A stretch of 64,000 nucleotides of DNA. Source: Planctomycetota bacterium. GTDB lineage: Bacteria > Planctomycetota > SZUA-567 > H5-PLA8. Below, piece after piece: positions 1-64,000 of the stretch (within the stretch, counting starts at the first letter, position 1; every line of letters starts with the position of its first letter). The stretch is taken from positions 64,001 through 128,000 of the forward strand of contig JBBRPR010000014.1 in assembly GCA_038227875.1 (NCBI GenBank), read 5' to 3'. The notes under the pieces were generated by a model, which was not told the DNA's origin, did no database searches, and saw nothing but the letters and a program-made list of their open reading frames with translations. A program made the position numbers and the translations under genes.

Positions 1-1748
1 GTTTGAATCTTTTCATAGGGGTAAGCGGCAATGGCGGCGCCTTCGTTGGTAAAGAAGTAGCTCCGATCCAGCAGCTTGAGAAGTTTCTTCAACGCTTCAT
101 CACTGGGATTCATCCGTGCGTAGTCGGCGGCAAAGTATCGAACGTTCTCATTCTTGTTGCCAATAAGCGGAAGCATGGCTGCTTTGGCCGAGGGCGAATC
201 GTAATGTTGGAGCATCTCGGCCGCCGCTTCACATTCAGCGTCATCGGTGCCGGAAAGCATGCCGATCAGCACTTTTTCAGCCCCTGGATCGCGCGTGGCG
301 CCGAGCAGTTGCAGCCACGCGGCGCGATATTCGCCCGCGGGCGGATTTTCGGCGATCAGGCGGGCGGCCAGACCCTCAGGCACGCCCGTGTAGTAAAGCG
401 TGTCGCGAAAATTCGCGAGGCTGAACACCGCCCATTTTCGGACCTCCGCATCCGGATCCTTCAGCGCTGACAACAGCAGCGCACAACCGCGCGGATCGGC
501 CACGGCGCCGAGCGAACAGACCGTCTCGCGGCGCATGTTCACGTCGGCGTCGCGCATTTTCGTTTCGAATTCATCCCACTGCGCGGCGGGGAGCGTCTTC
601 CAGACCAGCACCGCGTCGGCGCGAACTTCGAACGTTACTTTTGTTTCGCGGGCGAACGCCGCGAGGACTTCACGGACGGGAGTCTGTCGCGCGGAAAAAG
701 TCACGAAGGGATACCGCGCCGAAATCGGTGCGGCCCATTTCAACCCGGCGACCTGCTTGAGCTGATCGAGCGCTTGAACGAGCAAATCACGACGCCAGAC
801 CTTGTCGATTTTCGTGTCGAGAATCGCGTTGAGCCTGGCGTCGGCCTTGCCGAATGGGTCGGCAGCGCCGAGCGACGGCGATGTGGGCGCGTCGCCGCCG
901 GCAGTGACGGGAACGGGAGCTCCGCCGTGTGGAACTCTCCGGCGCATCAGGTTCGTGCGCCCCACCAGGAAACTCGCGAGGAACAGCGTGGCCAGGACGC
1001 CAATGACCAGTTTCGCGGCGGAACCCTTGGCGGTCACGGCTGAGACCGCCTTCGCCGCCTTCGCCGCCTTCGCCGCGTGGGCTGCCTGGGCGGATTTCAA
1101 GGTGGCCAGCAGTTTCGGTGGCGCGTTTTCGAGCGGCACCTGGCTCAGCAGTTCCGGCAGGCCGGCCACGGCAGCGGAAAATCCGGCCGCCGTCAGCGCG
1201 TCGCGGAGCTGCTCCAGACCGCGGCTGATCTGGCTGCGGATCGTTTTTTCGGGAATGTTCAGCACCGTGGAAATATCGGCGATCGAAAAGCCGTCCAGGT
1301 GATGCATCACGATCGGCGTGCGGTAAAGCGCCGGCAGCGCCTGCACGCCGCGGCACGCCGCCTGCACCAATTCCGCGCGCTCCGGATCGGCTGCCCCGGC
1401 TGGCGTTCGCGCGCCGGCAGATTCCTGTTCGCGAGCGCGGCGGCTGGTGTCGCTGCGCAGTTTCATCCGCGCGGCATTGGCAACAATGGTCATGATCCAC
1501 CCCCTCAGATTGTTTTGATCCGGGCGGAGGTTGTGATCCTGGCGTGCGAGAATCTGGACGAACGCGCTCTGGACGATCTCTTCGGCATCGGCCGAATTTC
1601 CAGAGATCGAGAGCGCCAGCCGATAGGCGGGGTGGACGTGGCGGGCGAAGAGCGCATCCATGGCCGCGCGGTCGCCGGTTGCGCCGAAGCGCCGGAAGAG
1701 CACCTCATCCGATTCGCCCGACGCGGTGGATTCCGGCGCGTGATTCAT
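1..1748 (-). CDS. ECF sigma-70 factor with C-terminal extension (TM helix, then HEAT-like repeats); 3' end runs off the window
   Basis: Not in the ORF track (no stop in window). Manual translation from ATG 1748: MNHAPES..DEVLFRRF..DAEEIVQSAF..LRGWIMTIVANAARM (region 2), LPALYRTPIVMHHLDGFSIADISTVLNIPEKTIRSQISRG (region 4), hydrophobic LVIGVLATLFLASFLVG, then LKDPDAEVRKWAVFSL / NKNENVRYFAA HEAT-like units. Confidence 0.85.
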   Translation of the reverse strand, partial: MNHAPESTASGESDEVLFRRFGATGDRAAMDALFARHVHPAYRLALSISGNSADAEEIVQSAFVQILARQDHNLRPDQNNLRGWIMTIVANAARMKLRSDTSRRAREQESAGARTPAGAADPERAELVQAACRGVQALPALYRTPIVMHHLDGFSIADISTVLNIPEKTIRSQISRGLEQLRDALTAAGFSAAVAGLPELLSQVPLENAPPKLLATLKSAQAAHAAKAAKAAKAVSAVTAKGSAAKLVIGVLATLFLASFLVGRTNLMRRRVPHGGAPVPVTAGGDAPTSPSLGAADPFGKADARLNAILDTKIDKVWRRDLLVQALDQLKQVAGLKWAAPISARYPFVTFSARQTPVREVLAAFARETKVTFEVRADAVLVWKTLPAAQWDEFETKMRDADVNMRRETVCSLGAVADPRGCALLLSALKDPDAEVRKWAVFSLANFRDTLYYTGVPEGLAARLIAENPPAGEYRAAWLQLLGATRDPGAEKVLIGMLSGTDDAECEAAAEMLQHYDSPSAKAAMLPLIGNKNENVRYFAADYARMNPSDEALKKLLKLLDRSYFFTNEGAAIAAYPYEKIQ

Positions 1749-1916
1749 AACGCTCACCCATAACCCCATACTCGGCATTGATCAAGCCTCCACTTTCGAA
1801 GAGAACAATGCAGTGGAGGGTCCGCTTGCCGCACGAATTTCGAAAATTCTTTTAAAGACATAAACCCGGACCGCCCAGCGTCTGCGTCGCGCCAGGGCGG
1901 TCCGGGAACCAGCACT

Positions 1917-2984
1917 TCACGCGAGTAGACGCGTGAAGTAGACGCCGCGGTCGAGCAACTGCTGGAGGTACTCGGCGTTGGCGATCGTGACGGCTTCGTC
2001 GCGCCAGTTGAGCTCGGAAAGTTCCACCACGAATCCGCGCTCGTGCATCCGTATTTGGGCGTTGAGGCATTGGAAGCGATCGAGCAGCCGGCGGTGTTCC
2101 TCCGGCTCGTCCTCGACGCTCCATTTCCGCCTGGGCGCCGGTGCGGGGACCGGTTTCCGCAGCGCCTTCGCCAACTCGCTTTTGCTCAGCGCGAGGAGGC
2201 GGAGTTGCTCCGGGTGGGGGAGGGCTGCGATCTTGGCGGCGGGGACCACCGTGATCACGCCTTGATCCACGCGGGAGATCAACTCCGGAACGCCTTTCTG
2301 CAGGACAATGCAAGCACGCGAAACACTCCTGCCGGAAATGTTGAGACATTTGCCTGCATGCTCGCGAGCTTGTCGACCTTCAGGGGAGGACTCAGGACTC
2401 AAGTCCTGAGTCCCCTCAACCTTTCTTAGGTGCTCTTTCTTCTGCACTTCCGCCTCAAAATGCGGCAACATGCGCGCGGCCACCATCGCGCGCTGATTTT
2501 CCTTGAGGTGCCGTCGCCGCAGGTTGACCGAGATGACGAACTCGAGCAGCGAGCCTTGGCCGTCCCATTCGCGCGTTTTGGGTGTGAGGCCCAGTTCCTT
2601 GCACGCGCGGAGGCGGTGGCGTCCGTCGATGACTTTGCCGTTCCACGTCCAGATGGCCTCGAGCTGGCCCCGTTCGCGGATGTCGGCGACGAGCGCCGCA
2701 TAATCGGCCTCGCGCATCAACGGAAAGATCGCCGCCGTCTCGTGCACTCCTTCGACAGGCTCAGGACGGGCCCCTTCGACAGGCTCAGGGCAAGCCCCGT
2801 CGATAGGCTCAGGGCTGATTCCCCTTACTGGCGGCGGGCTGGCCCAGGGATCCGGCTCCGGGCCAACGGACTGTTGCGCCTGCGGGGCAGGCATGGCTAG
2901 AGGCTCAGTGCGAGCCCCTTCGGCCAGCACAGGGCTGGCCCCTTCAATAAGCTCATGGCGAGCTTCGTGGTGAGGGCGGTCCAT
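1917..2984 (-). CDS. ParB/Spo0J-like N-terminal domain protein (orphan)
   Basis: LVADIRERGQLEAI..VIDGRHRLRAC and FVISVNLRRRHL..QRAMVAA motifs; AGGAGG RBS upstream of ATG. Confidence 0.8.
   Translation of the reverse strand: MDRPHHEARHELIEGASPVLAEGARTEPLAMPAPQAQQSVGPEPDPWASPPPVRGISPEPIDGACPEPVEGARPEPVEGVHETAAIFPLMREADYAALVADIRERGQLEAIWTWNGKVIDGRHRLRACKELGLTPKTREWDGQGSLLEFVISVNLRRRHLKENQRAMVAARMLPHFEAEVQKKEHLRKVEGTQDLSPESSPEGRQAREHAGKCLNISGRSVSRACIVLQKGVPELISRVDQGVITVVPAAKIAALPHPEQLRLLALSKSELAKALRKPVPAPAPRRKWSVEDEPEEHRRLLDRFQCLNAQIRMHERGFVVELSELNWRDEAVTIANAEYLQQLLDRGVYFTRLLA
2749..2964. repeat. 24-bp-period degenerate tandem array (9 units, best core CCTTCGACAGGCTCAGG) inside the ParB-like gene
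   Basis: Units in register at 2749, 2773, 2797, 2821, 2845, 2869, 2893, 2917, 2941; encodes 8-aa units such as ACPEPVEG, ARPEPVEG, ISPEPIDG, ASPVLAEG. Confidence 0.8.
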
Positions 2985-3037
2985 GGCGGACTACCTCCTG
3001 ACAAGAGTGGTCTTCATCTGAAGAACCGAGTTACTAG

Positions 3038-3067
3038 AGTATACGCCTAAGATAATACTAAATTCAA
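3038..3067 (-). promoter_or_regulatory. Candidate sigma70 promoter for the ParB-like gene
   Basis: Minus strand TTGAAT-N18-TATACT in an AT-rich intergenic region about 55 bp upstream of ATG 2984. Confidence 0.45.
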
Positions 3068-3320
3068 TAAAAAACCGAGAAAATATGTTTCAATTTTGCC
3101 GGCGCGTTCATAAATTAAACTTCTTACCGGGTTTACGATCTAAAATTTTTATGCATCGAGACCCCACGATTGCGCTCTTTCCAGCTACCTCTTTCCGCCT
3201 TGATTATCGCGTCCCGCCGGTGATACACCCGTATGCTCCATTCTTTGAGTTTCGGTAAAATAGGTGTATTGGATTGTACGTTTACGTTGTATTCGCCGTT
3301 CCAAGTTTGAGGTCGTCCCC

Positions 3321-4853
3321 ATGAATCGGTGTGCGCGGATACTGCTGGCGGGTTTGCTGTTTGGGCTGGGCTGCAGCGCCCCGGCCAGCGAGCCGGTGTT
3401 GCTGGGAGCGTCCACGTTCGCGCCGTCGGCCGACCACCCCGTCGGCTGGCGCGGCGATTGGACGGGGAAATATCCGGGCGCCACGCCGCCTCTGGAATGG
3501 TCAATCGGCAAGGATTTGAAGGGAAAAAATATCGCCTGGGCCACGCAACTTCCGGTGTACTGCGGCGGCAGCGGCGCTTCGGCGCCGATCGTGGTGGGTG
3601 AGCGGATTTATTTCTGCTTCGCGTCGAAGGACGCCGGACTGGGGCCGGTCAGTCTCTGCTGCATCAACAGCACGGATGGGAAGATTCTGTGGATCCGGGG
3701 ACTCACGTGTTACGACGTCGCGCCGGACGAGGACCGCAAGAAAGTCGCCGCTGCCGTCGATCCGCTGCGCGCGACGCTGGAGAAAAACACGCTCGCGCTG
3801 GTCGATGCGCTCAACAAGCGCACCGCCAACGCCGGTGACTGGCACAAGAATGCCGTCGGTCAGTACATCGACGCGGGGTGGGGGATCAACGCGCAGTTCG
3901 CCACCGTCGATCGCTCCCGCTACAAGATGGGCGATCGCAACGACTGGGGCTATGCCTCCGCGGCGCCGTGCAGCGACGGAAAATTCATCTATGTCTGGTT
4001 CTCCAACCGCATCGGCGCGTGTTTCGATCTCGATGGAAAATTGATCTGGGCGACGATGGAACCGACCGCCGTGCGCGGCGCCGGCGAACACGGCAGCCAC
4101 GCCTCACCGGTGCTGCTGCCCGACCGCTTCGTGGTGATGTACGGGACGCTGGTCCAGGCGCTGGACAAGAAGACCGGCAAGGTGCTGTGGACGTCGGAAG
4201 CCGAAGGTTCGTGGGGCCTGCCGCAGAGTTCGCTGACGGCCACGAAACTTTCCGACTGCTACCTGATTCTCGTGGCGCAGGGCCAGGGACTCCGCGCCGA
4301 CACCGGCGTTTCCTTGTGGGGAAAATTTGGCGGCTATGCCGGCGAAAACACCACACCCGTGGTCGAAAACGGCACGCTCGCCACGTACGAACGCAGTGGC
4401 ATCAGCACGTTCAAGCTGCCCACGGCCATCGCGGGCGGAACGATCACGCCGACGGCCGCGTACAAATTCGCCACGCAGTTCGTCGACTACCAGATCGCTT
4501 CACCGCTGGTTTACGACGGACTGGTTTACTGCGTCAACGAAACCGGCAAGCTCCGCGTCTTCGATCCGGCGGAGAAAGGCACGCTGCTCTACGAACAGCA
4601 ACTGGAGCTGAAAGGCGAGCACGGTTGGGTCGGCGCGCCGGGCGTGAGCGCCAGTCCGGCCATCGCGGGGAAAAATCTGTATGTGATGGACAACCAGGGC
4701 ACGGTGGTGGTGCTGGAACCCGGCCGCACGTACAAGCCGCTGGCGCACAACGTCAGCGAAGCCGGCGACCAGATGGTCGTCTCGCCGGTCTTCAGCGGCA
4801 AGCGCGTGATCATGCGCGGGCAGCAGAACATTTACTGTGTCACCGCGCCTTAG
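3321..4853 (+). CDS. PQQ-binding-like beta-propeller repeat lipoprotein
   Basis: Signal/lipobox MNRCARILLAGLLFGLGC; WRGD..G.YP, SAPIVVGERIY, ASPV, ALDKKTGKVLW, ASPAIAG repeats. Start moved from 3264 to ATG 3321. Confidence 0.8.
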   Translation: MNRCARILLAGLLFGLGCSAPASEPVLLGASTFAPSADHPVGWRGDWTGKYPGATPPLEWSIGKDLKGKNIAWATQLPVYCGGSGASAPIVVGERIYFCFASKDAGLGPVSLCCINSTDGKILWIRGLTCYDVAPDEDRKKVAAAVDPLRATLEKNTLALVDALNKRTANAGDWHKNAVGQYIDAGWGINAQFATVDRSRYKMGDRNDWGYASAAPCSDGKFIYVWFSNRIGACFDLDGKLIWATMEPTAVRGAGEHGSHASPVLLPDRFVVMYGTLVQALDKKTGKVLWTSEAEGSWGLPQSSLTATKLSDCYLILVAQGQGLRADTGVSLWGKFGGYAGENTTPVVENGTLATYERSGISTFKLPTAIAGGTITPTAAYKFATQFVDYQIASPLVYDGLVYCVNETGKLRVFDPAEKGTLLYEQQLELKGEHGWVGAPGVSASPAIAGKNLYVMDNQGTVVVLEPGRTYKPLAHNVSEAGDQMVVSPVFSGKRVIMRGQQNIYCVTAP

Positions 4854-4931
4854 CCTTTTTGAAAGCGTTCGCCTCTTGATCTTTCGCTTTTCACGCCGTA
4901 GCGTCAGCGGAAGACCTCAAGGAAGAATCCC

Positions 4932-5603
4932 ATGGCGATGATCGCTTTCACGCGCAACTACCACGACCATTCCAACAACACCGGCTACCAGTTCGAATTC
5001 TTCTGCGACAAATGCGGCAACGGGCACCGTTCGCATTTCAAAGCCAGCAAGCTCGGCATGGCCGGCGAATTCATGCGCGCTGCGGGTAGTTTGTTCGGCG
5101 GCGCGTTCGGCAGCGCAGCCAGCGCCAGCGATCACATCAAGGACGCGCTACGCGGCCCGGCGTGGGACGACGCGTACAACCAGTGCGTCGAGGAAGCCAA
5201 GAGCCACTTCAAGCAGTGTACTCATTGTGGCAAGTGGGTCTGCCCGGAAGTGTGCTGGAACGCCGACCGCGGACAGTGCAAAGACTGCTCCCCGGACCTG
5301 ATCGAGGAAGCGACGTCGGCCCAGGCTCACGCCGCCAAGGAACAAGTCCAGGAAAAAGCGCGCGCCAGCGATCAGACCGATGGGTTGGACCTGACCAAGC
5401 ACATCTCGGTTCCCGCGCCGGCACCCGCTGCGCCTGCGCCGCACCTCTTGACCTGCCCGAGCTGCCACGCGGCGGGGCAGAGCGGAAAATTCTGCGCCGA
5501 ATGCGGCAAGCCGCTGGTTCCGCCGAAAACCGAATGCGGCACGTGCCACGCCAAGCTGGAAGCCAACGCGAAATTCTGCGGGGAGTGCGGCGCGAAAGTG
5601 TAG
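4932..5603 (+). CDS. Double zinc ribbon (DZR) domain protein
   Basis: Many CxxC pairs: CDKC, CTHC, CKDC, CPSC, KFCAECG, CGTC, KFCGECG. Confidence 0.85.
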   Translation: MAMIAFTRNYHDHSNNTGYQFEFFCDKCGNGHRSHFKASKLGMAGEFMRAAGSLFGGAFGSAASASDHIKDALRGPAWDDAYNQCVEEAKSHFKQCTHCGKWVCPEVCWNADRGQCKDCSPDLIEEATSAQAHAAKEQVQEKARASDQTDGLDLTKHISVPAPAPAAPAPHLLTCPSCHAAGQSGKFCAECGKPLVPPKTECGTCHAKLEANAKFCGECGAKV

Positions 5604-5648
5604 TTCGCGTTGTTTGAGCAGTGGGGATATGGAGCCGCGGGATGATGG

Positions 5649-6266
5649 ATGTTTTTTGACTGCGTCAAATTATGGACGCGGCTGGGCGCGCAGTCGGACG
5701 CCGCGCCGGTGTTCCAGGACCTGCACACCCGCTACGCCGAGCGGCATCGGTACTATCACAATCTCAAGCATATCGGCGCCGTGCTGGTGGAATTCGCCTC
5801 GGCGCGGGAATTCTGCGCGCATCCCGATGACGTGGAAGTGGCGGCCTGGTTTCACGACGCGATTTACGATCCGAAAGCGAAGGACAACGAAGAACAGAGC
5901 GCCAAGCTCTGCGCGCACGCGCTGCTTAACGGCCGCGTCCATTCGGAGATCATCACCCGCGTCCACGCACTGATCCTGGCGACGAAGCACACGGCGGTGC
6001 CGGCGAATTCCGACGCCGCGGTGCTGGTCGATGCCGATCTGTCGATCCTGGGACAGCCGAAGGCCGATTTCGACGCGTACGAAGTTGCGATCCGGCAGGA
6101 GTATGCGTGGGTCGACGAGGCCGCGTTCCGCGAAGGCCGCGCCGCCATCCTGCAATCGTTCCTGGACCGCCCGAAGATTTTCACCACCGATTTTTTCGCG
6201 GGACGCTATGAGGCGGAGGCGCGGAAGAATTTGAGGCGCTCGCTCAGGGTGTTGAGGGCGAAGTGA
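5649..6266 (+). CDS. HD-superfamily metal-dependent phosphohydrolase
   Basis: HRYYHNLKHI, AAWFHDAIYDP, NEEQSA, LILATKH, LVDADLSILG motifs. Confidence 0.85.
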   Translation: MFFDCVKLWTRLGAQSDAAPVFQDLHTRYAERHRYYHNLKHIGAVLVEFASAREFCAHPDDVEVAAWFHDAIYDPKAKDNEEQSAKLCAHALLNGRVHSEIITRVHALILATKHTAVPANSDAAVLVDADLSILGQPKADFDAYEVAIRQEYAWVDEAAFREGRAAILQSFLDRPKIFTTDFFAGRYEAEARKNLRRSLRVLRAK

Positions 6267-6529
6267 GCGGATTGCGTGCGGACGTTGTAACCGAATGGCG
6301 ACGTGGTGTTGCGCTCGGCTCGGCGCTACGCTCTGCGCTCCGCTCGGCGTGCTGTGCTAGGTACTCTTCACTTCAAAATTGATAATTCAAAATTGCTCAC
6401 CGTTGCAGCCGGAGTCTTCGCGGCGGGTGCTCGTGCGGGTGCGCCAATTCTGCAATGCATTTTCCCCTGCGTGGGAACGCGGGGTGACTTAGGCCGCATT
6501 GTTCACCTATGACCTTTATTCCCCACGGA

Positions 6530-6544
6530 TGGCATGGAGGGTGC
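6530..6544 (+). promoter_or_regulatory. Candidate sigma54 (-24/-12) promoter of the surface protein gene
   Basis: TGGCATGGAGGGTGC: GG-N10-GC about 50 bp upstream of ATG 6597. Confidence 0.35.
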
Positions 6545-6596
6545 CCGAAGGTCGAGCGCATTGCGATTTTGTGCGCTCTAAGTGGAGGAGCATGCC

Positions 6597-9500
6597 ATGC
6601 TTCACCTTCCATCTCGGGTCCATCCCGTCACGCTCACGGCTCTCTTTTCATTCTGCTTCTTCGCGGCGATTCCGGCGTGGGGCGCCAGCGCGCCGCCGTT
6701 TCGGGTGCCGCAACTTCCGACCAACGGACAGCAACCGGGGCCGATCGCAACTCTGGGAAACGGATACATCGCCATTCCGTACCAGGACCTGAGTAACCCC
6801 GCTCTGTTCAATCAAGTGGGTGTCAGTGTGTTTGATACCAATGGCGTGCGGGTCGGCGCGGAGATCATCGATCCCACGGCGCTCAATTATTCACCGGCGG
6901 CGGTGGCCGGCAGCGCCAGTAATACCTTCTGGGTGGTGTCCGATGTCTTCGACTTAAACAATCCTCCCGGTATGGGCAACTTCACCCGGATCATCGCCAC
7001 GCTTTACACGGTCAGCGGCAACACCGTTACGCGCGGCGTGGTCAAGACGATTGTCGACGACAGTTTCGACGGCTCCGACGACGAATCGGTCTCCGTCGCG
7101 CGACTGGCGAATGGAAATTACGTCGTCGCGTGGGGACATACCTCGGCGGATTTCGGCAGCGGTTCCACCCAAACGCGGACTTTCGACAGCAACTTTGCGC
7201 CGCTGAGTCCCCGCACCACGATCAGCTCGGGAGCGACCAGCACGCCGTTTACCTTCGAAGTCTCCGTCACGTCCAACGGGACGAACGTCGACGTGACGTA
7301 TAAGCCCAATTCCAACACCGGAATTTATGGTGTGGCGTTCACGGTGAACTCCGGCGGCGCGATTTCAGGCATCTCCGCGCCGGTCAACGTCTCAGCGGCG
7401 CTGGGCGGCAATCAGTCCTGGGGGCATCAGGAGCTGCCCGACGGAACAATTGTGGTTTTGTACAATACGCCGCAGGTGGGCGCGACCGGTGGCGATATGT
7501 ACGGCGCCATCTTCGGCGCGGGGTTCTCCGGGACGCCGTCGACGTTCCTGATCGCCACGGGCACGCCGGTGCCGCCCAACGGCGTGTATCAACCCGTGAG
7601 CGCGCAGGCGACGCTTTTTCCCAATGGCGGATTCATCGTGACGTACGCGCGGCCGACCGGCGGGCACCAGGCGGAGATTTACGCGCGGTTCTACGATTCG
7701 AATCACGCGCCACTGACCAACGAGTTCCTGGTCACCGTTCCGCAGGGCACGCCGGCCAACGGTGTTGAGAATCTGCGGCCGTATGTGACATCCGGAGTCG
7801 CGGGAGGCGGCGGGCTGGCGATTGCGTGGATGACGATGGACTTCACCGCCAGTTCCAACCCGAACACGGATGTGTACGCGCGGGTCTATGCCGACATCGG
7901 CCCGACCTCCAGCGGCGGAACGTCGTCGCTGGCAGCAGCGCTGGAAGATTCCAATCCGACTGGAGCCTCCGTCTCCTCGCTGATCACGGGGAATCAATAC
8001 AAATCGATGCTGAATCATCCGTTCGCCGGCGTGGCGGTGGTGGGCAATGCGGCGACGGCGCCGCAGGGTCAGTGGCAATATTCTTCGAATGCCGGAGCGT
8101 CCTGGAGCAGTGTGGCGACGACCGTCTCCGCAACCAACGCCACGATCATCGGCGCGGGCGATTTGATCCGCTTCCAACCCAGCAGCAATTGGAACGGAAC
8201 GCCGGGCGCTCTGACTGTGCGCGTCTGGGACGGGCAGGATGGCTTCGTCGCCGACTCCACGGCGCAGAACATTTCTCAATACATTTTTGATACGAGCGGA
8301 ATCACGCAGACGACAGCGTCGTTCACCGGAGCTTTTGCCGGAACGACTGTTTTCTTCGCTACCAGCATCACGGCGGTGAACGACGCGCCAATGACGACGG
8401 GAAGTGCGGTGACATTGACCGCGATCAACGAAGACACGCTGAATCCTGCCGGACAAGCGGTCTCGTCGGCGGTTGCGGCGCTGTTCTCTGATGCGACAGA
8501 CGCGGTCGCGGGCGGGTCGTCGGCCAATACGCTGGCCGGCATCGCGATTTCCGGAAATGCGGAAGCGGGGGAAGGCACGTGGCAGTGGTTCAACGGTTCT
8601 TCGTTCGTCAACGTGGGAACGTCGGTCTCCAACAGTTCGGCGCTGATCCTGGCTGCGGGAACCACCGTGCGCTTCGTTCCGGCGCTGAATTTCAATGGCG
8701 CGGCACCACAGCTCACGGCGCGTCTGATCGACAATTCCAGCGGTGCGGTGACGGCGGGAAGCACGGTAAACTTCGTCGCGACGGGAACTGGCGGGACCAC
8801 GCCATACAGCGCGGCGACGTTTGGAATCGGCGAGGTGATCAATCCCGTCAACGATCCGCCCGTGCTGGTCAACACCGCCACGCCTGTGGCTGCCACCGAG
8901 CAGACTGCGGCGCTGCTCAGCAGCACCATCACGGTCAGCGACGTGGAACTGGATGCGTTGAACGGCGGGGCGGGGGACTATGCCGGTGCCACACTGACTG
9001 TCGCGCGGCTGGTGGGGCAGATGCCGGAGGACGTGTTCGGCTTCGATCCGGCCGGCGCGGGGTTCACGATCTCAAGTGGGAACCTGCAAAGTGGCGGGCT
9101 GTCTTTTGGATCGTTCACCAGCGGGTCGGGTGTGTTGAACATCACATTCACCAGTTCTGGAACCGCTGCGACCCAGGCCTTGGTGCGCAGCGTTTTGCAG
9201 CACATCACGTATACCAACACCAGCGACGATCCGCCGGCGACCGTCTCGTTTACCTATGTTTTTCACGACGGCAATACCGGCAGCCAGGGTTCTGGCGGTA
9301 CGCTGGTCGGACAGGCTGTGGCCGTGGTGAATATCGCGGGGGTCAACGACGCGCCGTGGGTGACCGTACCCCTTGGCATTCAGACGGCGCTTAAAGAGGC
9401 CGACGCGCCGATCGTTGGAATTGTCTGCTACGATTTGGATGCGGGTGCCGGCTCGATCACCGCGACGTTGTTTGTCTCCCACGGCACGCTGAATGTCGTG

Positions 9501-12500
9501 GCCAGCGGCGGCGCGTCGATCACCGGCAATTCGACGGGGACGCTCACGATCAGCGGCACGCTCACGCAGGTCAACACAGCGCTCACCGCCTTCAACAATT
9601 TCCTATACCACGGTAATGCTGGATACACGGGCGTGGATCAGGTGAGCATTAATGTCAACGACAACGGCAACACGGGAGCCGGCGGACCGCTGCAGGCGCA
9701 GGGCAGCATCACGCTATACGTGGTCGAGCCGGTGACGGTGACCAGCGGCAACCTTGCGACATTCACCGTCGGGTTACCGGGGACGTTCACGGTGACCACC
9801 AGCGCGTCGTTCCCCACCGCGGCCTTGAGTGAAGTCGGCGCGCTGCCTGCAGGGGTGACGTTCGTCGACAACGGCGACGGCACCGCGACACTCAGCGGCA
9901 CGCCAGGTCCAGGAACCGGCGGGGTTTACCCATTGGTCATTGCTGCCCTGAATGGCGTGCCGCCGGTCGCACTCCAGAATTTCACGCTCTCGGTCAATCA
10001 GGCGCCGACGTTCACCAGCGCCAATGCCTTCTCCTTTGTCGCCGGACAACTGGGACAATTCTATGTCACCACCGGGCCGGATTACCCCACCGCCACGACG
10101 CTTACCTGTGCGGAACCATTGCCCATTGGCCTGCATTTCCACGATCTCCATAACGGCACAGCGTTCCTGGTCGGAATAGCGAATGCCGGAACCGGCGGCG
10201 TGTACACGCTGCATTTCACCGCCAGCAACGGAGTTGCTCCGGACGCGACGCAAACGTTTACGCTGACGGTTTACGAAGCGCCCACGATCAGCAGTGTTGA
10301 CTCCGCCACATTCACGGCGGGGGTGGCTGGGACCTTTACGGTGACGACCGCGCACTGTTACCCCGTGGCCTCGTTTATGCTGATGCCCTCGTTGCCTGCA
10401 GGCTTGAACTTTGTAGACGCGGGAGATGGCACGGCCACGATCAGTGGAACCCCAGCGTCGGGATTCAGCGGAATTCACCCGCAATTAATTCTGGCCAACA
10501 ACGGCGTTTCGCCCCTCGGAGCACAAACACTTATTCTCACGATCAATGAGGGCCCGTCGATCACCAGCAATACCACCACCACATTTACCGTGGGAAGTCT
10601 GGGACAGTTCACCATCACCACCGGACTGCACTTCCCGCTAAATACGGTGCTCAGTTGTTCGGGCGCGCTGCCCGCGGGTGTTCATTTTATCGATGACTCA
10701 GACGGCACGGGGCGATTGATTGGAATTCCAAGCGCTGGTACCGGTGGCGCGTACAGCCTCACGCTCACCGCCAGCAATGGCATCGTTCCAGATGGGACGC
10801 AGACGTTCACGCTCGTCGTCCGGGAAGCACCGCGGATCAGCAGCGCCGATACAGCCATGTTCACTGCCAGCCAGGCCGGAACGTTTACAATTACCACCGA
10901 CCGCGGTTACCCGGCGCCTGCGCTGTCCATCACGGGCGCACTGCCGAGCGGCGTGAGCTGCGTGGATGCTGGCAACGGTACCGCGACGCTCAGCGGAACG
11001 CCGGCCGCGGGAACAGGCGGCGTTTACAGCGTCACGATCACCGCGCAGAATGGCATCTCGTCCAATGCGACTCAGAACTTCACGCTCACCGTCAATGAAG
11101 CGCCGTCGTTCACCAGCGCCAACGCGGCGACGTTCGTCGCCGGAGCCGCTCATACGTTCACCGTCACCACGGGGCATGCGTATCCGGCGGCCGTGACGGT
11201 CAGCTCGTCGGGAACCTTGCCGACGGGCGTGACCTTCACCGACAACGGCAACGGCACGGCGACTCTGGCCGGAACTCCCGCCGATGGCACGGGCGGTCTT
11301 TTCTCGCTGCCCTTCACCGCCAGCAACGGTATCGCGCCGGATGCGACGCAGAACTTCATACTGACCGTCAATGAAGCGCCGACGATCACCAGCGCCAACG
11401 GGGCCACGTTCGCGGTGGGAAGCGCGGGCAGCTTTACGATCACCACCGGACATTGCTACCCGGTGCCTGCGCTGTCGCAGCTGGGGTTCCTGATTCCGAA
11501 TTTGAGCGTCGTGGATCGGGGCGACGGCACCGCGACGTTGAGCGGAACGCCGGCTGCTGAAACCGCGGGGGTGTTTACCTTCACGCTCGTCGCCAGCAAT
11601 GGGGTGGCTCCCGATGCGCATCAGGTTTTCTTTCTGATCGTCAACGTGCCGACAATCACGGTCTCTCCCACCACGTTGAAGAAGGGCACGGTGGGCACCC
11701 CGTACAGTCAGACCGTGTCGGCGGCGGGTGCCGGTTCGGTCGCGCCGTACAGCTTTGCCGTCTCGTCCGGTGCGCTGCCGGGCGGGCTGAACTTGTCGAG
11801 TGCCGGCGTGATCAGTGGGACGCCGACGACCAAGGGCGTCTTCACCTTTACGGTGCAGGCGACGGATTCCAGTGGTGGGTCCGGTCCTTATCAAGGCGCA
11901 TCGGCGGTCACGATTCTGATCGACGAACGCACGCCGCCGGTGGTGACGCAGCAGCCTTCCGGAATCAGCATCTTCACTGGAATGACCGCGACGCTGACGG
12001 TGGCCGCCAGCGGCCAGTCGCTCAGCTATCAGTGGTATCAGGGCGGCAGCGGGGACACGAGCCAGCCCGTCGCTGGTGCGACCGGCAATGCGTTTACTAC
12101 GCCTGCTCAGACGGTCACCACGTCGTACTGGGTGCGTGTCAGCAACTCGGGTGGCTTCACCGACAGCAATGCAGCGCTGGTTACCGTCGTGCCGCCGCCG
12201 CTGATCAATGGCGGTTCGCCCAGTGGCGAAGTGGGCACCGGTGGGCCGATCATCAACGCGCAGATGCCGTTCAGCGTCGATGTTCCAGGCGGCACCACGG
12301 TGACCTGGAACTTCGGCGACGGCTCCACGGCAACCGGTTCCAGCGCCATCCACATCTACACTGCGCCAGGCACGTACACGGTGACGACGACGCTGACCGA
12401 CCCAAGCGGCCAGCAGACGGCACAAACGTCGACGATCGTGATCAAGCCCACGCCGATGCGCATCACGTCGGGCAACTTCATTCTGAATTCCGGCAACGAT

Positions 12501-12884
12501 CGCGCGATCCTGACGGGACTGGTTCACGTGGCGGGTGGTTCGGTGCTCAATCAACAGACGGTGACCGTCGACGTGGGTGGCAACGTTCAGACCTTCACGC
12601 TGAATGCGCGGGGTCAAGGCCGCAGCGGAGCCAGTTCCTTCAGTCTCCGCGCGCGAATGAAGGGCAATTCAAAAGTGACAGCCGACTACGAAGCGCCGAT
12701 CAAGATCGTGTTGAGCGGAGAATTGGGGACGGCGCTGCGTGCGAATTCCAGCCTCGATGCGCAGGGGTTCCCGACACGCGTGACAGTGCTGGTGCAGTTT
12801 AACGGTGGATATTTTGGAGACTCCGCACCGCTGAAATTCAAAGTCGGACCCAACGGTGTCGCGACGGCGAAGGGAAAATTCTGA
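6597..12884 (+). CDS. Large secreted surface/adhesin-like protein: cadherin-like (VNDAP) units, ~8 putative Ig repeats, Ig domain, PKD domain, C-terminal beta domain
   Basis: GGAGGAG RBS before ATG 6597; signal peptide; repeated APTFTSA..TFTVTT..LPAGVTFVDNGDGTATLSGTP; PKD motif WNFGDGSTATG..HIYTAPGTYTVT. Confidence 0.85.
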   Translation: MLHLPSRVHPVTLTALFSFCFFAAIPAWGASAPPFRVPQLPTNGQQPGPIATLGNGYIAIPYQDLSNPALFNQVGVSVFDTNGVRVGAEIIDPTALNYSPAAVAGSASNTFWVVSDVFDLNNPPGMGNFTRIIATLYTVSGNTVTRGVVKTIVDDSFDGSDDESVSVARLANGNYVVAWGHTSADFGSGSTQTRTFDSNFAPLSPRTTISSGATSTPFTFEVSVTSNGTNVDVTYKPNSNTGIYGVAFTVNSGGAISGISAPVNVSAALGGNQSWGHQELPDGTIVVLYNTPQVGATGGDMYGAIFGAGFSGTPSTFLIATGTPVPPNGVYQPVSAQATLFPNGGFIVTYARPTGGHQAEIYARFYDSNHAPLTNEFLVTVPQGTPANGVENLRPYVTSGVAGGGGLAIAWMTMDFTASSNPNTDVYARVYADIGPTSSGGTSSLAAALEDSNPTGASVSSLITGNQYKSMLNHPFAGVAVVGNAATAPQGQWQYSSNAGASWSSVATTVSATNATIIGAGDLIRFQPSSNWNGTPGALTVRVWDGQDGFVADSTAQNISQYIFDTSGITQTTASFTGAFAGTTVFFATSITAVNDAPMTTGSAVTLTAINEDTLNPAGQAVSSAVAALFSDATDAVAGGSSANTLAGIAISGNAEAGEGTWQWFNGSSFVNVGTSVSNSSALILAAGTTVRFVPALNFNGAAPQLTARLIDNSSGAVTAGSTVNFVATGTGGTTPYSAATFGIGEVINPVNDPPVLVNTATPVAATEQTAALLSSTITVSDVELDALNGGAGDYAGATLTVARLVGQMPEDVFGFDPAGAGFTISSGNLQSGGLSFGSFTSGSGVLNITFTSSGTAATQALVRSVLQHITYTNTSDDPPATVSFTYVFHDGNTGSQGSGGTLVGQAVAVVNIAGVNDAPWVTVPLGIQTALKEADAPIVGIVCYDLDAGAGSITATLFVSHGTLNVVASGGASITGNSTGTLTISGTLTQVNTALTAFNNFLYHGNAGYTGVDQVSINVNDNGNTGAGGPLQAQGSITLYVVEPVTVTSGNLATFTVGLPGTFTVTTSASFPTAALSEVGALPAGVTFVDNGDGTATLSGTPGPGTGGVYPLVIAALNGVPPVALQNFTLSVNQAPTFTSANAFSFVAGQLGQFYVTTGPDYPTATTLTCAEPLPIGLHFHDLHNGTAFLVGIANAGTGGVYTLHFTASNGVAPDATQTFTLTVYEAPTISSVDSATFTAGVAGTFTVTTAHCYPVASFMLMPSLPAGLNFVDAGDGTATISGTPASGFSGIHPQLILANNGVSPLGAQTLILTINEGPSITSNTTTTFTVGSLGQFTITTGLHFPLNTVLSCSGALPAGVHFIDDSDGTGRLIGIPSAGTGGAYSLTLTASNGIVPDGTQTFTLVVREAPRISSADTAMFTASQAGTFTITTDRGYPAPALSITGALPSGVSCVDAGNGTATLSGTPAAGTGGVYSVTITAQNGISSNATQNFTLTVNEAPSFTSANAATFVAGAAHTFTVTTGHAYPAAVTVSSSGTLPTGVTFTDNGNGTATLAGTPADGTGGLFSLPFTASNGIAPDATQNFILTVNEAPTITSANGATFAVGSAGSFTITTGHCYPVPALSQLGFLIPNLSVVDRGDGTATLSGTPAAETAGVFTFTLVASNGVAPDAHQVFFLIVNVPTITVSPTTLKKGTVGTPYSQTVSAAGAGSVAPYSFAVSSGALPGGLNLSSAGVISGTPTTKGVFTFTVQATDSSGGSGPYQGASAVTILIDERTPPVVTQQPSGISIFTGMTATLTVAASGQSLSYQWYQGGSGDTSQPVAGATGNAFTTPAQTVTTSYWVRVSNSGGFTDSNAALVTVVPPPLINGGSPSGEVGTGGPIINAQMPFSVDVPGGTTVTWNFGDGSTATGSSAIHIYTAPGTYTVTTTLTDPSGQQTAQTSTIVIKPTPMRITSGNFILNSGNDRAILTGLVHVAGGSVLNQQTVTVDVGGNVQTFTLNARGQGRSGASSFSLRARMKGNSKVTADYEAPIKIVLSGELGTALRANSSLDAQGFPTRVTVLVQFNGGYFGDSAPLKFKVGPNGVATAKGKF

Positions 12885-12934
12885 GGCCATTATTGACCAC
12901 GGTGCGCTGGGGTCAGCGCAGCGGTGACGGACAG

Positions 12935-12974
12935 GTCAGGAAGAAATTCTCGCAGCTGAGAATTTCTTCCTGAC
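12935..12974. repeat. Perfect 17-bp inverted repeat (terminator of the adhesin gene or operator/UAS of the hydrogenase operon)
   Basis: GTCAGGAAGAAATTCTC-gcagct-GAGAATTTCTTCCTGAC. Confidence 0.75.
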
Positions 12975-13067
12975 GTTGAGAACGTTAAAATTTATGCAGT
13001 GGGGATGGCTCAAATTACAAAGATCAAATCGAACTGGACTTGCATGTAATTTCAGGCACAAACACGG

Positions 13068-13084
13068 CTGGCACTTTATGTGCA
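13068..13084 (+). promoter_or_regulatory. Candidate sigma54 promoter of the hydrogenase operon
   Basis: CTGGCACTTTATGTGCA versus consensus YTGGCACG-N4-TTGCW; correct GG-N10-GC spacing, about 55 bp upstream of hydB. Confidence 0.55.
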
Positions 13085-13139
13085 CATCCCGATCACAGCA
13101 GATGCACGTCAAAACGTTCAACTCCTGGCAGGATGAACC

Positions 13140-14285
13140 GTGTCGAACCTGTGTAAAGTCGGCGAGAACTGGGTGCTGTCGCGAGCGAAGCTCCAGGGCT
13201 TAATCGATGCGCTGACGGGCAGCGGGTACCAGGTGATCGCACCCACGGTTCGCGATCAGGCTATCGTCTACGACCGGATTTTCAACGAGCGCGAATTGCC
13301 GGTGGGCTTCACCGACGAACAGGACGGCGGGAAGTACCGCCTCAAGCGGCGCAGCGACGAGTCCGTGTTTGGATTCGCTGTCGGGCCGACCTCGTGGAAG
13401 CGGTTTTTGCATCCGCCCATTTTTAAACTCTGGGGCGCTGCGAAAACGGACGTCGGCATCGCCTTCAAACCCAACACGGATCCCGTGCCGAAGTACGCTT
13501 TTCTGGGCGTGCGGGCGTGCGAACTTCAGGCCATCGGTGTTCAAGATCGCGTGTTCATGACGCCGCCGTTTATCGATTCGGTTTACGCTCAGCGCCGCGA
13601 ACTGGCGTTGATCGTAGCGTTGAATTGTTCGATGTCGGGCGGGACGTGTTTTTGTGCGTCGATGAACACCGGACCGAAAGTCAGCTCCGGCTACGACCTG
13701 GCGCTGACGGAACTGCTCGGCGGCGGCGCGCACAACTTTCTGCTGCATGTCGGTTCGGAAAAAGGCGCGCAGATCGCGTCGCAGCTCGAACTGGAGCCGG
13801 CCACCGCCACGCACACCAACGCCGCGGACGCGGTCGTCGCGCACACGGCCAGCACGATGGGCCGTCAGCTGGATATCAGTGGCGTAAAGGAATTGCTGGC
13901 GTCGAATCTGGAGCACCCTCGCTGGGATGCCGTCGCGGCGCGCTGCGAATCGTGCGCAAATTGTACGATGGTTTGCCCGACCTGCTTCTGTACGACGGTT
14001 GAGGACGTGACCGATCTGGCCGGACAGAATACCGAGCACCAGCGGCGCTGGGATTCGTGCTTCACGTCTGATTTTTCGCACGTTCACGGCGGCAGCGTGC
14101 GGCAGAGCACCAAGTCGCGCTACCGCCAGTGGCTGACGCACAAGCTCTCGACGTGGCACGATCAGTTTGGAACTTCCGGCTGTGTGGGTTGCGGGCGCTG
14201 CATCACGTGGTGTCCGGTGGGCATTGATCTGACCGAGGAAGTGCGTGCCATTCGCGAAGAACCGAAAGCGGAGGCGAAAGCGTAA
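13140..14285 (+). CDS. hydB: Group 3b [NiFe]-hydrogenase (sulfhydrogenase) beta subunit, 4Fe-4S dicluster
   Basis: [14 protein letters not shown] and [29 protein letters not shown]. Confidence 0.9.
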
Positions 14286-14287
14286 TC

Positions 14288-14791
14288 ATGGAGACACTCG
14301 AGCCGATTCTTTCCGAACATCCATTTTTCAAAGACCTGCCGCAGTCGTATCTGCATCTGATTACGGGCTGCGCGTCGAATACCACGTTTGAGGAAGGGGA
14401 ATTCATTTTTCGGGAAGGACACGAAGCGAATAATTTCTATCTGCTCCGCCAGGGCCGCGTGGCGCTGGAAATTTCCGTTCCCTCGCACGCACCGATTGTG
14501 CTCAAGACGCTGGACGCCGGGGAGATCCTGGGCTGGTCGTGGCTGGTCTCTCCCTACCATTGGATGATGGACGCACGCGCGGTGGAATTGACGCGCGCCA
14601 TCGCACTGGACGGACCGTGCCTGCGCAAGAAATGCGAAGCCGACGGTGCTCTGGGCTACGATCTGCTGAAACGCTTTGCGCACGTCATGGAGCAGGAACT
14701 TCAGGCGGCGCGGTTGCAGTTGATTGATGTCTACGGCCGGCCCACGGCTCCGGCTGCGCCTGGCGCCATCGGAAAGGAGCGGAAAGCATGA
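14288..14791 (+). CDS. Stand-alone cyclic nucleotide-binding domain protein (no HTH)
   Basis: [29 protein letters not shown] cNMP fold; 167 aa. Confidence 0.85.
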
Positions 14792-15627
14792 GCTGCGTTT
14801 CCGATCCGATGCTGCCGAAGTCTTTCCGCGTCAGCCGCGTGAAGACCGAGACCGCCGATACGTTCACGCTGGATCTGCATCCGCAGGATGATGCCGCCAT
14901 GGGCATGGCTTTTGAGCCCGGGCAATTCAACATGCTCTACGTTTTCGGCCAGGGTGAAGTGCCGATTTCGATCAGCGGCGATCCGGCTCAACCGAACACG
15001 CTGGTACACACCATTCGCGCAGTCGGCGGCGTGACGGAAGCGCTGCAGCGTTGCCGCAAAGGTGACATGATCGGCGTACGTGGGCCGTTTGGTACGCCGT
15101 GGCCGGTCAGCGCCGCACACGGGAAGGACGTAATCATCGCCGCGGGCGGGCTGGGGCTCGCGCCGCTGCGCCCGGTGGTCTACCAGGTGTTGAACACGCG
15201 CGAAAAGTTCGGCAAGGTGACGCTGCTTTACGGAACGCGGTCGCCCGACGACATTTTGTTCGAAAAGGAATTGGAGAAGTGGCGCGGGCGCTTCGATTTC
15301 GACGTTCACGTTGCCGTGGCGACCGCGACGCCGAAGTGGCGCGGCATCGTCGGCTTCATCACGGCGTTGATTCCGAAAGCGAATTTCGACCCGGCCAACG
15401 CCGCGGTCTTCGCCTGCGGTCCGGAATTGATGATGCGCGTGACGGCCAACGAATTCATCAAGCGCGGCGTGCCGCTGAATCAGACCTTTGTTTCGATGGA
15501 ACGGAACATGAAATGCGCTGTGGGATTCTGTGGCCATTGCCAGCTTGGTCCCACCTTCATCTGCAAGGACGGGCCGGTCTTTCCGTACAACCGCATCCGC
15601 GATTTGATGCTCGTGAGGGAGCTCTGA
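14788..15627 (+). CDS. hydG: Group 3b hydrogenase gamma subunit (FAD/NAD(P)-binding, 2Fe-2S)
   Basis: [52 protein letters not shown]. Confidence 0.9.
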
Positions 15628-15632
15628 TCCCC

Positions 15633-16415
15633 ATGTCACGCGCTCATCGAAAACCCAAACTGGCGGTCTGGAAATTCGCTTCCTGCGACGGCTGCCAGCT
15701 TTCGCTGCTCGACTGCGAAGACGAACTGCTCGCGATTGCCGGCGAGATCGAGATCGCCAACTTTGTCGAAGCGTCGCGGGCCGTGGTGAAAGGTCCGTAC
15801 GACCTCTCGCTGGTGGAAGGCTCGATCACCACAGGGCACGACGAGGCGCGGATTCAGCACGTGCGGAAAATGTCGAAGCATCTGGTCACTATCGGCGCGT
15901 GTGCGACGGCCGGCGGGATTCAGGCGCTGCGCAATTTCAAGGATGTGAAGGAATTCACGTCGATTGTTTACGCCAAGCCGGAGTACATCGAAACGCTGGC
16001 GACGTCGACCCCGATCTCCGCTCACGTCCGCGTGGATTTCGAGCTGCGCGGCTGCCCGATCAACAAAACTCAATTGCTGGAAGTGCTGACCGCGTTTCTG
16101 CACGGCCGGCGGCCCAACATTCCCGACCAGAGCGTGTGCATGGAATGTAAATTGAAGGGCAACGTCTGCGTCATGGTCGCGCACGGTACGCCGTGCCTGG
16201 GACCGGTGACGCACTCGGGCTGCGGAGCGCTGTGCCCGTCGTACGACCGGGGTTGTTACGGCTGCTTCGGGCCGAAGGAGAACGCCAACACGGCCGCGCT
16301 GGGCACATGGCTGCACGACAAGGGCATGCCGCACGCCGACATCATGCGCAGCTTTCAGACCTACAACGCCGCCGCCACGCCGTTCCGAAAGGAAAGCGAA
16401 GCGCATGAAGAGTAG
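15633..16415 (+). CDS. hydD: Group 3b hydrogenase small (delta) subunit
   Basis: [45 protein letters not shown]; start at ATG 15633, not 15099. Confidence 0.9.
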
Positions 16416-17694
16416 AACGATCAAGGTCGATTATCTCGCGCGCGTGGAAGGCGAAGGCAGCCTGCGCGTCAAGATTAAAGACAATGTGCTGAAGGATGTG
16501 CAGCTCAAAATTTTCGAGCCGCCGCGCTTTTTCGAAGCGTTTCTGCGCGGGCGCACGTACATGGAAGCGCCGGACATCACCGCGCGCATCTGCGGCATCT
16601 GCCCGGTCGCATATCAAATGAGCGCCGTGCATGCGATCGAAAGTGCGTTCGACGTGAAGGTGCCGGAGCCGATCCGTCTACTGCGCCGTTTGCTGTACTG
16701 CGGCGAATGGGTTGAAAGTCATGCCTTGCACATTTACATGCTGCATGCGCCGGACTTTTTGAATTTTGAAGACGCCGTGCAGATGGCCAAGAAATTTCCG
16801 GAGATCGTCAAGCGCGGCCTGCAGTTGAAGAAGGCCGGCAACGCGATTGTGGCGCTGCTTGGCGGGCGCGAGATTCACCCAATCAATGTCCGCGTGGGCG
16901 GATTCTACCGCACGCCGTCGCGCAACGAATTGCTCACGCTGCTGGATTCGCTGAAGTGGGCGCGCGACGCGTCCGTCGAAACCGTGCGCTTTGCGGCGAC
17001 GCTGCCGTTTCCGGATTTCGAATGCGACTACGAATTTGTCTCGCTGAGGCACGAGAAGGATTATCCGTTCAGTGAAGGGAGCATTGTTTCCAACCGTGGC
17101 CTGAACATTGCGACAGATCAGTTCGATGCGCATTTTGCCGAGGAGCATGTCCAGCATTCCAACGCGCTCCACTGCTTGCTCAAAGAACGTGGTGCGTACT
17201 TTGTCGGGCCGATGGCACGGTACAATTTGAACTTCGATCGCCTCTCGAAGCTGGCGCGCGATGCCGCGATCGAGGCGAAGCTGGGGCCGGTTTGCAACAA
17301 TCCATTCAAGAGCATTATCATTCGGAGCGTGGAGCTGGTGCAGGTGTTTGATGAGGCGATTCGCATCGTGGAAGGCTACGAGCCGCCGTCCGCTCCGTTT
17401 GTGGCGATGACGCCGCGGAAATCCGTCGGCTACGCGGCCACCGAAGCGCCGCGCGGCATGCTCGTGCATCGCTATGCGCTCGACGATGCGGGGATCATCA
17501 CCGACGCGCGGATTGTGCCGCCGACGTCGCAGAATCAGAAGACCATCGAGAATGACCTGTGGCAGTTCGTGCCGCGAAATCTCCACCTCAATAACGCCGA
17601 TCTGACGTGGCGCTGCGAGCAGGCCATTCGAAATTACGATCCGTGTATTTCGTGTGCGACACATTTTCTCAAAATGGACGTGGAACGGAGCTGA
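16405..17694 (+). CDS. hydA: Group 3b [NiFe]-hydrogenase large (alpha) subunit
   Basis: RVEGE, L1 RICGICP, EAPRG, L2 DPCISCATH plus short cleavable tail FLKMDVERS. Confidence 0.95.
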
Positions 17695-17698
17695 CAAA

Positions 17699-20455
17699 AT
17701 GACTCATCAAGATACTCATCAAGATACTCATCAAGATACTCATCAAGATACTCATCAAGATACTCATCAACTACGCCGGGCGCTGGATCCTATTTTCACC
17801 CCGCGCAGCGTCGCGCTGATCGGCGCGACGGAAAAGCCCGGCAGTGTCGGGCGTACGATATTGCAGAACCTGACGGGGGCGAATTTCTCCGGGCCGATCT
17901 ATCCCGTGAATCCCAAGCGCGAGACCGTGTTGGGTTTCAAAGCGTATCCCTCGCTCACCAGCATCGGCAAGCCGGTCGATCTCGTCGTGATCGTGACGCC
18001 TGCAACCAACGTGCCGGCATTGATCGCCGAAAGCGTGGCGTGTGGCGTGCCCGGCGCGATCATTATCTCCGCGGGATTCAAGGAGACGGGGCCCGAGGGC
18101 GTGGAGCTCGAGCGCCAGGTTCGCGAGGCCGCGGCGGGGAAGATCCGCATCATCGGCCCCAATTGCCTGGGCGTGATGAACCCGCTCACGGGTTTAAACG
18201 CGACGTTCGCCAGCACCATCGCGCGGCCGGGCAATGTCGGATTCATCAGCCAGAGTGGCGCGCTCTGCACCGCGATTCTGGACTGGAGCCTGCGTGAAAA
18301 TGTCGGCTTCAGCGCGTTCGTCTCGACCGGCTCGATGCTCGACATCGGCTGGGGCGATCTGATCTACCATCTCGGCGACGATCCCAAAACCGAGAGCATC
18401 GTGATCTACATGGAGTCCGTCGGCGACGCGCGCAGTTTCATGTCCGCCGCGCGCGAAATCGCGCTGTCCAAGCCGATCATCGTGATCAAGGCCGGCCGGA
18501 CGCAGGCCGCCGCCAAGGCCGCCGCGTCGCACACGGGCGCGCTGGCCGGCAGCAACGATGTGCTCGACGCCGCGTTCCGCCGGTGCGGCGTGCTGCGCGT
18601 AAACAACATTTCAGAACTGTTCGCGCTGGCGGCGACGCTGGCCAAGCAGCCGCGCCCGCGCGGTCCGCGACTGACGGTGCTCACCAACGCCGGCGGTCCC
18701 GGAGTACTCGCGACCGATGCGCTGATCAGCGCCGGTGGAACTCTTTCCGAATTGTCGACGCAGACCTCCGCTCAGCTCAATGCGATTCTGCCGTCGCATT
18801 GGAGCCACTCCAATCCGGTCGACGTGCTGGGCGATGCCGATCCCGAGCGCTACGTGAAGGCCTTTGAAATCGCCGCGTGCGATGAGAACAGCGACGGCAC
18901 ATTGGTGATTTTGACGCCGCAGGCGATGACGAATCCCACCGGGTTTGCCGAACGGATGGCCGGTGCGAAGCGGCCGGCGGGCAAGCCGGTGCTCGCCAGT
19001 TGGATGGGCGGCGATGACGTGGCCCCTGGCATCGAACTGCTCAACCGGGCCGGCATCCCCACCTTCTCCTATCCCGATGAAGCGGCGGAAGCGTTCGCGT
19101 ACATGTGGCAGTACAGCGCCAATCTTCAGCGCTTGTATGAGACGCCTGAACTCAGCGCCGATGACCCGGCGGCGGCCAGTCCGCTGCCGCAGGTCGAATC
19201 ATTGTTGACCTCCGCGCGGCGCGACGGCCGTACGTTGCTGACGGAAGTCGAATCGAAACACCTGCTGCAGGCATACGGTCTGCCTGTGGTGGCGACGCAT
19301 CTGGCGAGAACGGTTGACGAGGCGGTGACGTTCGCGGACTCACTGCGCTACCCTGTGGTGCTGAAACTGTATTCGCACACGATCACGCACAAGACGGATG
19401 TCGGCGGCGTGCAGTTAAATCTCGCCAGTTCCGAGGACGTGCGCCGCGCATTTGCGCTGATCGAACACAACGTGGCGACGCATGCGGGCCGCGAGCATTT
19501 CCAGGGCGTGACGGTGCAGCGTATGGAGAAGCTGGAAGGCTACGAGATCATCCTGGGCAGCAGCATCGATCCGCAATTCGGACCGGTGTTGTTGTTTGGC
19601 CTCGGCGGACAGCTGGTGGAAGTGTTCAAGGACCGCGCGCTCGCGCTTCCGCCGCTGACGACAACGCTGGCGCGGCAGATGATGGAACGGACGAAAATTT
19701 TCACCGCGCTGCAGGGTGTGCGCGGGCGCAAGGCCGTGGACCTGGCGAAGCTGGAACGCATTCTCGTGCGCTTCAGCCAGCTGGTGGCCGAACAGCCGCG
19801 CATCAAGGAACTGGATATCAACCCGCTGCTCGTGTCACCCGACAACATCGTCGCGCTGGACGCGCGCGTGGTGTTGCACGATTGGGCCGTGAACGATGCC
19901 GCGCTGCCGCGCACGGCGATCCGGCCGTATCCGCGCAAGTACGTCTCGGAATTTAAAACGAGCAATGGTATCGCGGTGACGGTGCGGCCGATCCGGCCCG
20001 AAGACGAACCGCTGATCGTACAGTTTCATGAAACCTTGTCTGAGCAGACTGTGCGGCTGCGCTACCTGCACAACTTGAAATTCGACGAACGCGTTGCGCA
20101 CCAGCGGCTGATGCGCATCTGTTTCATCGATTACGACCGCGAGCTGTCGCTGGTCGCCGAGGTCAAGGATGCCGCGGGTCAGGCGCGGATTGTCGGCGTG
20201 GGCCGATTGAACAAACTGCACGGCGGAAATGCCGCGCACATTTATCTGGTGATCTCCGATGCGTTCCAAGGGAAGGGTATCGGGCGCGAATTGACAACGC
20301 GAATGCTGCAGGCTGCCCGGGACGAGAAGGTTCAAACCGTGTTCGCGGAACTTCTGCCCGATGCCGCGGGGATGCAGAAGTTGTGCCGGACGTTTGGATT
20401 CAGCATTGCCCCGGCTCAATCCGGCGGAAACTTGTATGCGGAATTGGCGTTATGA
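17699..20455 (+). CDS. Bifunctional NDP-forming acetate-CoA ligase (alpha+beta) / GNAT acetyltransferase (Pat/YfiQ-like architecture)
   Basis: CoA-binding domain (VALIGAT, PVNP, GPNCLG), [24 protein letters not shown]-grasp [14 protein letters not shown]-terminal GNAT (RPIRPED, FQGKGIG). Confidence 0.9.
17702..17770 (+). repeat. Perfect 12-bp tandem repeat ACTCATCAAGAT x5.75 (THQD repeat)
   Basis: Read directly; in frame right after the start codon of the ligase/GNAT gene. Confidence 0.95.
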
Positions 20456-20925
20456 ACGGCGCGCCGGACACGCTGGTGGTTGGCATCGGCAACGGATTTC
20501 GCGGCGATGATGCAGCCGGTCTGCTGGCGGCGCGGTTGCTCGCCCCCGGAGCGCCGGACGGCACGCGGGTGATCGAACACAACGGCGATGGCATGCTGCT
20601 GATGTCCGAATGGCAGCGTTTCCGGCGCGTGATCGTCATCGATGCGCTGCATGTCGCAGGCAATCCCGGCGAGATCCTGCGCTTTGATGCGAGTGAAAAA
20701 CCACTGGCGATCAAGGGCGGGCATTCGTCGACGCACGCGCTGAGTATTGGCGATACGATCGAGCTGGCGCGAACGCTGGGGGAACTTCCAGCGCAGATGA
20801 TCGTGTACGGGATCGTCGGAGCGACTTTTGAAATCGGCGCGGCTCCTACGGTTGCGGTCTCAGAGGCGGTGAAGGTGCTGGCCGCTCGCGTGCGCGAGGA
20901 ATTATTAGACGGAGGAAAAATTTGA
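20452..20925 (+). CDS. Hydrogenase maturation endopeptidase (HycI/HybD family)
   Basis: [26 protein letters not shown] overlap with the upstream stop. Confidence 0.9.
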
Positions 20926-21189
20926 ATGCATGAATTTTCACTGATCAACGATTTGATGCGCAAGATCGCGGCGATCGCCACGGAGCAGAAGGCCGAGAAG
21001 GTCACGAGCGTCACCGTGCGGTTGGGGGCGCTGGCGCATATTTCCGCCGACCATTTCCGCGAGCATTTTGTTCACGCCGCGCGGAATACCGTCGCCGATG
21101 GCGCGCAATTGAAAGTGCTGACGTCCACCGACGAGGCCGATCCGCGCGCGCAGGATATTCTTCTGGAGAGCGTGGACGTTGCGGACTGA
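20926..21189 (+). CDS. hypA: Short HypA nickel metallochaperone lacking the zinc finger
   Basis: N-terminal MHE, VTVRLGAL, TVADGAQL, ILLESVDV; no Cys residues; 87 aa. Confidence 0.8.
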   Translation: MHEFSLINDLMRKIAAIATEQKAEKVTSVTVRLGALAHISADHFREHFVHAARNTVADGAQLKVLTSTDEADPRAQDILLESVDVAD

Positions 21190-23458
21190 CGCGCCGGCCA
21201 CATCGACGCACGCTGAACGCCGCCGCATCAGCCTGACCGGCTGCGTGCAGGGCGTGGGTTTCCGTCCGTTTGTGTATCGTCTCGCGAAGCAACTGATGCT
21301 GAGCGGCTGGGTGAACAACACGCCGCAGGGCGTCGAGATCGAAATTGAAGGCGCGGCTGGGACGATCGATCTGTTTGAGAAACAACTTCAGGGCGAGGCG
21401 CCGGTGCACGCGCGGATTCACACGCTGAACAGTCAGCGCGTCGCGCCGCTTGGCGTTGTGGGGTTTGAAATTCGGGAAAGTGCGGCATCGGGAGTAATCG
21501 GCACCATTCCGCCTGACCTCGCCGTCTGTGCGGAGTGCGCGCGTGAGATTTTTGAGCCGCAGAATCGGCGCTATCGATATCCCTTCACCAATTGCACCCA
21601 CTGCGGGCCGCGCTTTTCGATATTGGAACGCGCGCCGTATGATCGCGCCAACACGTCGATGAAGTGTTTCGAGATGTGTGCGGCGTGTGCGGTGGAGTAC
21701 GGCGATCCGGCCGACCGACGATTTCATGCGCAGCCCAACGCGTGTCCGGCGTGCGGACCGCAGTTGCAGCTTTGGGACGCTGCCGGCCGCACTCTCGCGC
21801 AACGCGACGATGCGCTGAATGCAGCGGCGGCCGCGATCCAGGCGGGAAAAATCGTCGCGGTGAAGGGCATCGGTGGCTTTCAGTTGATGGTCGATGCCCG
21901 CTCGGATTCCGCGATCGCCCGCTTGCGGGAGCGGAAGCACCGCGACGCGAAGCCTTTCGCGCTGATGTTTCCGTTGCTTGATGCGATACGCGTGGAATGT
22001 GAGGTCGATACCCTTGAGGCTGAACTGCTGACCTCGGCGGCAGCGCCGATCGTGATTTTGCAGCGCAGTGCCGCTTCGCGGTTGCCGGAAATTTTAGCGC
22101 CGCGCCATCCGACGCTGGGCGCGATGCTTCCGTATTCGCCGCTTCATATCTTACTGCTCGATGCGCTGAAGGCGCCGGTCGTAGCCACGAGCGGCAATGT
22201 TTCCGACGAGCCGATTTGCATTGATGAACACGAGGCGCTGCGAAGGCTGGCGGGTCTCGCGGACTTATTTCTCGTTCACGACCGGCCGATTGTCCGTGCG
22301 GTGGACGACTCGGTGGTGCGCGTGTTTGCGGGCCGAGAGATGATGCTCCGTCGCGCGCGCGGTTACGCGCCGCTGCCGATTCGCGTAGGCTTCACGCTGC
22401 CTGGCATCACTGCGTTTGGCGCGCATGTGAAGAACAGCGTGGCAATTTCGCGCGGCGATGAAGTGATCGTGAGTCAGCATGTCGGTGATCTGGAGACGGC
22501 TGAAGCGCGCGCCGCACTGGAAACTACGCTGCGCGACCTGCCGCGGCTGTTTGAACACGAAGCGGAGCTTAGCGCCGCGGATGTGCATCCGGATTACGCG
22601 TCGACGCGGTTGGCGCTGCGCACCGGCGCGCCGGTGCTCGTGCAGCATCATTACGCGCACGTTCTTTCGTGCATGGCGGAGAACGAACTACAGGCGCCGG
22701 TGCTCGGCGTGGCCTGGGACGGCGCGGGATTGGGCCTCGACGGCGCAAGTTGGGGCGGGGAATTTCTCGCTATTAATGCCAGCGGTTTCGAGCGCGTCGC
22801 GCACTTGCGTCCGTTTCTGCTTCCCGGTGGTGATGCGGCCGCACGCGAGCCACGCCGCACTGCGCTGGGCGTGCTGTATGAGATTTTTGGCACTGAGGTG
22901 TTTGAGCGGACGGAGCTCGCACCCGTTCAAGCATTCAGCGCCCACGAACGAATGCAGTTGCTGACGGTGTTGTCCAGAAAAGTAAACACGCACGAAACCA
23001 CGAGCATTGGGCGGCTCTGCGACGCGGTGGCTGCGCTGCTGAAACTTTGCCCAGTCTCCTCGTTCGAAGGTCAGGCGGCGATGCTGCTCGAATTTGCCAT
23101 CGGCGAGGTTGCGACCGACGCGAGTTACGCGATGCCGCTGCGCGGTACGATCGTCGATTGGGAACCGGCGGTGCGGGAGATTCTCGCGGATCTGAGCGAT
23201 CACGTCTCTGTCGCGTTGATCGCGGCAAAATTTCACAACGCGCTGGTGGAAGCAATTATTTCGGTTGCGCGAGCCAGCGGGCAAAGCGCGGTTGCGTTGA
23301 GCGGCGGTTGCTTTCAAAACAAGTACCTGACAGAACGCGCTGTGGCGCGCTTGCGTGCATCCGGGTTCACGCCGTACTGGCATCGGCGGGTGCCACCCAA
23401 CGATGGCGGCATCGCCTTGGGTCAGATTCTCGCGGCCGCGCGGTCGCTGGAGACTTAA
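21179..23458 (+). CDS. hypF: Carbamoyltransferase HypF
   Basis: VQGVGFRPF, CxxC zinc fingers, KGIGGF, HDRPI, DVHPDY, QHHYAH, PPNDGGIALGQ. Confidence 0.95.
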   Translation: MRTDAPATSTHAERRRISLTGCVQGVGFRPFVYRLAKQLMLSGWVNNTPQGVEIEIEGAAGTIDLFEKQLQGEAPVHARIHTLNSQRVAPLGVVGFEIRESAASGVIGTIPPDLAVCAECAREIFEPQNRRYRYPFTNCTHCGPRFSILERAPYDRANTSMKCFEMCAACAVEYGDPADRRFHAQPNACPACGPQLQLWDAAGRTLAQRDDALNAAAAAIQAGKIVAVKGIGGFQLMVDARSDSAIARLRERKHRDAKPFALMFPLLDAIRVECEVDTLEAELLTSAAAPIVILQRSAASRLPEILAPRHPTLGAMLPYSPLHILLLDALKAPVVATSGNVSDEPICIDEHEALRRLAGLADLFLVHDRPIVRAVDDSVVRVFAGREMMLRRARGYAPLPIRVGFTLPGITAFGAHVKNSVAISRGDEVIVSQHVGDLETAEARAALETTLRDLPRLFEHEAELSAADVHPDYASTRLALRTGAPVLVQHHYAHVLSCMAENELQAPVLGVAWDGAGLGLDGASWGGEFLAINASGFERVAHLRPFLLPGGDAAAREPRRTALGVLYEIFGTEVFERTELAPVQAFSAHERMQLLTVLSRKVNTHETTSIGRLCDAVAALLKLCPVSSFEGQAAMLLEFAIGEVATDASYAMPLRGTIVDWEPAVREILADLSDHVSVALIAAKFHNALVEAIISVARASGQSAVALSGGCFQNKYLTERAVARLRASGFTPYWHRRVPPNDGGIALGQILAAARSLET

Positions 23459-23460
23459 AA

Positions 23461-23715
23461 ATGTGCCTCGCCATTCCCGGGCAGATCCACAGCGTCTCCG
23501 GCGACGATCCGCTGACGCGATTGGGTAAAGTGTCGTTTGGCGGCATCGTCAAAGAGATCAATCTCGCTTTCGTGCCGGAAGCGAACGTGGGCGATTTCGT
23601 GCTGGTCCACGTCGGCTTTGCGATCTCGCGCATCGACGAAGCCGAAGCGCGCCGCACCTTTGAGTATTTGAAGCAGGCCGGGGAAGCCGAGGAGCTTCAG
23701 GCGGATGATTCATGA
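23461..23715 (+). CDS. hypC: Hydrogenase chaperone HypC
   Basis: [20 protein letters not shown]; start at ATG 23461. Confidence 0.95.
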
Positions 23716-24818
23716 AGTACCTCGACGAATTCCGCGACCAGGCTGCGATCGAAGCGTGCGCGAAAGCGATTCGCGCCGTGGTGCGGCAGCCGTGGACGAT
23801 CATGGAAGTCTGCGGCGGCCAGACGCACAGCATCGTCAAGCACGGGCTCGACCGACTGCTGCCGGAATCCGTGACGCTGGTGCACGGTCCGGGTTGTCCG
23901 GTCTGCGTGACGCCGGTGGGCATCATCGACAAGGCGCTGGATTTGGCGGCGCGCAAAGATGTGATTTTCTGTTCGTTCGGCGACATGCTCCGCGTGCCCG
24001 GTACGCGCGGCGATTTGTTCTCGGTCAAAGCGGGCGGTGGTGACGTGCGGATGGTCTATTCGCCGATGGACGCGTTGGCGCTGGCGAAACGGCAGCCGGA
24101 AAAGGAGATCGTTTTCTTCGCCGTGGGTTTCGAAACGACCGCGCCGGCCAACGCGATGGCCGCGTATCAGGCGCGCCAGCAGAACGTTCGCAACTTTTCG
24201 CTGCTGGTGTCGCACGTGCTGGTGCCGCCAGCGATGGAAGCGATCTTGAGCGCCCCGAAAAATCGCGTGCAGGGATTTCTCGCGCCGGGGCATGTCTGCG
24301 CCATTGTCGGGTATGCGGAGTACGAAGAACTGGCGCGGCGCTTCCGCGTTCCCATCGTCGTCACGGGATTCGAGCCGGTCGATATTCTGCAGGGAATATT
24401 GCTGTGTCTGACGCAACTCGAAGAGAGTCGCAGCGTCGTTGAGAATCAGTACACGCGTTTTGTGCGTCGCGATGGCAATGAGACGGCGTTGCGGTTGCTG
24501 CGCGAGGTCTTCACGGTCGTGCCGCGAAAGTGGCGCGGCGTGGGTGAGATTTCCGCGAGCGGACTGGCACTGTCCGATGCATTTGCGGACTTCGACGCCG
24601 AGAAGCGCTTCGGACTTTCGCCGAACTCCGCCGACGAATCGACGGAGTGCATCAGCGGGGAAATTCTGCAGGGGTTGAAGAAGCCGCCCGACTGCCCTGC
24701 ATTCGGTTCGCGTTGCACGCCCGATCAGCCGCTTGGCGCGACGATGGTCTCTTCGGAAGGCGCCTGCGCGGCGTATTTTCGCTACAGGCGGTTTCAGCAG
24801 CAGAGGGCCGATGCGTGA
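23712..24818 (+). CDS. hypD: Hydrogenase formation protein HypD
   Basis: [33 protein letters not shown]. Confidence 0.95.
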
Positions 24819-25867
24819 CCACACCCGACGTACCGTTCGGCTCATGCCCGCTGCCGCACTCCAACGCCTCGTCGATCATGCTCGGGCATGGCGGCGGCGG
24901 CACCCTGACGCAGTCGCTAATCGAAACCGTGTTTCTTCCAGCGTTCGCGAACTCTGCGCTTTCAGCGCGGCATGACAGCGCAGTGCTGGAAGTTAACGGC
25001 CAGCGCCTTGCGTTCACCACCGATTCGTATGTGGTCCGGCCGCTGTTTTTTCCCGGCGGCGACATTGGCAAACTCGCCGTCACGGGCACGATCAACGATC
25101 TGGCGATGGCCGGCGCGCGGCCGCTGTACTTGAGTGCCGGGTTCATCATCGAAGAAGGCTTCGCCAAATCCGATCTCGCGAAAATCGTGGCGTCGATGCA
25201 GGCTGCCGCGACTGAAGCCGGCGTGCAGATCGTGACCGGCGACACAAAGGTCGTCGACAAGGGCAAAGGCGACGGAGTGTTCATCAACACGGCGGGAATT
25301 GGCGTGATCGAAACGCCGCTGACGATTGCGCCCGGCAGCGCCAGGGCGGGGGATGCGATCATTCTCAGCGGGGACATCGGCCGTCACGGCATCGCGATCA
25401 TGGCGGTGCGCGAGGGGCTCGAATTCGAGAGCACCATCGAAAGCGATTGCGCTTCGTTGCACGCTCCGGTGGCGGCGTTGTTGCGCGCAGGCGTGGACGT
25501 GCATTGTCTTCGCGACCTGACGCGCGGCGGCCTGGCGTCGGCGCTCAACGAGATCGCACAAGCTGCGGCGGTGGGCGTGGAGATCACGGAGCGGGAAATC
25601 CCTGTCGATACACAAGTTCGCGGTGCCTGCGAGATTCTCGGGCTCGATCCGCTTTATGTCGCCAACGAAGGACGCTTCGTCGCCTTCGTGGCGGCTGGAG
25701 ATGCGGAGCGTGCAGTGAAAATTCTGCGCGGCGAACCGGTCAGCTTTGACGCACGAATGATTGGACAGACTGTTACCGGCACGGCGCAAGTTGTCCTGCG
25801 CACGGCGATCGGGGGGAATCGTGTCGTCGACATGCTCAGCGGCGAGCAACTTCCGAGAATCTGTTAG
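24815..25867 (+). CDS. hypE: Carbamoyl dehydratase HypE
   Basis: [30 protein letters not shown]-terminal LPRIC; GTG start overlapping the hypD stop. Confidence 0.95.
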
Positions 25868-25873
25868 GCGCCG

Positions 25874-26977
25874 TCAATCGCCCAGGCAGATTCCGAGCTC
25901 GCGGGCGGTCAGCACGGTGTCGGAATTGACGTCGACGCACTTTCGTCCTCCGATGGTGGACTCCAGAGATGTCGATGTCATCCCGGGCGGCTGGAATGAA
26001 ACCATCTGCCCCCAGCGTCCGGCTTCCGCCAGCCGCACGGCAGCCGTGCCGTAGCGGAGGCCCAGGAGCCGGTCGTAGGTCGTCGGAGATCCACCCCGCT
26101 GGATGTGGCCCAGGACCAGAGCGCGCGTGTCGGCGCCGGTGCGTTGTTCGATCTGCGTGGCGACGTACTGACCTGCTCCGCCCAGCAGTGGTTCGTGGCC
26201 CTTGACGGTTTTCTTCTGCAGAATTTCCGCCCCTTCGCGTTCCCGGGCGCCTTCCGCAACGACCACGATGGCCGAGGCTCGTCCGGATTTGCGCCGTTCG
26301 TTGAGAAACGCGGCGACGTTTTTCATCGTGTAAGGAATTTCGGGAATCAAAATCACATCGGCGGAAGCGGAGATGCCCGCGTGGAGCGCGATCCAGCCGG
26401 CGTGGCGGCCCATGACCTCAATGACCATGGTGCGGCCGTGCGCCTGGGCGGTGGTCTGCAGCTTGTCGATGCAATCCGTCGCGGTGGCGACGGCGGTATC
26501 GAAGCCAAACGTCCGCTCGGTGCCGAGCAGATCGTTGTCGATGGTTTTGGGAACGCCGATCACCTGCACACCCATGCGGTACAAACGGTAGGCGATGCTC
26601 ATGGATCCGTCGCCACCGATGGCGATCACGCCATCGATCTTCTGACGCTTGAGTTCGCTCACGACAATTTCCGCGGCAAGGGCCCGCCGCGTGGAGCCAG
26701 GAAAGTGTGTGCGGAACTCAAAGGGATTGGCGCAATTGGTGGTGCCCAGGATTGTACCGCCGAGACCCGCGATGCTGCGTACAGTCTCGCGAACCAGCGG
26801 AATGCACGGTTCGCCGGCAATGATTCCGCAATAGCCGTCGCGAATGCCAACCACTTCCAAACCGCGATTGAGCGCGGATTGCGTTGCGGCGCGGATCACT
26901 GCGTTCAGTCCGGGTGCATCGCCGCCGCCCGTGGTGAGGGCCAGACGCTTCAAGGGGTGTCGTGACGTTTGGGACAT
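25874..26977 (-). CDS. pfkA: 6-phosphofructokinase (PfkA family, probably ATP-dependent)
   Basis: TGGGDAPGLNA, GGTILGT, IGGDGS, PKTIDND, EVMGR, LGHIQRGG. Confidence 0.9.
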   Translation of the reverse strand: MSQTSRHPLKRLALTTGGGDAPGLNAVIRAATQSALNRGLEVVGIRDGYCGIIAGEPCIPLVRETVRSIAGLGGTILGTTNCANPFEFRTHFPGSTRRALAAEIVVSELKRQKIDGVIAIGGDGSMSIAYRLYRMGVQVIGVPKTIDNDLLGTERTFGFDTAVATATDCIDKLQTTAQAHGRTMVIEVMGRHAGWIALHAGISASADVILIPEIPYTMKNVAAFLNERRKSGRASAIVVVAEGAREREGAEILQKKTVKGHEPLLGGAGQYVATQIEQRTGADTRALVLGHIQRGGSPTTYDRLLGLRYGTAAVRLAEAGRWGQMVSFQPPGMTSTSLESTIGGRKCVDVNSDTVLTARELGICLGD

Positions 26978-27223
26978 AGGGTTGCTTTCTTCTGCCTGGG
27001 TTCATGAATGGGCACAATTACTTCCGCCACATGGGGCTAAGTGCGCACAGTAAGGGCCATTGCGGACGCGTGCGTGCGCATCGGCTGTCATCCCTGCAAA
27101 GCATTCAAGCGGACGATATTAAGGCGCGGGGCGAGGGGTTTATTTTGAACGTGAGAAGTCGTGCGTCTCTCATGCTTGAGAAGGCTATTCCCAAGGACGC
27201 GAAGTCTGGATGGGGTGCGATGG

Positions 27224-28216
27224 TTATGGCCCAGGGACCGTTGCGCAGGATGGCTGGTCGACGGTTGCAACGGCGGCGGTCGGGTGTGAAGGCGCGGTGT
27301 TGGTCTTCAACCGTTCTTGACGCTGCCACCATCCGGCCAGCCCAATCAGACCCAAGCCCAGGGCGCTGAGTGCAAACGGAAATATCGCAGGGTTGTCGGT
27401 AAGCCGGTAGCAGAGGTAGACCAGGTAACCGCAGGCGCCGAGACTTCCAAACACGCCAAAGGCCCGTCGACGGATTACAAAGGCCAGCGCAATCAGTCCG
27501 AGATTCAATGTGAAGTAAATCAAGCGATTGCGTTCGTTCTCACCGTCACCGAGCGACAGGGCCACCCAGAACGAGAGTAGTCCAAAGAGATCCAACCAGA
27601 ATCCGTAGTCGGCCCATCCCCGCCGGTCGGCGAAACGCGAAATTCCAAGGAGCACCACGCCGAAGGTCATCGACACCTGCAGCGCCTGCTCCCATGAGAG
27701 ATTGTCCTGGCCCAGTGCGAGCGCCACGAGATCCTGCGCGAGCATCCAAAGTCCCAACGTGAGCGGAAACGTGAGAAATGGAAAGCGGATTCGATGGAGC
27801 GCCACGCTGCTGGCTGCGATCAGCGCCAGTTCCATCAGTATCCAGCTCGTCCGTGCTTCGCGGTGGTACGCGGCGTAACTTCCCAGATTGGTTTGAGGCC
27901 ACAAACCGGTCAGGCGCTCAATGGCGTGGATGGAGACTGGAACAATGCAGACGGCCAGCGTGCAAAGGAGTCCGCCATGAACGCGCGCATGTCCGCGCTG
28001 CAGCAGCCGAAGCCCCAGCCAGAGCAGTCCGCAAATTTGAAGCAGTGACAGCACCAATTGCGCAGTCGCACTGAGTTGCCTGCCCAGCGTATCGGAGAGA
28101 CTCCACCCGTTTGCCCCGATGATGATGACTGCGCCAAGGTAGTAGCCAATCGGCGGAAATTTCCACGTTCCAGAGTCGATGTCCTTGGTATGCAGTTCCA
28201 TAAATCTCCCATTCAC
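27224..28216 (-). CDS. Multi-pass membrane protein (DUF2157-like)
   Basis: About 10 hydrophobic segments; YYLGA..IGA, RFPFL, DYGFWL..FG, RRAF.VFG. Confidence 0.6.
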   Translation of the reverse strand: MNGRFMELHTKDIDSGTWKFPPIGYYLGAVIIIGANGWSLSDTLGRQLSATAQLVLSLLQICGLLWLGLRLLQRGHARVHGGLLCTLAVCIVPVSIHAIERLTGLWPQTNLGSYAAYHREARTSWILMELALIAASSVALHRIRFPFLTFPLTLGLWMLAQDLVALALGQDNLSWEQALQVSMTFGVVLLGISRFADRRGWADYGFWLDLFGLLSFWVALSLGDGENERNRLIYFTLNLGLIALAFVIRRRAFGVFGSLGACGYLVYLCYRLTDNPAIFPFALSALGLGLIGLAGWWQRQERLKTNTAPSHPTAAVATVDQPSCATVPGP

Positions 28217-28445
28217 TACATGATCATGAATAGGTCACAAATTCGGTGCCACTCGCCAACCGTATGGGGCGAGCGAAAAAGATGTCCGGTTTCACTCGAA
28301 ATACGTGTGTGTGTTGCAAGCAGAAGGAAGAAATTCAGCCAAGGAACGTTATTAAAATTGGGAGTGACATTGCATGAACTGCGAATTTAGGATGTAGACA
28401 TCCTCTTCTAAACTGCGTCCCGACAGGCGTTAGCAATATCGCGCA

Positions 28446-28462
28446 CTGGCATGGTGAATGCG
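28446..28462 (+). promoter_or_regulatory. Candidate sigma54 promoter of the HEAT/secreted/YiiX operon
   Basis: CTGGCATGGTGAATGCG: GG-N10-GC about 38 bp upstream of ATG 28499. Confidence 0.45.
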
Positions 28463-28498
28463 TTTTGGTCGAACAACACTTGTGCCGGAGATGGCACC

Positions 28499-29767
28499 AT
28501 GCGTCGACTTAAGTATGGATTGATGATTGGATTCGCTGCAATTCTAGCAGTCGGAATTGCCGAGCGGCTGAACAGCAGGCCGCTGGAGACGTCAAAGTCG
28601 ACGTGGTCGCAGAAATTAAAAGACGCCGCACAAAATAAACTGCAGCAGCACCTGCGTGAACGTGCGGAGAACGCGAACTTCGCCACGAGCATGAACACCG
28701 CGGAAATGATCGCGGGACTATTTGATGAACGGGTCGAGGCCACCGAGCGCTACCGACACGCTTATCGGCTGGCCAAGTCCGGAAGCCCGGAAGCCATCGA
28801 GGCCCTCAAGCGCTATTTTAAACAGGCGAGTTCCAGCGAGAAGGCGGCCATCGCACAATTGATGGGTGCCTGGGGCAACGCAGAGCACAAGCCGTGGCTC
28901 TGGCCGTTGCTGGAGGATCCGGAACTCGACGTGCGCCTCGGCGCCATCCGGGCCTTGAGTTCGATCGGCGGTGACGATGTGGTCGAAAGGTGGGACCGCG
29001 CGATTCGAGGCGACCAAGCTTCGGATGCGGAAAAGGTGGCGATGATCGAGGGCCTGGGCACGATCCGATCGCCTTTCGCTTACCGAGTTGTGATGGCGCA
29101 GATCAACGCCCGAAGCGATGTCCGGTTCACTTCCGCATTGCTCGACAGCCTCTCGCGATTTCCCTTTACGCCGGAGACCGAACAGTACTTTAGAAACTGG
29201 GATGCGGCAGCAGGCACGCCGTTGGAGCAGCGTGTGGCCGCGATGACAAGTCTGGCGCATTCCGACGAACGCGCCGTTCCGTTCCTGCTGGATACCGCGC
29301 GTACCAGCACGCAATGGGCCGTGCGAGCGGAAGCCGCGTGGGCGCTGAGCGCGCAGACTGTTCCGCATCTCGCGGATTCGCTGGTGGAACTGGCGGCCAG
29401 CGAGCGCAATGAAATTGTGCGCCGCCGTCTGCTTGAAGCAATCGTGCCGCAGACCGATACACCGATCGAGCCGTTGTACGGAATTCTTGTCCACGAGGAA
29501 GACGAGGCGGTGCGCGTGGCGGTCTTCAATGCGCTGGGCGCGGCGGCCGGGCGCCAGCCGGATCAGGCGCAGCGTTTCGACGATGAAGCAGTTCCGGAGT
29601 TGTTGCGCCTGGCGGTCTCAGAAAATCCCGTCAATTTGCGCATGCGTGCGGTGTTCGCGTTGAGGAGGGCGCATACACCCGGCGCGCTGGAAGCCCTGGG
29701 CACGATTGCCGGGGTCAAGGACGAGCGGGTGGCCATCGCCGCCGCGCATGGATTAAGTCCAGACTAA
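28499..29767 (+). CDS. Membrane-anchored or secreted HEAT repeat protein
   Basis: N-terminal hydrophobic helix; LLEDPELDVRLGAIRAL, VRAEAAWAL, DEAVRVAVFNAL, LRMRAVFAL; GGAG RBS. Confidence 0.75.
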   Translation: MRRLKYGLMIGFAAILAVGIAERLNSRPLETSKSTWSQKLKDAAQNKLQQHLRERAENANFATSMNTAEMIAGLFDERVEATERYRHAYRLAKSGSPEAIEALKRYFKQASSSEKAAIAQLMGAWGNAEHKPWLWPLLEDPELDVRLGAIRALSSIGGDDVVERWDRAIRGDQASDAEKVAMIEGLGTIRSPFAYRVVMAQINARSDVRFTSALLDSLSRFPFTPETEQYFRNWDAAAGTPLEQRVAAMTSLAHSDERAVPFLLDTARTSTQWAVRAEAAWALSAQTVPHLADSLVELAASERNEIVRRRLLEAIVPQTDTPIEPLYGILVHEEDEAVRVAVFNALGAAAGRQPDQAQRFDDEAVPELLRLAVSENPVNLRMRAVFALRRAHTPGALEALGTIAGVKDERVAIAAAHGLSPD

Positions 29768-29785
29768 TTTGAAGGAGGCACGAAC

Positions 29786-30967
29786 ATGTCTACCACAAGT
29801 TTGAAAAACACAGTCGTTGCCCTGTTGCTCTGCGGTTGCATTTCAAGCATTCAGGCCGCGACCATCACGTGGAAGGTTTTGATTGGGCCCAAGAATGCCG
29901 GAACGGTCGCGTGGCAAACCAGTTCGCCCTCGGCCAGTGGCTCGCTGTCTGCGAGCGGCAAGATCACCTTCAACGCCGGTGCCTTCGTTGATTTGACCTT
30001 CAACGCCAATCCAGGCTTCACGCTGACCCTGGTCACGAAGAATGCCGACAACATCACCGCATCGTTGGACTCCAAGCATCATTTCCGGTTTGGACCGGTC
30101 GACAGTCCACACACCATCGGCGTGCTGTTCAGCGGCAGCGGCGGCGGAACCGGAAGTGTCGATGTGCCCACCGGCGCATTTGGTTTTGCGTTTCCGTCAT
30201 CAAGTTCCACGCTCGCGCCTGTGTTCGATATTTCCGGGAACTACAGCGGCGTGACGCCCACCGCCACCAAGCGAAACTACAATTTTGATGTGGCCATGGA
30301 TGAATTCGGAAAAGTGTCGACGATGGGCACGCTGACCGGCGTTACCAATGCCGACGGCAGCAGCCTGCTGTCAGCCGACATCGGCGCCATCAAGACTGTC
30401 GACAATAAGCCCACCAACTTCTTCAAAACGAAGTTCAAAGGCACTGCCGACGGCAAACCGGTGGCAGGCAGCGCGGACGGCAGCGGACCGGTGCCGACGA
30501 CAGTCACCAACGGTGTCGCGGTCGTGGCTGGAACCGGCAGCTATAAGGGAACGCTTGACGGTGTGAAGTACGCGAACGACAACGTTCCGGTTCAAGCGCC
30601 GCTCTCGGTGGTGCAGACGAAAAATCTGAGCAAGGCGTGGAACATCCAGATCAGCATTCTTAACGAAGCGACCGGATCCAAGAGCAAGCCGGTGGCGTCT
30701 GCGCAGCTGACACTGCCCAGCGGCGACGTCATTTCCTTTGCGAAGAAGACGGCGAAGTACTCGAGCACCAAGGGCTATTCGCTTTCTTTCAAGAGCGGCA
30801 CCAACATTTCCCGCAGCCCGGCCGCGAAGGACAAGTCCTCCGTGCAGATCACGGGCATGACGTTCAGTAAGAGTGGAACGACATGGACGGTGACTGGCGG
30901 GACCATCACGTACAAGTTCCTGGGCCAGAACGGCAGCGGAAACTTGAACGAGTTCTTGAAGAATTAG
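29786..30967 (+). CDS. Secreted Ser/Thr/Gly-rich beta-sheet protein of unknown function
   Basis: AGGAGG RBS, signal peptide, coding-like codon bias. Confidence 0.75.
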   Translation: MSTTSLKNTVVALLLCGCISSIQAATITWKVLIGPKNAGTVAWQTSSPSASGSLSASGKITFNAGAFVDLTFNANPGFTLTLVTKNADNITASLDSKHHFRFGPVDSPHTIGVLFSGSGGGTGSVDVPTGAFGFAFPSSSSTLAPVFDISGNYSGVTPTATKRNYNFDVAMDEFGKVSTMGTLTGVTNADGSSLLSADIGAIKTVDNKPTNFFKTKFKGTADGKPVAGSADGSGPVPTTVTNGVAVVAGTGSYKGTLDGVKYANDNVPVQAPLSVVQTKNLSKAWNIQISILNEATGSKSKPVASAQLTLPSGDVISFAKKTAKYSSTKGYSLSFKSGTNISRSPAAKDKSSVQITGMTFSKSGTTWTVTGGTITYKFLGQNGSGNLNEFLKN

Positions 30968-30978
30968 AAGGGTCGAGC

Positions 30979-31764
30979 ATGTTCTTCAACCGGCGCGAAT
31001 TTTTGACCTTAGCGGTGGTGATGGCGGGAACGCTGGGAATCAACGGCGCGTCCCGCTTTCACACCTCAGGCGCCGCCGCGGTTTCCGCGATGCCGTCGCC
31101 GGCCATGAACACGCTCCAAACGCAGCTTCAGCCGGGCGATATTGTGTTGTTGCGCCGACGCAGCCTGAGCATCAATGCGTGGGTTCCCGGCTACTGGTCG
31201 CATGTCGCGCTCTATGTGGGAAGTGTGGGTGAGCTCAAAAAACTCGGCCTCGATCACGATCCACGAGTGGCCACCCATCTTGGCGCCTTCGCTGAATCTG
31301 GAGCGGGCGGCCAGCCGCATGTCATGATCGAGGCATTGCTGGAAGGGGTTCGTTTTCATTCGCTGAGCGGATCGTTGCAGAGCACGGAAGCCGTCGCCGT
31401 GCTGCGGCCAAGGCTTCAGCCAGAGCAAATCAACGAAGCCATCGCCCGCGCTTTTACGCATGCGGGCAAGCCGTTTGATCTGGACTTCGATTTCGAGCAC
31501 GACGACAAACTCGCCTGCACGGAATTGGTTTATCGCGCGTACGAGGGTGTGCTTTCACTGCAATTCAGTGATGCCATGGGCCGCCGTGTGATCACGCCGA
31601 CCGAGTTCGCGCGGACCTTTGGATCCGAGCGACTCACGTCATCCCAGCAATTCGATCTGGTTCTGTTCATAGACGGCAGCGTGTTCTCCGCGGAGGCGCG
31701 GCCGGGGCAGCCAGATGCGTTTGTTGAAACGACGCGCCGGCCTGCGGTGGATTGGCCGCGCTAA
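30979..31764 (+). CDS. YiiX/YebB-like permuted NlpC/P60 papain-like amidase, Tat-exported
   Basis: NRREFL Tat motif; LQPGDIVL, WSHVALY (His) precedes LACTELV (Cys); GKPFDLDF. Confidence 0.8.
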   Translation: MFFNRREFLTLAVVMAGTLGINGASRFHTSGAAAVSAMPSPAMNTLQTQLQPGDIVLLRRRSLSINAWVPGYWSHVALYVGSVGELKKLGLDHDPRVATHLGAFAESGAGGQPHVMIEALLEGVRFHSLSGSLQSTEAVAVLRPRLQPEQINEAIARAFTHAGKPFDLDFDFEHDDKLACTELVYRAYEGVLSLQFSDAMGRRVITPTEFARTFGSERLTSSQQFDLVLFIDGSVFSAEARPGQPDAFVETTRRPAVDWPR

Positions 31765-31877
31765 GATTCGGCGGCATAGATCGTCCTGCGCAGGTGCGTT
31801 TCTTGAGTGGTGAAAAATAGCATTTCTGCGCTTCAATGCACACCGTCCCGCACGATCTATCAATCAGGAGGTGTGTT

Positions 31878-32063
31878 ATGAATGTAGGAGCTGTTTCTTC
31901 CGGAGTGACGGGTGCGTTGTCCTCGGCTGGTGATCAGCAGACGACTCTGCTCAAGAAGGCTCAGGACACCGATAAGGATATTGCGTCCCGCCTGCTCGCC
32001 GCCATTCCCCCACCGCCGGATCCGAATTCCGGAGCGGGATCGAAGTTGAATACGTACGCTTAA
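31878..32063 (+). CDS. Small YjfB-like (putative motility) protein, 61 aa
   Basis: AGGAGG RBS; LLKKAQD..ASRLL..GSKLNTYA pattern. Confidence 0.6.
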   Translation: MNVGAVSSGVTGALSSAGDQQTTLLKKAQDTDKDIASRLLAAIPPPPDPNSGAGSKLNTYA

Positions 32064-32363
32064 ACAGCAGGGGTCAGGGGCCAGACGGGTTTAAGCGTAT
32101 TCAGTCAGTGAGCCGCCGCGACGATGTTTGTCGCGGCGGCGAAGCTTTAGGGGCAGATCTTAGCTCTTGGGGCCGCGCCCCCCTTCTCAGGGTCACGCAT
32201 ACCTTTGTGCCCAAAGGCACAAAGGTCCCGTCCCGCCTGCTCGCCGCCATTCCCCCACCACCGGACGTGAATTCCGATGTACGCTTAAACGGCAGGGGTC
32301 AGACGGGTTTAAGCGTATTCAGTCCGTGAGCCGCCGCGACGATGTTTGTCACGGCGGCGAAGC
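31984..32363 (+). repeat. Degenerate direct duplication of the small gene's 3' end and downstream hairpins (31984-32145 vs 32229-32363)
   Basis: Both copies read CGTCCCGCCTGCTCGCCGCCATTCCCCCACC..TACGCTTAAAC..GTTTAAGCGTATTCAGTC.GTGAGCCGCCGCGACGATGTTTGTC.CGGCGGCGAAGC. Confidence 0.9.
32112..32148 (+). terminator. Probable terminator hairpin after the small gene
   Basis: GCCGCCGCGAC-gatgttt-GTCGCGGCGGC; weak U tract. Confidence 0.45.
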
Positions 32364-32452
32364 GAAGCACGGTGTTGATATTTTGTGTTTTGAATGTCTT
32401 GCGCAGTGCTCGAATCAATTTCAACTCAAAACTAAAAACTCACAACTCAAAA

Positions 32453-33835
32453 CTATTTCTGCCTATGCATCTGCGGTCCGCTGCGACTTTTGGATGTCGT
32501 AAACGTCCACTCTTTCTTGAACGGTTTACCGTCGATGTCCGCGGTGGCTTCGGCGACGTAGATCGTGCCGGGCTTCAGCGGAGTTTTGGCGATCAGGCAA
32601 ATCGTGTTCATATTGTCGCCGAACATTTTGTCGGCAGGCTTTTCGGGCGTCGAGACCCAGGCGTCGACGGCGGCTCCGGAGAGGCTGCCTTCGTGAAGCG
32701 TCAGCGCGCCGTTCTTCACTTTCTGGCCATTGGGGAAGGTGATCGTCACGGTCTCGCCGACGCCGCCACTGGGTGTTTCGGGAATGGGGCTGGGGCCTTC
32801 ACGGCCGTTCCAACCGGTGCGGACATTTGTGGCGTCCGGGGGCGGATAGCAGAAGGGCTCTTTCATCGTCACTTTTTTCTTCGGGCCGTCGTGAACGTTG
32901 ACGGTGGTGAACCCATCTCCGTTGTTGATGCCGGTGACGGCCAGGTCGGACTCCAGCATGGAGATGCGATGGAAAAACGTGTCGAGGAGATTGATCACAC
33001 CCGAGCGTGCGTCGCCGGGATTGCCGCTGATCACGCAGCCCATGCCGGCCTTGGCGCCATCGGCGCTGTATTCCGGCGCAGCCTTGTCTTCGACATGGGT
33101 GATGCCGTGCTTGGCCATGTACTTGATGTGAAGCGCGCCAATGCGTTCGAGTTCCGGATCGCGCTTAAGGGGCTGTAGTTTCAGGACCGCGCGGACGCCG
33201 TTGAGCACCGTCAGCGCGCCCTCGGCGCTGCCATCGCCGGAAGCGAGAAGGGCGCCGAAGTCTCCGCCCTTGGAAAACGTGATCGAATTACCCGAGGGCG
33301 AAATCTTTACGCTCCATTCATCGTTGCCGATTTTCACAGGATCGCCCGGATTCAGGACGGTGGTTTTGTCGAGCACCATCTGATCGCCTTCACCGTCAAA
33401 ACGGCCGTCGGAATTCACATCGATCAATGCGATCGGTTTGCCCTGAAACGTGCCGAGGCGCGCCTGGACGCTCACGACAGTGTAGCCGTCGCCTTTCTTA
33501 TCGAGCTTGTAGCGGTAGGAATCGGTGGTGTTGTCGGAGTAAGTGGCGGTGACGTTCCAGATGCCACCGGCGGGCATCAGCTTGGTGCCGTTCATGCCGA
33601 GGTTGACGTACACGCCTTCGGGTGCGACGCGCGCGGTAATGGGCTTGCCGCTGCTGTCGTTGAGAGGGAGCGAGCCATCAAACTTGAGCTCTGTTGGCGT
33701 CTTGATCTGCCAGTCCTTGAGCTCTTCGAAGCTGACGGCGTGCATGGGAACTTTGACGACGTCCTCCGCAGAAGCCGAAGCAACGGCAAAGAAACATAAG
33801 ACGCACACGTGCGTCCGTAAGGCAGTGAACCGCAT
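32453..33835 (-). CDS. Secreted CAP/SCP-domain protein with C-terminal Ig-like domain
   Basis: Signal peptide; DVNSDGRFD; LNGVRAVLKLQPL..H..YM..H.E; FFHRISML; PLKPGTIY..WTFTT. Confidence 0.7.
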   Translation of the reverse strand: MRFTALRTHVCVLCFFAVASASAEDVVKVPMHAVSFEELKDWQIKTPTELKFDGSLPLNDSSGKPITARVAPEGVYVNLGMNGTKLMPAGGIWNVTATYSDNTTDSYRYKLDKKGDGYTVVSVQARLGTFQGKPIALIDVNSDGRFDGEGDQMVLDKTTVLNPGDPVKIGNDEWSVKISPSGNSITFSKGGDFGALLASGDGSAEGALTVLNGVRAVLKLQPLKRDPELERIGALHIKYMAKHGITHVEDKAAPEYSADGAKAGMGCVISGNPGDARSGVINLLDTFFHRISMLESDLAVTGINNGDGFTTVNVHDGPKKKVTMKEPFCYPPPDATNVRTGWNGREGPSPIPETPSGGVGETVTITFPNGQKVKNGALTLHEGSLSGAAVDAWVSTPEKPADKMFGDNMNTICLIAKTPLKPGTIYVAEATADIDGKPFKKEWTFTTSKSRSGPQMHRQK

Positions 33836-34026
33836 AGTTTTCTCCCGCGCGTTAAGGCATGTCGCCAGGAAGGGCGACGTGACGTAAAACTATATACACC
33901 AGATGTAAAAGCCGCGCAGGAAAGTGGAATTATATCTGCACATGAGCGCCGTGCGCGTTGGCGAAAGCGTGCTACACTGTTGCAAATTTGCAGCAGGATC
34001 CGGCCGACTTAGAGGTCTTGAATGTT

Positions 34027-34719
34027 ATGAGTGACGAAGACAAGCCCAATCCCAAACCCAAGGGGCCGCGCGAATATGTGGTCAACACGGAGCGCGAAAA
34101 AGCGACGCGCAAGCCGCGCACGCGCTTCCTATTCAAATTTATCGCGCTGATTCTGGTGCTGCTGATGGGCGCGTGGGGTTGGTATTCTTACAAGAGCGGC
34201 AAGCCCATCGACCTCAGCGACGCCAAGCAGCGTGACGAGACCCTCGACGCAGCGCGCAAGGACGCGGAACTGGCTGCAGCGAAAACCAAAGAGGTTGGCA
34301 CCGAAGCCATTGCGTGGGCGCAACGGAGCCTCGGCGACCTGGCGAAGATCATCAAAGGCAAGCCGCCGGAGACGAAAGAGGAAATCAAAGTGCTCGTCGA
34401 TGAGTCGAAACAAGCCGTGGAGACTGCCAAGCCGGCCACTGCAACCCCGGTGGCTCCGCCTGTCGTGAGCCCCATCGCCGACGCGCAGGCCGAGTACCGC
34501 ATTGGGCAGGAATATTATGCGAAGACCGACCCAATGGCTTCTCAGAAGCAAGTTCAGTCGAATCTGCATCTGGCCGAGCCGCACTTTTCAAAGTGTCTGG
34601 ATCTGCTTGAAGCCGCACGCACGCGAAAAGTAAACGGAGCGGAGATCGATCGGCTGGAACAAGCGGCGGCGCGACGGCTGTACGACTGCCGAAAACGTAT
34701 GGAGTTGCAGCGGAATTAA
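34027..34719 (+). CDS. Hypothetical single-pass membrane protein
   Basis: One TM segment (FKFIALILVLLMGAWGW) followed by a helical domain; ATG 34027. Confidence 0.65.
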   Translation: MSDEDKPNPKPKGPREYVVNTEREKATRKPRTRFLFKFIALILVLLMGAWGWYSYKSGKPIDLSDAKQRDETLDAARKDAELAAAKTKEVGTEAIAWAQRSLGDLAKIIKGKPPETKEEIKVLVDESKQAVETAKPATATPVAPPVVSPIADAQAEYRIGQEYYAKTDPMASQKQVQSNLHLAEPHFSKCLDLLEAARTRKVNGAEIDRLEQAAARRLYDCRKRMELQRN

Positions 34720-34859
34720 CGTCCGAGGCCTCCGAAAATCGGACGGCGCGCCCACCGAAATTCAATCAGTGTCTCGTCTTATAGAGGCATGTCGTTCGCC
34801 TTTCCTTCGCAATTTTAGGAACGCAAATTGCTCAAAGTGGTTCGGTTTTTGGAGCCATC

Positions 34860-35306
34860 ATGGATTCGACCGTTCGCGGCAATGTTCTGGTTGTAGAAGA
34901 CGATCAGGACTGCGGCCATATGATTGTCAGGATTCTCAGCAATGCTGGGTATGGAGTACGATGGGCGCCGACGCGCGAAGCGGCGGTCGCGGCATTGGGT
35001 CGTTATCTTTACGATTACATCATTCTTGATCTGCGCATGCCGGGAATGCCGACGGAAGTGTTTTTGAAAATCGTCGGGGCCTCGTCGCGCGAGATCAACA
35101 TCGTTCTGACCACCGCCGAAACCGACGCTGCTCGCGAAGCCAAGCGGCTGGGGATTGCAAACTTTCTGGGCAAACCATTCATGCCCGAAGATCTGCTGGC
35201 TGTCCTGCGCAAGCTTTCGTCAGGCGTGCGGAAAATTCCCGAAGGATTTCGGCCTCCGCCACCACCAACAACGCCGTCACCCACACCCACGCCCAAATCG
35301 AACTAA
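34860..35306 (+). CDS. Single-domain response regulator with Pro/Thr tail
   Basis: VLVVEDD, ILDLRMPG, T, FLGKPF. Confidence 0.85.
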   Translation: MDSTVRGNVLVVEDDQDCGHMIVRILSNAGYGVRWAPTREAAVAALGRYLYDYIILDLRMPGMPTEVFLKIVGASSREINIVLTTAETDAAREAKRLGIANFLGKPFMPEDLLAVLRKLSSGVRKIPEGFRPPPPPTTPSPTPTPKSN

Positions 35307-36646
35307 AGCACTTTATTTTCGCGCGTGACCTGCGCGTACCATTTGGCGCTGAGCTTGGGCTTTCGTTCCAAGGTATTGAAGTCGGTGTGGTAGATGCCAA
35401 AGCGCTTGCTGTAGCCTTCGGCCCATTCGAAATTGTCCATCAGCGACCAGAGGAAGTAGCCTTTCAGATCGACGCCGTCGGTGGTGGCGCGCTGGGCTGC
35501 TCTCAAATAGGCGCGGAGAAACTCCAGGCGGTCGACGTCGAGGCATTCGCCTTTGGTATTCAACGCATCGAACGCGCAGCAGCCGTTCTCGCTGATGAAC
35601 AACGGCTTCTTTATGAGTTCGCCGACGAAGCGCAGCGTCCAGTACAGGCAGTCGGGTGTGTGCTTGAGCCAGCCGATGTTGTAGGTCGGGTAACTCTCCG
35701 TCATGTCAATGGCTTCCGGTCCGGTGGCCGTGGCGCGGGCGAACGATCCCGAATAAATGTTGAGCGCGACGAAATCGAGCGGCCGGGAAATCTGCGCCAT
35801 GTCGCCGGCTTCCATTTTCGGCGGCGTGACTTTCTGCAGTTCAAACCAGAGCGGATTGTACTGGCCGGTGAGCACCGGGACGAGCATGCCGCCGTTGTTG
35901 ATGTTGAAGCATTTTCGCGCCGCGTCGATGTGTTCGGGCGTTTCCATCACGGGCATGTAGTTGGACGGATTTTCGGCCAGGCCCACGTTGACCTTGCGCG
36001 GCGCGTTGGCGCGGATGGCATCGACACTTAAGCCATGCCCCAGCAGCGCATGATGGATGATCGGGACGAGTCGCTGGTTGTCGACCTTTTCGCCCGGTGC
36101 ATGAATGCCGCGGCCGTAACTGAGCGCCGTGAAGCACACAAATTCGTTGATCGTCATCCAGTTCTCAACGCGGTCGCCGAGCGCCTTGGCGCAAATGCCG
36201 GCGTAACGCGCGAGATCGTAGGCGCTCTGCCGGCCATGCCAGCCGCCGTGCTTTTTGTACGTGGCCTCGGGCATATCCCAGTGGTAGCAGGTCGCGTAGG
36301 GAGTGATGCCGGCTTCGAGCAGCGCGTCGACGAGGCGGCTGTAGAAATCCAACCCCTTCTGATTAACCGCCCCATCGCCGTCGGGAACCACGCGCGGCCA
36401 GGCAATCGAAAAGCGGTACATCGAGACACCGAGGTCCTTCATCAACTGGATGTCTTCTTTGAAGCGATGGTAATGATCGCAGGCGACGTTGCCGGTGTCG
36501 CCGTTCTTCACTTTGCCGACCGTGTGACTGAACGTGTCCCAGACGGAAGGTTTACGGCCATCCTCGTTATGCGCGCCTTCGATCTGGTAACTGGCGGTGG
36601 CGACGCCCCATTTGAAATTGGTCGGGAAAGAAAAGTTGGACGGCAT
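35303..36646 (-). CDS. GH1 beta-glucosidase
   Basis: FKWGVATASYQIEG, YRFSIAWPR, TINE acid/base, ISENG nucleophile, WSLMDNFEW. Confidence 0.95.
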   Translation of the reverse strand: MPSNFSFPTNFKWGVATASYQIEGAHNEDGRKPSVWDTFSHTVGKVKNGDTGNVACDHYHRFKEDIQLMKDLGVSMYRFSIAWPRVVPDGDGAVNQKGLDFYSRLVDALLEAGITPYATCYHWDMPEATYKKHGGWHGRQSAYDLARYAGICAKALGDRVENWMTINEFVCFTALSYGRGIHAPGEKVDNQRLVPIIHHALLGHGLSVDAIRANAPRKVNVGLAENPSNYMPVMETPEHIDAARKCFNINNGGMLVPVLTGQYNPLWFELQKVTPPKMEAGDMAQISRPLDFVALNIYSGSFARATATGPEAIDMTESYPTYNIGWLKHTPDCLYWTLRFVGELIKKPLFISENGCCAFDALNTKGECLDVDRLEFLRAYLRAAQRATTDGVDLKGYFLWSLMDNFEWAEGYSKRFGIYHTDFNTLERKPKLSAKWYAQVTRENKVL

Positions 36647-36747
36647 GCGCTGCTCCTGAAGTTTTGGCTAGAGTCCCCGTGACTGCCAGAGCTAACACGT
36701 ACGTCGGATTTTGAAACCGAAAGCATGAAATTGTTCCACGCGCGAGC

Positions 36748-37587
36748 CTACACCGAGCGGCGGAATTCCGCGGGCGTCTGTCCGGTGACCTGCTTGAACT
36801 GGCGGCTGAAAAAATAGAGATCGCAGTAGCCCAGGCGTTCGGCAATGGCCTTGATCGGCAGGTGTTCGGCCAACAGCGTTTTGGCGAGATCGATGCGCCG
36901 CAGCAGGCGATAGCGGACGGGCGAGACGCCGACCTCCGCAGTGAAGCGTTTACGGAAGCGCTCGTAACTGAGGTGGAATTGATCCGCGATGGCAGGAAGG
37001 TCCAGCTCGCGTTCAAGTTCCTGTTCGAGGAGCGCGGACGCGGAGCGCCCGAAGTTGCCGCCGACGCTCGACAGTCGCTGCGAATCGTGGAGGTCGAGGA
37101 TCTCGGCGATGAGCACATGAATGCGCGCGGTCATGATCGCATCGCTGGGCAGCTGATTGGTGATGAAGTCGTGGATCAAACGATTAAAGGATGCGATCAG
37201 AGTCGGCGCGAGGCCCGGCTTCCACACGGGCTCAGTACGCTTGAGCAGTCCGTCGCGTTCAAGCTGCTGAAAAATGTTGCCTTGGAATGTGACGAACGAT
37301 TCATGCCATTGCGGCGTCGGCCAGTAGCTGTGACGCAGACCGGGGAAGAGGACCAGGACGTCGCCGGGCGCGACAGGGAAGGCGCCGTTCTGAAGATCTT
37401 CGTAGTGGCCGCTGCCGCCGGTGACGTAAACGAGCGCGTATGCCATAAGGTCGCGCTGGTTGGTGAAATTGTCCTGCGGCTTGGCATGAATATGCCCCGC
37501 GGAAATGACGGCGGCGGTCTTCCGATTCAAGGCATGACGGAACCGCGTCTGCGCGGTCATCGGCTTTGGTTTTGGAGGTTTTCGCAC
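36748..37587 (-). CDS. AraC family transcriptional regulator
   Basis: Cupin N-domain plus C-terminal double HTH (IAERLGY..YFFSRQFKQVTG.TP..FR). Confidence 0.9.
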   Translation of the reverse strand: MRKPPKPKPMTAQTRFRHALNRKTAAVISAGHIHAKPQDNFTNQRDLMAYALVYVTGGSGHYEDLQNGAFPVAPGDVLVLFPGLRHSYWPTPQWHESFVTFQGNIFQQLERDGLLKRTEPVWKPGLAPTLIASFNRLIHDFITNQLPSDAIMTARIHVLIAEILDLHDSQRLSSVGGNFGRSASALLEQELERELDLPAIADQFHLSYERFRKRFTAEVGVSPVRYRLLRRIDLAKTLLAEHLPIKAIAERLGYCDLYFFSRQFKQVTGQTPAEFRRSV

Positions 37588-37760
37588 CGCGCATTGCCCT
37601 TCCTGTCAGATACTCAAATGACCATCTAACACAAAACGATGACCAGTCAATCCATTGATGCACAAGCGCCATTGCTGTTTAATGTTACCATGCAGGGGCG
37701 AGACAGCTCCGGTAACCAAAAATCACAACAGCGTCATTTGAACGATGGAGATAAAAAGCG

Positions 37761-38678
37761 ATGGTCGCGACTGCGGAAAAGCTGGTTCTGCCGGTGGGCA
37801 CGCGTCAGATGGAGCTCGGAAAGGACATCTTTCTGCTGCGCGAAAGCAACGACGTGCTCCATGACGTCGAAGCCTTGCGCGCCCGAATGAAGGAAGACGG
37901 CTACCTCTTCATTCGCGGCCTGCACGACAAGGATCAGGTGCTGGCCACCCGCCGCCGCATGCTCGAGAAACTCGCCGAAAACGGTGCGCTCGATCCGAAA
38001 GCGCCGCTGATGGATGCGGTGATCAATACGGCCAATCCGCGCGGCAAATTCTTCGGCGGCACCAATCAGCTCACCACGCTGCCTGAGTTTCAAGAGCTGG
38101 TGAAGTCGCAGCGTTTGATGAATTTCTTCGAACGCTTCCTCGGCGGTCCGGCCCTGACGTTTGATTACAAGTGGCTTCGTGTTGTCTCCAACGGCGATTT
38201 TACCGGTGCGCATTACGACGTCGTCTACATGGGCCGTGGCACGCATAACCTCTACACCACGTGGACGCCGATCGGCGACTGTACGTGGGATCTGGCACCG
38301 CTGGCGGTTTGCTCCGGTTCGCACAAGGACGAGTTCCGCAAACTTCACGACACCTATTGCAAGATGGACGTCGACCGCGACCACGTCCAGGGCTCGTTCT
38401 CCGACGATCCGTACGAGATCAGCGAGAAGTTCGGCGGGCAGTGGCAGACGGCGGAATTCAAAGCCGGCGACGCGCTGGTCTTTGGTATGCACACGCTCCA
38501 CATGTCGCTGAAGCACACCGGTAAGTCGTACCGCATCAGTTCCGATACGCGCTACCAGCTGGCCGCGGATCCCGTGGACGAACGGTGGGTCGGCGAAAAT
38601 CCGAAGGCGCACTACGCCTGGCATAATCCCGAGAAGAACAAGTCGATGGCCGAAGCGCGCAAGGAATGGGGCGTGTAG
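37761..38678 (+). CDS. Phytanoyl-CoA dioxygenase (PhyH) family protein, copy 1
   Basis: EDGYLFIRG, GAHYD (HxD), WTPIGD, AGDAL.F..TLHMS, RISSDTRY. Confidence 0.9.
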   Translation: MVATAEKLVLPVGTRQMELGKDIFLLRESNDVLHDVEALRARMKEDGYLFIRGLHDKDQVLATRRRMLEKLAENGALDPKAPLMDAVINTANPRGKFFGGTNQLTTLPEFQELVKSQRLMNFFERFLGGPALTFDYKWLRVVSNGDFTGAHYDVVYMGRGTHNLYTTWTPIGDCTWDLAPLAVCSGSHKDEFRKLHDTYCKMDVDRDHVQGSFSDDPYEISEKFGGQWQTAEFKAGDALVFGMHTLHMSLKHTGKSYRISSDTRYQLAADPVDERWVGENPKAHYAWHNPEKNKSMAEARKEWGV

Positions 38679-38679
38679 G

Positions 38680-38714
38680 GAATGTCGAAGTCTGAATGTC
38701 GAATGTCGAATTGA
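38680..38714 (+). repeat. Heptamer array (GAATGTC-like) just after the stop codon
   Basis: GAATGTC GAAGTCT GAATGTC GAATGTC GAATTGA. Confidence 0.8.
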
Positions 38715-38731
38715 AAACACGGAGCGACGCA

Positions 38732-39649
38732 ATGGTGACGATCTGCACAAAGAACACGGTCCTGCCGGTGGGCAAGGCGCAGATGGAATTGGGCAAGGAC
38801 ATTCTGCTGCTCCGTGAAAGCAACGACATTCAGCACGATCCCGAAGCGCTGAACGCGCGGATGAAAGAAGACGGGTATCTGTTCATCCGAGGGCTTCACG
38901 CGCGAAACGAAGTTCTCGAAGCGCGCCGGCAGATGCTCGAGAAGCTCGCTGAAAACGGCGCGATCAAGCCGGAAACGGATTTGATGGATGGCGTGATCAA
39001 CACGGAAGCGAAGAGCGGCTTTTTTGGCGGCACAAACCAACTGACGACGCGGCCGGGATTTCAGCACCTGGTGAAATCACCGCGGATCATGGGCTACTTC
39101 GATCAGTTCTTGGGCGAGAAGGCGCTGACGTTCGATTTCAAATGGCTGCGCGTGGTCAGCACCGGCGATTTCACGGGCGCGCATTACGACGTCGTCTACA
39201 TGGGGCGCGGCACGCCGAACCTGTACACCTGCTGGACACCGATCGGCGATACGCCGTTCGAGCTCGGACCGCTGGCCATCTGCGTCGGCTCGCACAAATC
39301 CGAATTCGCGCGGCTGCACGAAACCTACGGCCGGATGGACGTAGATCGCGATCACGTTCACGGCTGGTTCTCCGACGACCCCAAGGAGGTCGTGAATCAG
39401 TTCGGCGGCAAGTGGCACACGGCAGAATTCCAGGCTGGCGACGCGCTGATTTTCGGAATGTACACCATGCATATGTCGCTGAAGCACACCGGCTCGCGCT
39501 ATCGCATTAGCGCGGACACGCGCTACCAGCGCGCCAGCGAAGCGGTGGACGAACGCTGGATCGGCGAAAAGCCGAAAGCGCACTACGCATGGAACAACCC
39601 CGAGAAGAACAAGACGATGGAACAGGCGCGGAAGGAATGGGGCGTGTAG
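38732..39649 (+). CDS. PhyH family dioxygenase, tandem paralog copy 2
   Basis: Same length (918 bp) and same motifs as copy 1; GGAG RBS, ATG 38732. Confidence 0.9.
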   Translation: MVTICTKNTVLPVGKAQMELGKDILLLRESNDIQHDPEALNARMKEDGYLFIRGLHARNEVLEARRQMLEKLAENGAIKPETDLMDGVINTEAKSGFFGGTNQLTTRPGFQHLVKSPRIMGYFDQFLGEKALTFDFKWLRVVSTGDFTGAHYDVVYMGRGTPNLYTCWTPIGDTPFELGPLAICVGSHKSEFARLHETYGRMDVDRDHVHGWFSDDPKEVVNQFGGKWHTAEFQAGDALIFGMYTMHMSLKHTGSRYRISADTRYQRASEAVDERWIGEKPKAHYAWNNPEKNKTMEQARKEWGV

Positions 39650-39708
39650 GAATGTTGAAGAAGTGAATGTCGAATGTCGAATGTCGAAGCGCGCGGAACT
39701 TCGCGCGC
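39650..39708 (+). repeat. Heptamer array followed by a GC hairpin
   Basis: GAATGTT..GAATGTC x3, then GCGCGCG-gaactt-CGCGCGC. Confidence 0.75.
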
Positions 39709-39788
39709 AGTAAATTAGTAGTCTAATCCGACCTACTCAAGCGCCGCCCTATCCTGTAGGGTGGCTGTTCTCTTGAGGGGTCGACGTT

Positions 39789-40883
39789 ATGAAGCGGCTG
39801 AGTTTTCTCTCCCTTATTATTGGCGCTGTTCTAATTTCATCACACGCATTTGGAGCTGCGGTCGACGACGCGCGCACGTTGCAAAGCGAGGCGACGGCGA
39901 TTTTGCGGGCGTCCAGCGGCGCGGTGGCCGATCCGAAGGTCTACGCGGAAGCGGTACGCAAGCTGGAGAAAGCGCAGTCGCTGCTCGACGAGGCGGAAAA
40001 AGCCAAAACGCCGAACATCGATTCGCTGCAGCAGGAGGTGTCGTCGGCGCTCTTCTGGGCGCGGAAATTCTCGACGGTGCAGGTCATTGACGAACTGGCC
40101 GGCAAGCCGTCGAAGCCACCGGACACAAATGGCGCCGACGCGGCATTCAAGCGCGCCGAGCAATTCGAATCGCAACACAGCGGCGACGACTACGCGATTG
40201 CGCTGCGTTGGTTCCAATTTTCATCCGAATACAGCGGCACGGAACTGGCCCTGCGCGGACTGGCGCGCGCGCGGGAAGCGCAGTCCCGCTATCAGGCCGT
40301 GGAGGCCGCGAAGAAGCAGGCCGCCGAACCGCAGACAGCCGAGAGCAAGTTGCTCGACGAAGGCAACGCCCTCTTTCAGCAGAAGAAATTCGACGAGGCG
40401 CTGGCAAAATTCAATGAAGCGAAGAAGGCCGCGGACTCCACGCTGGTCGAACGGCGCATCGGCCATACGTACGTGGAGCAAGGCCACGCGCTGCGCGACC
40501 AGTATGCGGCGCAGTACCTGCCCGTGTTAAAGGAGTACAACGACGCGAAGCAGAAGGGCGACCAGCGCGCGATGGTGGCGCTGACGCAGAAGGCTCGCGA
40601 TGTGGTCACCAAATTGAAGCCGGTGGAGGATGCGGCGTTTAAAGCGTATGCGAACGCGGAACTGGCGTTTCAGAAGGGACTGGATCTGGCGAAGAACAAG
40701 GATCTGGAATGCGAAGCCTACATCGCTTTCAACAATTACGACCGCGGCAAGGACAAACACCAGCGTGCGAAATTGCAATTGGCGGAGCTCTTTGGTAAGT
40801 ACCAACCGGCCAACGACGAAGAGCGCTCGACGTTTGAGTTTGCCAAGAATCTGTTCCGCCAGCTCGGTGGAGTTTTGAAGTAA
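39789..40883 (+). CDS. Secreted all-helical TPR-like protein
   Basis: Signal peptide; EGNALFQQKKFDEALAKFNEA TPR-like unit. Confidence 0.7.
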   Translation: MKRLSFLSLIIGAVLISSHAFGAAVDDARTLQSEATAILRASSGAVADPKVYAEAVRKLEKAQSLLDEAEKAKTPNIDSLQQEVSSALFWARKFSTVQVIDELAGKPSKPPDTNGADAAFKRAEQFESQHSGDDYAIALRWFQFSSEYSGTELALRGLARAREAQSRYQAVEAAKKQAAEPQTAESKLLDEGNALFQQKKFDEALAKFNEAKKAADSTLVERRIGHTYVEQGHALRDQYAAQYLPVLKEYNDAKQKGDQRAMVALTQKARDVVTKLKPVEDAAFKAYANAELAFQKGLDLAKNKDLECEAYIAFNNYDRGKDKHQRAKLQLAELFGKYQPANDEERSTFEFAKNLFRQLGGVLK

Positions 40884-41020
40884 ATTGCGCCATGCATGGA
40901 TGTGTGGATGTATGCGCGTAGCGAAAACAGCCGCTCATCCGTGCCGGGGCGCACAGAGTTGGCTGAGCATAACGCACGGATGAGCGAATTCCTTCGCTAC
41001 GCTTAGGAATTCGCACATCC

Positions 41021-42439
41021 ATGGCACAAAGGACGATGATGGATCATCTGAAGAAGGCCTACGACACGAAGTACCTCGAAAGAGCGCTCGCCGACGTCGC
41101 AAGAATCGCGACGGAAGAAGTGGATCGCGCACTACGCCGCGACGGGAAAGTGCTGATCCAGAAGCCGATGGCCGAGATCGCTCGCGAGCTGGATCTGGAA
41201 CGCGTAATTCAGGACGGCAACGCCGATCTGTCGCACTTGGCGCGTGTGTTCCTGCAGAATTGCAATCATCTCCACAACCCGCGATACATGGGGCACCAGG
41301 TTGCGGTGCCGATGCTGCCGTCGAGCATCGGGGATTTTCTCGGCGGCGTCGTGAACAACGGCATGGCCGTCTACGAGATGGGCCCGGCCGGCACGACGAT
41401 CGAGCGAGGCTTGATTCAATGGATGCTGAAAAAAGTCGGCGCATCGTGGGCGGAGACCGGCAGCGGGATTCTCACCCACGGCGGCAGTCTCGCCAACCTG
41501 AGCGGCCTGATCGCGGCGCGCGCGAAGGTAATTCCGGAGAGTTGGGCTGACGGCACGCCGCCGGGATTCGTCTTCCTTGCGTCGGAAGCGTCGCACTATT
41601 CGGTGGCGCGGGCGGCGTCGATTCTCGGGTTCGGCAGCAAGGCGGTGATCAAAGTCGGTGTCGACCTCGAGCTGCGCGTCTCTGCCGAGAACGTAAAAGC
41701 AGCGTACAAAACCGCGCGAGCCGGCGGCAAGCGGGTGCTTGCGGTGATCGCGAACGCCGGCGCGACGCCGACGGGAATCTTCGATCCGCTGCGCGCGATC
41801 GGGGAATTCTGCCGTGCGGAGAACCTGTGGTTTCACGTCGATGGCGCGCACGGAGCTTCGGCGCTCGTTTCGCCGAAGTACCGCGAGTTGCTCGACGGCG
41901 TAGAGCTTGCGGATTCTCTCGCATGGGATACGCACAAACTGCTAGGCACATCGACGCTCTGCGCCGCGGCGCTCTTTCGCGACAAGCAGACGTTGGAATG
42001 CAGTTACGCGCAGCATGCGCCGTATCTGTTCACCGAGGCGGAGAAGCCCGGCGAAGATTTGTCCAAGGTCACGTTTGAATGCACGAAGTCATCGCTGGCG
42101 TTGAAGCTGTTTTTCAATCTCGCCGTGATCGGCGAGCGCGGCATGGCGGCTCATGTGGAGAAACTGTTCGACAACACGCGCACGTTTTACGAGCTGATTC
42201 GCGCGCGCAAGGGCTTTCAGACCATCCACGAACCGCAGTCGAATATTCTCTGCTTCCGCTACGGCAGCGATTCCGCGGTTCAGGACCGCGTGCGTCAGCA
42301 GTTGGTCAACGACGGAAATTTTTACATCACGCGCGCTACCCTGCATGGCGAAGCGTATCTGCGGACAGTGTTTATGAATCCGTTTACGACGACGGAGGAC
42401 GTGTCGGCGCTGTGCGATGAGATTGAGCGGCTGGCGTAG
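41021..42439 (+). CDS. Group II PLP-dependent amino acid decarboxylase (DABA decarboxylase-like)
   Basis: HLHNPRYMGHQ, THGGSLANL, SHYSV, WFHVDGAHG, DTHK (PLP Lys). Confidence 0.9.
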   Translation: MAQRTMMDHLKKAYDTKYLERALADVARIATEEVDRALRRDGKVLIQKPMAEIARELDLERVIQDGNADLSHLARVFLQNCNHLHNPRYMGHQVAVPMLPSSIGDFLGGVVNNGMAVYEMGPAGTTIERGLIQWMLKKVGASWAETGSGILTHGGSLANLSGLIAARAKVIPESWADGTPPGFVFLASEASHYSVARAASILGFGSKAVIKVGVDLELRVSAENVKAAYKTARAGGKRVLAVIANAGATPTGIFDPLRAIGEFCRAENLWFHVDGAHGASALVSPKYRELLDGVELADSLAWDTHKLLGTSTLCAAALFRDKQTLECSYAQHAPYLFTEAEKPGEDLSKVTFECTKSSLALKLFFNLAVIGERGMAAHVEKLFDNTRTFYELIRARKGFQTIHEPQSNILCFRYGSDSAVQDRVRQQLVNDGNFYITRATLHGEAYLRTVFMNPFTTTEDVSALCDEIERLA

Positions 42440-42519
42440 AATCTGGACGGAATTTCTGCAACCCATCGCTTTCTCAAGCATCCAAAAGAGCACGGAATGT
42501 TCCCTCTCGGAGTCCCCGC

Positions 42520-43386
42520 ATGAAATTCGCTCTGCTTGCCATGACTCTTCTGGCTATGACCCACGTTTGCCGCGCGGCGGAGTTGGCCGATGGTCTTTAC
42601 TGGCAGACGGACGGCAAATCCGGCCAAAAAATCACAACGTTGAACAGAGGCGACGTGTTCGTCGGTGAGAAATGGGACGTGAAGCCCCTGGAAGTGATGG
42701 TGTCATCTCAAGACAACGCGAACACCAATTTTTATGTGTCGCTGAAGTGTGCGTACGAAATCAAAATCTCTGACTCTTTTATAAACACGGTGCTGATCTG
42801 CGGCGGACGATCATATGCGCAGGGAGGCAGTGGCAGCAACGGTAAGGAGATTTCGTTCGCGGATTATTCCATCGCGGGACAAGAGGGTGCCGATGCGGTG
42901 GCGAAGTATTTCGGCACGACGACGCGCGTGCGACAGCACCCAGGCTACGCGTTTCGCGTGAGCTTTACGCCTGACAAGAAGGAGTATGCGCCCGGCGAGG
43001 AAGTCGCCGCGACGCTGCGCATCGAAAACATCAGTGACAAAACGGTCGCCTTTCAAAAGGGCGGACACAATCGAGCCGAGCGCGATACGCAGTACCATTT
43101 CACTGCACAGCTGAACGGCAAGAGCGTGCCGGACATCGGCACGGATATGAAATTTGGCGGGCTTTCCGTCAATCGCGTACTGAAGCCGAATGAGATTTTT
43201 GAAGACAAGATCGTTCTCAACAAATGGTTCGCGTTTAAAGACGCGGGAACCTACGACATTCTAGGATCGTATTTAATGGAGTTCTTTGAACCCGGTGAGA
43301 AGCATTATTTTATGATCTGGCAGGATTACGCGACGGCCGAATTCAGGGTGACGATTAAAACCCCGGCGGCAAAGGCGGAGAAATAG
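42520..43386 (+). CDS. Secreted hypothetical protein with an Ig-like C-terminal domain
   Basis: Signal peptide; DKKEYAPGEEV..LRIEN pattern. Confidence 0.65.
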   Translation: MKFALLAMTLLAMTHVCRAAELADGLYWQTDGKSGQKITTLNRGDVFVGEKWDVKPLEVMVSSQDNANTNFYVSLKCAYEIKISDSFINTVLICGGRSYAQGGSGSNGKEISFADYSIAGQEGADAVAKYFGTTTRVRQHPGYAFRVSFTPDKKEYAPGEEVAATLRIENISDKTVAFQKGGHNRAERDTQYHFTAQLNGKSVPDIGTDMKFGGLSVNRVLKPNEIFEDKIVLNKWFAFKDAGTYDILGSYLMEFFEPGEKHYFMIWQDYATAEFRVTIKTPAAKAEK

Positions 43387-43432
43387 CGGCGGGGTTGCTC
43401 CATCGCCGAAAGCGTGGTAAGTTTGCCGCGCC

Positions 43433-44731
43433 ATGCCCTCACGAACTCTTGCCTGGATTGCCCTGGTCGTTCTGCTCCTCACGTTGGGACTGCGTCTGCA
43501 CGCGCTGTTCTCGGGGTCGCACGTCGATGAACTGACGCGCGAGCAGGCCACGTACCGGTTGGTGCGCGAAACGATCCGCGAACGCTACGTCAACAACGTC
43601 GACGACAAGGTGGAGAAGAAATTATTTTACGGTGCGCTGGAAGGCATGGCTTCGCAGTTGGACCAGCACACGCAGTTCATTCCGCCCGATGAGTACGAAG
43701 CTTCCGATGCGCGCATCACCGGCGAAATCGAAGGCGTCGGCATGGAAATCGATCAGGACAGCAAGGGTCTGTTCGTCGTCACGCCGTGGATGGGCACGCC
43801 GGCGTACGAGCGCGGAGTCCTGCCCGGCGACCGCCTGCTGATGATCGACGGCGTGGCCACGCAGGGCATGGATAGCGACGAGGCGCGCAAGCGCATCACT
43901 GGCAAGGCCGGCACGGAAGTGAAGCTGACCTTGCTGCATGAAGGCGACGAGAAGCCCGTGGAGCTGGTGCTGCTGCGCGCGGCGATCATCGCGCAGTCCA
44001 TTCAGGCGGCGGAAATTCTGTCGACCGAATGGGTGCCGGATCCGGCGACGAAAATCGGTTTTGTACAGATCGCGCAGTTTCAAAAACACACAGCGATCGA
44101 TCTGGATGCGGCGCTGAAAAAGCTGGAAGGGCAGGGGATGCAGGCGTTGATTCTCGATCTGCGCCAGAATCGCGGCGGGATGCTCGACGCGGCAACCGGA
44201 GTCGCGGAACTGTTTCTGAAGGACGGCCCGATCGTCAGCGTGTTTGAAAAGGGCGAAGGCGGGCGCATTAATGAAGAGGCGCACAAGTCCAGCGGCACCA
44301 AAACGCATCCCGAATGCCCGCTCGTAATCCTGACCGATTCACTGAGCGCATCGGCGTCAGAGATTGTGTCCGGTGCGCTGCGCGAACGTGGGCGCGCGAC
44401 GCTGGTGGGCGGACGGACGTACGGAAAGTTTTCGGTGCAGACGATCATCCGCATCCCCATGGGCGGCAACGAGGGTCTGGCCGCGTTGAAGCTGACCACC
44501 GCGCGCTATAAAACGCCGACGGGCAAATGCATCGACGGGCAGGGCATCGTTCCGGATGTGCTGGTGCCATCGACGGCCGAGCAGCAGAAAGCCCTGCTGA
44601 TCTACCGCAATCAGCGCCATCTGCAGGACAACAATCCTCGTCACACGGCGCCGAAGCCCGGTGCGTTTGTAGATACGCAATTGAAGAAGGCCGTCGAAGT
44701 AATTCTGACCAAAGTCAAGAAGCCGGAATAG
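43433..44731 (+). CDS. ctpA: S41A C-terminal processing peptidase with PDZ domain
   Basis: GVGMEI PDZ, LILDLRQNRGG, SASASEI, GRTYGK. Confidence 0.9.
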   Translation: MPSRTLAWIALVVLLLTLGLRLHALFSGSHVDELTREQATYRLVRETIRERYVNNVDDKVEKKLFYGALEGMASQLDQHTQFIPPDEYEASDARITGEIEGVGMEIDQDSKGLFVVTPWMGTPAYERGVLPGDRLLMIDGVATQGMDSDEARKRITGKAGTEVKLTLLHEGDEKPVELVLLRAAIIAQSIQAAEILSTEWVPDPATKIGFVQIAQFQKHTAIDLDAALKKLEGQGMQALILDLRQNRGGMLDAATGVAELFLKDGPIVSVFEKGEGGRINEEAHKSSGTKTHPECPLVILTDSLSASASEIVSGALRERGRATLVGGRTYGKFSVQTIIRIPMGGNEGLAALKLTTARYKTPTGKCIDGQGIVPDVLVPSTAEQQKALLIYRNQRHLQDNNPRHTAPKPGAFVDTQLKKAVEVILTKVKKPE

Positions 44732-46016
44732 CGCGCCGCGCGGCGTCGATCACCGTTTGAATTGATACGCCCTTCTCCAACGCGCTGGCACGGCAATCCT
44801 CGTATTCCGGATGGAATGATGTATCGCGCCCCTGCCACGATCCGATTTTCACACGCACGGCGCCGAACGGCGTCTCCACCGTGATCATGCGCCGCGACAG
44901 TTTCATCCGCGACAGCGTCTGGCAGCGGATCCCGAATGTTGGACACTCTTTGAAAATGAGGTCCGCCAGCGCATCGAGCTGTGCGGGTTCGGCGAGAACC
45001 GTCAGCATCGACCCGGGGCGGAATTTTTTCATCTGAATCGGTGTCAGGAAGACATCCAGCGCGCCGCGCGCGAGCAATGTCTCGCAAAGGAAACCGAGGA
45101 CTTCCGGCGTGGCGTCGTCGATGTTCGCGGAGATTTCGACGATGCTGTCGGTCGATTCCGAATCGCGAGCGGTTGTCGGTTCCGAGAGCGTGCCCAAGGC
45201 CACGCGCAGAATGTTCGGAAACGGTTGGTTCTCGCGCGTGCCGGCGCCGTAACCCAGATTCGTAATCGTCATCGCCGGTAGCGGACCGAAGTGTTTCACC
45301 AGCGCCGCCGCGAGCGCCGCACCTGTCGGCGTAGTGAGTTCTTTCTGAAACGTCGTCTCGCGGATCGGCAGACCTTTCATCAGCTCCAGTGTTGCGGGCG
45401 CGGGAACAGGCATCTGCCCATGAGCGCATTTGACGAAGCCGCCCGAACCCAGCGCGATGGGGCCGGACCAGACTTCGTCGATCCCCAGTGCTTCCAGACC
45501 GATGCAGACGCCGACCATATCGACGATGCTGTCGATCGCGCCGACTTCGTGAAAGCCGACGTCTTCCGGCGGCATGTTGTGCATGCGGCCCTCGGCGATC
45601 GCGAGTTTGTAAAACGCGGCGATGCTGTTGGCCTTTACCGCGGGGCTCAGCGTTGAATTTTCGATCAGCTTCTTGATGTCCGCGTAGGTGCGGTGCGCAT
45701 GCGAGCCGGACGCGCTTTCGCCGTGATGCGCATGACCGTGATCGGCATCGCCGTGCGAATGGCCGTGATCGTGTGCAGGTCCATGTTCATGCGCGCCAGT
45801 TTCCTGAGGCGCGCCGTCGATTGTCACATCAAATTTTGTAGCGGCAATCGCTCCTCGGAGCACACGCTTGGAACCGAGGTGATAGCCGGCGACGTTGAGT
45901 TTCGAGAGCTCAAAATGGAGCCGGGCCAGATCGAGTCCCAGATCCAACAGTGCCGCGACAAACATGTCTCCGGCAATGCCGCTGAATGGATCGAGGTAGA
46001 GTATTGTCTTGCTCAC
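44715..46016 (-). CDS. larC: Nickel pincer cofactor nickel-insertion protein LarC (C1 and C2 in one frame)
   Basis: LYLDPFSGIAGDM, His-rich stretch, HFHE-like GFHEVGAIDSIVD, PVPAPAT, ELTTPTGAA, NIDD, MKK.RPG, PEYED; GTG start 46016. Confidence 0.9.
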   Translation of the reverse strand: MSKTILYLDPFSGIAGDMFVAALLDLGLDLARLHFELSKLNVAGYHLGSKRVLRGAIAATKFDVTIDGAPQETGAHEHGPAHDHGHSHGDADHGHAHHGESASGSHAHRTYADIKKLIENSTLSPAVKANSIAAFYKLAIAEGRMHNMPPEDVGFHEVGAIDSIVDMVGVCIGLEALGIDEVWSGPIALGSGGFVKCAHGQMPVPAPATLELMKGLPIRETTFQKELTTPTGAALAAALVKHFGPLPAMTITNLGYGAGTRENQPFPNILRVALGTLSEPTTARDSESTDSIVEISANIDDATPEVLGFLCETLLARGALDVFLTPIQMKKFRPGSMLTVLAEPAQLDALADLIFKECPTFGIRCQTLSRMKLSRRMITVETPFGAVRVKIGSWQGRDTSFHPEYEDCRASALEKGVSIQTVIDAARRAIPAS

Positions 46017-46065
46017 GCCGTACCGTCCCGTTCCCGCTCCAGTTCCGCGTCGAACTTGGAGAAAA

Positions 46066-47661
46066 TCAGATTGAGAAGTCGTCGAAGCCCATAATTTCCC
46101 GCACCTTGTCGCCAATATTCGGGGCGCGCATGAACGTTTCGCCGATGAGCACGGCATCAATGCCGGCTTCCGCCAAGCGCAGCGTGTCGGCGCGATTGCT
46201 GATTCCCGACTCGCTGACCAGAAGGATTCCGTTGCGGCTGGAGCGCGGCAGCTTTTCGGCAAGGCGGAACGTGGTCTCCAGATCCGTCTGCAGCGTTTTC
46301 AAATTACGGTTGTTGATGCCGACGATGTTCGCGCCGCTGTTCAGCGCGATTTCCAGCTCCGCTTCGTCGTGTACTTCCACCAGCGCATCGAGGCCTTCGC
46401 CTTCGGCGGCTTCGCGGAAATCGCGCAACTGGGCCAGGTCCAGGCAGGCGACAATCAGCAGCACGGCATCAGCACCAAAGCGCTCGGCTTCAACGATCTG
46501 GTACTCGTCGATGATGAAGTCCTTGCGCAGGATCGGCAGCTTGGTGGCTTCACGCGCGAGGTTCAGGTGGTCGAGCGACCCCTTGAAATACTTGGTGTTG
46601 GTCAGCACCGACAAAGCCGATGCATTGGCGCCTTCATAAATTTGCGCGATTGCCGCTGGATCAAAATCCGCGCGCAACAGTCCGCCGGACGGGCTGGCCT
46701 TCTTGATTTCTGCAATGAGTGAGAGTCCCGGCGACGCCAGCGCCTTGCGGAACGACCGGGGCGCGGTGCGTTTGGACTGATTTGCGCGCAGTGCGGAGAG
46801 CGGCGCGGCGCTCTTGACCAGCGCGACTTCCTCGCGCTTGTTCTCCACAATTTCCTGCAGGACGTCGGATGCTGAATTCAATGGCCGGCCTGCGCCGCCG
46901 CCCTGTCCACCCACTCCCATGCGCGAGCTCTCCTTGCGACGAATGTCCGCCTCGAGTTCCAGGATGCGTTCGAGCATCGGATCGGGCAAATTGGTCTGTT
47001 CGAGATTGAGCGCCGGAACGCGTTGACCGCCCGAGGCGACGACGCGTCCGGGAATTCCCACCACCGTTGAACCCGGCGGCACGGCGTGTAGCACAACCGA
47101 TCCGGCGCCGATGCGCGAATTCTGGCCGACGACAATGTTACCCAGCACTTTCGAACCCGCGCCCAGCGACACGCCGTCTTGAATCGTAGGATGGCGCTTG
47201 CCGGTTTCCTTTCCCGTTCCGCCCAGCGTGACCTGGTGGAGCATCGAAACATTGTTGCCGAGGATCGCCGTTTCGCCGATCACGACGCCGTGAGCGTGGT
47301 CGATGAAAATGCCGCGACCAAATTTCGCGCCTGGATGAATGTCAGCCCCGGTAAGGAAACGCGCGTAGAAATTCACCAATCGCGCCGGCGTGCGCAGTCC
47401 CCAACTATATAAGGGGTGCGCGGCGAGGCGATGAAGTGTCAGCGCCCACCAGCCCGGGTAGCAGGCGCAGGCGATCCAGCCTTCCGCGGCCGGGTCGCGA
47501 TAGCGGATGGCTTTCAGATCCGAAATAATATCAACGAGCGTGGAGGGCCGTGTCAGCAGTACCAGCAGACTGGTCAGTACGAAGAAGGCGACGAACGCCA
47601 AAAAGAGTGCGCAGAAAACCCACCCCACGTAGGCTGCGACAATTTCCATGTAGTGCAACAT
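46066..47661 (-). CDS. cysE-trpC: Fusion: N-terminal TM helix, serine O-acetyltransferase (CysE), indole-3-glycerol phosphate synthase (TrpC)
   Basis: RDPAA, IHPGA..FIDHAHGVVIGET..VTLGGTGKE..RHPT (CysE); IAEIKKASPS, SVLT, LRKDF, LVEVH, GINNRNL, SESGI, LIGE (TrpC); no stop between. Confidence 0.85.
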   Translation of the reverse strand: MLHYMEIVAAYVGWVFCALFLAFVAFFVLTSLLVLLTRPSTLVDIISDLKAIRYRDPAAEGWIACACYPGWWALTLHRLAAHPLYSWGLRTPARLVNFYARFLTGADIHPGAKFGRGIFIDHAHGVVIGETAILGNNVSMLHQVTLGGTGKETGKRHPTIQDGVSLGAGSKVLGNIVVGQNSRIGAGSVVLHAVPPGSTVVGIPGRVVASGGQRVPALNLEQTNLPDPMLERILELEADIRRKESSRMGVGGQGGGAGRPLNSASDVLQEIVENKREEVALVKSAAPLSALRANQSKRTAPRSFRKALASPGLSLIAEIKKASPSGGLLRADFDPAAIAQIYEGANASALSVLTNTKYFKGSLDHLNLAREATKLPILRKDFIIDEYQIVEAERFGADAVLLIVACLDLAQLRDFREAAEGEGLDALVEVHDEAELEIALNSGANIVGINNRNLKTLQTDLETTFRLAEKLPRSSRNGILLVSESGISNRADTLRLAEAGIDAVLIGETFMRAPNIGDKVREIMGFDDFSI

Positions 47662-47846
47662 AGTCTGACTGACATGTTCATAAGAAGCGCGAAAAAATCC
47701 AACGCATAATGAGGATGGCCGTTCGGGAGACTCAGGCGGGCGATTGGCTCTTGGGCGTGTGAGAACCCGCGCGTCTTGACAAAGTGTATTGGGCCCCATA
47801 TATTGAAGTCGTAGTTCATCTTTCACCGCGCAGAGGTTCAACGTTG

Positions 47847-49700
47847 ATGGCTGGCTCTGATGTCTCCGATGGCTCGACGACCGACGGTTTGCCCGTCGCG
47901 CCATCCATGGCGCCAGCATTGCTGACGGCCGAAGTGCCTCGCCACGCCACTCAAGTTGACGGACGCGTGCTGACCATCTCCGGCTGCGCAATCGTCATCG
48001 CCGCGCTCGTCGCACTGGTGGCCCAGGGACTCACACGCCTGATTTTCATGTTCACCAATCTCTGCTTTTACGGAAAGCTCTCGTTTGCGCACGCCACGCC
48101 GTACGACCATCATCTGGGTTGGCTGGTCGTGTTCGTGCCCATCGGGGGCGCGATTGTCATTGGCCTGATCGCGCGCTTCTGGCTGGAATCGATCCGCGGC
48201 GACGGCATTCCCGAAGCGATGGAGAAGGTGCTGGTCGGCAAGAGCCGCATCCCGCCGCTGATGACGCTGCTGAAGCCGATCTCCGCGGCGATCTCAATTG
48301 GTACCGGCGGCCCGTTCGGTGCGGAAGGTCCGATCATCGCGAGTGGCGGCGCGCTGGGATCGCTGATTGGCCAACTCTTGCGCATCACGGCGTCCGAGCG
48401 GAAGACACTGCTTTCCGCCGGTGCGGCGGCAGGCATTGCGGCGGCGTTTGGCAGTCCCGTCGCGGCGGTTCTGCTCGCGATTGAAATCCTGCTCTTCGAA
48501 TTGCGGCCGCAGTCGCTGATTCCCGTCGCGCTCGCCAGCGCCACTGCGGCGGGAATTCGCATGCTCTTCGAAGGCAGCGAGCCGGTCTTCCCCATGCCGT
48601 TGATCGAATCCATTTCCGGATCAGCGGTGCTGGCGTACACGCTGCACGGACTGATCGTCGGCGTCGCGGCGGCGTGGGTGACGGCATTAGTCTATCGTGC
48701 GGAAGAATTGTTTGATCATTTGCCCATTCATTGGATGTGGTGGCCGGCCCTCGGCGCAATTGTCGTCGGCGTCATCGGCTACATAGAGCCGCGTACGCTG
48801 GGAGTAGGCTACGTCAACATCACCGATTTCCTCGCGCAGAATCAGACGCTGCGCTTCATCGTCATGCTCAGCATCCTCAAATTTGTCTCGTGGACGATTG
48901 CGTTGGCCAGCGGAACATCCGGAGGAACGCTGGCACCGCTTTTCACGATCGGCGGCGGCATCGGCGCGGTGCTTGGGGTGGCCACCAATCATTTCTTTCC
49001 CGAAGCGGGAGTCGACGTACGCATGGCCGCACTCGTTGGGATGGCGGCGATGTTCGCGGGCACCTCGCGCGCGGTCCTGGCGTCAGTGGTCTTCGCGTGC
49101 GAAGCGACGCATCAGGTCAGCGGTTTGCTGCCGCTACTCGGCGGGTGCTTCAGCGCGTACCTGGTTTCGTGTTTGATGATGCAGCATTCGATCATGAGCG
49201 AAAAGATCGCGCGGCGCGGAGTGCGCGTGCCGACGGAGTACACGCCCGACGCACTGGAACAGATTCTCGTTCGCGATGTAATGACCGCCGGCGTTGTCTC
49301 CATCCGCGGTGAGGACACCGTTCAGAAAATCCGTGATTGGCTGAACGCCGAAGGATCCGCGCATCAAGGATTTCCGGTGCTCACGTCGTCCGATCTGCTG
49401 GCGGGCATCGTGACGCGCAAGGACCTGATGGATTCCAAAGTACCCGGGAGCAAAAAGATCATTGATGTCATCCGGCGCACGCCGATCGTGGTCTATGCCG
49501 ACTGCTCGCTGCGCGCAGCGACCGATCACATGGTCAATCACGGCATCGGCCGGCTCCCGGTTATTCTGCGCGAGGAACCGAAGAAGATCGTCGGCATGAT
49601 CACGCGCAGTGACATCCTCTCGGCCAGCCGCCACCGCATCGACGAGCACAGCAATCCCACCGCGCAGATCAAAATTCCGCTGAGCGTCTTCGGCGGCTGA
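47847..49700 (+). CDS. ClC family chloride channel/transporter with CBS pair
   Basis: GDGIPE, GGPFGAEGP, GTSGGTLAP, C-terminal CBS domains (HQGFPV, GRLPV..GMITRSD). Confidence 0.9.
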   Translation: MAGSDVSDGSTTDGLPVAPSMAPALLTAEVPRHATQVDGRVLTISGCAIVIAALVALVAQGLTRLIFMFTNLCFYGKLSFAHATPYDHHLGWLVVFVPIGGAIVIGLIARFWLESIRGDGIPEAMEKVLVGKSRIPPLMTLLKPISAAISIGTGGPFGAEGPIIASGGALGSLIGQLLRITASERKTLLSAGAAAGIAAAFGSPVAAVLLAIEILLFELRPQSLIPVALASATAAGIRMLFEGSEPVFPMPLIESISGSAVLAYTLHGLIVGVAAAWVTALVYRAEELFDHLPIHWMWWPALGAIVVGVIGYIEPRTLGVGYVNITDFLAQNQTLRFIVMLSILKFVSWTIALASGTSGGTLAPLFTIGGGIGAVLGVATNHFFPEAGVDVRMAALVGMAAMFAGTSRAVLASVVFACEATHQVSGLLPLLGGCFSAYLVSCLMMQHSIMSEKIARRGVRVPTEYTPDALEQILVRDVMTAGVVSIRGEDTVQKIRDWLNAEGSAHQGFPVLTSSDLLAGIVTRKDLMDSKVPGSKKIIDVIRRTPIVVYADCSLRAATDHMVNHGIGRLPVILREEPKKIVGMITRSDILSASRHRIDEHSNPTAQIKIPLSVFGG

Positions 49701-49839
49701 GCGCGTATCGCGCGTTTATCCTGCTTGCGGTTGAACACTCCCCTGCGTACAACACGGCGTCGCCTTACAAACCGTGTTTCGTCCGCGGCGCTCCGCGAAA
49801 TTTCCGAGCGCTTGCAGGACTTGCAGGAGTCGCGCGTTC

Positions 49840-51116
49840 GTGGCCGGATTTCATCCCGATACCGCCGAGTCCGGAAGTGAAGGCGCTTCGTCGCTGACTC
49901 CCATCACTGTCGCGCTGATTGGCATGCTGGTGATGTCGGCAGTCTTGAATTACGTCGACCGCTTGACGACCAGCGCGCTGGCGCCCACGTTGAAGGCGGA
50001 ATTTTCGCTCAACGACACTCAGTGGGGCTGGGTGAATTCCGCGTTCGCGCTCGCCTATATTTTCAGCAGCGTGTTTGGCGGCGCGTGGATTGACCGCGTC
50101 GGTGTGCGCAAGGGCTTGATGATCAGTTCGCTGATTTGGTCGCTGGCCGCCATGGGCCATGCCTTCGCGACTGGTTTCAAGAGTCTCTGTTTCTGGCGCA
50201 TGCTGCTGGCGCTGGGAGAAGGACCGGGCATTCCCTGCATGTTAAAAGGCATGCGCCGCCTGATGCCGCCACGCATGCGCGACACCGGAACCGGTCTGAT
50301 CTTCGCTGGCGGCGCGGCCGGCGCATTGATCGCGCCGCTGTGCGTCATTCCCATTGCCACGCACTTTCACAGTTGGCAGGCCGCCTTCCTGACCACTGGT
50401 GGAATGGGGATGTTGTGGCTGCCGATCTGGATTGCGCTCGCCTTTCGTTCCAACGTTCCGCTCGGCCCGGCGGAAATTAAATTGACGGCCGGCAACGACA
50501 CCGCCCCGCAGCCGCTCCGCTGGAGTTCCCTGGCGCTGTGGGCGACCTTGGCTGCCGTCTTCTTCACCGTCGCGCCCACCGTGTACGCCAATAATTTTCT
50601 CTCGCTCCATCTGACAAAAAGTTTCGGACTCACACAGGAAGTCGTCGGACACTACATGTGGCAGCCGTTTCTTGCGGTCGACATCGGACAATTGATCGGC
50701 GGATTCGCGGCGACGTTCTTGTTGACCCGGGGCTTCACCTACTTGAACGCGCGCCGGCTGGTCATGTCGATCGGATTCATCGGCGCCACGCTGATCCTGG
50801 GCATGGCGCACGAGAAGGAAGTGCAGGCGGCGCTCAATTGGCTCATCGCGTCCCGTTTTTATACCAGGCCGCGTATACGGTGCTGATGGCGTATGGCGTG
50901 GAGTCCGTGGCCGAAGGTCAGACGGCGCGAATGGCGGGCTTGATGAACGCGACCTTCTCCGCGTGCAATTTTGTCTTCAGTCCGATCATCGGCAATCTCG
51001 CCGACAATCACGGCTACTCGGCTGTAATTACTCTGATTGGCGTGACGCCGCTGGTGGGGCTTGCCTGCTGGATCGTGCTGAGTCATTTGCATGCGCGCGC
51101 TGCAAGCAAAATCTAG
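49840..51116 (+). pseudogene. MFS transporter (ExuT/ACS-like) split by a 1-nt deletion-type frameshift at the T5 run 50856-50860
   Basis: LNYVDR, WIDRVGVRKG; frame 1 ends SRFYTRPRIRC; one added T gives SRFLYQAAYTVL.. through FSPIIGNLADNHGY to stop 51116. Confidence 0.75.
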
Positions 51117-51952
51117 CGCTTCTGTTTCGCGCGATAGCGGAGCGGCGATTCGCCGGTCTCCTGTTTGAAGCGCTTGGAGAAGTGGTACACGTCCCGGTAT
51201 CCCGTCTGGCTCCCGACTTCGCTGACAGGCAACCGCGTGCGCGCAAGCAGGTGTTTCGCGCGTTCCATGCGTGCTTCAGTCAAGGCGGCGACCGGCGAGC
51301 GTCCCATTTCCTTCGAGAACTTCTGGCACAGGTAGCGGGGATGCAGCCCGACCAGCGCGCCCAGGTCGCGCAGTTGAAGCGGCGAATCGCAATGCAGTTG
51401 GATGTACTCCATCACGAATTCGCAGGTCCGTTTGTCGGCGTTGTTGGCCGGCGCGTTCTCGTTGGCCTTCAAATAGCGGACGAGCAGCAGAAAAAATGTT
51501 GAAAGCAGCGCGGCGGCGATTTCGAAGTGGCCGTGTTGAAAGCTGTTGGCTTCGGCGCTCGCCTTGCGAAAGTAGCCGTCGAGCTCCCGGAATTGGGCGG
51601 CGGGCAAAACGTTGAGGTTCGCGAGGAAATTGGGAAAGCGCAGCGTGCGGTTCTTTCTCCCCAGCGTGAATTTAAAGCTGATGCCTTGCATCGGACGTTC
51701 GCGGTCGGCCAGAAAACTGTGGCGGTCGTCCGGATTCGAAATGTAGACGTCGCCGGCTTTGATCCGGTAAGTCCGGCGGTTGATCACAACCTGCCCGCTG
51801 CCCTTATAAAAGTAGTCGATCTGGTAATAATTGTGTACGTGCGGCTGGATCTTGCGCAACGCGGGCCACGACAGATCTTCGCTGAAGATCACGCTGGGAT
51901 TGCGCAAGCATCCGCTAAGCTTTTCCGGCCAGCTTTCCACATTCATTTTCAT
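51113..51952 (-). CDS. AraC family transcriptional regulator
   Basis: PHVH cupin; VGLHPRYL..F, VSEVG..GY.D.YHFSKRFKQETG. Confidence 0.9.
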   Translation of the reverse strand: MKMNVESWPEKLSGCLRNPSVIFSEDLSWPALRKIQPHVHNYYQIDYFYKGSGQVVINRRTYRIKAGDVYISNPDDRHSFLADRERPMQGISFKFTLGRKNRTLRFPNFLANLNVLPAAQFRELDGYFRKASAEANSFQHGHFEIAAALLSTFFLLLVRYLKANENAPANNADKRTCEFVMEYIQLHCDSPLQLRDLGALVGLHPRYLCQKFSKEMGRSPVAALTEARMERAKHLLARTRLPVSEVGSQTGYRDVYHFSKRFKQETGESPLRYRAKQKR

Positions 51953-52056
51953 GCCTGAATAATATACAAAATAATATTCATTACAACTGAATCCGACCCA
52001 TTGTCTGGGGCGCAGTCGTGGGCCATAATATGCCGGTCAGTTTGAACGGAGGTGTC

Positions 52057-52893
52057 ATGAAGCTCATCTACTTCACGAAGTTTCTCAAAGGACTTACCGC
52101 TGAGCAAGTCGGCGCGACTGCAGCGTCGCTCGGGTTTGCGGGCTTGGATCTGGCCATTCGACCGGGCCAGTGTGTCGAAGCCGGTAACGTCGGAGCCGCG
52201 CTGCCGGCGGCGATGAAAATTTGGCGTGATCGCGGACTGTCGGTGCCGCTTGCCACGCTGGAGGGCACGCCGACCGATCCGCACAAGAAGGAGACGGGAA
52301 GCATTTACGCGGCTTGCGCCGAACATGGCATTCCGAACATCAAGCTCGGTTATTGGCTGTGGCGCGAGGGCAAGTGGAGCGGCAAAAATCTTCCCTACTG
52401 GCAGGGCGTGGAGCAGATTCGGTCGGACCTCGAGTCGCTTCAGCGCCTGGGCGAAAAGTACGGCGTGCGCAGTCTCGTTCACACGCACTGCGACAATTAC
52501 TACGGCATGAATGCCTCCTCTGCGCGGCACCTGGTCAACGGCTTCGATCCGCGCTACATCGGAATTTACCTCGACCCCGCGCATCTTTCCGCCGATGGCG
52601 AGACGCTGCCGATGGGCCTCGATATCTGCGGCGAATACCTGCACATGGTTGCCGCAAAGAATGTCCGCTATCAGCTCTCCAATTCGGACGCGCCTGCAAC
52701 GTGGAAACACGATTGGTGCCAGCTCTCCGAGGGTCTCGTCCACTGGCCCAACGCGATCGCGTCGCTGAAAGCTGTCGGCTACGACGGTGCGATCAGCGTG
52801 CACGGCGAATATTCCGGTCCCGAGGTACTTCCAGAGATTCTTGAAAAGGTGAAAACTGACGTCGCATTTTTGAAACCGCTCATTCCCGCGTGA
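52057..52893 (+). CDS. Sugar phosphate isomerase/epimerase (xylose isomerase-like TIM barrel)
   Basis: GFAGLDL..RPG, HTH, YLDPAH, GYDGAISVHGEY; GGAGG RBS, ATG 52057. Confidence 0.8.
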   Translation: MKLIYFTKFLKGLTAEQVGATAASLGFAGLDLAIRPGQCVEAGNVGAALPAAMKIWRDRGLSVPLATLEGTPTDPHKKETGSIYAACAEHGIPNIKLGYWLWREGKWSGKNLPYWQGVEQIRSDLESLQRLGEKYGVRSLVHTHCDNYYGMNASSARHLVNGFDPRYIGIYLDPAHLSADGETLPMGLDICGEYLHMVAAKNVRYQLSNSDAPATWKHDWCQLSEGLVHWPNAIASLKAVGYDGAISVHGEYSGPEVLPEILEKVKTDVAFLKPLIPA

Positions 52894-52896
52894 AAG

Positions 52897-53667
52897 GTGT
52901 CGACCATGACAGAAGCTCAGCAAGCCCGCCTCGCCATGCGTAAGGGCGAATGGACCGGACCGACGCAGTTTAAAGTTCCGGGATTCGTGCAGACCAATCT
53001 CGTTGTGCTGCCACAATCCGACGCATACGACTTCCTGGTTTTCTGCCAGCGCAATCCCAAGGCGTGCCCGCTGATCGATGTCACCGACCCCGGCGACCCG
53101 GCGCCGCGCATGACCGCGCCAGAAGCGGATCTGCGCACCGATCTGCCGCAGTACGCCGTCTATCGCAAGGGCGTGCGCGAGAAGAACGTCACGGACATTA
53201 CCGATCTGTGGAAAAAGGACAGCGTTGCGTTCCTGATTGGCTCAAGCCTGACCTTTGACGATGCGTTGGAGAAAGCGGGCGTGCCGAAATCGAAGGACGT
53301 TTGGGTGTTGAACACGACGATCCCGACGAAGCAGGCCGGAAAGTTCAAGGGACCCGTCGTGGTTACGATGCGTTGGATGACGCCCGCTCAGGCCGTCATC
53401 GCCTGCAACCTCACCAACCGTTTCCCGAACAACCACGGCGCGCCGCTGCATCTCGGCGATCCGCGCGAAATCGGCGCCGATCTCGATCATCCGATTGTCG
53501 GAGAGCCCGTGAAAAACATTCCCGCTGGTGTGATGCCGGTGTTCTGGGCCTGCGGTGTGACGCCTCAGCGCGTAGCGCTGGAATCGAAACCCGACTTGAT
53601 GATCACACACGCGCCGGCGCATGCGTTCGTGACCGATTTGCGCGTGGAACAATTCTGCCTTCCTTAG
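52897..53667 (+). CDS. DUF1445/YcsI family protein (D-glutamate cyclase-like)
   Basis: QTNLVVLP, FCQRNPKACPL, DLRTDLP.Y, HGAP.H.GDP, PVFWACGVTPQ, ITHAP. Confidence 0.85.
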   Translation: MSTMTEAQQARLAMRKGEWTGPTQFKVPGFVQTNLVVLPQSDAYDFLVFCQRNPKACPLIDVTDPGDPAPRMTAPEADLRTDLPQYAVYRKGVREKNVTDITDLWKKDSVAFLIGSSLTFDDALEKAGVPKSKDVWVLNTTIPTKQAGKFKGPVVVTMRWMTPAQAVIACNLTNRFPNNHGAPLHLGDPREIGADLDHPIVGEPVKNIPAGVMPVFWACGVTPQRVALESKPDLMITHAPAHAFVTDLRVEQFCLP

Positions 53668-53691
53668 CCTCAACCTTCCTGGAGAACTGAA

Positions 53692-54738
53692 ATGAAGACG
53701 TTGCGTTTTGGTGTGATCGGATGCGGTTTCATGGGCGGGCTTCATGTACTGAACGCCAAGAGCATCCCTGATGTGAATGTGGTCGCCTACGCTGATGTGC
53801 GGAAAGAATCGGCGGAGCAATTCCTGAAAGAGTACGGCGGCGATTATGCGACGAACGACGCAGATCGTATTTTCGCTGACAAGAACATCGACGCGGTGCT
53901 GATCCAGACCGGCGAGCGCTACCATCCGGCGCTGGGCATTTCGGCGGCGAAGGCTGGCAAGCACACGTTTATGGAGAAACCGGTCGCGGTCACAGTAGAA
54001 GACGCCCTGGCGCTCGAACGCGAAGTGCGCAAATCCAAGGTGAAGTACCTCGTCGGGTTGTGCAATCGGCTCGCGCCAGCAGTGAAACGCGCCAAGGAAC
54101 TGCTCCCGCGACCGTGGATAACGTACGGGCAGTGCTCCGACACGGTCTCCGCGCAGGCTTGCCACAATCTCGATTTGATCGTTCACCTTTTCCACACCGC
54201 GCCGCTGGTCAGCATCTACGCGGCAGGCGGATCGTACTATGAACTCGATAAGCATCTGCCCGCCGATAGTTTCATTGCGACGCTGCGTTTCGCCGACGGT
54301 TCGCAGGCCTGTTACATTCAGCACGGAAAGGCCTACAACGCGCTGATGACGAAGTACTCGTTCCAGCTTTTCGGCAAGGACCGCAGTGTCTTCCTGTCGC
54401 GGCGCTTCAAGGAATGTCATCTCAGCACCAATCTGAAAGCGCCTGATTTCTCGACTGTGTTTGCGGGCCCGGATTTCACGCCGACGAATTCCGCCGAGCA
54501 CCACAAGGACGTACGCGGTCCGCACGGCTACATGGGTCACTACGATGAACTCGTCGCGCTCTGCGATGCCATCCGCAACGACACCGAGCCGCCGATGACC
54601 ATCGAACACGGCCGCCATGTGCTGCAGGTGGAGAAAGCGATCTTCGAATCAATCACGACGGGAGCGCTGGTGGACTATCCGAAGTTTTTAGCGCGCTGGG
54701 ATTCGAAACAGCCGTGCGAAACGGCGAACAAGCAGTAA
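53692..54738 (+). CDS. Gfo/Idh/MocA oxidoreductase
   Basis: GVIGCGFMG, AGKHTFMEKP, CHNLD. Confidence 0.85.
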   Translation: MKTLRFGVIGCGFMGGLHVLNAKSIPDVNVVAYADVRKESAEQFLKEYGGDYATNDADRIFADKNIDAVLIQTGERYHPALGISAAKAGKHTFMEKPVAVTVEDALALEREVRKSKVKYLVGLCNRLAPAVKRAKELLPRPWITYGQCSDTVSAQACHNLDLIVHLFHTAPLVSIYAAGGSYYELDKHLPADSFIATLRFADGSQACYIQHGKAYNALMTKYSFQLFGKDRSVFLSRRFKECHLSTNLKAPDFSTVFAGPDFTPTNSAEHHKDVRGPHGYMGHYDELVALCDAIRNDTEPPMTIEHGRHVLQVEKAIFESITTGALVDYPKFLARWDSKQPCETANKQ

Positions 54739-54763
54739 GCAGAGCCATTGGACGCAAGACCAC

Positions 54764-54804
54764 GCTGAGGCGGCCGCTGTAGGGCCGCCTCAGCTATTTT
54801 ATTT
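54764..54804 (+). terminator. Intrinsic terminator between convergent genes
   Basis: GCTGAGGCGGCC-gctgtag-GGCCGCCTCAGC followed by TATTTTATTT. Confidence 0.8.
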
Positions 54805-55550
54805 CAGCGCCGAATATCCGTTACCTTTGCAATATTTTCTCCAACTTCCCCACTCACCAGAAACACCGGCCCAAAGTGGTTCGCGACATCGACGCGTGTG
54901 GTCTTTGCGTTGGCGTAGCGCATGGTATATCCGGCGCGGCGGCGCTCGCTGAAATTCGCGTCGCTGCCATGCAGGATGTACGAGTCGTGAATTGAAATCT
55001 CGCCCGCCGCCAACTCCACCGGGACGGCCAGCTTTTCGAGCTCCGGTGAGACTTCGACTTTCAGGTTGAAGACGTCGTCGCCTTTTTCGTAGACGATGGC
55101 CATTTCGGGAAAGCCCTGCTGCGAGGACGGAATGACATTCATGCAGCCGTTGCCCGTGTCGGCGTTGTCGATGGCCAGCCAGACCGTGACGATGTCGGTG
55201 CCTTTCACCGAGGTCCACGTCGGCCGATCCTGATGCCACGCAACCTTCTTGCCTTCGCGCGCCGGTTTGACGATCAGGTGCGACATGATCAGCACGAGAT
55301 CGTTGCCCAGCACAGACCTCACCGCATCGAGCACCTTCGGATGTCGGCAGAGCTCCAGCCAGTACAGGCTTTTTACGTGCGGTTCGGTGAGGTACTCCGG
55401 GCGCACGTCCTTGTTCTCGGCCATGAGCTTGTCGAGCTCGGCGCGCGCATGCGCGATTTCGTCATTCGACAAGGTCTGATCGAAGACGCAGTAACCTTCC
55501 GTACTGAACTGCCTGGGGTTGGTATTGAGCCGGCCGGTCGTGACGTTCAT
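54804..55550 (-). CDS. PhyH family dioxygenase (third, divergent)
   Basis: WHQD, VWLAID..NGCM..IP.S, HGS..N.S..RR; AAGGAG RBS, ATG 55550. Confidence 0.9.
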   Translation of the reverse strand: MNVTTGRLNTNPRQFSTEGYCVFDQTLSNDEIAHARAELDKLMAENKDVRPEYLTEPHVKSLYWLELCRHPKVLDAVRSVLGNDLVLIMSHLIVKPAREGKKVAWHQDRPTWTSVKGTDIVTVWLAIDNADTGNGCMNVIPSSQQGFPEMAIVYEKGDDVFNLKVEVSPELEKLAVPVELAAGEISIHDSYILHGSDANFSERRRAGYTMRYANAKTTRVDVANHFGPVFLVSGEVGENIAKVTDIRR

Positions 55551-55638
55551 TTCAGCATTCTCCTTTGAAGGGTGCACCATACTGCACCAGTAAAAGGCTA
55601 AAGCGACGGAATCGGGATTCAATATCTTTCTGGTGGAA

Positions 55639-56670
55639 TTATTTTGAGGTCGATTGACGGATGCGCAGCACAGGCGCGATGGTCGCGCGCTCAGGTGGGC
55701 CCTTCGGATTCGCGACCCGACGACGCAACATGCTCAGGAGTTCCTCGGCCGTCTGCTCAAAGGAATACAGCACCGACGTTGTGGGCACGACCATCTCGTT
55801 GGGATCAACACTGTCGTCGAATCCGGCGACGGCGATGTCTTTCGGCACACGCAGACCCGCTTCAGCCAGCGCGCGCTGTCCGCCCATGGCCATGTAGTCG
55901 TTGAAGTAAAAAATCGCGCGAGGCCGCTGTCCATTCGACAGCAACGCCTTCGTCGCCTCGTAACCTCCCCGATACGAATTGGGACCGATGGGCATCCAGG
56001 CCTTCTGCGGCCTGACTCCGGCGCGCTTAAGTATCTCCAAATATCCCGCGAGGCGCTCGTCCCTCGCGTCGTGGCTGATACCCACATATGCCACCGCCGG
56101 CCCAAAGCGTTCCACGAGATGCCCGACCACCTGGCGCGCGCCGCTAAGCACATCCGCGCAGACAAAATCGCAGTCCGCCTCGCCCGCTCCAAAGGCTGCG
56201 ACGGCAAGGTTCAGTTTGCGAATCGCTGCGGGCATCGAGTTGCCTTGCATGACCAACCCCTGAGCGCCACGCGCTACGAGCGACTTGGCGAACGCCAATG
56301 AAACGCTTCCGTTGTCTTCGGGGGTATGCAGCATCAGCGAGATGCCGTCGCGCGCCGCCGCGCGCTCGATGGCCCGGACGCTTTTCGAGAAGTACGGGTT
56401 TTCCAGTTGGGAGACGCTCAGTCCCACCAGCGTCAGCGCGGCTGTCGGCTTCGTTCGCGAAACGAATGTGCCTTTGCCTTTCACGCGCGTGAGCAGACCT
56501 TCGTTAACGAGCGACGCCACGGCCTTATTGGCGGTCTTGAAGTTGACGCTGTAGCGCTGGGAGAGTTCGCGTTCGCCGGGCACTTTTCCGGTGAAGCGGC
56601 GGGCCTGGATGTCGCGGCGCAGACTTTCCGCGACTTGTTTATAGAGGGGTTCGTCGACCTTGAATTGCAT
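55639..56670 (-). CDS. GntR-HTH / LacI-sensor (AraR-type) regulator
   Basis: PLYKQV..PGERELS..GKGTFV; NPYFS, NDYMA, VPKDIAVAGFDD. Confidence 0.9.
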   Translation of the reverse strand: MQFKVDEPLYKQVAESLRRDIQARRFTGKVPGERELSQRYSVNFKTANKAVASLVNEGLLTRVKGKGTFVSRTKPTAALTLVGLSVSQLENPYFSKSVRAIERAAARDGISLMLHTPEDNGSVSLAFAKSLVARGAQGLVMQGNSMPAAIRKLNLAVAAFGAGEADCDFVCADVLSGARQVVGHLVERFGPAVAYVGISHDARDERLAGYLEILKRAGVRPQKAWMPIGPNSYRGGYEATKALLSNGQRPRAIFYFNDYMAMGGQRALAEAGLRVPKDIAVAGFDDSVDPNEMVVPTTSVLYSFEQTAEELLSMLRRRVANPKGPPERATIAPVLRIRQSTSK

Positions 56671-56706
56671 GCCGTCTTGTAGCGCGCCGGCACGCGGCGG
56701 GCAACG

Positions 56707-57819
56707 TCACGCGTCGATTTCGCCGGGCAGCAGACCCAGCGGCAACGGCTTGGGTTTGACGCAGGTCGTCGCCAGTTCGATGTACTTCTTCTGCTCGGAT
56801 GCTTCCAGCAGCGAGGCCATGGCGTCGAGCACGTGGACACTGAGCTCGTCGCTGGCGCGGTGCGGGCGGTTGGAAACGATTGCCTGCGCCATATCGGCCA
56901 GGCCCAGTCCGCGCGAATTCTCTGCGTAGCCGTGCGTCAGCGGAACTTCCGACCAGTCCTTCGCGCCCTCTCGCTTGATGCGCACGGGTCCGCCGAACGT
57001 ATTGGGATCCGGTACGCTCATCGAGCCGGCCGTACCGTAGATTTCAATGCGCGGGAGCTCCGCGGCCCAGACATCGAAGCTCATCATGATCGTCGCGATC
57101 GCGCCGGTCTTGAATTCGAGCGTGCCGGCCACGTGCGTCGGCGTATTGACCTTGATCTTCGTGCCGTACTTCGGCTGGCTGGTGATCGTCCGTTCCGGAA
57201 AAGTCGCCCGCGCGGAACACGAGACGCGCTGAATCGGTCCGATCAGGAAGGCGAGGGCAGTCAGGTAATACGGTCCCATGTCGAAGAGCGGACCGGCCCC
57301 CTGCTGGTAAACGAACGTCGCGTCGGGATGCCAATTTTCGGGACCGTGCGAAGCCATGAACGCCGTAGCGCCGATCGGTTCGCCGATCCAACCGTCGTCG
57401 ATCAATTTTCGGCAGGTCTGCAAACCAGCGCCAAGGAACGTGTCGGGCGCGCAGCCGACGCGGAGGTTTTTGCTTTTCGCAAACTTCACGACTTTCTGCC
57501 CATCGGCGCGGTTGATCGCCAGCGGTTTCTCGCCGTAGACGTGTTTGCCGGCCTCCAGTCCCTGCAGCGAGACTTCGGCGTGCGCTTGCGGAATGGTGAG
57601 GTTCACGAGGATTTCCACGTCGGATGCGGTGAGCAGTTCGGCTACCGAGCAGGCGCGCGGAATCTTGAATTCGGCCGCGCGGGCTTTGGCGCGTTCCAGA
57701 TCGATGTCCGCGCACGCGACGATCTCGAGATTGCGGAATTTCTGCCCCGATTGCAAGTAGACGGCACTGATGTTGCCGCAGCCAATGACTCCAACTTTCG
57801 TCCGGCGTGGTGCGCTCAT
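56707..57819 (-). CDS. Gfo/Idh/MocA oxidoreductase
   Basis: GVIGCGNIS, GKHVYGEKP, CAPDTFLG, GPLFDMGPYY. Confidence 0.9.
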   Translation of the reverse strand: MSAPRRTKVGVIGCGNISAVYLQSGQKFRNLEIVACADIDLERAKARAAEFKIPRACSVAELLTASDVEILVNLTIPQAHAEVSLQGLEAGKHVYGEKPLAINRADGQKVVKFAKSKNLRVGCAPDTFLGAGLQTCRKLIDDGWIGEPIGATAFMASHGPENWHPDATFVYQQGAGPLFDMGPYYLTALAFLIGPIQRVSCSARATFPERTITSQPKYGTKIKVNTPTHVAGTLEFKTGAIATIMMSFDVWAAELPRIEIYGTAGSMSVPDPNTFGGPVRIKREGAKDWSEVPLTHGYAENSRGLGLADMAQAIVSNRPHRASDELSVHVLDAMASLLEASEQKKYIELATTCVKPKPLPLGLLPGEIDA

Positions 57820-57840
57820 GAGCTCTCCAGGATTCGATTG

Positions 57841-58632
57841 TTACCAGGACGGAATGGGCTTCTGCAGGGGATTTTCGATCCACAAGAACTGGCCGTTGAT
57901 TGCTTTGGACTCCTCGCTGATCAGCTTCAGGACCAGGTCCGACGCTTTGTTCGGGTCGTCGCCGCCGGTCTGCTCGACCCACTTCACCCAGTTCATGCAG
58001 CCTTTGCCGTTGTCGCCCTGTTCCTGCGCCATGTCGCGCATGTCGGCCCACATCGCGGTTTTCACTTCGCCGGGATGGATGACATTGGCGGTGACGTTTG
58101 TGTCTTTCAGTTCGGCGGCGAGATGGCGTGTAAAATGATTCAGCGCCACTTTGCTTGTCGCGTACGCGCTGTTCATCGGGCCAGGAACATGAAGCGCCGC
58201 GGCGGAACTGAAATTGATGATGCGGCCCCACTTCTGGTTGATCATTTCGCCTACGAACGCGCGGCAGGTCAGGTACGGGCCGATCGTGTTGACCATGATC
58301 GTCTCGATCCACTCTTTAGGGTCGGTATCTTTGAACATCTGCAGCGGTCCGAACATGCCGGCGGCGTTGACCAGAATATTCGGCGCGCCGACTTCAGCGA
58401 CAATCTTGCCCTGGAGTTTGGCGACCTGATCCACATCCGCGACGTTGGCGCTGAATGGCGTCGAAATACCGCCGGCCTTCTTGATTTGCTCGGCCGTTTC
58501 GATCAGCGCTTTTTCAGTCCGCGCGACCAGCACGACGTGCGCCCCTTGCTTGGCCAGCGCCAGCGCCACGGTCTGTCCCAACCCGCGGCTGGATCCGGTG
58601 ATCAGCGCGATTTTGCCGCTCAGTGTTCCCAT
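57841..58632 (-). CDS. Short-chain dehydrogenase/reductase (SDR)
   Basis: TGSSRGLG, NAAG, YATSK, HPG. Confidence 0.9.
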   Translation of the reverse strand: MGTLSGKIALITGSSRGLGQTVALALAKQGAHVVLVARTEKALIETAEQIKKAGGISTPFSANVADVDQVAKLQGKIVAEVGAPNILVNAAGMFGPLQMFKDTDPKEWIETIMVNTIGPYLTCRAFVGEMINQKWGRIINFSSAAALHVPGPMNSAYATSKVALNHFTRHLAAELKDTNVTANVIHPGEVKTAMWADMRDMAQEQGDNGKGCMNWVKWVEQTGGDDPNKASDLVLKLISEESKAINGQFLWIENPLQKPIPSW

Positions 58633-58734
58633 TGTTTTCTGCTCCTCTAAAATCTGGTGAGGTTCAATTATGACGCATCAACCGTTCGGACCCAATAGCC
58701 GCGATGGTCATTCGCATGTGTTATTTGATGTGGC

Positions 58735-59247
58735 TCACGAATGAGACGTTCCCGATTGTCGCTGCTGCCGGAGGTATAAAATCAGATCCGTGATCTCCGG
58801 CGTCTGCCCGAGCTGCCGGAGCAGCGTCGCGACCTGGCCGCGATGATACGTCGAATGATTGGCGACGTGGAGCATCATTCCGCCGAGCTGCTGCGTCGAA
58901 ACTTCGCCCTTCAGGCTCGTGATCGTCTGATCCGCCTGAAGCGATTCCGTTGTCTGCGCGGCGACGAACGCTTGCAGCTCTTTTGCCAGTTCCACCCAGC
59001 GCGTGTGGAGCGAGCCAGGCGTCGGGAAGTCGGCGGAATTCCAGAGTTGCGGCTTGGCGTTGTCCCGCCAGCGCGAGAGCCACAGCCACTGCGCGGAGAT
59101 CGTGTGCACGGCCGTGTCCCGGATGGACGTGTGGCTGCTGCTCAGCGCGCGCGTCCACTGCTCGTCATTCAGGCGCGTGAGCGCCGCGAACATCCGCGTG
59201 TCAGCCCACTGCGTGTAGGCGTACATCAGCTGCACTGTGGAAAGCAT
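58735..59247 (-). CDS. DinB family protein
   Basis: YTQWAD, SIRDT..H, HVANHSTYHRGQ. Confidence 0.9.
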   Translation of the reverse strand: MLSTVQLMYAYTQWADTRMFAALTRLNDEQWTRALSSSHTSIRDTAVHTISAQWLWLSRWRDNAKPQLWNSADFPTPGSLHTRWVELAKELQAFVAAQTTESLQADQTITSLKGEVSTQQLGGMMLHVANHSTYHRGQVATLLRQLGQTPEITDLILYLRQQRQSGTSHS

Positions 59248-59358
59248 GGTTTCTCCTCATTGCTAATGACGACGTTTTCAGGCGCGGATTTTTTGGCAGT
59301 TTCCAGCGTGCTTGCGCGACTTGTCTTTGTGGAAAACCCCGGAATACTCAGCGCCACT

Positions 59359-60963
59359 ATGTGGAAACCTAAATCCTTACTGGCGGTCCTTATTCTGTCG
59401 CAGGCGTTTACGCTGACAGCCGCGGACGCCGACAAGCCAAAGTTGTTCGCGATGCCGGCCATGCCGCCGTTGGGCGCGAACAAGTGGTCGGCCGCGCCGG
59501 TCGTGGTGCCGCTGACGGTCGCCACCGATGCGGAGCTTCCCAAGACGGTGCCGGCTGCCGAGGCCGTGACGCTCAATGGCGAATTGCCGCTGCTTGATCC
59601 CAAAGGAAAACCGATCGTTGTGCGCCGCGACAAGGACGGCGGCGGCGTCGAGACCGGGCTGGGCATCGATTCCGGCGGACTGAACAATTTCTTCGTCAAG
59701 GTTCCCGCCTCCGACAAGCAGGGTCGCGTGATCACGTTCGATGTGCCGCGCGGCCCCGATCCGGCCACGCAGCGCGCGCGGACCGATCACTATCCGCTCC
59801 GGATTTTCGCCGCCGATGGCAACTGGTTTTATCAGCGATCCGGCGGGCTCAAAGGAACGTTTCTCACGCAGCCGGTCTTCGTGATCGATGCCAATACCAA
59901 CGGCCGTTTTGATGACATCGGCGTGGATCTGATCGTCATTGGCAAGGCCGATCCCGTTCCGCTCAGCGCCACCCTGACGCTCAATAATGTTGCCTATGCA
60001 GTGAAGCTCGACGCTGGCGGCGGCGGTCCGCTGACGTTCACGCCGGTGACCTATCCCGAGCCTCTGGCGAAAGGCATCGCCCATTTGAACGAGTGGCGTG
60101 AGCACCTCGGGCTGCCGCCGGTCAAGCTGCATGACGAGATGTGCCGCTGGGCCTCGAATCACGCGAACTTCCTGATCAAGAACAACGTCATGGGATTGGG
60201 CGAAGATCCGGCCATGCCGGGATACTCCAAGGAAGGGGCGTGGTGTGGCGGGCATTCGTGCGTCGTCGCCGGGCCCGCGGACCTGATCCTGGGCATCGAT
60301 GAGCTCACCGATTCGGTCTTTCATCGCATTCTCCTGCTCTCGCCGTACCTGACCGTCACGGGCATGGCGTGGGCACCGGCTGATCCAAACCAGAACGGCA
60401 GCGTTCCCGAGACCGTGATCGACGTGGGCACTACGGGTGACACGAGCATCGACTGGCTGCAGCCGATTGCCTGTCCGTACGATGGGCAGCTGAATGTAAA
60501 GCCGATGTGGAGCGGCCTGGAAAATCCCGGCCCGATTCAAGGCGCGCCGCCGCCGGGCGGTGTGGGTTTTCCAATCACGCTGACGTTTCCGTCCTACAAG
60601 GCTACCAAGACGTTTTCGTTGCGCGTGGAAGGCGGGCCCGATACCGACATGCCCAAGGACGTCATGAGCGAACTGCATGAGGACGGCAACGCGGCAATGA
60701 TTGAATGCTGGGTCAGCGATCCGCAGCATCCGGCTCAGCCAGCGGTCTTCGGCGACAACCTCGCCTCGGTGACGATTACTCCCAAGGAACCGCTGAAGCC
60801 CGACACCGTTTACAGTGTCACCGTGAATTGTTCTTGGCGCGGGAAGCCATTCAAGAAACAGTGGCGCTTTTCCACCGGCGCCGCAGCCCTGGTGCCTCCG
60901 GTGAAGCCTGACGCACAACCCGTCTACCGGCGCAACGGGCTGCCACCCGTTCCCAATCGTTAG
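59359..60963 (+). CDS. Secreted CAP/SCP-domain + Ig-like protein, paralog of 32453-33835
   Basis: Signal peptide from ATG 59359; DANTNGRFD; LNEWREHLGLPPV; VFHRILLL; PLKPDTVY..WRFST. Confidence 0.7.
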   Translation: MWKPKSLLAVLILSQAFTLTAADADKPKLFAMPAMPPLGANKWSAAPVVVPLTVATDAELPKTVPAAEAVTLNGELPLLDPKGKPIVVRRDKDGGGVETGLGIDSGGLNNFFVKVPASDKQGRVITFDVPRGPDPATQRARTDHYPLRIFAADGNWFYQRSGGLKGTFLTQPVFVIDANTNGRFDDIGVDLIVIGKADPVPLSATLTLNNVAYAVKLDAGGGGPLTFTPVTYPEPLAKGIAHLNEWREHLGLPPVKLHDEMCRWASNHANFLIKNNVMGLGEDPAMPGYSKEGAWCGGHSCVVAGPADLILGIDELTDSVFHRILLLSPYLTVTGMAWAPADPNQNGSVPETVIDVGTTGDTSIDWLQPIACPYDGQLNVKPMWSGLENPGPIQGAPPPGGVGFPITLTFPSYKATKTFSLRVEGGPDTDMPKDVMSELHEDGNAAMIECWVSDPQHPAQPAVFGDNLASVTITPKEPLKPDTVYSVTVNCSWRGKPFKKQWRFSTGAAALVPPVKPDAQPVYRRNGLPPVPNR

Positions 60964-60967
60964 GGCG

Positions 60968-62395
60968 CTAAGCTCCGCGCATCACTTCAACCTGCTTCAG
61001 CGCAAACGTCAGATCCTCTACCAGCGCCGTCGCGTCGGGATGGCGGCGCGCCGGATCTTTCGCCAGGCAGGTGTCGACAATGGAGGCTGTCGCGCTGGAG
61101 ACGTCCGGCCGGAATTTTCCCACGGGCGGGTGCGGCCTGTTGATGGTCTCGACGAAAATGTCGAATGGCGAGTCCGCCACGAACGGCAGCCGTCCGCAGA
61201 GCAGCAAATAGAGCGTCGCGCCGAAGCCGAAGATGTCCGCCGGTTTTCCGGCGCGGCGAGCGTCATGGATCTGCTCCGGCGCCATGAACCCGATCGTCCC
61301 CAGCGTCATGTTGCTCCCAGTCAAGCCTTCGCCGCCCTGCATTTCGTGCTTGGCCACGCCCAGGTCCGTGAGCTTCGCGCCGGAATAGCTCAGATCCAGA
61401 TGATCGGGCGTGTAGGGCACGAGGATGTTCTCGGGCTTGATGTCGCGATGGACGATGCCGCTTTCGTGCGCCTTGGCCAGTCCTTTCGCCGCCGACAGGC
61501 ACAACCGCAGCGCGTTCAGTTCGCTCAGGCCGATCTGGCCGTTTTGAATTTCCTGGATCAGGCAGGTGGTCGCGGACATGCCGTCGATGTACTCCATCAC
61601 CAGGTAGAGCAGCGAACCTTCCTGATCGATGTCGTAGACCTGGACGAGATGCGGCGAGTGAATCTGCGAGGCAATCTGCGCTTCGCGGTAAAAGCGCTCG
61701 GCCATGTTCATGTCGTCGCGGAAGAGCGCAGTGGAGACGACTTTCACCGCGACCTGGATTTTCGTGCGCGGATTATACCCGCGGTAGACCACGCCCATGC
61801 CGCCCTGGCCGATGCGCTGCAGCAGGATCACCTTGCCCAGCGTCGGCAGGGGGCGCCCGCGCTGCAGCACGCGCGCGGAGCCAATCAGCAGCGGATCGAA
61901 GGAGATCTCCGGCGTCTTGGGCATCAATTCCAGCGGCACATCCTGGTGTTCAAAGACCGGCGGGTCGTTCTTGGATACCGCGGCGACCAGCGTCGGACGT
62001 TCCGACGTTTGCGGCCGGGGCCGGAACGAGAGAATGCGTTCGGCCGCGTCGATGCGGCTTTTCAGTTCATCCAAAGCCACAGGTTTGCTTAAGAAAACGT
62101 CGGCCCCGGCGTCGATGCCGAGGATCAGATCCTGCGTTTCCTTCTTGCTGGTGAGCAGAATAATGTACACGTACTGCGACTTGGCGCTTTCGCGGATTTT
62201 GCGGCAGACATCCGGTCCATCCAGCCCCGGCATCATCCAATCCAGGATCACCAGCGCCGGTGGATCGTCGGACTGCAGAATCTTCAGCGCTTCCAGGCCG
62301 TCGCCGACGCTCGCCACGTCGTGCCCGCGCCGCGTCAGCGCGGTTTTCAGTACCAGCTGCGAGGTGGGATCGTCGTCGGCGACCAGGATTCTCAT
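60968..62395 (-). CDS. Response regulator receiver fused to a Hanks-type Ser/Thr protein kinase
   Basis: REC: ADDD, LDWMMP, LT, KP; kinase: GQGGMG, VAVK, HRDIKPEN, DLG, FMAPEQ. Confidence 0.9.
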   Translation of the reverse strand: MRILVADDDPTSQLVLKTALTRRGHDVASVGDGLEALKILQSDDPPALVILDWMMPGLDGPDVCRKIRESAKSQYVYIILLTSKKETQDLILGIDAGADVFLSKPVALDELKSRIDAAERILSFRPRPQTSERPTLVAAVSKNDPPVFEHQDVPLELMPKTPEISFDPLLIGSARVLQRGRPLPTLGKVILLQRIGQGGMGVVYRGYNPRTKIQVAVKVVSTALFRDDMNMAERFYREAQIASQIHSPHLVQVYDIDQEGSLLYLVMEYIDGMSATTCLIQEIQNGQIGLSELNALRLCLSAAKGLAKAHESGIVHRDIKPENILVPYTPDHLDLSYSGAKLTDLGVAKHEMQGGEGLTGSNMTLGTIGFMAPEQIHDARRAGKPADIFGFGATLYLLLCGRLPFVADSPFDIFVETINRPHPPVGKFRPDVSSATASIVDTCLAKDPARRHPDATALVEDLTFALKQVEVMRGA

Positions 62396-64000
62396 GCGGC
62401 GGGATCCTGCGCCAGCTTCAGCAACTCGGTGCGCAGCGCGGCGAGTTCCGTCTCCAGCTCCGCCGTGAGCGTTGCCGCCTGCTTCACATCGTTGTCGCGG
62501 CAGGCCGTCTCAAGGTGATAGGCCATCTGCCGCAGCCGCTCGCCGCCGACATTGCCCGACGCGCCTTTGATTGAATGCGCACAACGCTCGGCCGTCGACG
62601 TGTTGCCCGCGATCAGTGCGTCCTTCATGTTGGCGATGCGCTTGGGGACGTCGTCGAGGAAGACCTTGATCACCTCTTTCAGCAGCGCCCCGTCGCCGCC
62701 GACAATGCGCATGGCCGCGTCCAGATCGAAGACCGGCGCCGGAGTCTCCTGGGTTGTTTCGGCGGCAACAGTGGGTGTCGAGGACTTGGAATGCCGGCGG
62801 GGCAGGGCAGGGCGCCCCGCGGAGCGCGCAAGAATGTCGGCCAGCTGGGCCAGGCGCACCGGCTTGGCCAGGTAGTCGTCCATGCCGGCTTCCAGGCAGC
62901 GTTCGCGGTCGCCTTTCATCGCGTTGGCCGTCATCGCGACGATCGGTATCGGCGGCCGGCCCGAACTCTTCTCCAGTCGGCGGATTTCACGCGTCGCCGT
63001 GTAGCCATCCATCACCGGCATCTGGCAATCCATCAACACCACGTCAAAGGCTTCCGTGCGCACCGCATCCAGCGCTTCGCAGCCGTCGACGGAAATCGAG
63101 CAGGCACAGTTCAGTCGCTTGAGCATGCCCACCGCGACGGCGCGGTTGACGTCATTGTCTTCGACCAGCAGCACGCGCAGATTCAGCGCAGGGACATCGT
63201 TTTCGTCGCTCACGGCATCCTGTTCTCCCGACGAGTGGTGCGCGCCGCCTTCAAACGCGACGCGCCAGGCCGATTGCAGCGCGTCGAAGAGTTCCGACTG
63301 CCGCACGGGCTTGTGGAGCATCTCGACAATGCCGCTGGCGCGCAGCTGCTGCGGCGTGAAGGTTTCGCCCACGGACGAGAGCATCACCAGCACGGTCTTG
63401 GCGATCTTTGGATCGGCCTTGATCTTCTGCGCCAGCGTCTCGCCGTTCATGTTCGGCATCTGGTAATCCAGCAGCGCCACGGCGTATTCTTCGCCGGCCT
63501 CCGCCGCGCGGCGCAGTTCCTCCAGCGCCGCCTGGCCATGTTCGACCGCCTTTACCGGCACCTGCCAGACGGAAAGCTGTTCCTGCACCACCATGCGGTT
63601 GACGGCATTGTCGTCGACCACCAGGCAGCGCGCACGCAGGGCGTACTGGGTCATCGTGGTGACGGAGAGTTCCTCCTTCTTCTCGCTTTCAGGCAGCGGC
63701 ACTTCCAGGGTAAAGACGGTGCCCTTGCCGATGACGCTGGACACCGACAGCGTCCCGCCCATCATTTCCACGAGATTCTTCGAGATCGCCAGGCCCAGTC
63801 CGGTGCCGCCAAACTGCCGCGTCGTCGACGAGTCGGCCTGCGAGAATTTCTGGAACAGGCGCGAGCGGTATTCGTCGCTGATCCCGATGCCCGTGTCTTC
63901 CACAGTCATGTGCATCACCGCGCGTCCATTGACCCGCTCGTGGCAGGCGACGGAAATCAGCACGTGCCCTTCCTGCGTGAACTTCACCGCGTTGCTGGCC
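62392..64000 (-). CDS. Hybrid sensor histidine kinase (HATPase-REC-REC-HPt), 5' partial
   Basis: NAVKFT N-box at the window edge, DTGIG, GGTGLGL, two receivers (LDYQMP, MDCQMP), HPt AHSIKGAS; ATGA overlap with the REC-kinase gene. Confidence 0.92.
   Translation of the reverse strand, partial: ASNAVKFTQEGHVLISVACHERVNGRAVMHMTVEDTGIGISDEYRSRLFQKFSQADSSTTRQFGGTGLGLAISKNLVEMMGGTLSVSSVIGKGTVFTLEVPLPESEKKEELSVTTMTQYALRARCLVVDDNAVNRMVVQEQLSVWQVPVKAVEHGQAALEELRRAAEAGEEYAVALLDYQMPNMNGETLAQKIKADPKIAKTVLVMLSSVGETFTPQQLRASGIVEMLHKPVRQSELFDALQSAWRVAFEGGAHHSSGEQDAVSDENDVPALNLRVLLVEDNDVNRAVAVGMLKRLNCACSISVDGCEALDAVRTEAFDVVLMDCQMPVMDGYTATREIRRLEKSSGRPPIPIVAMTANAMKGDRERCLEAGMDDYLAKPVRLAQLADILARSAGRPALPRRHSKSSTPTVAAETTQETPAPVFDLDAAMRIVGGDGALLKEVIKVFLDDVPKRIANMKDALIAGNTSTAERCAHSIKGASGNVGGERLRQMAYHLETACRDNDVKQAATLTAELETELAALRTELLKLAQDPAA

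What the first reader, a model, noticed from the sequence alone, without database searches (positions are those of the whole stretch)
13140..26977. Group 3b hydrogenase operon embeds an acetate-CoA ligase/GNAT: candidate H2 + acetate fermentation module
Seen: the ligase/GNAT starts 4 nt after the hydA stop and overlaps the maturation protease by ATGA, so it sits inside a tightly coupled hydB-cNMP-hydG-hydD-hydA-ligase-protease-hypA-hypFCDE unit; pfkA converges on hypE. The ligase keeps both histidine motifs ([13 protein letters not shown]). Known: group 3b enzymes couple NAD(P)H to H2; ADP-forming acetyl-CoA synthetases use these two His to make ATP; Pat-type GNATs acetylate lysines. Inference: one transcript may co-express cofactor reoxidation and acetate-forming substrate-level phosphorylation, or the GNAT may tune the hydrogenase/Hyp proteins according to acetyl-CoA. 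I do not know of a description of this arrangement.
Basis: partly seen in the sequence, partly recalled or inferred. Interest (0 to 1): 0.78.

Follow-up and report, generated by a model that had tools for sequence, protein, structure and literature searches.

The report
Acetyl-CoA enzyme inside hydrogenase operon
A soil or sediment acidobacterium has slipped a gene for a probable ATP-making acetyl-CoA enzyme (fused to an acetyltransferase domain) into the middle of its hydrogen-producing enzyme operon, and relatives of that gene sit beside hydrogenase and fermentation genes in several other bacterial phyla.

Summary
Twelve + strand genes at 13140-25867 (hydB, cNMP, hydG, hydD, hydA, ACD-GNAT, protease, hypA, hypF, hypC, hypD, hypE) are packed with gaps of -11 to +41 nt. 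The 918-aa ACD-GNAT gene starts 4 nt after the hydA stop and overlaps the protease gene by ATGA.

The embedding is specific to this lineage. None of 16 homologous acidobacterial operons has a gene there. The closest relative keeps hydA and hypF 826 nt apart, with its ACD-GNAT on another contig.

The wider association is real. Hydrogenase or hyp genes (3b, 3c-like, 3d) lie within 10 kb in 16 of 80 genome loci and 10 of 80 metagenome loci of this family. AdhE, PFOR or an alcohol dehydrogenase flank others. On the family tree the link changes state at least 8 times.

Unlike E. coli PatZ, all 75 family members keep the ACD catalytic motifs (SHTG, HK). In the window's copy the GNAT catalytic Glu is His, and the GNAT part has diverged faster than the ACD part.

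Best reading (about 0.55): an active acetate- and ATP-forming ACD is co-expressed with an H2-evolving hydrogenase. No RNA data were available and no activity was tested.

This scan noted a similar nested gene in another acidobacterium (e1-3886166). My literature searches found no description.

The parts
13140..14285 (+). hydB, the Fe-S beta subunit of a group 3b-type [NiFe]-hydrogenase (381 aa)
   Evidence: Fer4_22 E 1e-32. Best NCBIfam match is sulfhyd_HydB, 144 bits, far below its equivalog cut-off of 750.
14288..14791 (+). Stand-alone cyclic-nucleotide-binding-domain protein (167 aa), a regular member of acidobacterial 3b operons
   Evidence: cNMP_binding E 9.7e-13. A homolog lies in 15 of 15 related operons that cover this position.
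14788..15627 (+). hydG, the FAD/NAD(P)-binding gamma subunit (279 aa)
   Evidence: NAD_binding_1 and DHODB_Fe-S_bind. NF006220 at 212.8 bits and sulfhyd_HydG at 177.8 bits, both below their cut-offs.
15624..16415 (+). hydD, the small (delta) subunit. The start is approximate.
   Evidence: Oxidored_q6 E 1.5e-22. ShyD and HydD about 168 bits.
16405..17694 (+). hydA, the [NiFe] large subunit (429 aa), with a C-terminal extension after DPCISCATH
   Evidence: NiFeSe_Hases. ShyA 274 bits and HydA 225 bits are the best matches, both below their cut-offs. The sequence reads [10 protein letters not shown] and [18 protein letters not shown].
17699..20455 (+). ACD-GNAT: an NDP-forming acyl-CoA synthetase (alpha-beta fused) with a C-terminal GNAT domain (918 aa, P0001)
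   Evidence: Pfam domain set. TIGR02717 scores 538.6 bits against a cut-off of 567.15. PDB 9it0 'Protein acetyltransferase' E 5.6e-147 over residues 26-903; 8wzu (ADP-forming 4-hydroxybutyrate--CoA ligase) E 1.2e-138. Catalytic motifs are kept.
17702..17770 (+). Perfect 12-nt tandem repeat, 5.8 copies, encoding (T-H-Q-D)n at the N-terminus of ACD-GNAT
   Evidence: TRF score 138 with 100% matches. Unique in the genome. Absent from all 75 homologs, which have a PAHDVLR..QPL-like N-terminus. Public contigs break inside it.
20452..20925 (+). Hydrogenase maturation endopeptidase (157 aa)
   Evidence: HycI E 1.4e-9. TIGR00072 E 2.4e-30, above its cut-off. ATGA overlap with ACD-GNAT.
20926..21189 (+). 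Short HypA (87 aa): N-terminal Ni-binding domain only, no Cys, no Zn domain
   Evidence: The HypA profile is matched at positions 1-66 of 112 only. The sequence holds no Cys. Homologs of the same length lie in 9 related operons.
21179..23458 (+). hypF, carbamoyltransferase
   Evidence: TIGR00143 795.7 bits, above its cut-off.
23470..23715 (+). hypC. The start is approximate.
   Evidence: HupF_HypC E 4.3e-22. TIGR00074 69 bits, above its cut-off.
23712..24818 (+). hypD
   Evidence: TIGR00075 492 bits.
24860..25867 (+). hypE. The start is approximate; the open frame begins at 24647.
   Evidence: TIGR02124 461 bits, matching residues 77-406 of the long frame.
25874..26977 (-). pfkA-like phosphofructokinase, convergent on hypE. 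Not shown to belong to the unit.
   Evidence: PFK E 1e-97. NF002872 359 bits, above its cut-off. No pfkA homolog in that position in the 16 related operons.

Best explanation
The region is one tightly packed operon for a cytosolic, NAD(P)-linked group 3b-type [NiFe]-hydrogenase (HydB, a cNMP-domain protein, HydG, HydD, HydA) and its maturation set (endopeptidase, short HypA, HypF, HypC, HypD, HypE). In this lineage alone, a gene for an ACD-GNAT protein has been placed between hydA and the endopeptidase gene and has become translationally coupled on both sides.

The protein is most likely a working ADP-forming acyl-CoA synthetase: acetyl-CoA + ADP + Pi gives acetate + ATP + CoA, through the phospho-His of the SHTG loop. 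When oxygen runs out, one transcript would then supply both parts of a survival fermentation. The hydrogenase disposes of NAD(P)H as H2, and the ACD harvests ATP from acetyl-CoA, which the genome's own PFOR can make.

The GNAT domain is auxiliary. It may sense acetyl-CoA or hold the oligomer together, as the ACD-like part does in PatZ. It may still acetylate something, but in this copy it looks weakened.

Shown: the anatomy, the conserved catalytic motifs, the recurrent linkage and the co-occurrence.
Inferred: co-transcription, the substrate, the direction of the reaction, and the role of the GNAT domain.
For: 1. Packing. The gaps are 4 nt and -4 nt at the two junctions and -11 to +41 nt across all 12 genes. 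Promoter-like and terminator-like sites are at shuffle level: 4 found against 2.5+/-1.9, and 20 against 15.5+/-4.3.

2. Catalytic equipment. GPNCLG, SQSGA, YME, SHTG and THK are kept in the window's protein and are invariant or nearly so in 75 of 75 family ORFs. E. coli PatZ has a gap at S-H. The literature ascribes the inactivity of the Pat ACD-like domain to that missing His (PMC3195501 passage; PMC8556138 passages). The solved ADP-forming ligase 8wzu aligns over residues 30-714 with the same motifs.

3. Neighbours of the family elsewhere.
- Of 80 genome-contig loci, 16 hold hydrogenase or hyp genes within 10 kb.
- These comprise HoxEFUYH in 10 cyanobacterial loci and in Anaerolineae L025; an HdrB/HdrA/MvhD/small/large cluster in 2 Verrucomicrobia; and hox or hyp genes in Terriglobia and L038.
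- AdhE lies divergently 230-520 bp away in 5 Planktothrix/Oscillatoriales loci. PFOR lies within 0.8-4.5 kb in 5 loci. A Zn-ADH lies within about 0.6 kb in 3 loci.
- Of 80 metagenome loci, 10 hold hydrogenase or hyp genes. Three are ACD-GNAT-hypFCDE units. One (L182) is a 3b operon divergent from a protease...ACD-GNAT unit.
- In the same family, G014 has the gene convergent on hypE of its 3b operon.

4. Independence. On the family tree the linked members fall in separate clades, and the linked state changes at least 8 times. The count rests on 17 linked rows, 33 unlinked rows with at least 5 kb on both sides, and 27 rows not scored.

5. Co-occurrence. In the window's taxonomic family, full-length ACD-GNAT was found in 5 of 17 genomes, all 5 with HypF. 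Of the other 12, 3 have HypF. Genera g7 and g10 are split the same way for both genes.

6. Relative constraint. The ACD part keeps 65% mean identity to the family while the GNAT part keeps 46%. The ratio of 0.71 is 7th lowest of 76 (median 0.81). The catalytic Glu of PatZ (E809) is His here.

7. The genome holds PFOR (C59), so acetyl-CoA can be made anaerobically.

8. Context from a preprint (passages read): transcripts of group 3b and 3d hydrogenases and of acdAB rise together in anoxic soils.
Against: - No expression data. No RNA run holds this DNA, so co-transcription is inferred from spacing alone.
- No enzyme of this ACD-GNAT orthogroup has been assayed, to my knowledge (recalled; none turned up).
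- The embedded position is absent from 16 of 16 homologous operons and from G015, whose ACD-GNAT is the window's sister.
- In a sample of 301 genomes of the phylum, 45 hold both a HydA-like and an ACD-like gene by my reading of the two tables. Only G000 and G053 have them within 10 kb, and the G053 ACD has no GNAT.
- His-retaining ACD-GNATs at 43-45% identity occur in two 99%-complete single-contig genomes (G041, G082) in which no HypF was found, so the wider class does not need a hydrogenase.
- The genome also has acetate kinase, so ACD is not its only route to acetate.
- It also has an AMP-forming Acs and two sirtuins, the usual partners of a Pat-type regulator.
- TIGR02717 scores just under its cut-off (538.6 against 567.15), and the best full-length NCBIfam match is a 4-hydroxybutyrate--CoA ligase, far under its cut-off. 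The acyl substrate is therefore not settled.
- The family includes enzymes with other chemistry, for example the DMSP lyase 7cm9.
Confidence: 0.55

Rival explanations
1. Pat-like regulator. The protein is chiefly a lysine acetyltransferase whose ACD-like part senses acetyl-CoA, as in PatZ/SePat. It acetylates Acs, or the Hyd/Hyp proteins, to match hydrogen metabolism to the acetyl-CoA pool.
For: - The best solved relatives over the whole length are 9it0 and 9isq, 'Protein acetyltransferase' (E 5.6e-147, residues 26-903).
- The acetyl-CoA-binding motif QGKGIGRE is kept, and 64 of 75 family members keep the catalytic Glu.
- The genome holds an AMP-forming Acs and two sirtuins.
- In L126 an AMP-forming Acs lies about 1.5 kb beyond the ACD-GNAT-hypFCDE unit.
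Against: - The feature that makes the Pat N-terminal part a mere sensor, loss of the catalytic His, is not present here or in any of 75 relatives (PMC3195501).
- In this copy the PatZ catalytic Glu is His, and the GNAT part is among the fastest-evolving of the family.
- The ACD part is the better conserved half throughout the family.
Confidence: 0.2
2. Passenger gene. The insertion between hydA and the protease gene is a neutral rearrangement. In G014 the gene lies just beyond hypE, so it may have moved a few kilobases. It has no functional tie to the hydrogenase.
For: - The position is unique among 16 homologous operons.
- Three of the 4 same-family relatives with the gene have no hyd or hyp gene within about 9 kb of it.
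- Physical linkage is rare in the phylum sample.
Against: - Both junctions are shaped for coupled translation: a GGAG 8 nt before the ATG, a 4-nt gap, and an ATGA overlap.
- GC3 of 0.776 lies within the operon's range of 0.69-0.80.
- Linkage to hydrogenase or hyp genes recurs in at least 6 separate clades and with three hydrogenase subgroups.
- The gene co-occurs with HypF in the family.
Confidence: 0.12
3. Maturation helper. The ACD-GNAT serves [NiFe]-cofactor assembly. It might make or handle an acyl-CoA such as formyl- or acetyl-CoA as a source of the CO ligand under anoxia, or it might acetylate a Hyp protein.
For: The gene's immediate partners are often maturation genes rather than structural ones:
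- the protease gene (window; L182);
- hypF-hypC-hypD-hypE on the same strand, 120-145 bp downstream (L124-L126);
- hypF-hypC (L038) and hypF (L085, L091).

The operon's HypA lacks the Zn domain. From recall, not from a call here: HypX makes CO from formyl-CoA in aerobes, and the anaerobic source is unknown.
Against: - Neighbours such as AdhE, PFOR and ADH point to acetyl-CoA fermentation.
- His-retaining ACD-GNATs occur in complete genomes where no HypF was found (G041, G082).
- Fifteen of 16 related 3b operons mature without a linked copy.
- No chemistry of this kind is known for ACD or GNAT folds.
Confidence: 0.06
4. Reverse direction. The ACD activates acetate (or another acid) at the cost of ATP while the hydrogenase oxidises H2 to give NAD(P)H, giving a mixotrophic acetate-assimilation unit.
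For: From established knowledge, not tested here: ACD reactions are reversible, and group 3b and 3d enzymes are bidirectional. The best full-length NCBIfam matches are acid-activating ligases of the same fold, 4-hydroxybutyrate and 3-hydroxypropionate.
Against: - The genome already has an AMP-forming Acs above its cut-off.
- Neighbours elsewhere (PFOR, AdhE, ADH, Hox) are those of fermentation.
- The scores to the hydroxyacid ligases are under half of their cut-offs.
Confidence: 0.07

Closest known systems
E. coli PatZ / Salmonella Pat (type I GNAT lysine acetyltransferases; PDB 9it0, 9isq)
   Same: Same architecture over the whole length: CoA-binding, ligase-CoA and ATP-grasp parts followed by a C-terminal GNAT. 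E 5.6e-147 over residues 26-903. The acetyl-CoA-binding motif is kept.
   Different: - PatZ lacks the S-H of the phospho-His loop and has S for C in GPNCLG and A for G in SQSGA. The window's protein and 75 of 75 relatives keep the ACD versions.
- Identity to PatZ is 36% in the ACD part and 28% in the GNAT part.
- PatZ E809 is His here.
- patZ in E. coli K-12 lies among unrelated genes.
ADP-forming acyl-CoA synthetases (ACD): Ca. Korarchaeum ACD1 (4xyl), Nitrosopumilus 4-hydroxybutyrate--CoA ligase (8wzu), Pyrococcus PH0766-type (2csu)
   Same: The domain set and catalytic motifs match. 8wzu aligns over residues 30-714 (E 1.2e-138), and the 4xyl alpha and beta chains cover 29-474 and 501-726.
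   Different: - Those enzymes have no GNAT domain.
- The archaeal ones are split into alpha and beta chains.
- The substrate of the window's enzyme is not known.
Group 3b [NiFe]-hydrogenases (Pyrococcus sulfhydrogenases HydBGDA/ShyBCDA; Mycobacterium smegmatis Hyh)
   Same: Four subunit types with the same Pfam domains, and the best NCBIfam matches for all four. A role in hypoxic disposal of NAD(P)H as H2 is described for Hyh (preprint 10.64898/2026.10.24.761498, passage).
   Different: - Scores are far below the archaeal equivalog cut-offs.
- The acidobacterial operons carry an extra cNMP-domain gene and a short HypA.
- Only this one carries ACD-GNAT inside.
NCBI's 'bifunctional acetate--CoA ligase family protein/GNAT family N-acetyltransferase' proteins (Nostoc, Anabaena, Planktothrix and many MAGs)
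   Same: This is the family of the window's protein. Identity is 58-66% over nearly the full length, in many phyla.
   Different: - The window's copy has a unique (THQD)n N-terminus, a His at the GNAT catalytic Glu position, and a position inside a 3b operon.
- No closer relative than 66% identity was found.

Membership tests
Group 3b [NiFe]-hydrogenase | Four subunits: large (alpha), small (delta), Fe-S (beta) and FAD/NAD(P) (gamma) | tested here: met
   Pfam NiFeSe_Hases, Oxidored_q6, Fer4_22, and NAD_binding_1 plus DHODB_Fe-S_bind. The best NCBIfam matches are the four sulfhydrogenase subunits.
Group 3b [NiFe]-hydrogenase | Scores above the curated equivalog cut-offs for sulfhydrogenase subunits | tested here: not met
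   ShyA 274 bits against 700; HydB 144 against 750; HydG 178 against 650; ShyD 169 against 460. The models are built for archaeal enzymes. The subgroup call rests on best match and architecture, not on a formal classifier, which I could not run.
Group 3b [NiFe]-hydrogenase | N- and C-terminal CxxC pairs that bind Ni-Fe, and a C-terminal extension removed by an endopeptidase | tested here: met
   [10 protein letters not shown] and DPCISCATH followed by FLKMDVERS in the translation. An endopeptidase gene is in the operon. The motif definitions are recalled.
Group 3b [NiFe]-hydrogenase | NAD(P)H-coupled H2 evolution or uptake | not testable with these tools
   Needs enzyme assay.
NDP-forming acyl-CoA synthetase (ACD) | Domains CoA_binding, Succ_CoA_lig, Ligase_CoA and ATP-grasp_5 | tested here: met
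   All four are above their Pfam cut-offs.
NDP-forming acyl-CoA synthetase (ACD) | Catalytic His of the phospho-His loop (SHTG), and the His of the ATP-grasp part (HK) | tested here: met
   [10 protein letters not shown] at residues 276-285 and THKTDVGGV at 563-571. Both are invariant in 75 of 75 relatives, and S-H is absent from PatZ.
NDP-forming acyl-CoA synthetase (ACD) | Score above the acetate--CoA ligase alpha model cut-off (TIGR02717) | tested here: not met
   538.6 bits against 567.15, a near miss.
NDP-forming acyl-CoA synthetase (ACD) | Acyl-CoA + ADP + Pi to acid + ATP activity | not testable with these tools
   Needs purified protein.
Pat/PatZ type I protein lysine acetyltransferase | N-terminal ACD-like part plus a C-terminal GNAT in one chain of about 900 aa | tested here: met
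   Alignment to 9it0 over residues 26-903, E 5.6e-147.
Pat/PatZ type I protein lysine acetyltransferase | An ACD-like part that is catalytically dead through loss of the critical His (as the literature defines type I/II) | tested here: not met
   The His is kept. The definition comes from passages of PMC3195501 and PMC8556138.
Pat/PatZ type I protein lysine acetyltransferase | GNAT catalytic Glu (PatZ E809) and the Q/RxxGxG/A acetyl-CoA motif | tested here: inconclusive
   The motif QGKGIGRE is present. The Glu is His in the window's protein, while it is Glu in 64 of 75 relatives. His could still act as a base. The role of E809 comes from a passage of PMC12184503.
Pat/PatZ type I protein lysine acetyltransferase | Acetylation of Acs Lys609 or of other proteins | not testable with these tools
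   Needs assay. Acs and two sirtuins exist in the genome.
Hyp maturation set | HypA, HypB, HypC, HypD, HypE and HypF plus a specific endopeptidase | tested here: inconclusive
   HypF, HypC, HypD, HypE and the protease are above their cut-offs. HypA is present only as an 87-aa N-domain (43.9 bits against a cut-off of 88.1). There is no HypB in the operon, but one lies on contig C125 next to a second hypF.

The most novel reading that the evidence does not exclude
The ACD-GNAT family is not only a fermentation enzyme. It is also a helper of [NiFe]-hydrogenase assembly in the absence of oxygen. Its recurrent place beside the endopeptidase, hypF and hypCDE genes would reflect delivery of an acyl-CoA-derived group to the Hyp machinery, for instance the CO ligand, whose anaerobic origin is unknown (recalled). 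Alternatively it could reflect acetyl-CoA-dependent control of that machinery.
Probability: 0.06. Interest if true: 0.9.

Novelty: new variant of a known kind. Interest (0 to 1): 0.55.

Why it matters
Textbook accounts of bacterial Pat-type proteins treat the ACD-like part as a dead sensor. Here a very large, widely spread family (at least 8000 database proteins at E <= 1e-50) keeps every ACD catalytic motif. It also sits repeatedly beside H2-producing hydrogenases, their maturation genes, PFOR and AdhE, in cyanobacteria, Acidobacteriota, Verrucomicrobiota, Chloroflexota and others.

If these proteins are active, three things follow:
- They are a missed ATP-yielding step in the hypoxic H2/acetate fermentation that lets 'aerobic' soil bacteria and bloom-forming cyanobacteria survive anoxia.
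- Metabolic reconstructions that look only for Pta-Ack or split AcdAB undercount that capacity.
- The fusion gives a direct handle on what a GNAT domain does on a working ACD.

The window's operon is the most explicit case, with the gene translationally coupled inside the hydrogenase operon.

Tried and rejected
- RNA evidence. The look-up of sequencing runs listed no RNA holder, so there is nothing on expression either way.
- Bridging the junctions with independent samples. Runs X2-X4 hold only short pieces (47-402 nt) of near-identical DNA. None spans the hydA/ACD junction. X3 record 22 reaches only 23 nt past the ACD stop, under the 31-nt rule.
- Compositional sign of a recent insertion. There is none: GC3 is 0.776 against 0.69-0.80 for the neighbours.
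- Internal promoter or terminator. The scans are at shuffle level. One 9-of-12 promoter-like site lies at 17292-17321 inside hydA and is not distinguishable from chance.
- pfkA as part of the module. No pfkA homolog lies in that position in the 16 related operons. One distant case exists in L040 and a weak one in L214. I did not pursue this.
- Three metagenome loci (L173, L179, L183) were flagged only by a 26-27% hydG-like (FNR-family) match. I did not count them as hydrogenase-linked.
- The 155-aa protein just upstream of ACD-GNAT in 15 cyanobacterial loci as a possible HoxW protease. It has no Pfam match at E <= 0.001, so this was not supported.
- Literature. The following searches found no description of the arrangement:
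  - 'ADP-forming' + GNAT + hydrogenase: 1 unrelated paper.
  - 'group 3b' + hydrogenase + acetyltransferase: 29 papers; listing read, one preprint searched.
  - 'bidirectional hydrogenase' + cyanobacteria + ADP-forming: 1 unrelated paper.
  - The NCBI product name: 0 papers.
  - hox + cyanobacteri + acyl-CoA synthetase + NDP-forming: 0 papers.
  - A six-term hox/adhE/fermentation search: 9 papers, one of them searched.
  - Weisse et al. 2016 (ACD1 structure) is not held. Subscription journals and bioRxiv supplements were not searchable.
- I ran no structure prediction and no complex prediction. The full-length sequence match to solved PatZ and ACD structures made a fold search unnecessary, and I claim no protein-protein binding.

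Full report
**1. What is there**

The window (G000, contig C14, 64001-128000) carries twelve + strand genes between 13140 and 25867, and a convergent pfkA.

Pfam and NCBIfam identify them as follows:
- HydB: Fer4_22.
- A stand-alone 167-aa cNMP-binding protein.
- HydG: NAD_binding_1 plus DHODB_Fe-S_bind.
- HydD: Oxidored_q6.
- HydA: NiFeSe_Hases.
- A 918-aa protein with CoA_binding_2, Succ_CoA_lig, Ligase_CoA_2, ATP-grasp_5 and GNAT domains.
- A maturation endopeptidase: TIGR00072, E 2.4e-30.
- An 87-aa HypA.
- HypF, HypC, HypD and HypE.

The four structural subunits have the Pyrococcus sulfhydrogenase subunits as best NCBIfam matches, but far under those models' cut-offs. 'Group 3b' therefore rests on architecture and best match, not on a classifier.

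HydA reads [10 protein letters not shown] near its N-terminus and ends [18 protein letters not shown]. It carries the extension that the endopeptidase removes (the role of the motif is recalled).

- hydA TGA at 17692-17694, then 4 nt, then ATG at 17699, with GGAG 8 nt upstream.
- ACD-GNAT TGA at 20453-20455, overlapping the protease ATG at 20452.

All gaps in the unit run from -11 to +41 nt. Promoter-like and terminator-like matches are at the level of shuffled sequence.

**2. Is the join real?**

The first 69 nt after the ATG codon of ACD-GNAT are a perfect 12-nt repeat of 5.8 copies. In the run that probably gave this assembly, one public contig (15,269 nt, depth 12) covers hydA and ends at 17731. 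Another (4,476 nt, depth 13.1) begins at 17741 and runs through ACD-GNAT and the protease gene to beyond 21189.

Both contigs stop 30 nt into the repeat. That is what a 31-mer graph does at a repeat longer than its word (inference). The repeat unit occurs nowhere else in the 9.3-Mb genome. I take the join as sound and the copy number as uncertain. Three other runs hold short near-identical pieces of hydA, ACD-GNAT and the protease gene, but none bridges the first junction.

**3. What the inserted protein is**

Its best solved relatives are 'Protein acetyltransferase' 9it0 and 9isq, which are 886 and 877 aa (E 5.6e-147, residues 26-903). These are the E. coli PatZ structures described in PMC12184503 (passages read). 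Next comes the ADP-forming 4-hydroxybutyrate--CoA ligase 8wzu (E 1.2e-138, residues 30-714).

The literature defines type I/II GNATs by an ACD-like part that is inactive because the critical His is missing (PMC3195501 passage; PMC8556138 passages).

I aligned the window's protein, E. coli PatZ (taken from the K-12 record) and 75 family ORFs of more than 800 aa from the fetched loci. GPNCLG, SQSGA, YME, SHTG and THK are invariant or nearly so in all 75 and in the window's protein. PatZ has a gap at S-H and substitutions in the other motifs. So this is not the PatZ kind. The ACD half has everything an ACD needs, as far as sequence can show.

The GNAT half keeps the acetyl-CoA motif (QGKGIGRE). 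The Glu that PMC12184503 calls the key catalytic residue (E809) is Glu in 64 of 75 relatives. It is His in the window's protein and in G015, and Ser in G014.

Mean identity to the family is 65% for the ACD part and 46% for the GNAT part. The ratio of 0.71 is the 7th lowest of 76 (median 0.81). The rows with the lowest ratios are largely those without the Glu. In this lineage the GNAT half seems to be under weaker constraint than the ACD half.

NCBI names the family 'bifunctional acetate--CoA ligase family protein/GNAT family N-acetyltransferase'. The nearest database protein is 66% identical.

**4. Is the embedded layout conserved? No.**

Full-length relatives (59-65% identity) occur in four genomes of the same taxonomic family: G015, G008, G014 and G004.
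- Only G014 has hyd/hyp genes nearby. There the operon runs hydG-hydD-hydA-protease-hypA-hypF-hypC-hypD-hypE, and ACD-GNAT lies just beyond, convergent on hypE, where the window has pfkA.
- G015 has the ACD-GNAT that is the window's sister on the tree. It has a 73%-identical hydA and a hypF 826 nt apart on contig C170, and its ACD-GNAT on C179.

I then fetched 15 further acidobacterial operons found with HydA, plus the G014 locus.
- All follow hydB-cNMP-hydG-hydD-hydA-(protease-hypA)-hypF-hypC-hypD-hypE, or a variant with cNMP first.
- The cNMP gene is present in 15 of 15.
- None of the 16 has ACD-GNAT between hydA and the next gene.

In a sample of 301 genomes of the phylum, 76 have a HydA-like gene (E <= 1e-40) and 124 an ACD-like gene (E <= 1e-100). 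By my reading of the two tables, 45 have both. Only G000 and G053 have the two within 10 kb. In G053 they are 3.3 kb apart, the ACD has no GNAT, and the HydA-like gene is 35% identical. In G246 they are 20 kb apart.

**5. Is there a wider link? Yes.**

*Genome collection.* A scan for relatives of the protein returned 80 loci (58-66% identity) from many phyla. Sixteen of the 80 hold homologs of the window's hyd or hyp genes within the flank of up to 10 kb.

A crude neighbour clustering followed by Pfam shows what they are. It used greedy longest ORFs, with no proper gene caller, over 84 loci:
- Ten cyanobacterial loci read Usp-HoxE-HoxF-HoxU-DUF3122-HoxY-CBS/CP12-HoxH-...-ACD-GNAT.
- Anaerolineae L025 reads HoxFUYH-ACD-GNAT.
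- Two Verrucomicrobia read ACD-GNAT, then a CCG (HdrB-like) protein, an HdrA-like protein, MvhD, and the small and large subunits, all on one strand.
- Terriglobia L085 and L091, and L038, carry hox or hyp genes.

The next commonest neighbours are fermentation genes:
- AdhE lies divergently 230-520 bp away in 5 Planktothrix/Oscillatoriales loci.
- PFOR lies within 0.8-4.5 kb in 5 loci, among them G008 of the window's own family.
- A Zn-ADH lies within about 0.6 kb in 3 loci.

By my union of these lists, 29 of the 84 loci carry at least one such partner. Many loci are short, so this is a lower bound.

*Metagenome collection.* The scan gave 10 of 80 loci with hydrogenase or hyp genes. Some of these loci are the same organisms as the MAGs above; for example, L130's proteins equal L041's.
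- Three are ACD-GNAT-hypF-hypC-hypD-hypE units, with gaps of 120-145 bp and unrelated genes upstream.
- L182 is a 3b operon on one strand, with a protease...ACD-GNAT unit diverging from it.

*Expected background.* A hydrogenase cluster takes up well under 1% of a genome, so a random 20-kb stretch should rarely hold one. This is a rough estimate and an inference, not a computed control.

*Independence.* On a FastTree of the 77 proteins, the linked members sit in separate clades: the window; G014; Anaerolineae with Verrucomicrobia; Terriglobia; L038; Nostocales. The fewest changes of the linked state is 8, counted on 17 linked rows, 33 unlinked rows with at least 5 kb on both sides, and 27 rows left unscored for short flanks. 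The deep forks are poorly supported and several rows have long branches, so I use the tree only for this count.

**6. Co-occurrence**

In the window's family (17 genomes with G000), full-length ACD-GNAT was found in 5, and all 5 have HypF. Of the other 12, 3 have HypF: G005, plus G001 and G011 as fragments at contig ends. Genera g7 and g10 are split in the same way for both genes. These are kin and mostly incomplete genomes (74-95% complete), so this is suggestive and not a test.

In the phylum sample, 18 of 301 genomes hold a full-length ACD-GNAT and 8 of the 18 hold HypF. The six with at least 57% identity all do, though G266's match is partial. Two single-contig, 99%-complete genomes (G041, G082) have His-retaining ACD-GNATs of 45% and 43% identity and no HypF match. 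The wider class therefore does not depend on a hydrogenase.

**7. Reading**

The simplest account is a fermentation pairing.
- Group 3b and 3d enzymes dispose of NAD(P)H as H2 in hypoxia. This is shown for M. smegmatis Hyh according to the introduction of preprint 10.64898/2026.10.24.761498. The same preprint reports that 3b and 3d hydrogenase transcripts and acdAB transcripts rise in anoxic soil (passages read).
- ACD turns acetyl-CoA into acetate and ATP.
- The genome has PFOR.
- Against exclusivity, it also has acetate kinase.

The Pat-like reading stays open. The genome has an AMP-forming Acs and two sirtuins, and most family members keep the GNAT Glu.

The frequent partnership with maturation genes rather than structural genes is not explained by the fermentation reading alone. 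I keep a maturation role as the boldest reading, at low odds.

**8. Novelty**

The parts are known kinds. The protein family is annotated but, as far as my searches and recall go, not characterised. Seven literature searches found no account of ACD-GNAT genes beside hydrogenase genes.

I confirmed the latter. I could not examine that genome.

G017 is marked unpublished.

Noticed in passing
window 17702-17770: A perfect 12-nt tandem repeat (5.8 copies) gives the ACD-GNAT an N-terminal (T-H-Q-D)n tract with six His spaced four residues apart. It is unique to this genome's copy; homologs have a PAHDVLR..QPL-like motif there. It could be a slippage product of variable length or a metal-binding tail, in an operon whose HypA lacks the Zn domain and which has no HypB.
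   Followed up: partly
window 20926-21189: HypA is only 87 aa. It starts MHE, has no Cys at all, and matches profile positions 1-66 of 112. Homologs of the same length follow the protease gene in 9 related acidobacterial operons, so this is a conserved Zn-domain-less HypA and not a truncation.
   Followed up: partly
window 14288-14791: A stand-alone cNMP-binding-domain protein (no HTH) sits between hydB and hydG. A homolog is present in 15 of 15 related 3b operons, before hydB in four of them. It may be a fifth subunit or a ligand sensor of these hydrogenases.
   Followed up: partly
L033, L035, L036, L040, L046-L049, L051, L053, L055, L057, L062, L070, L088 (about 50-280 bp upstream of ACD-GNAT): A conserved protein of about 155 aa with no Pfam match lies immediately upstream of ACD-GNAT, on the same strand, in 15 cyanobacterial loci.
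   Followed up: no
G003:C944, G007:C66, G024:C7, G011:C235: A split form. An ACD of about 700-800 aa (43% identity, residues 28-728) is followed about 1.3 kb downstream by a 650-770-aa open frame whose end matches the GNAT part (25-30% identity).
   Followed up: no
L041 9914-19268 and L032: In two Verrucomicrobia, ACD-GNAT heads a same-strand run of a CCG (HdrB-like) protein, an HdrA-like flavoprotein, MvhD, and the small and large [NiFe] subunits. This is a group 3c-like Hdr-Mvh unit in a bacterium.
   Followed up: partly
L126 19000-20964: An AMP-forming acetyl-CoA synthetase lies about 1.5 kb beyond hypE of an ACD-GNAT-hypFCDE unit, on the opposite strand. It is the classical Pat substrate, sitting next to a Pat-like gene.
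   Followed up: no
window 12925-12975 and 6582-12884: A long inverted repeat (arms of about 20 nt, AGGTCAGGAAGAAATTCTC...GAGAATTTCTTCCTGAC) follows a 2100-aa ORF. It precedes the roughly 250-nt non-coding stretch upstream of hydB and is probably the terminator that sets the operon's left border.
   Followed up: no
G000 contig C125 2799-6142: A second hypF (769.8 bits) with a hypB (265.7 bits) lies on another contig. The genome therefore has a second maturation set, and perhaps a second hydrogenase.
   Followed up: no
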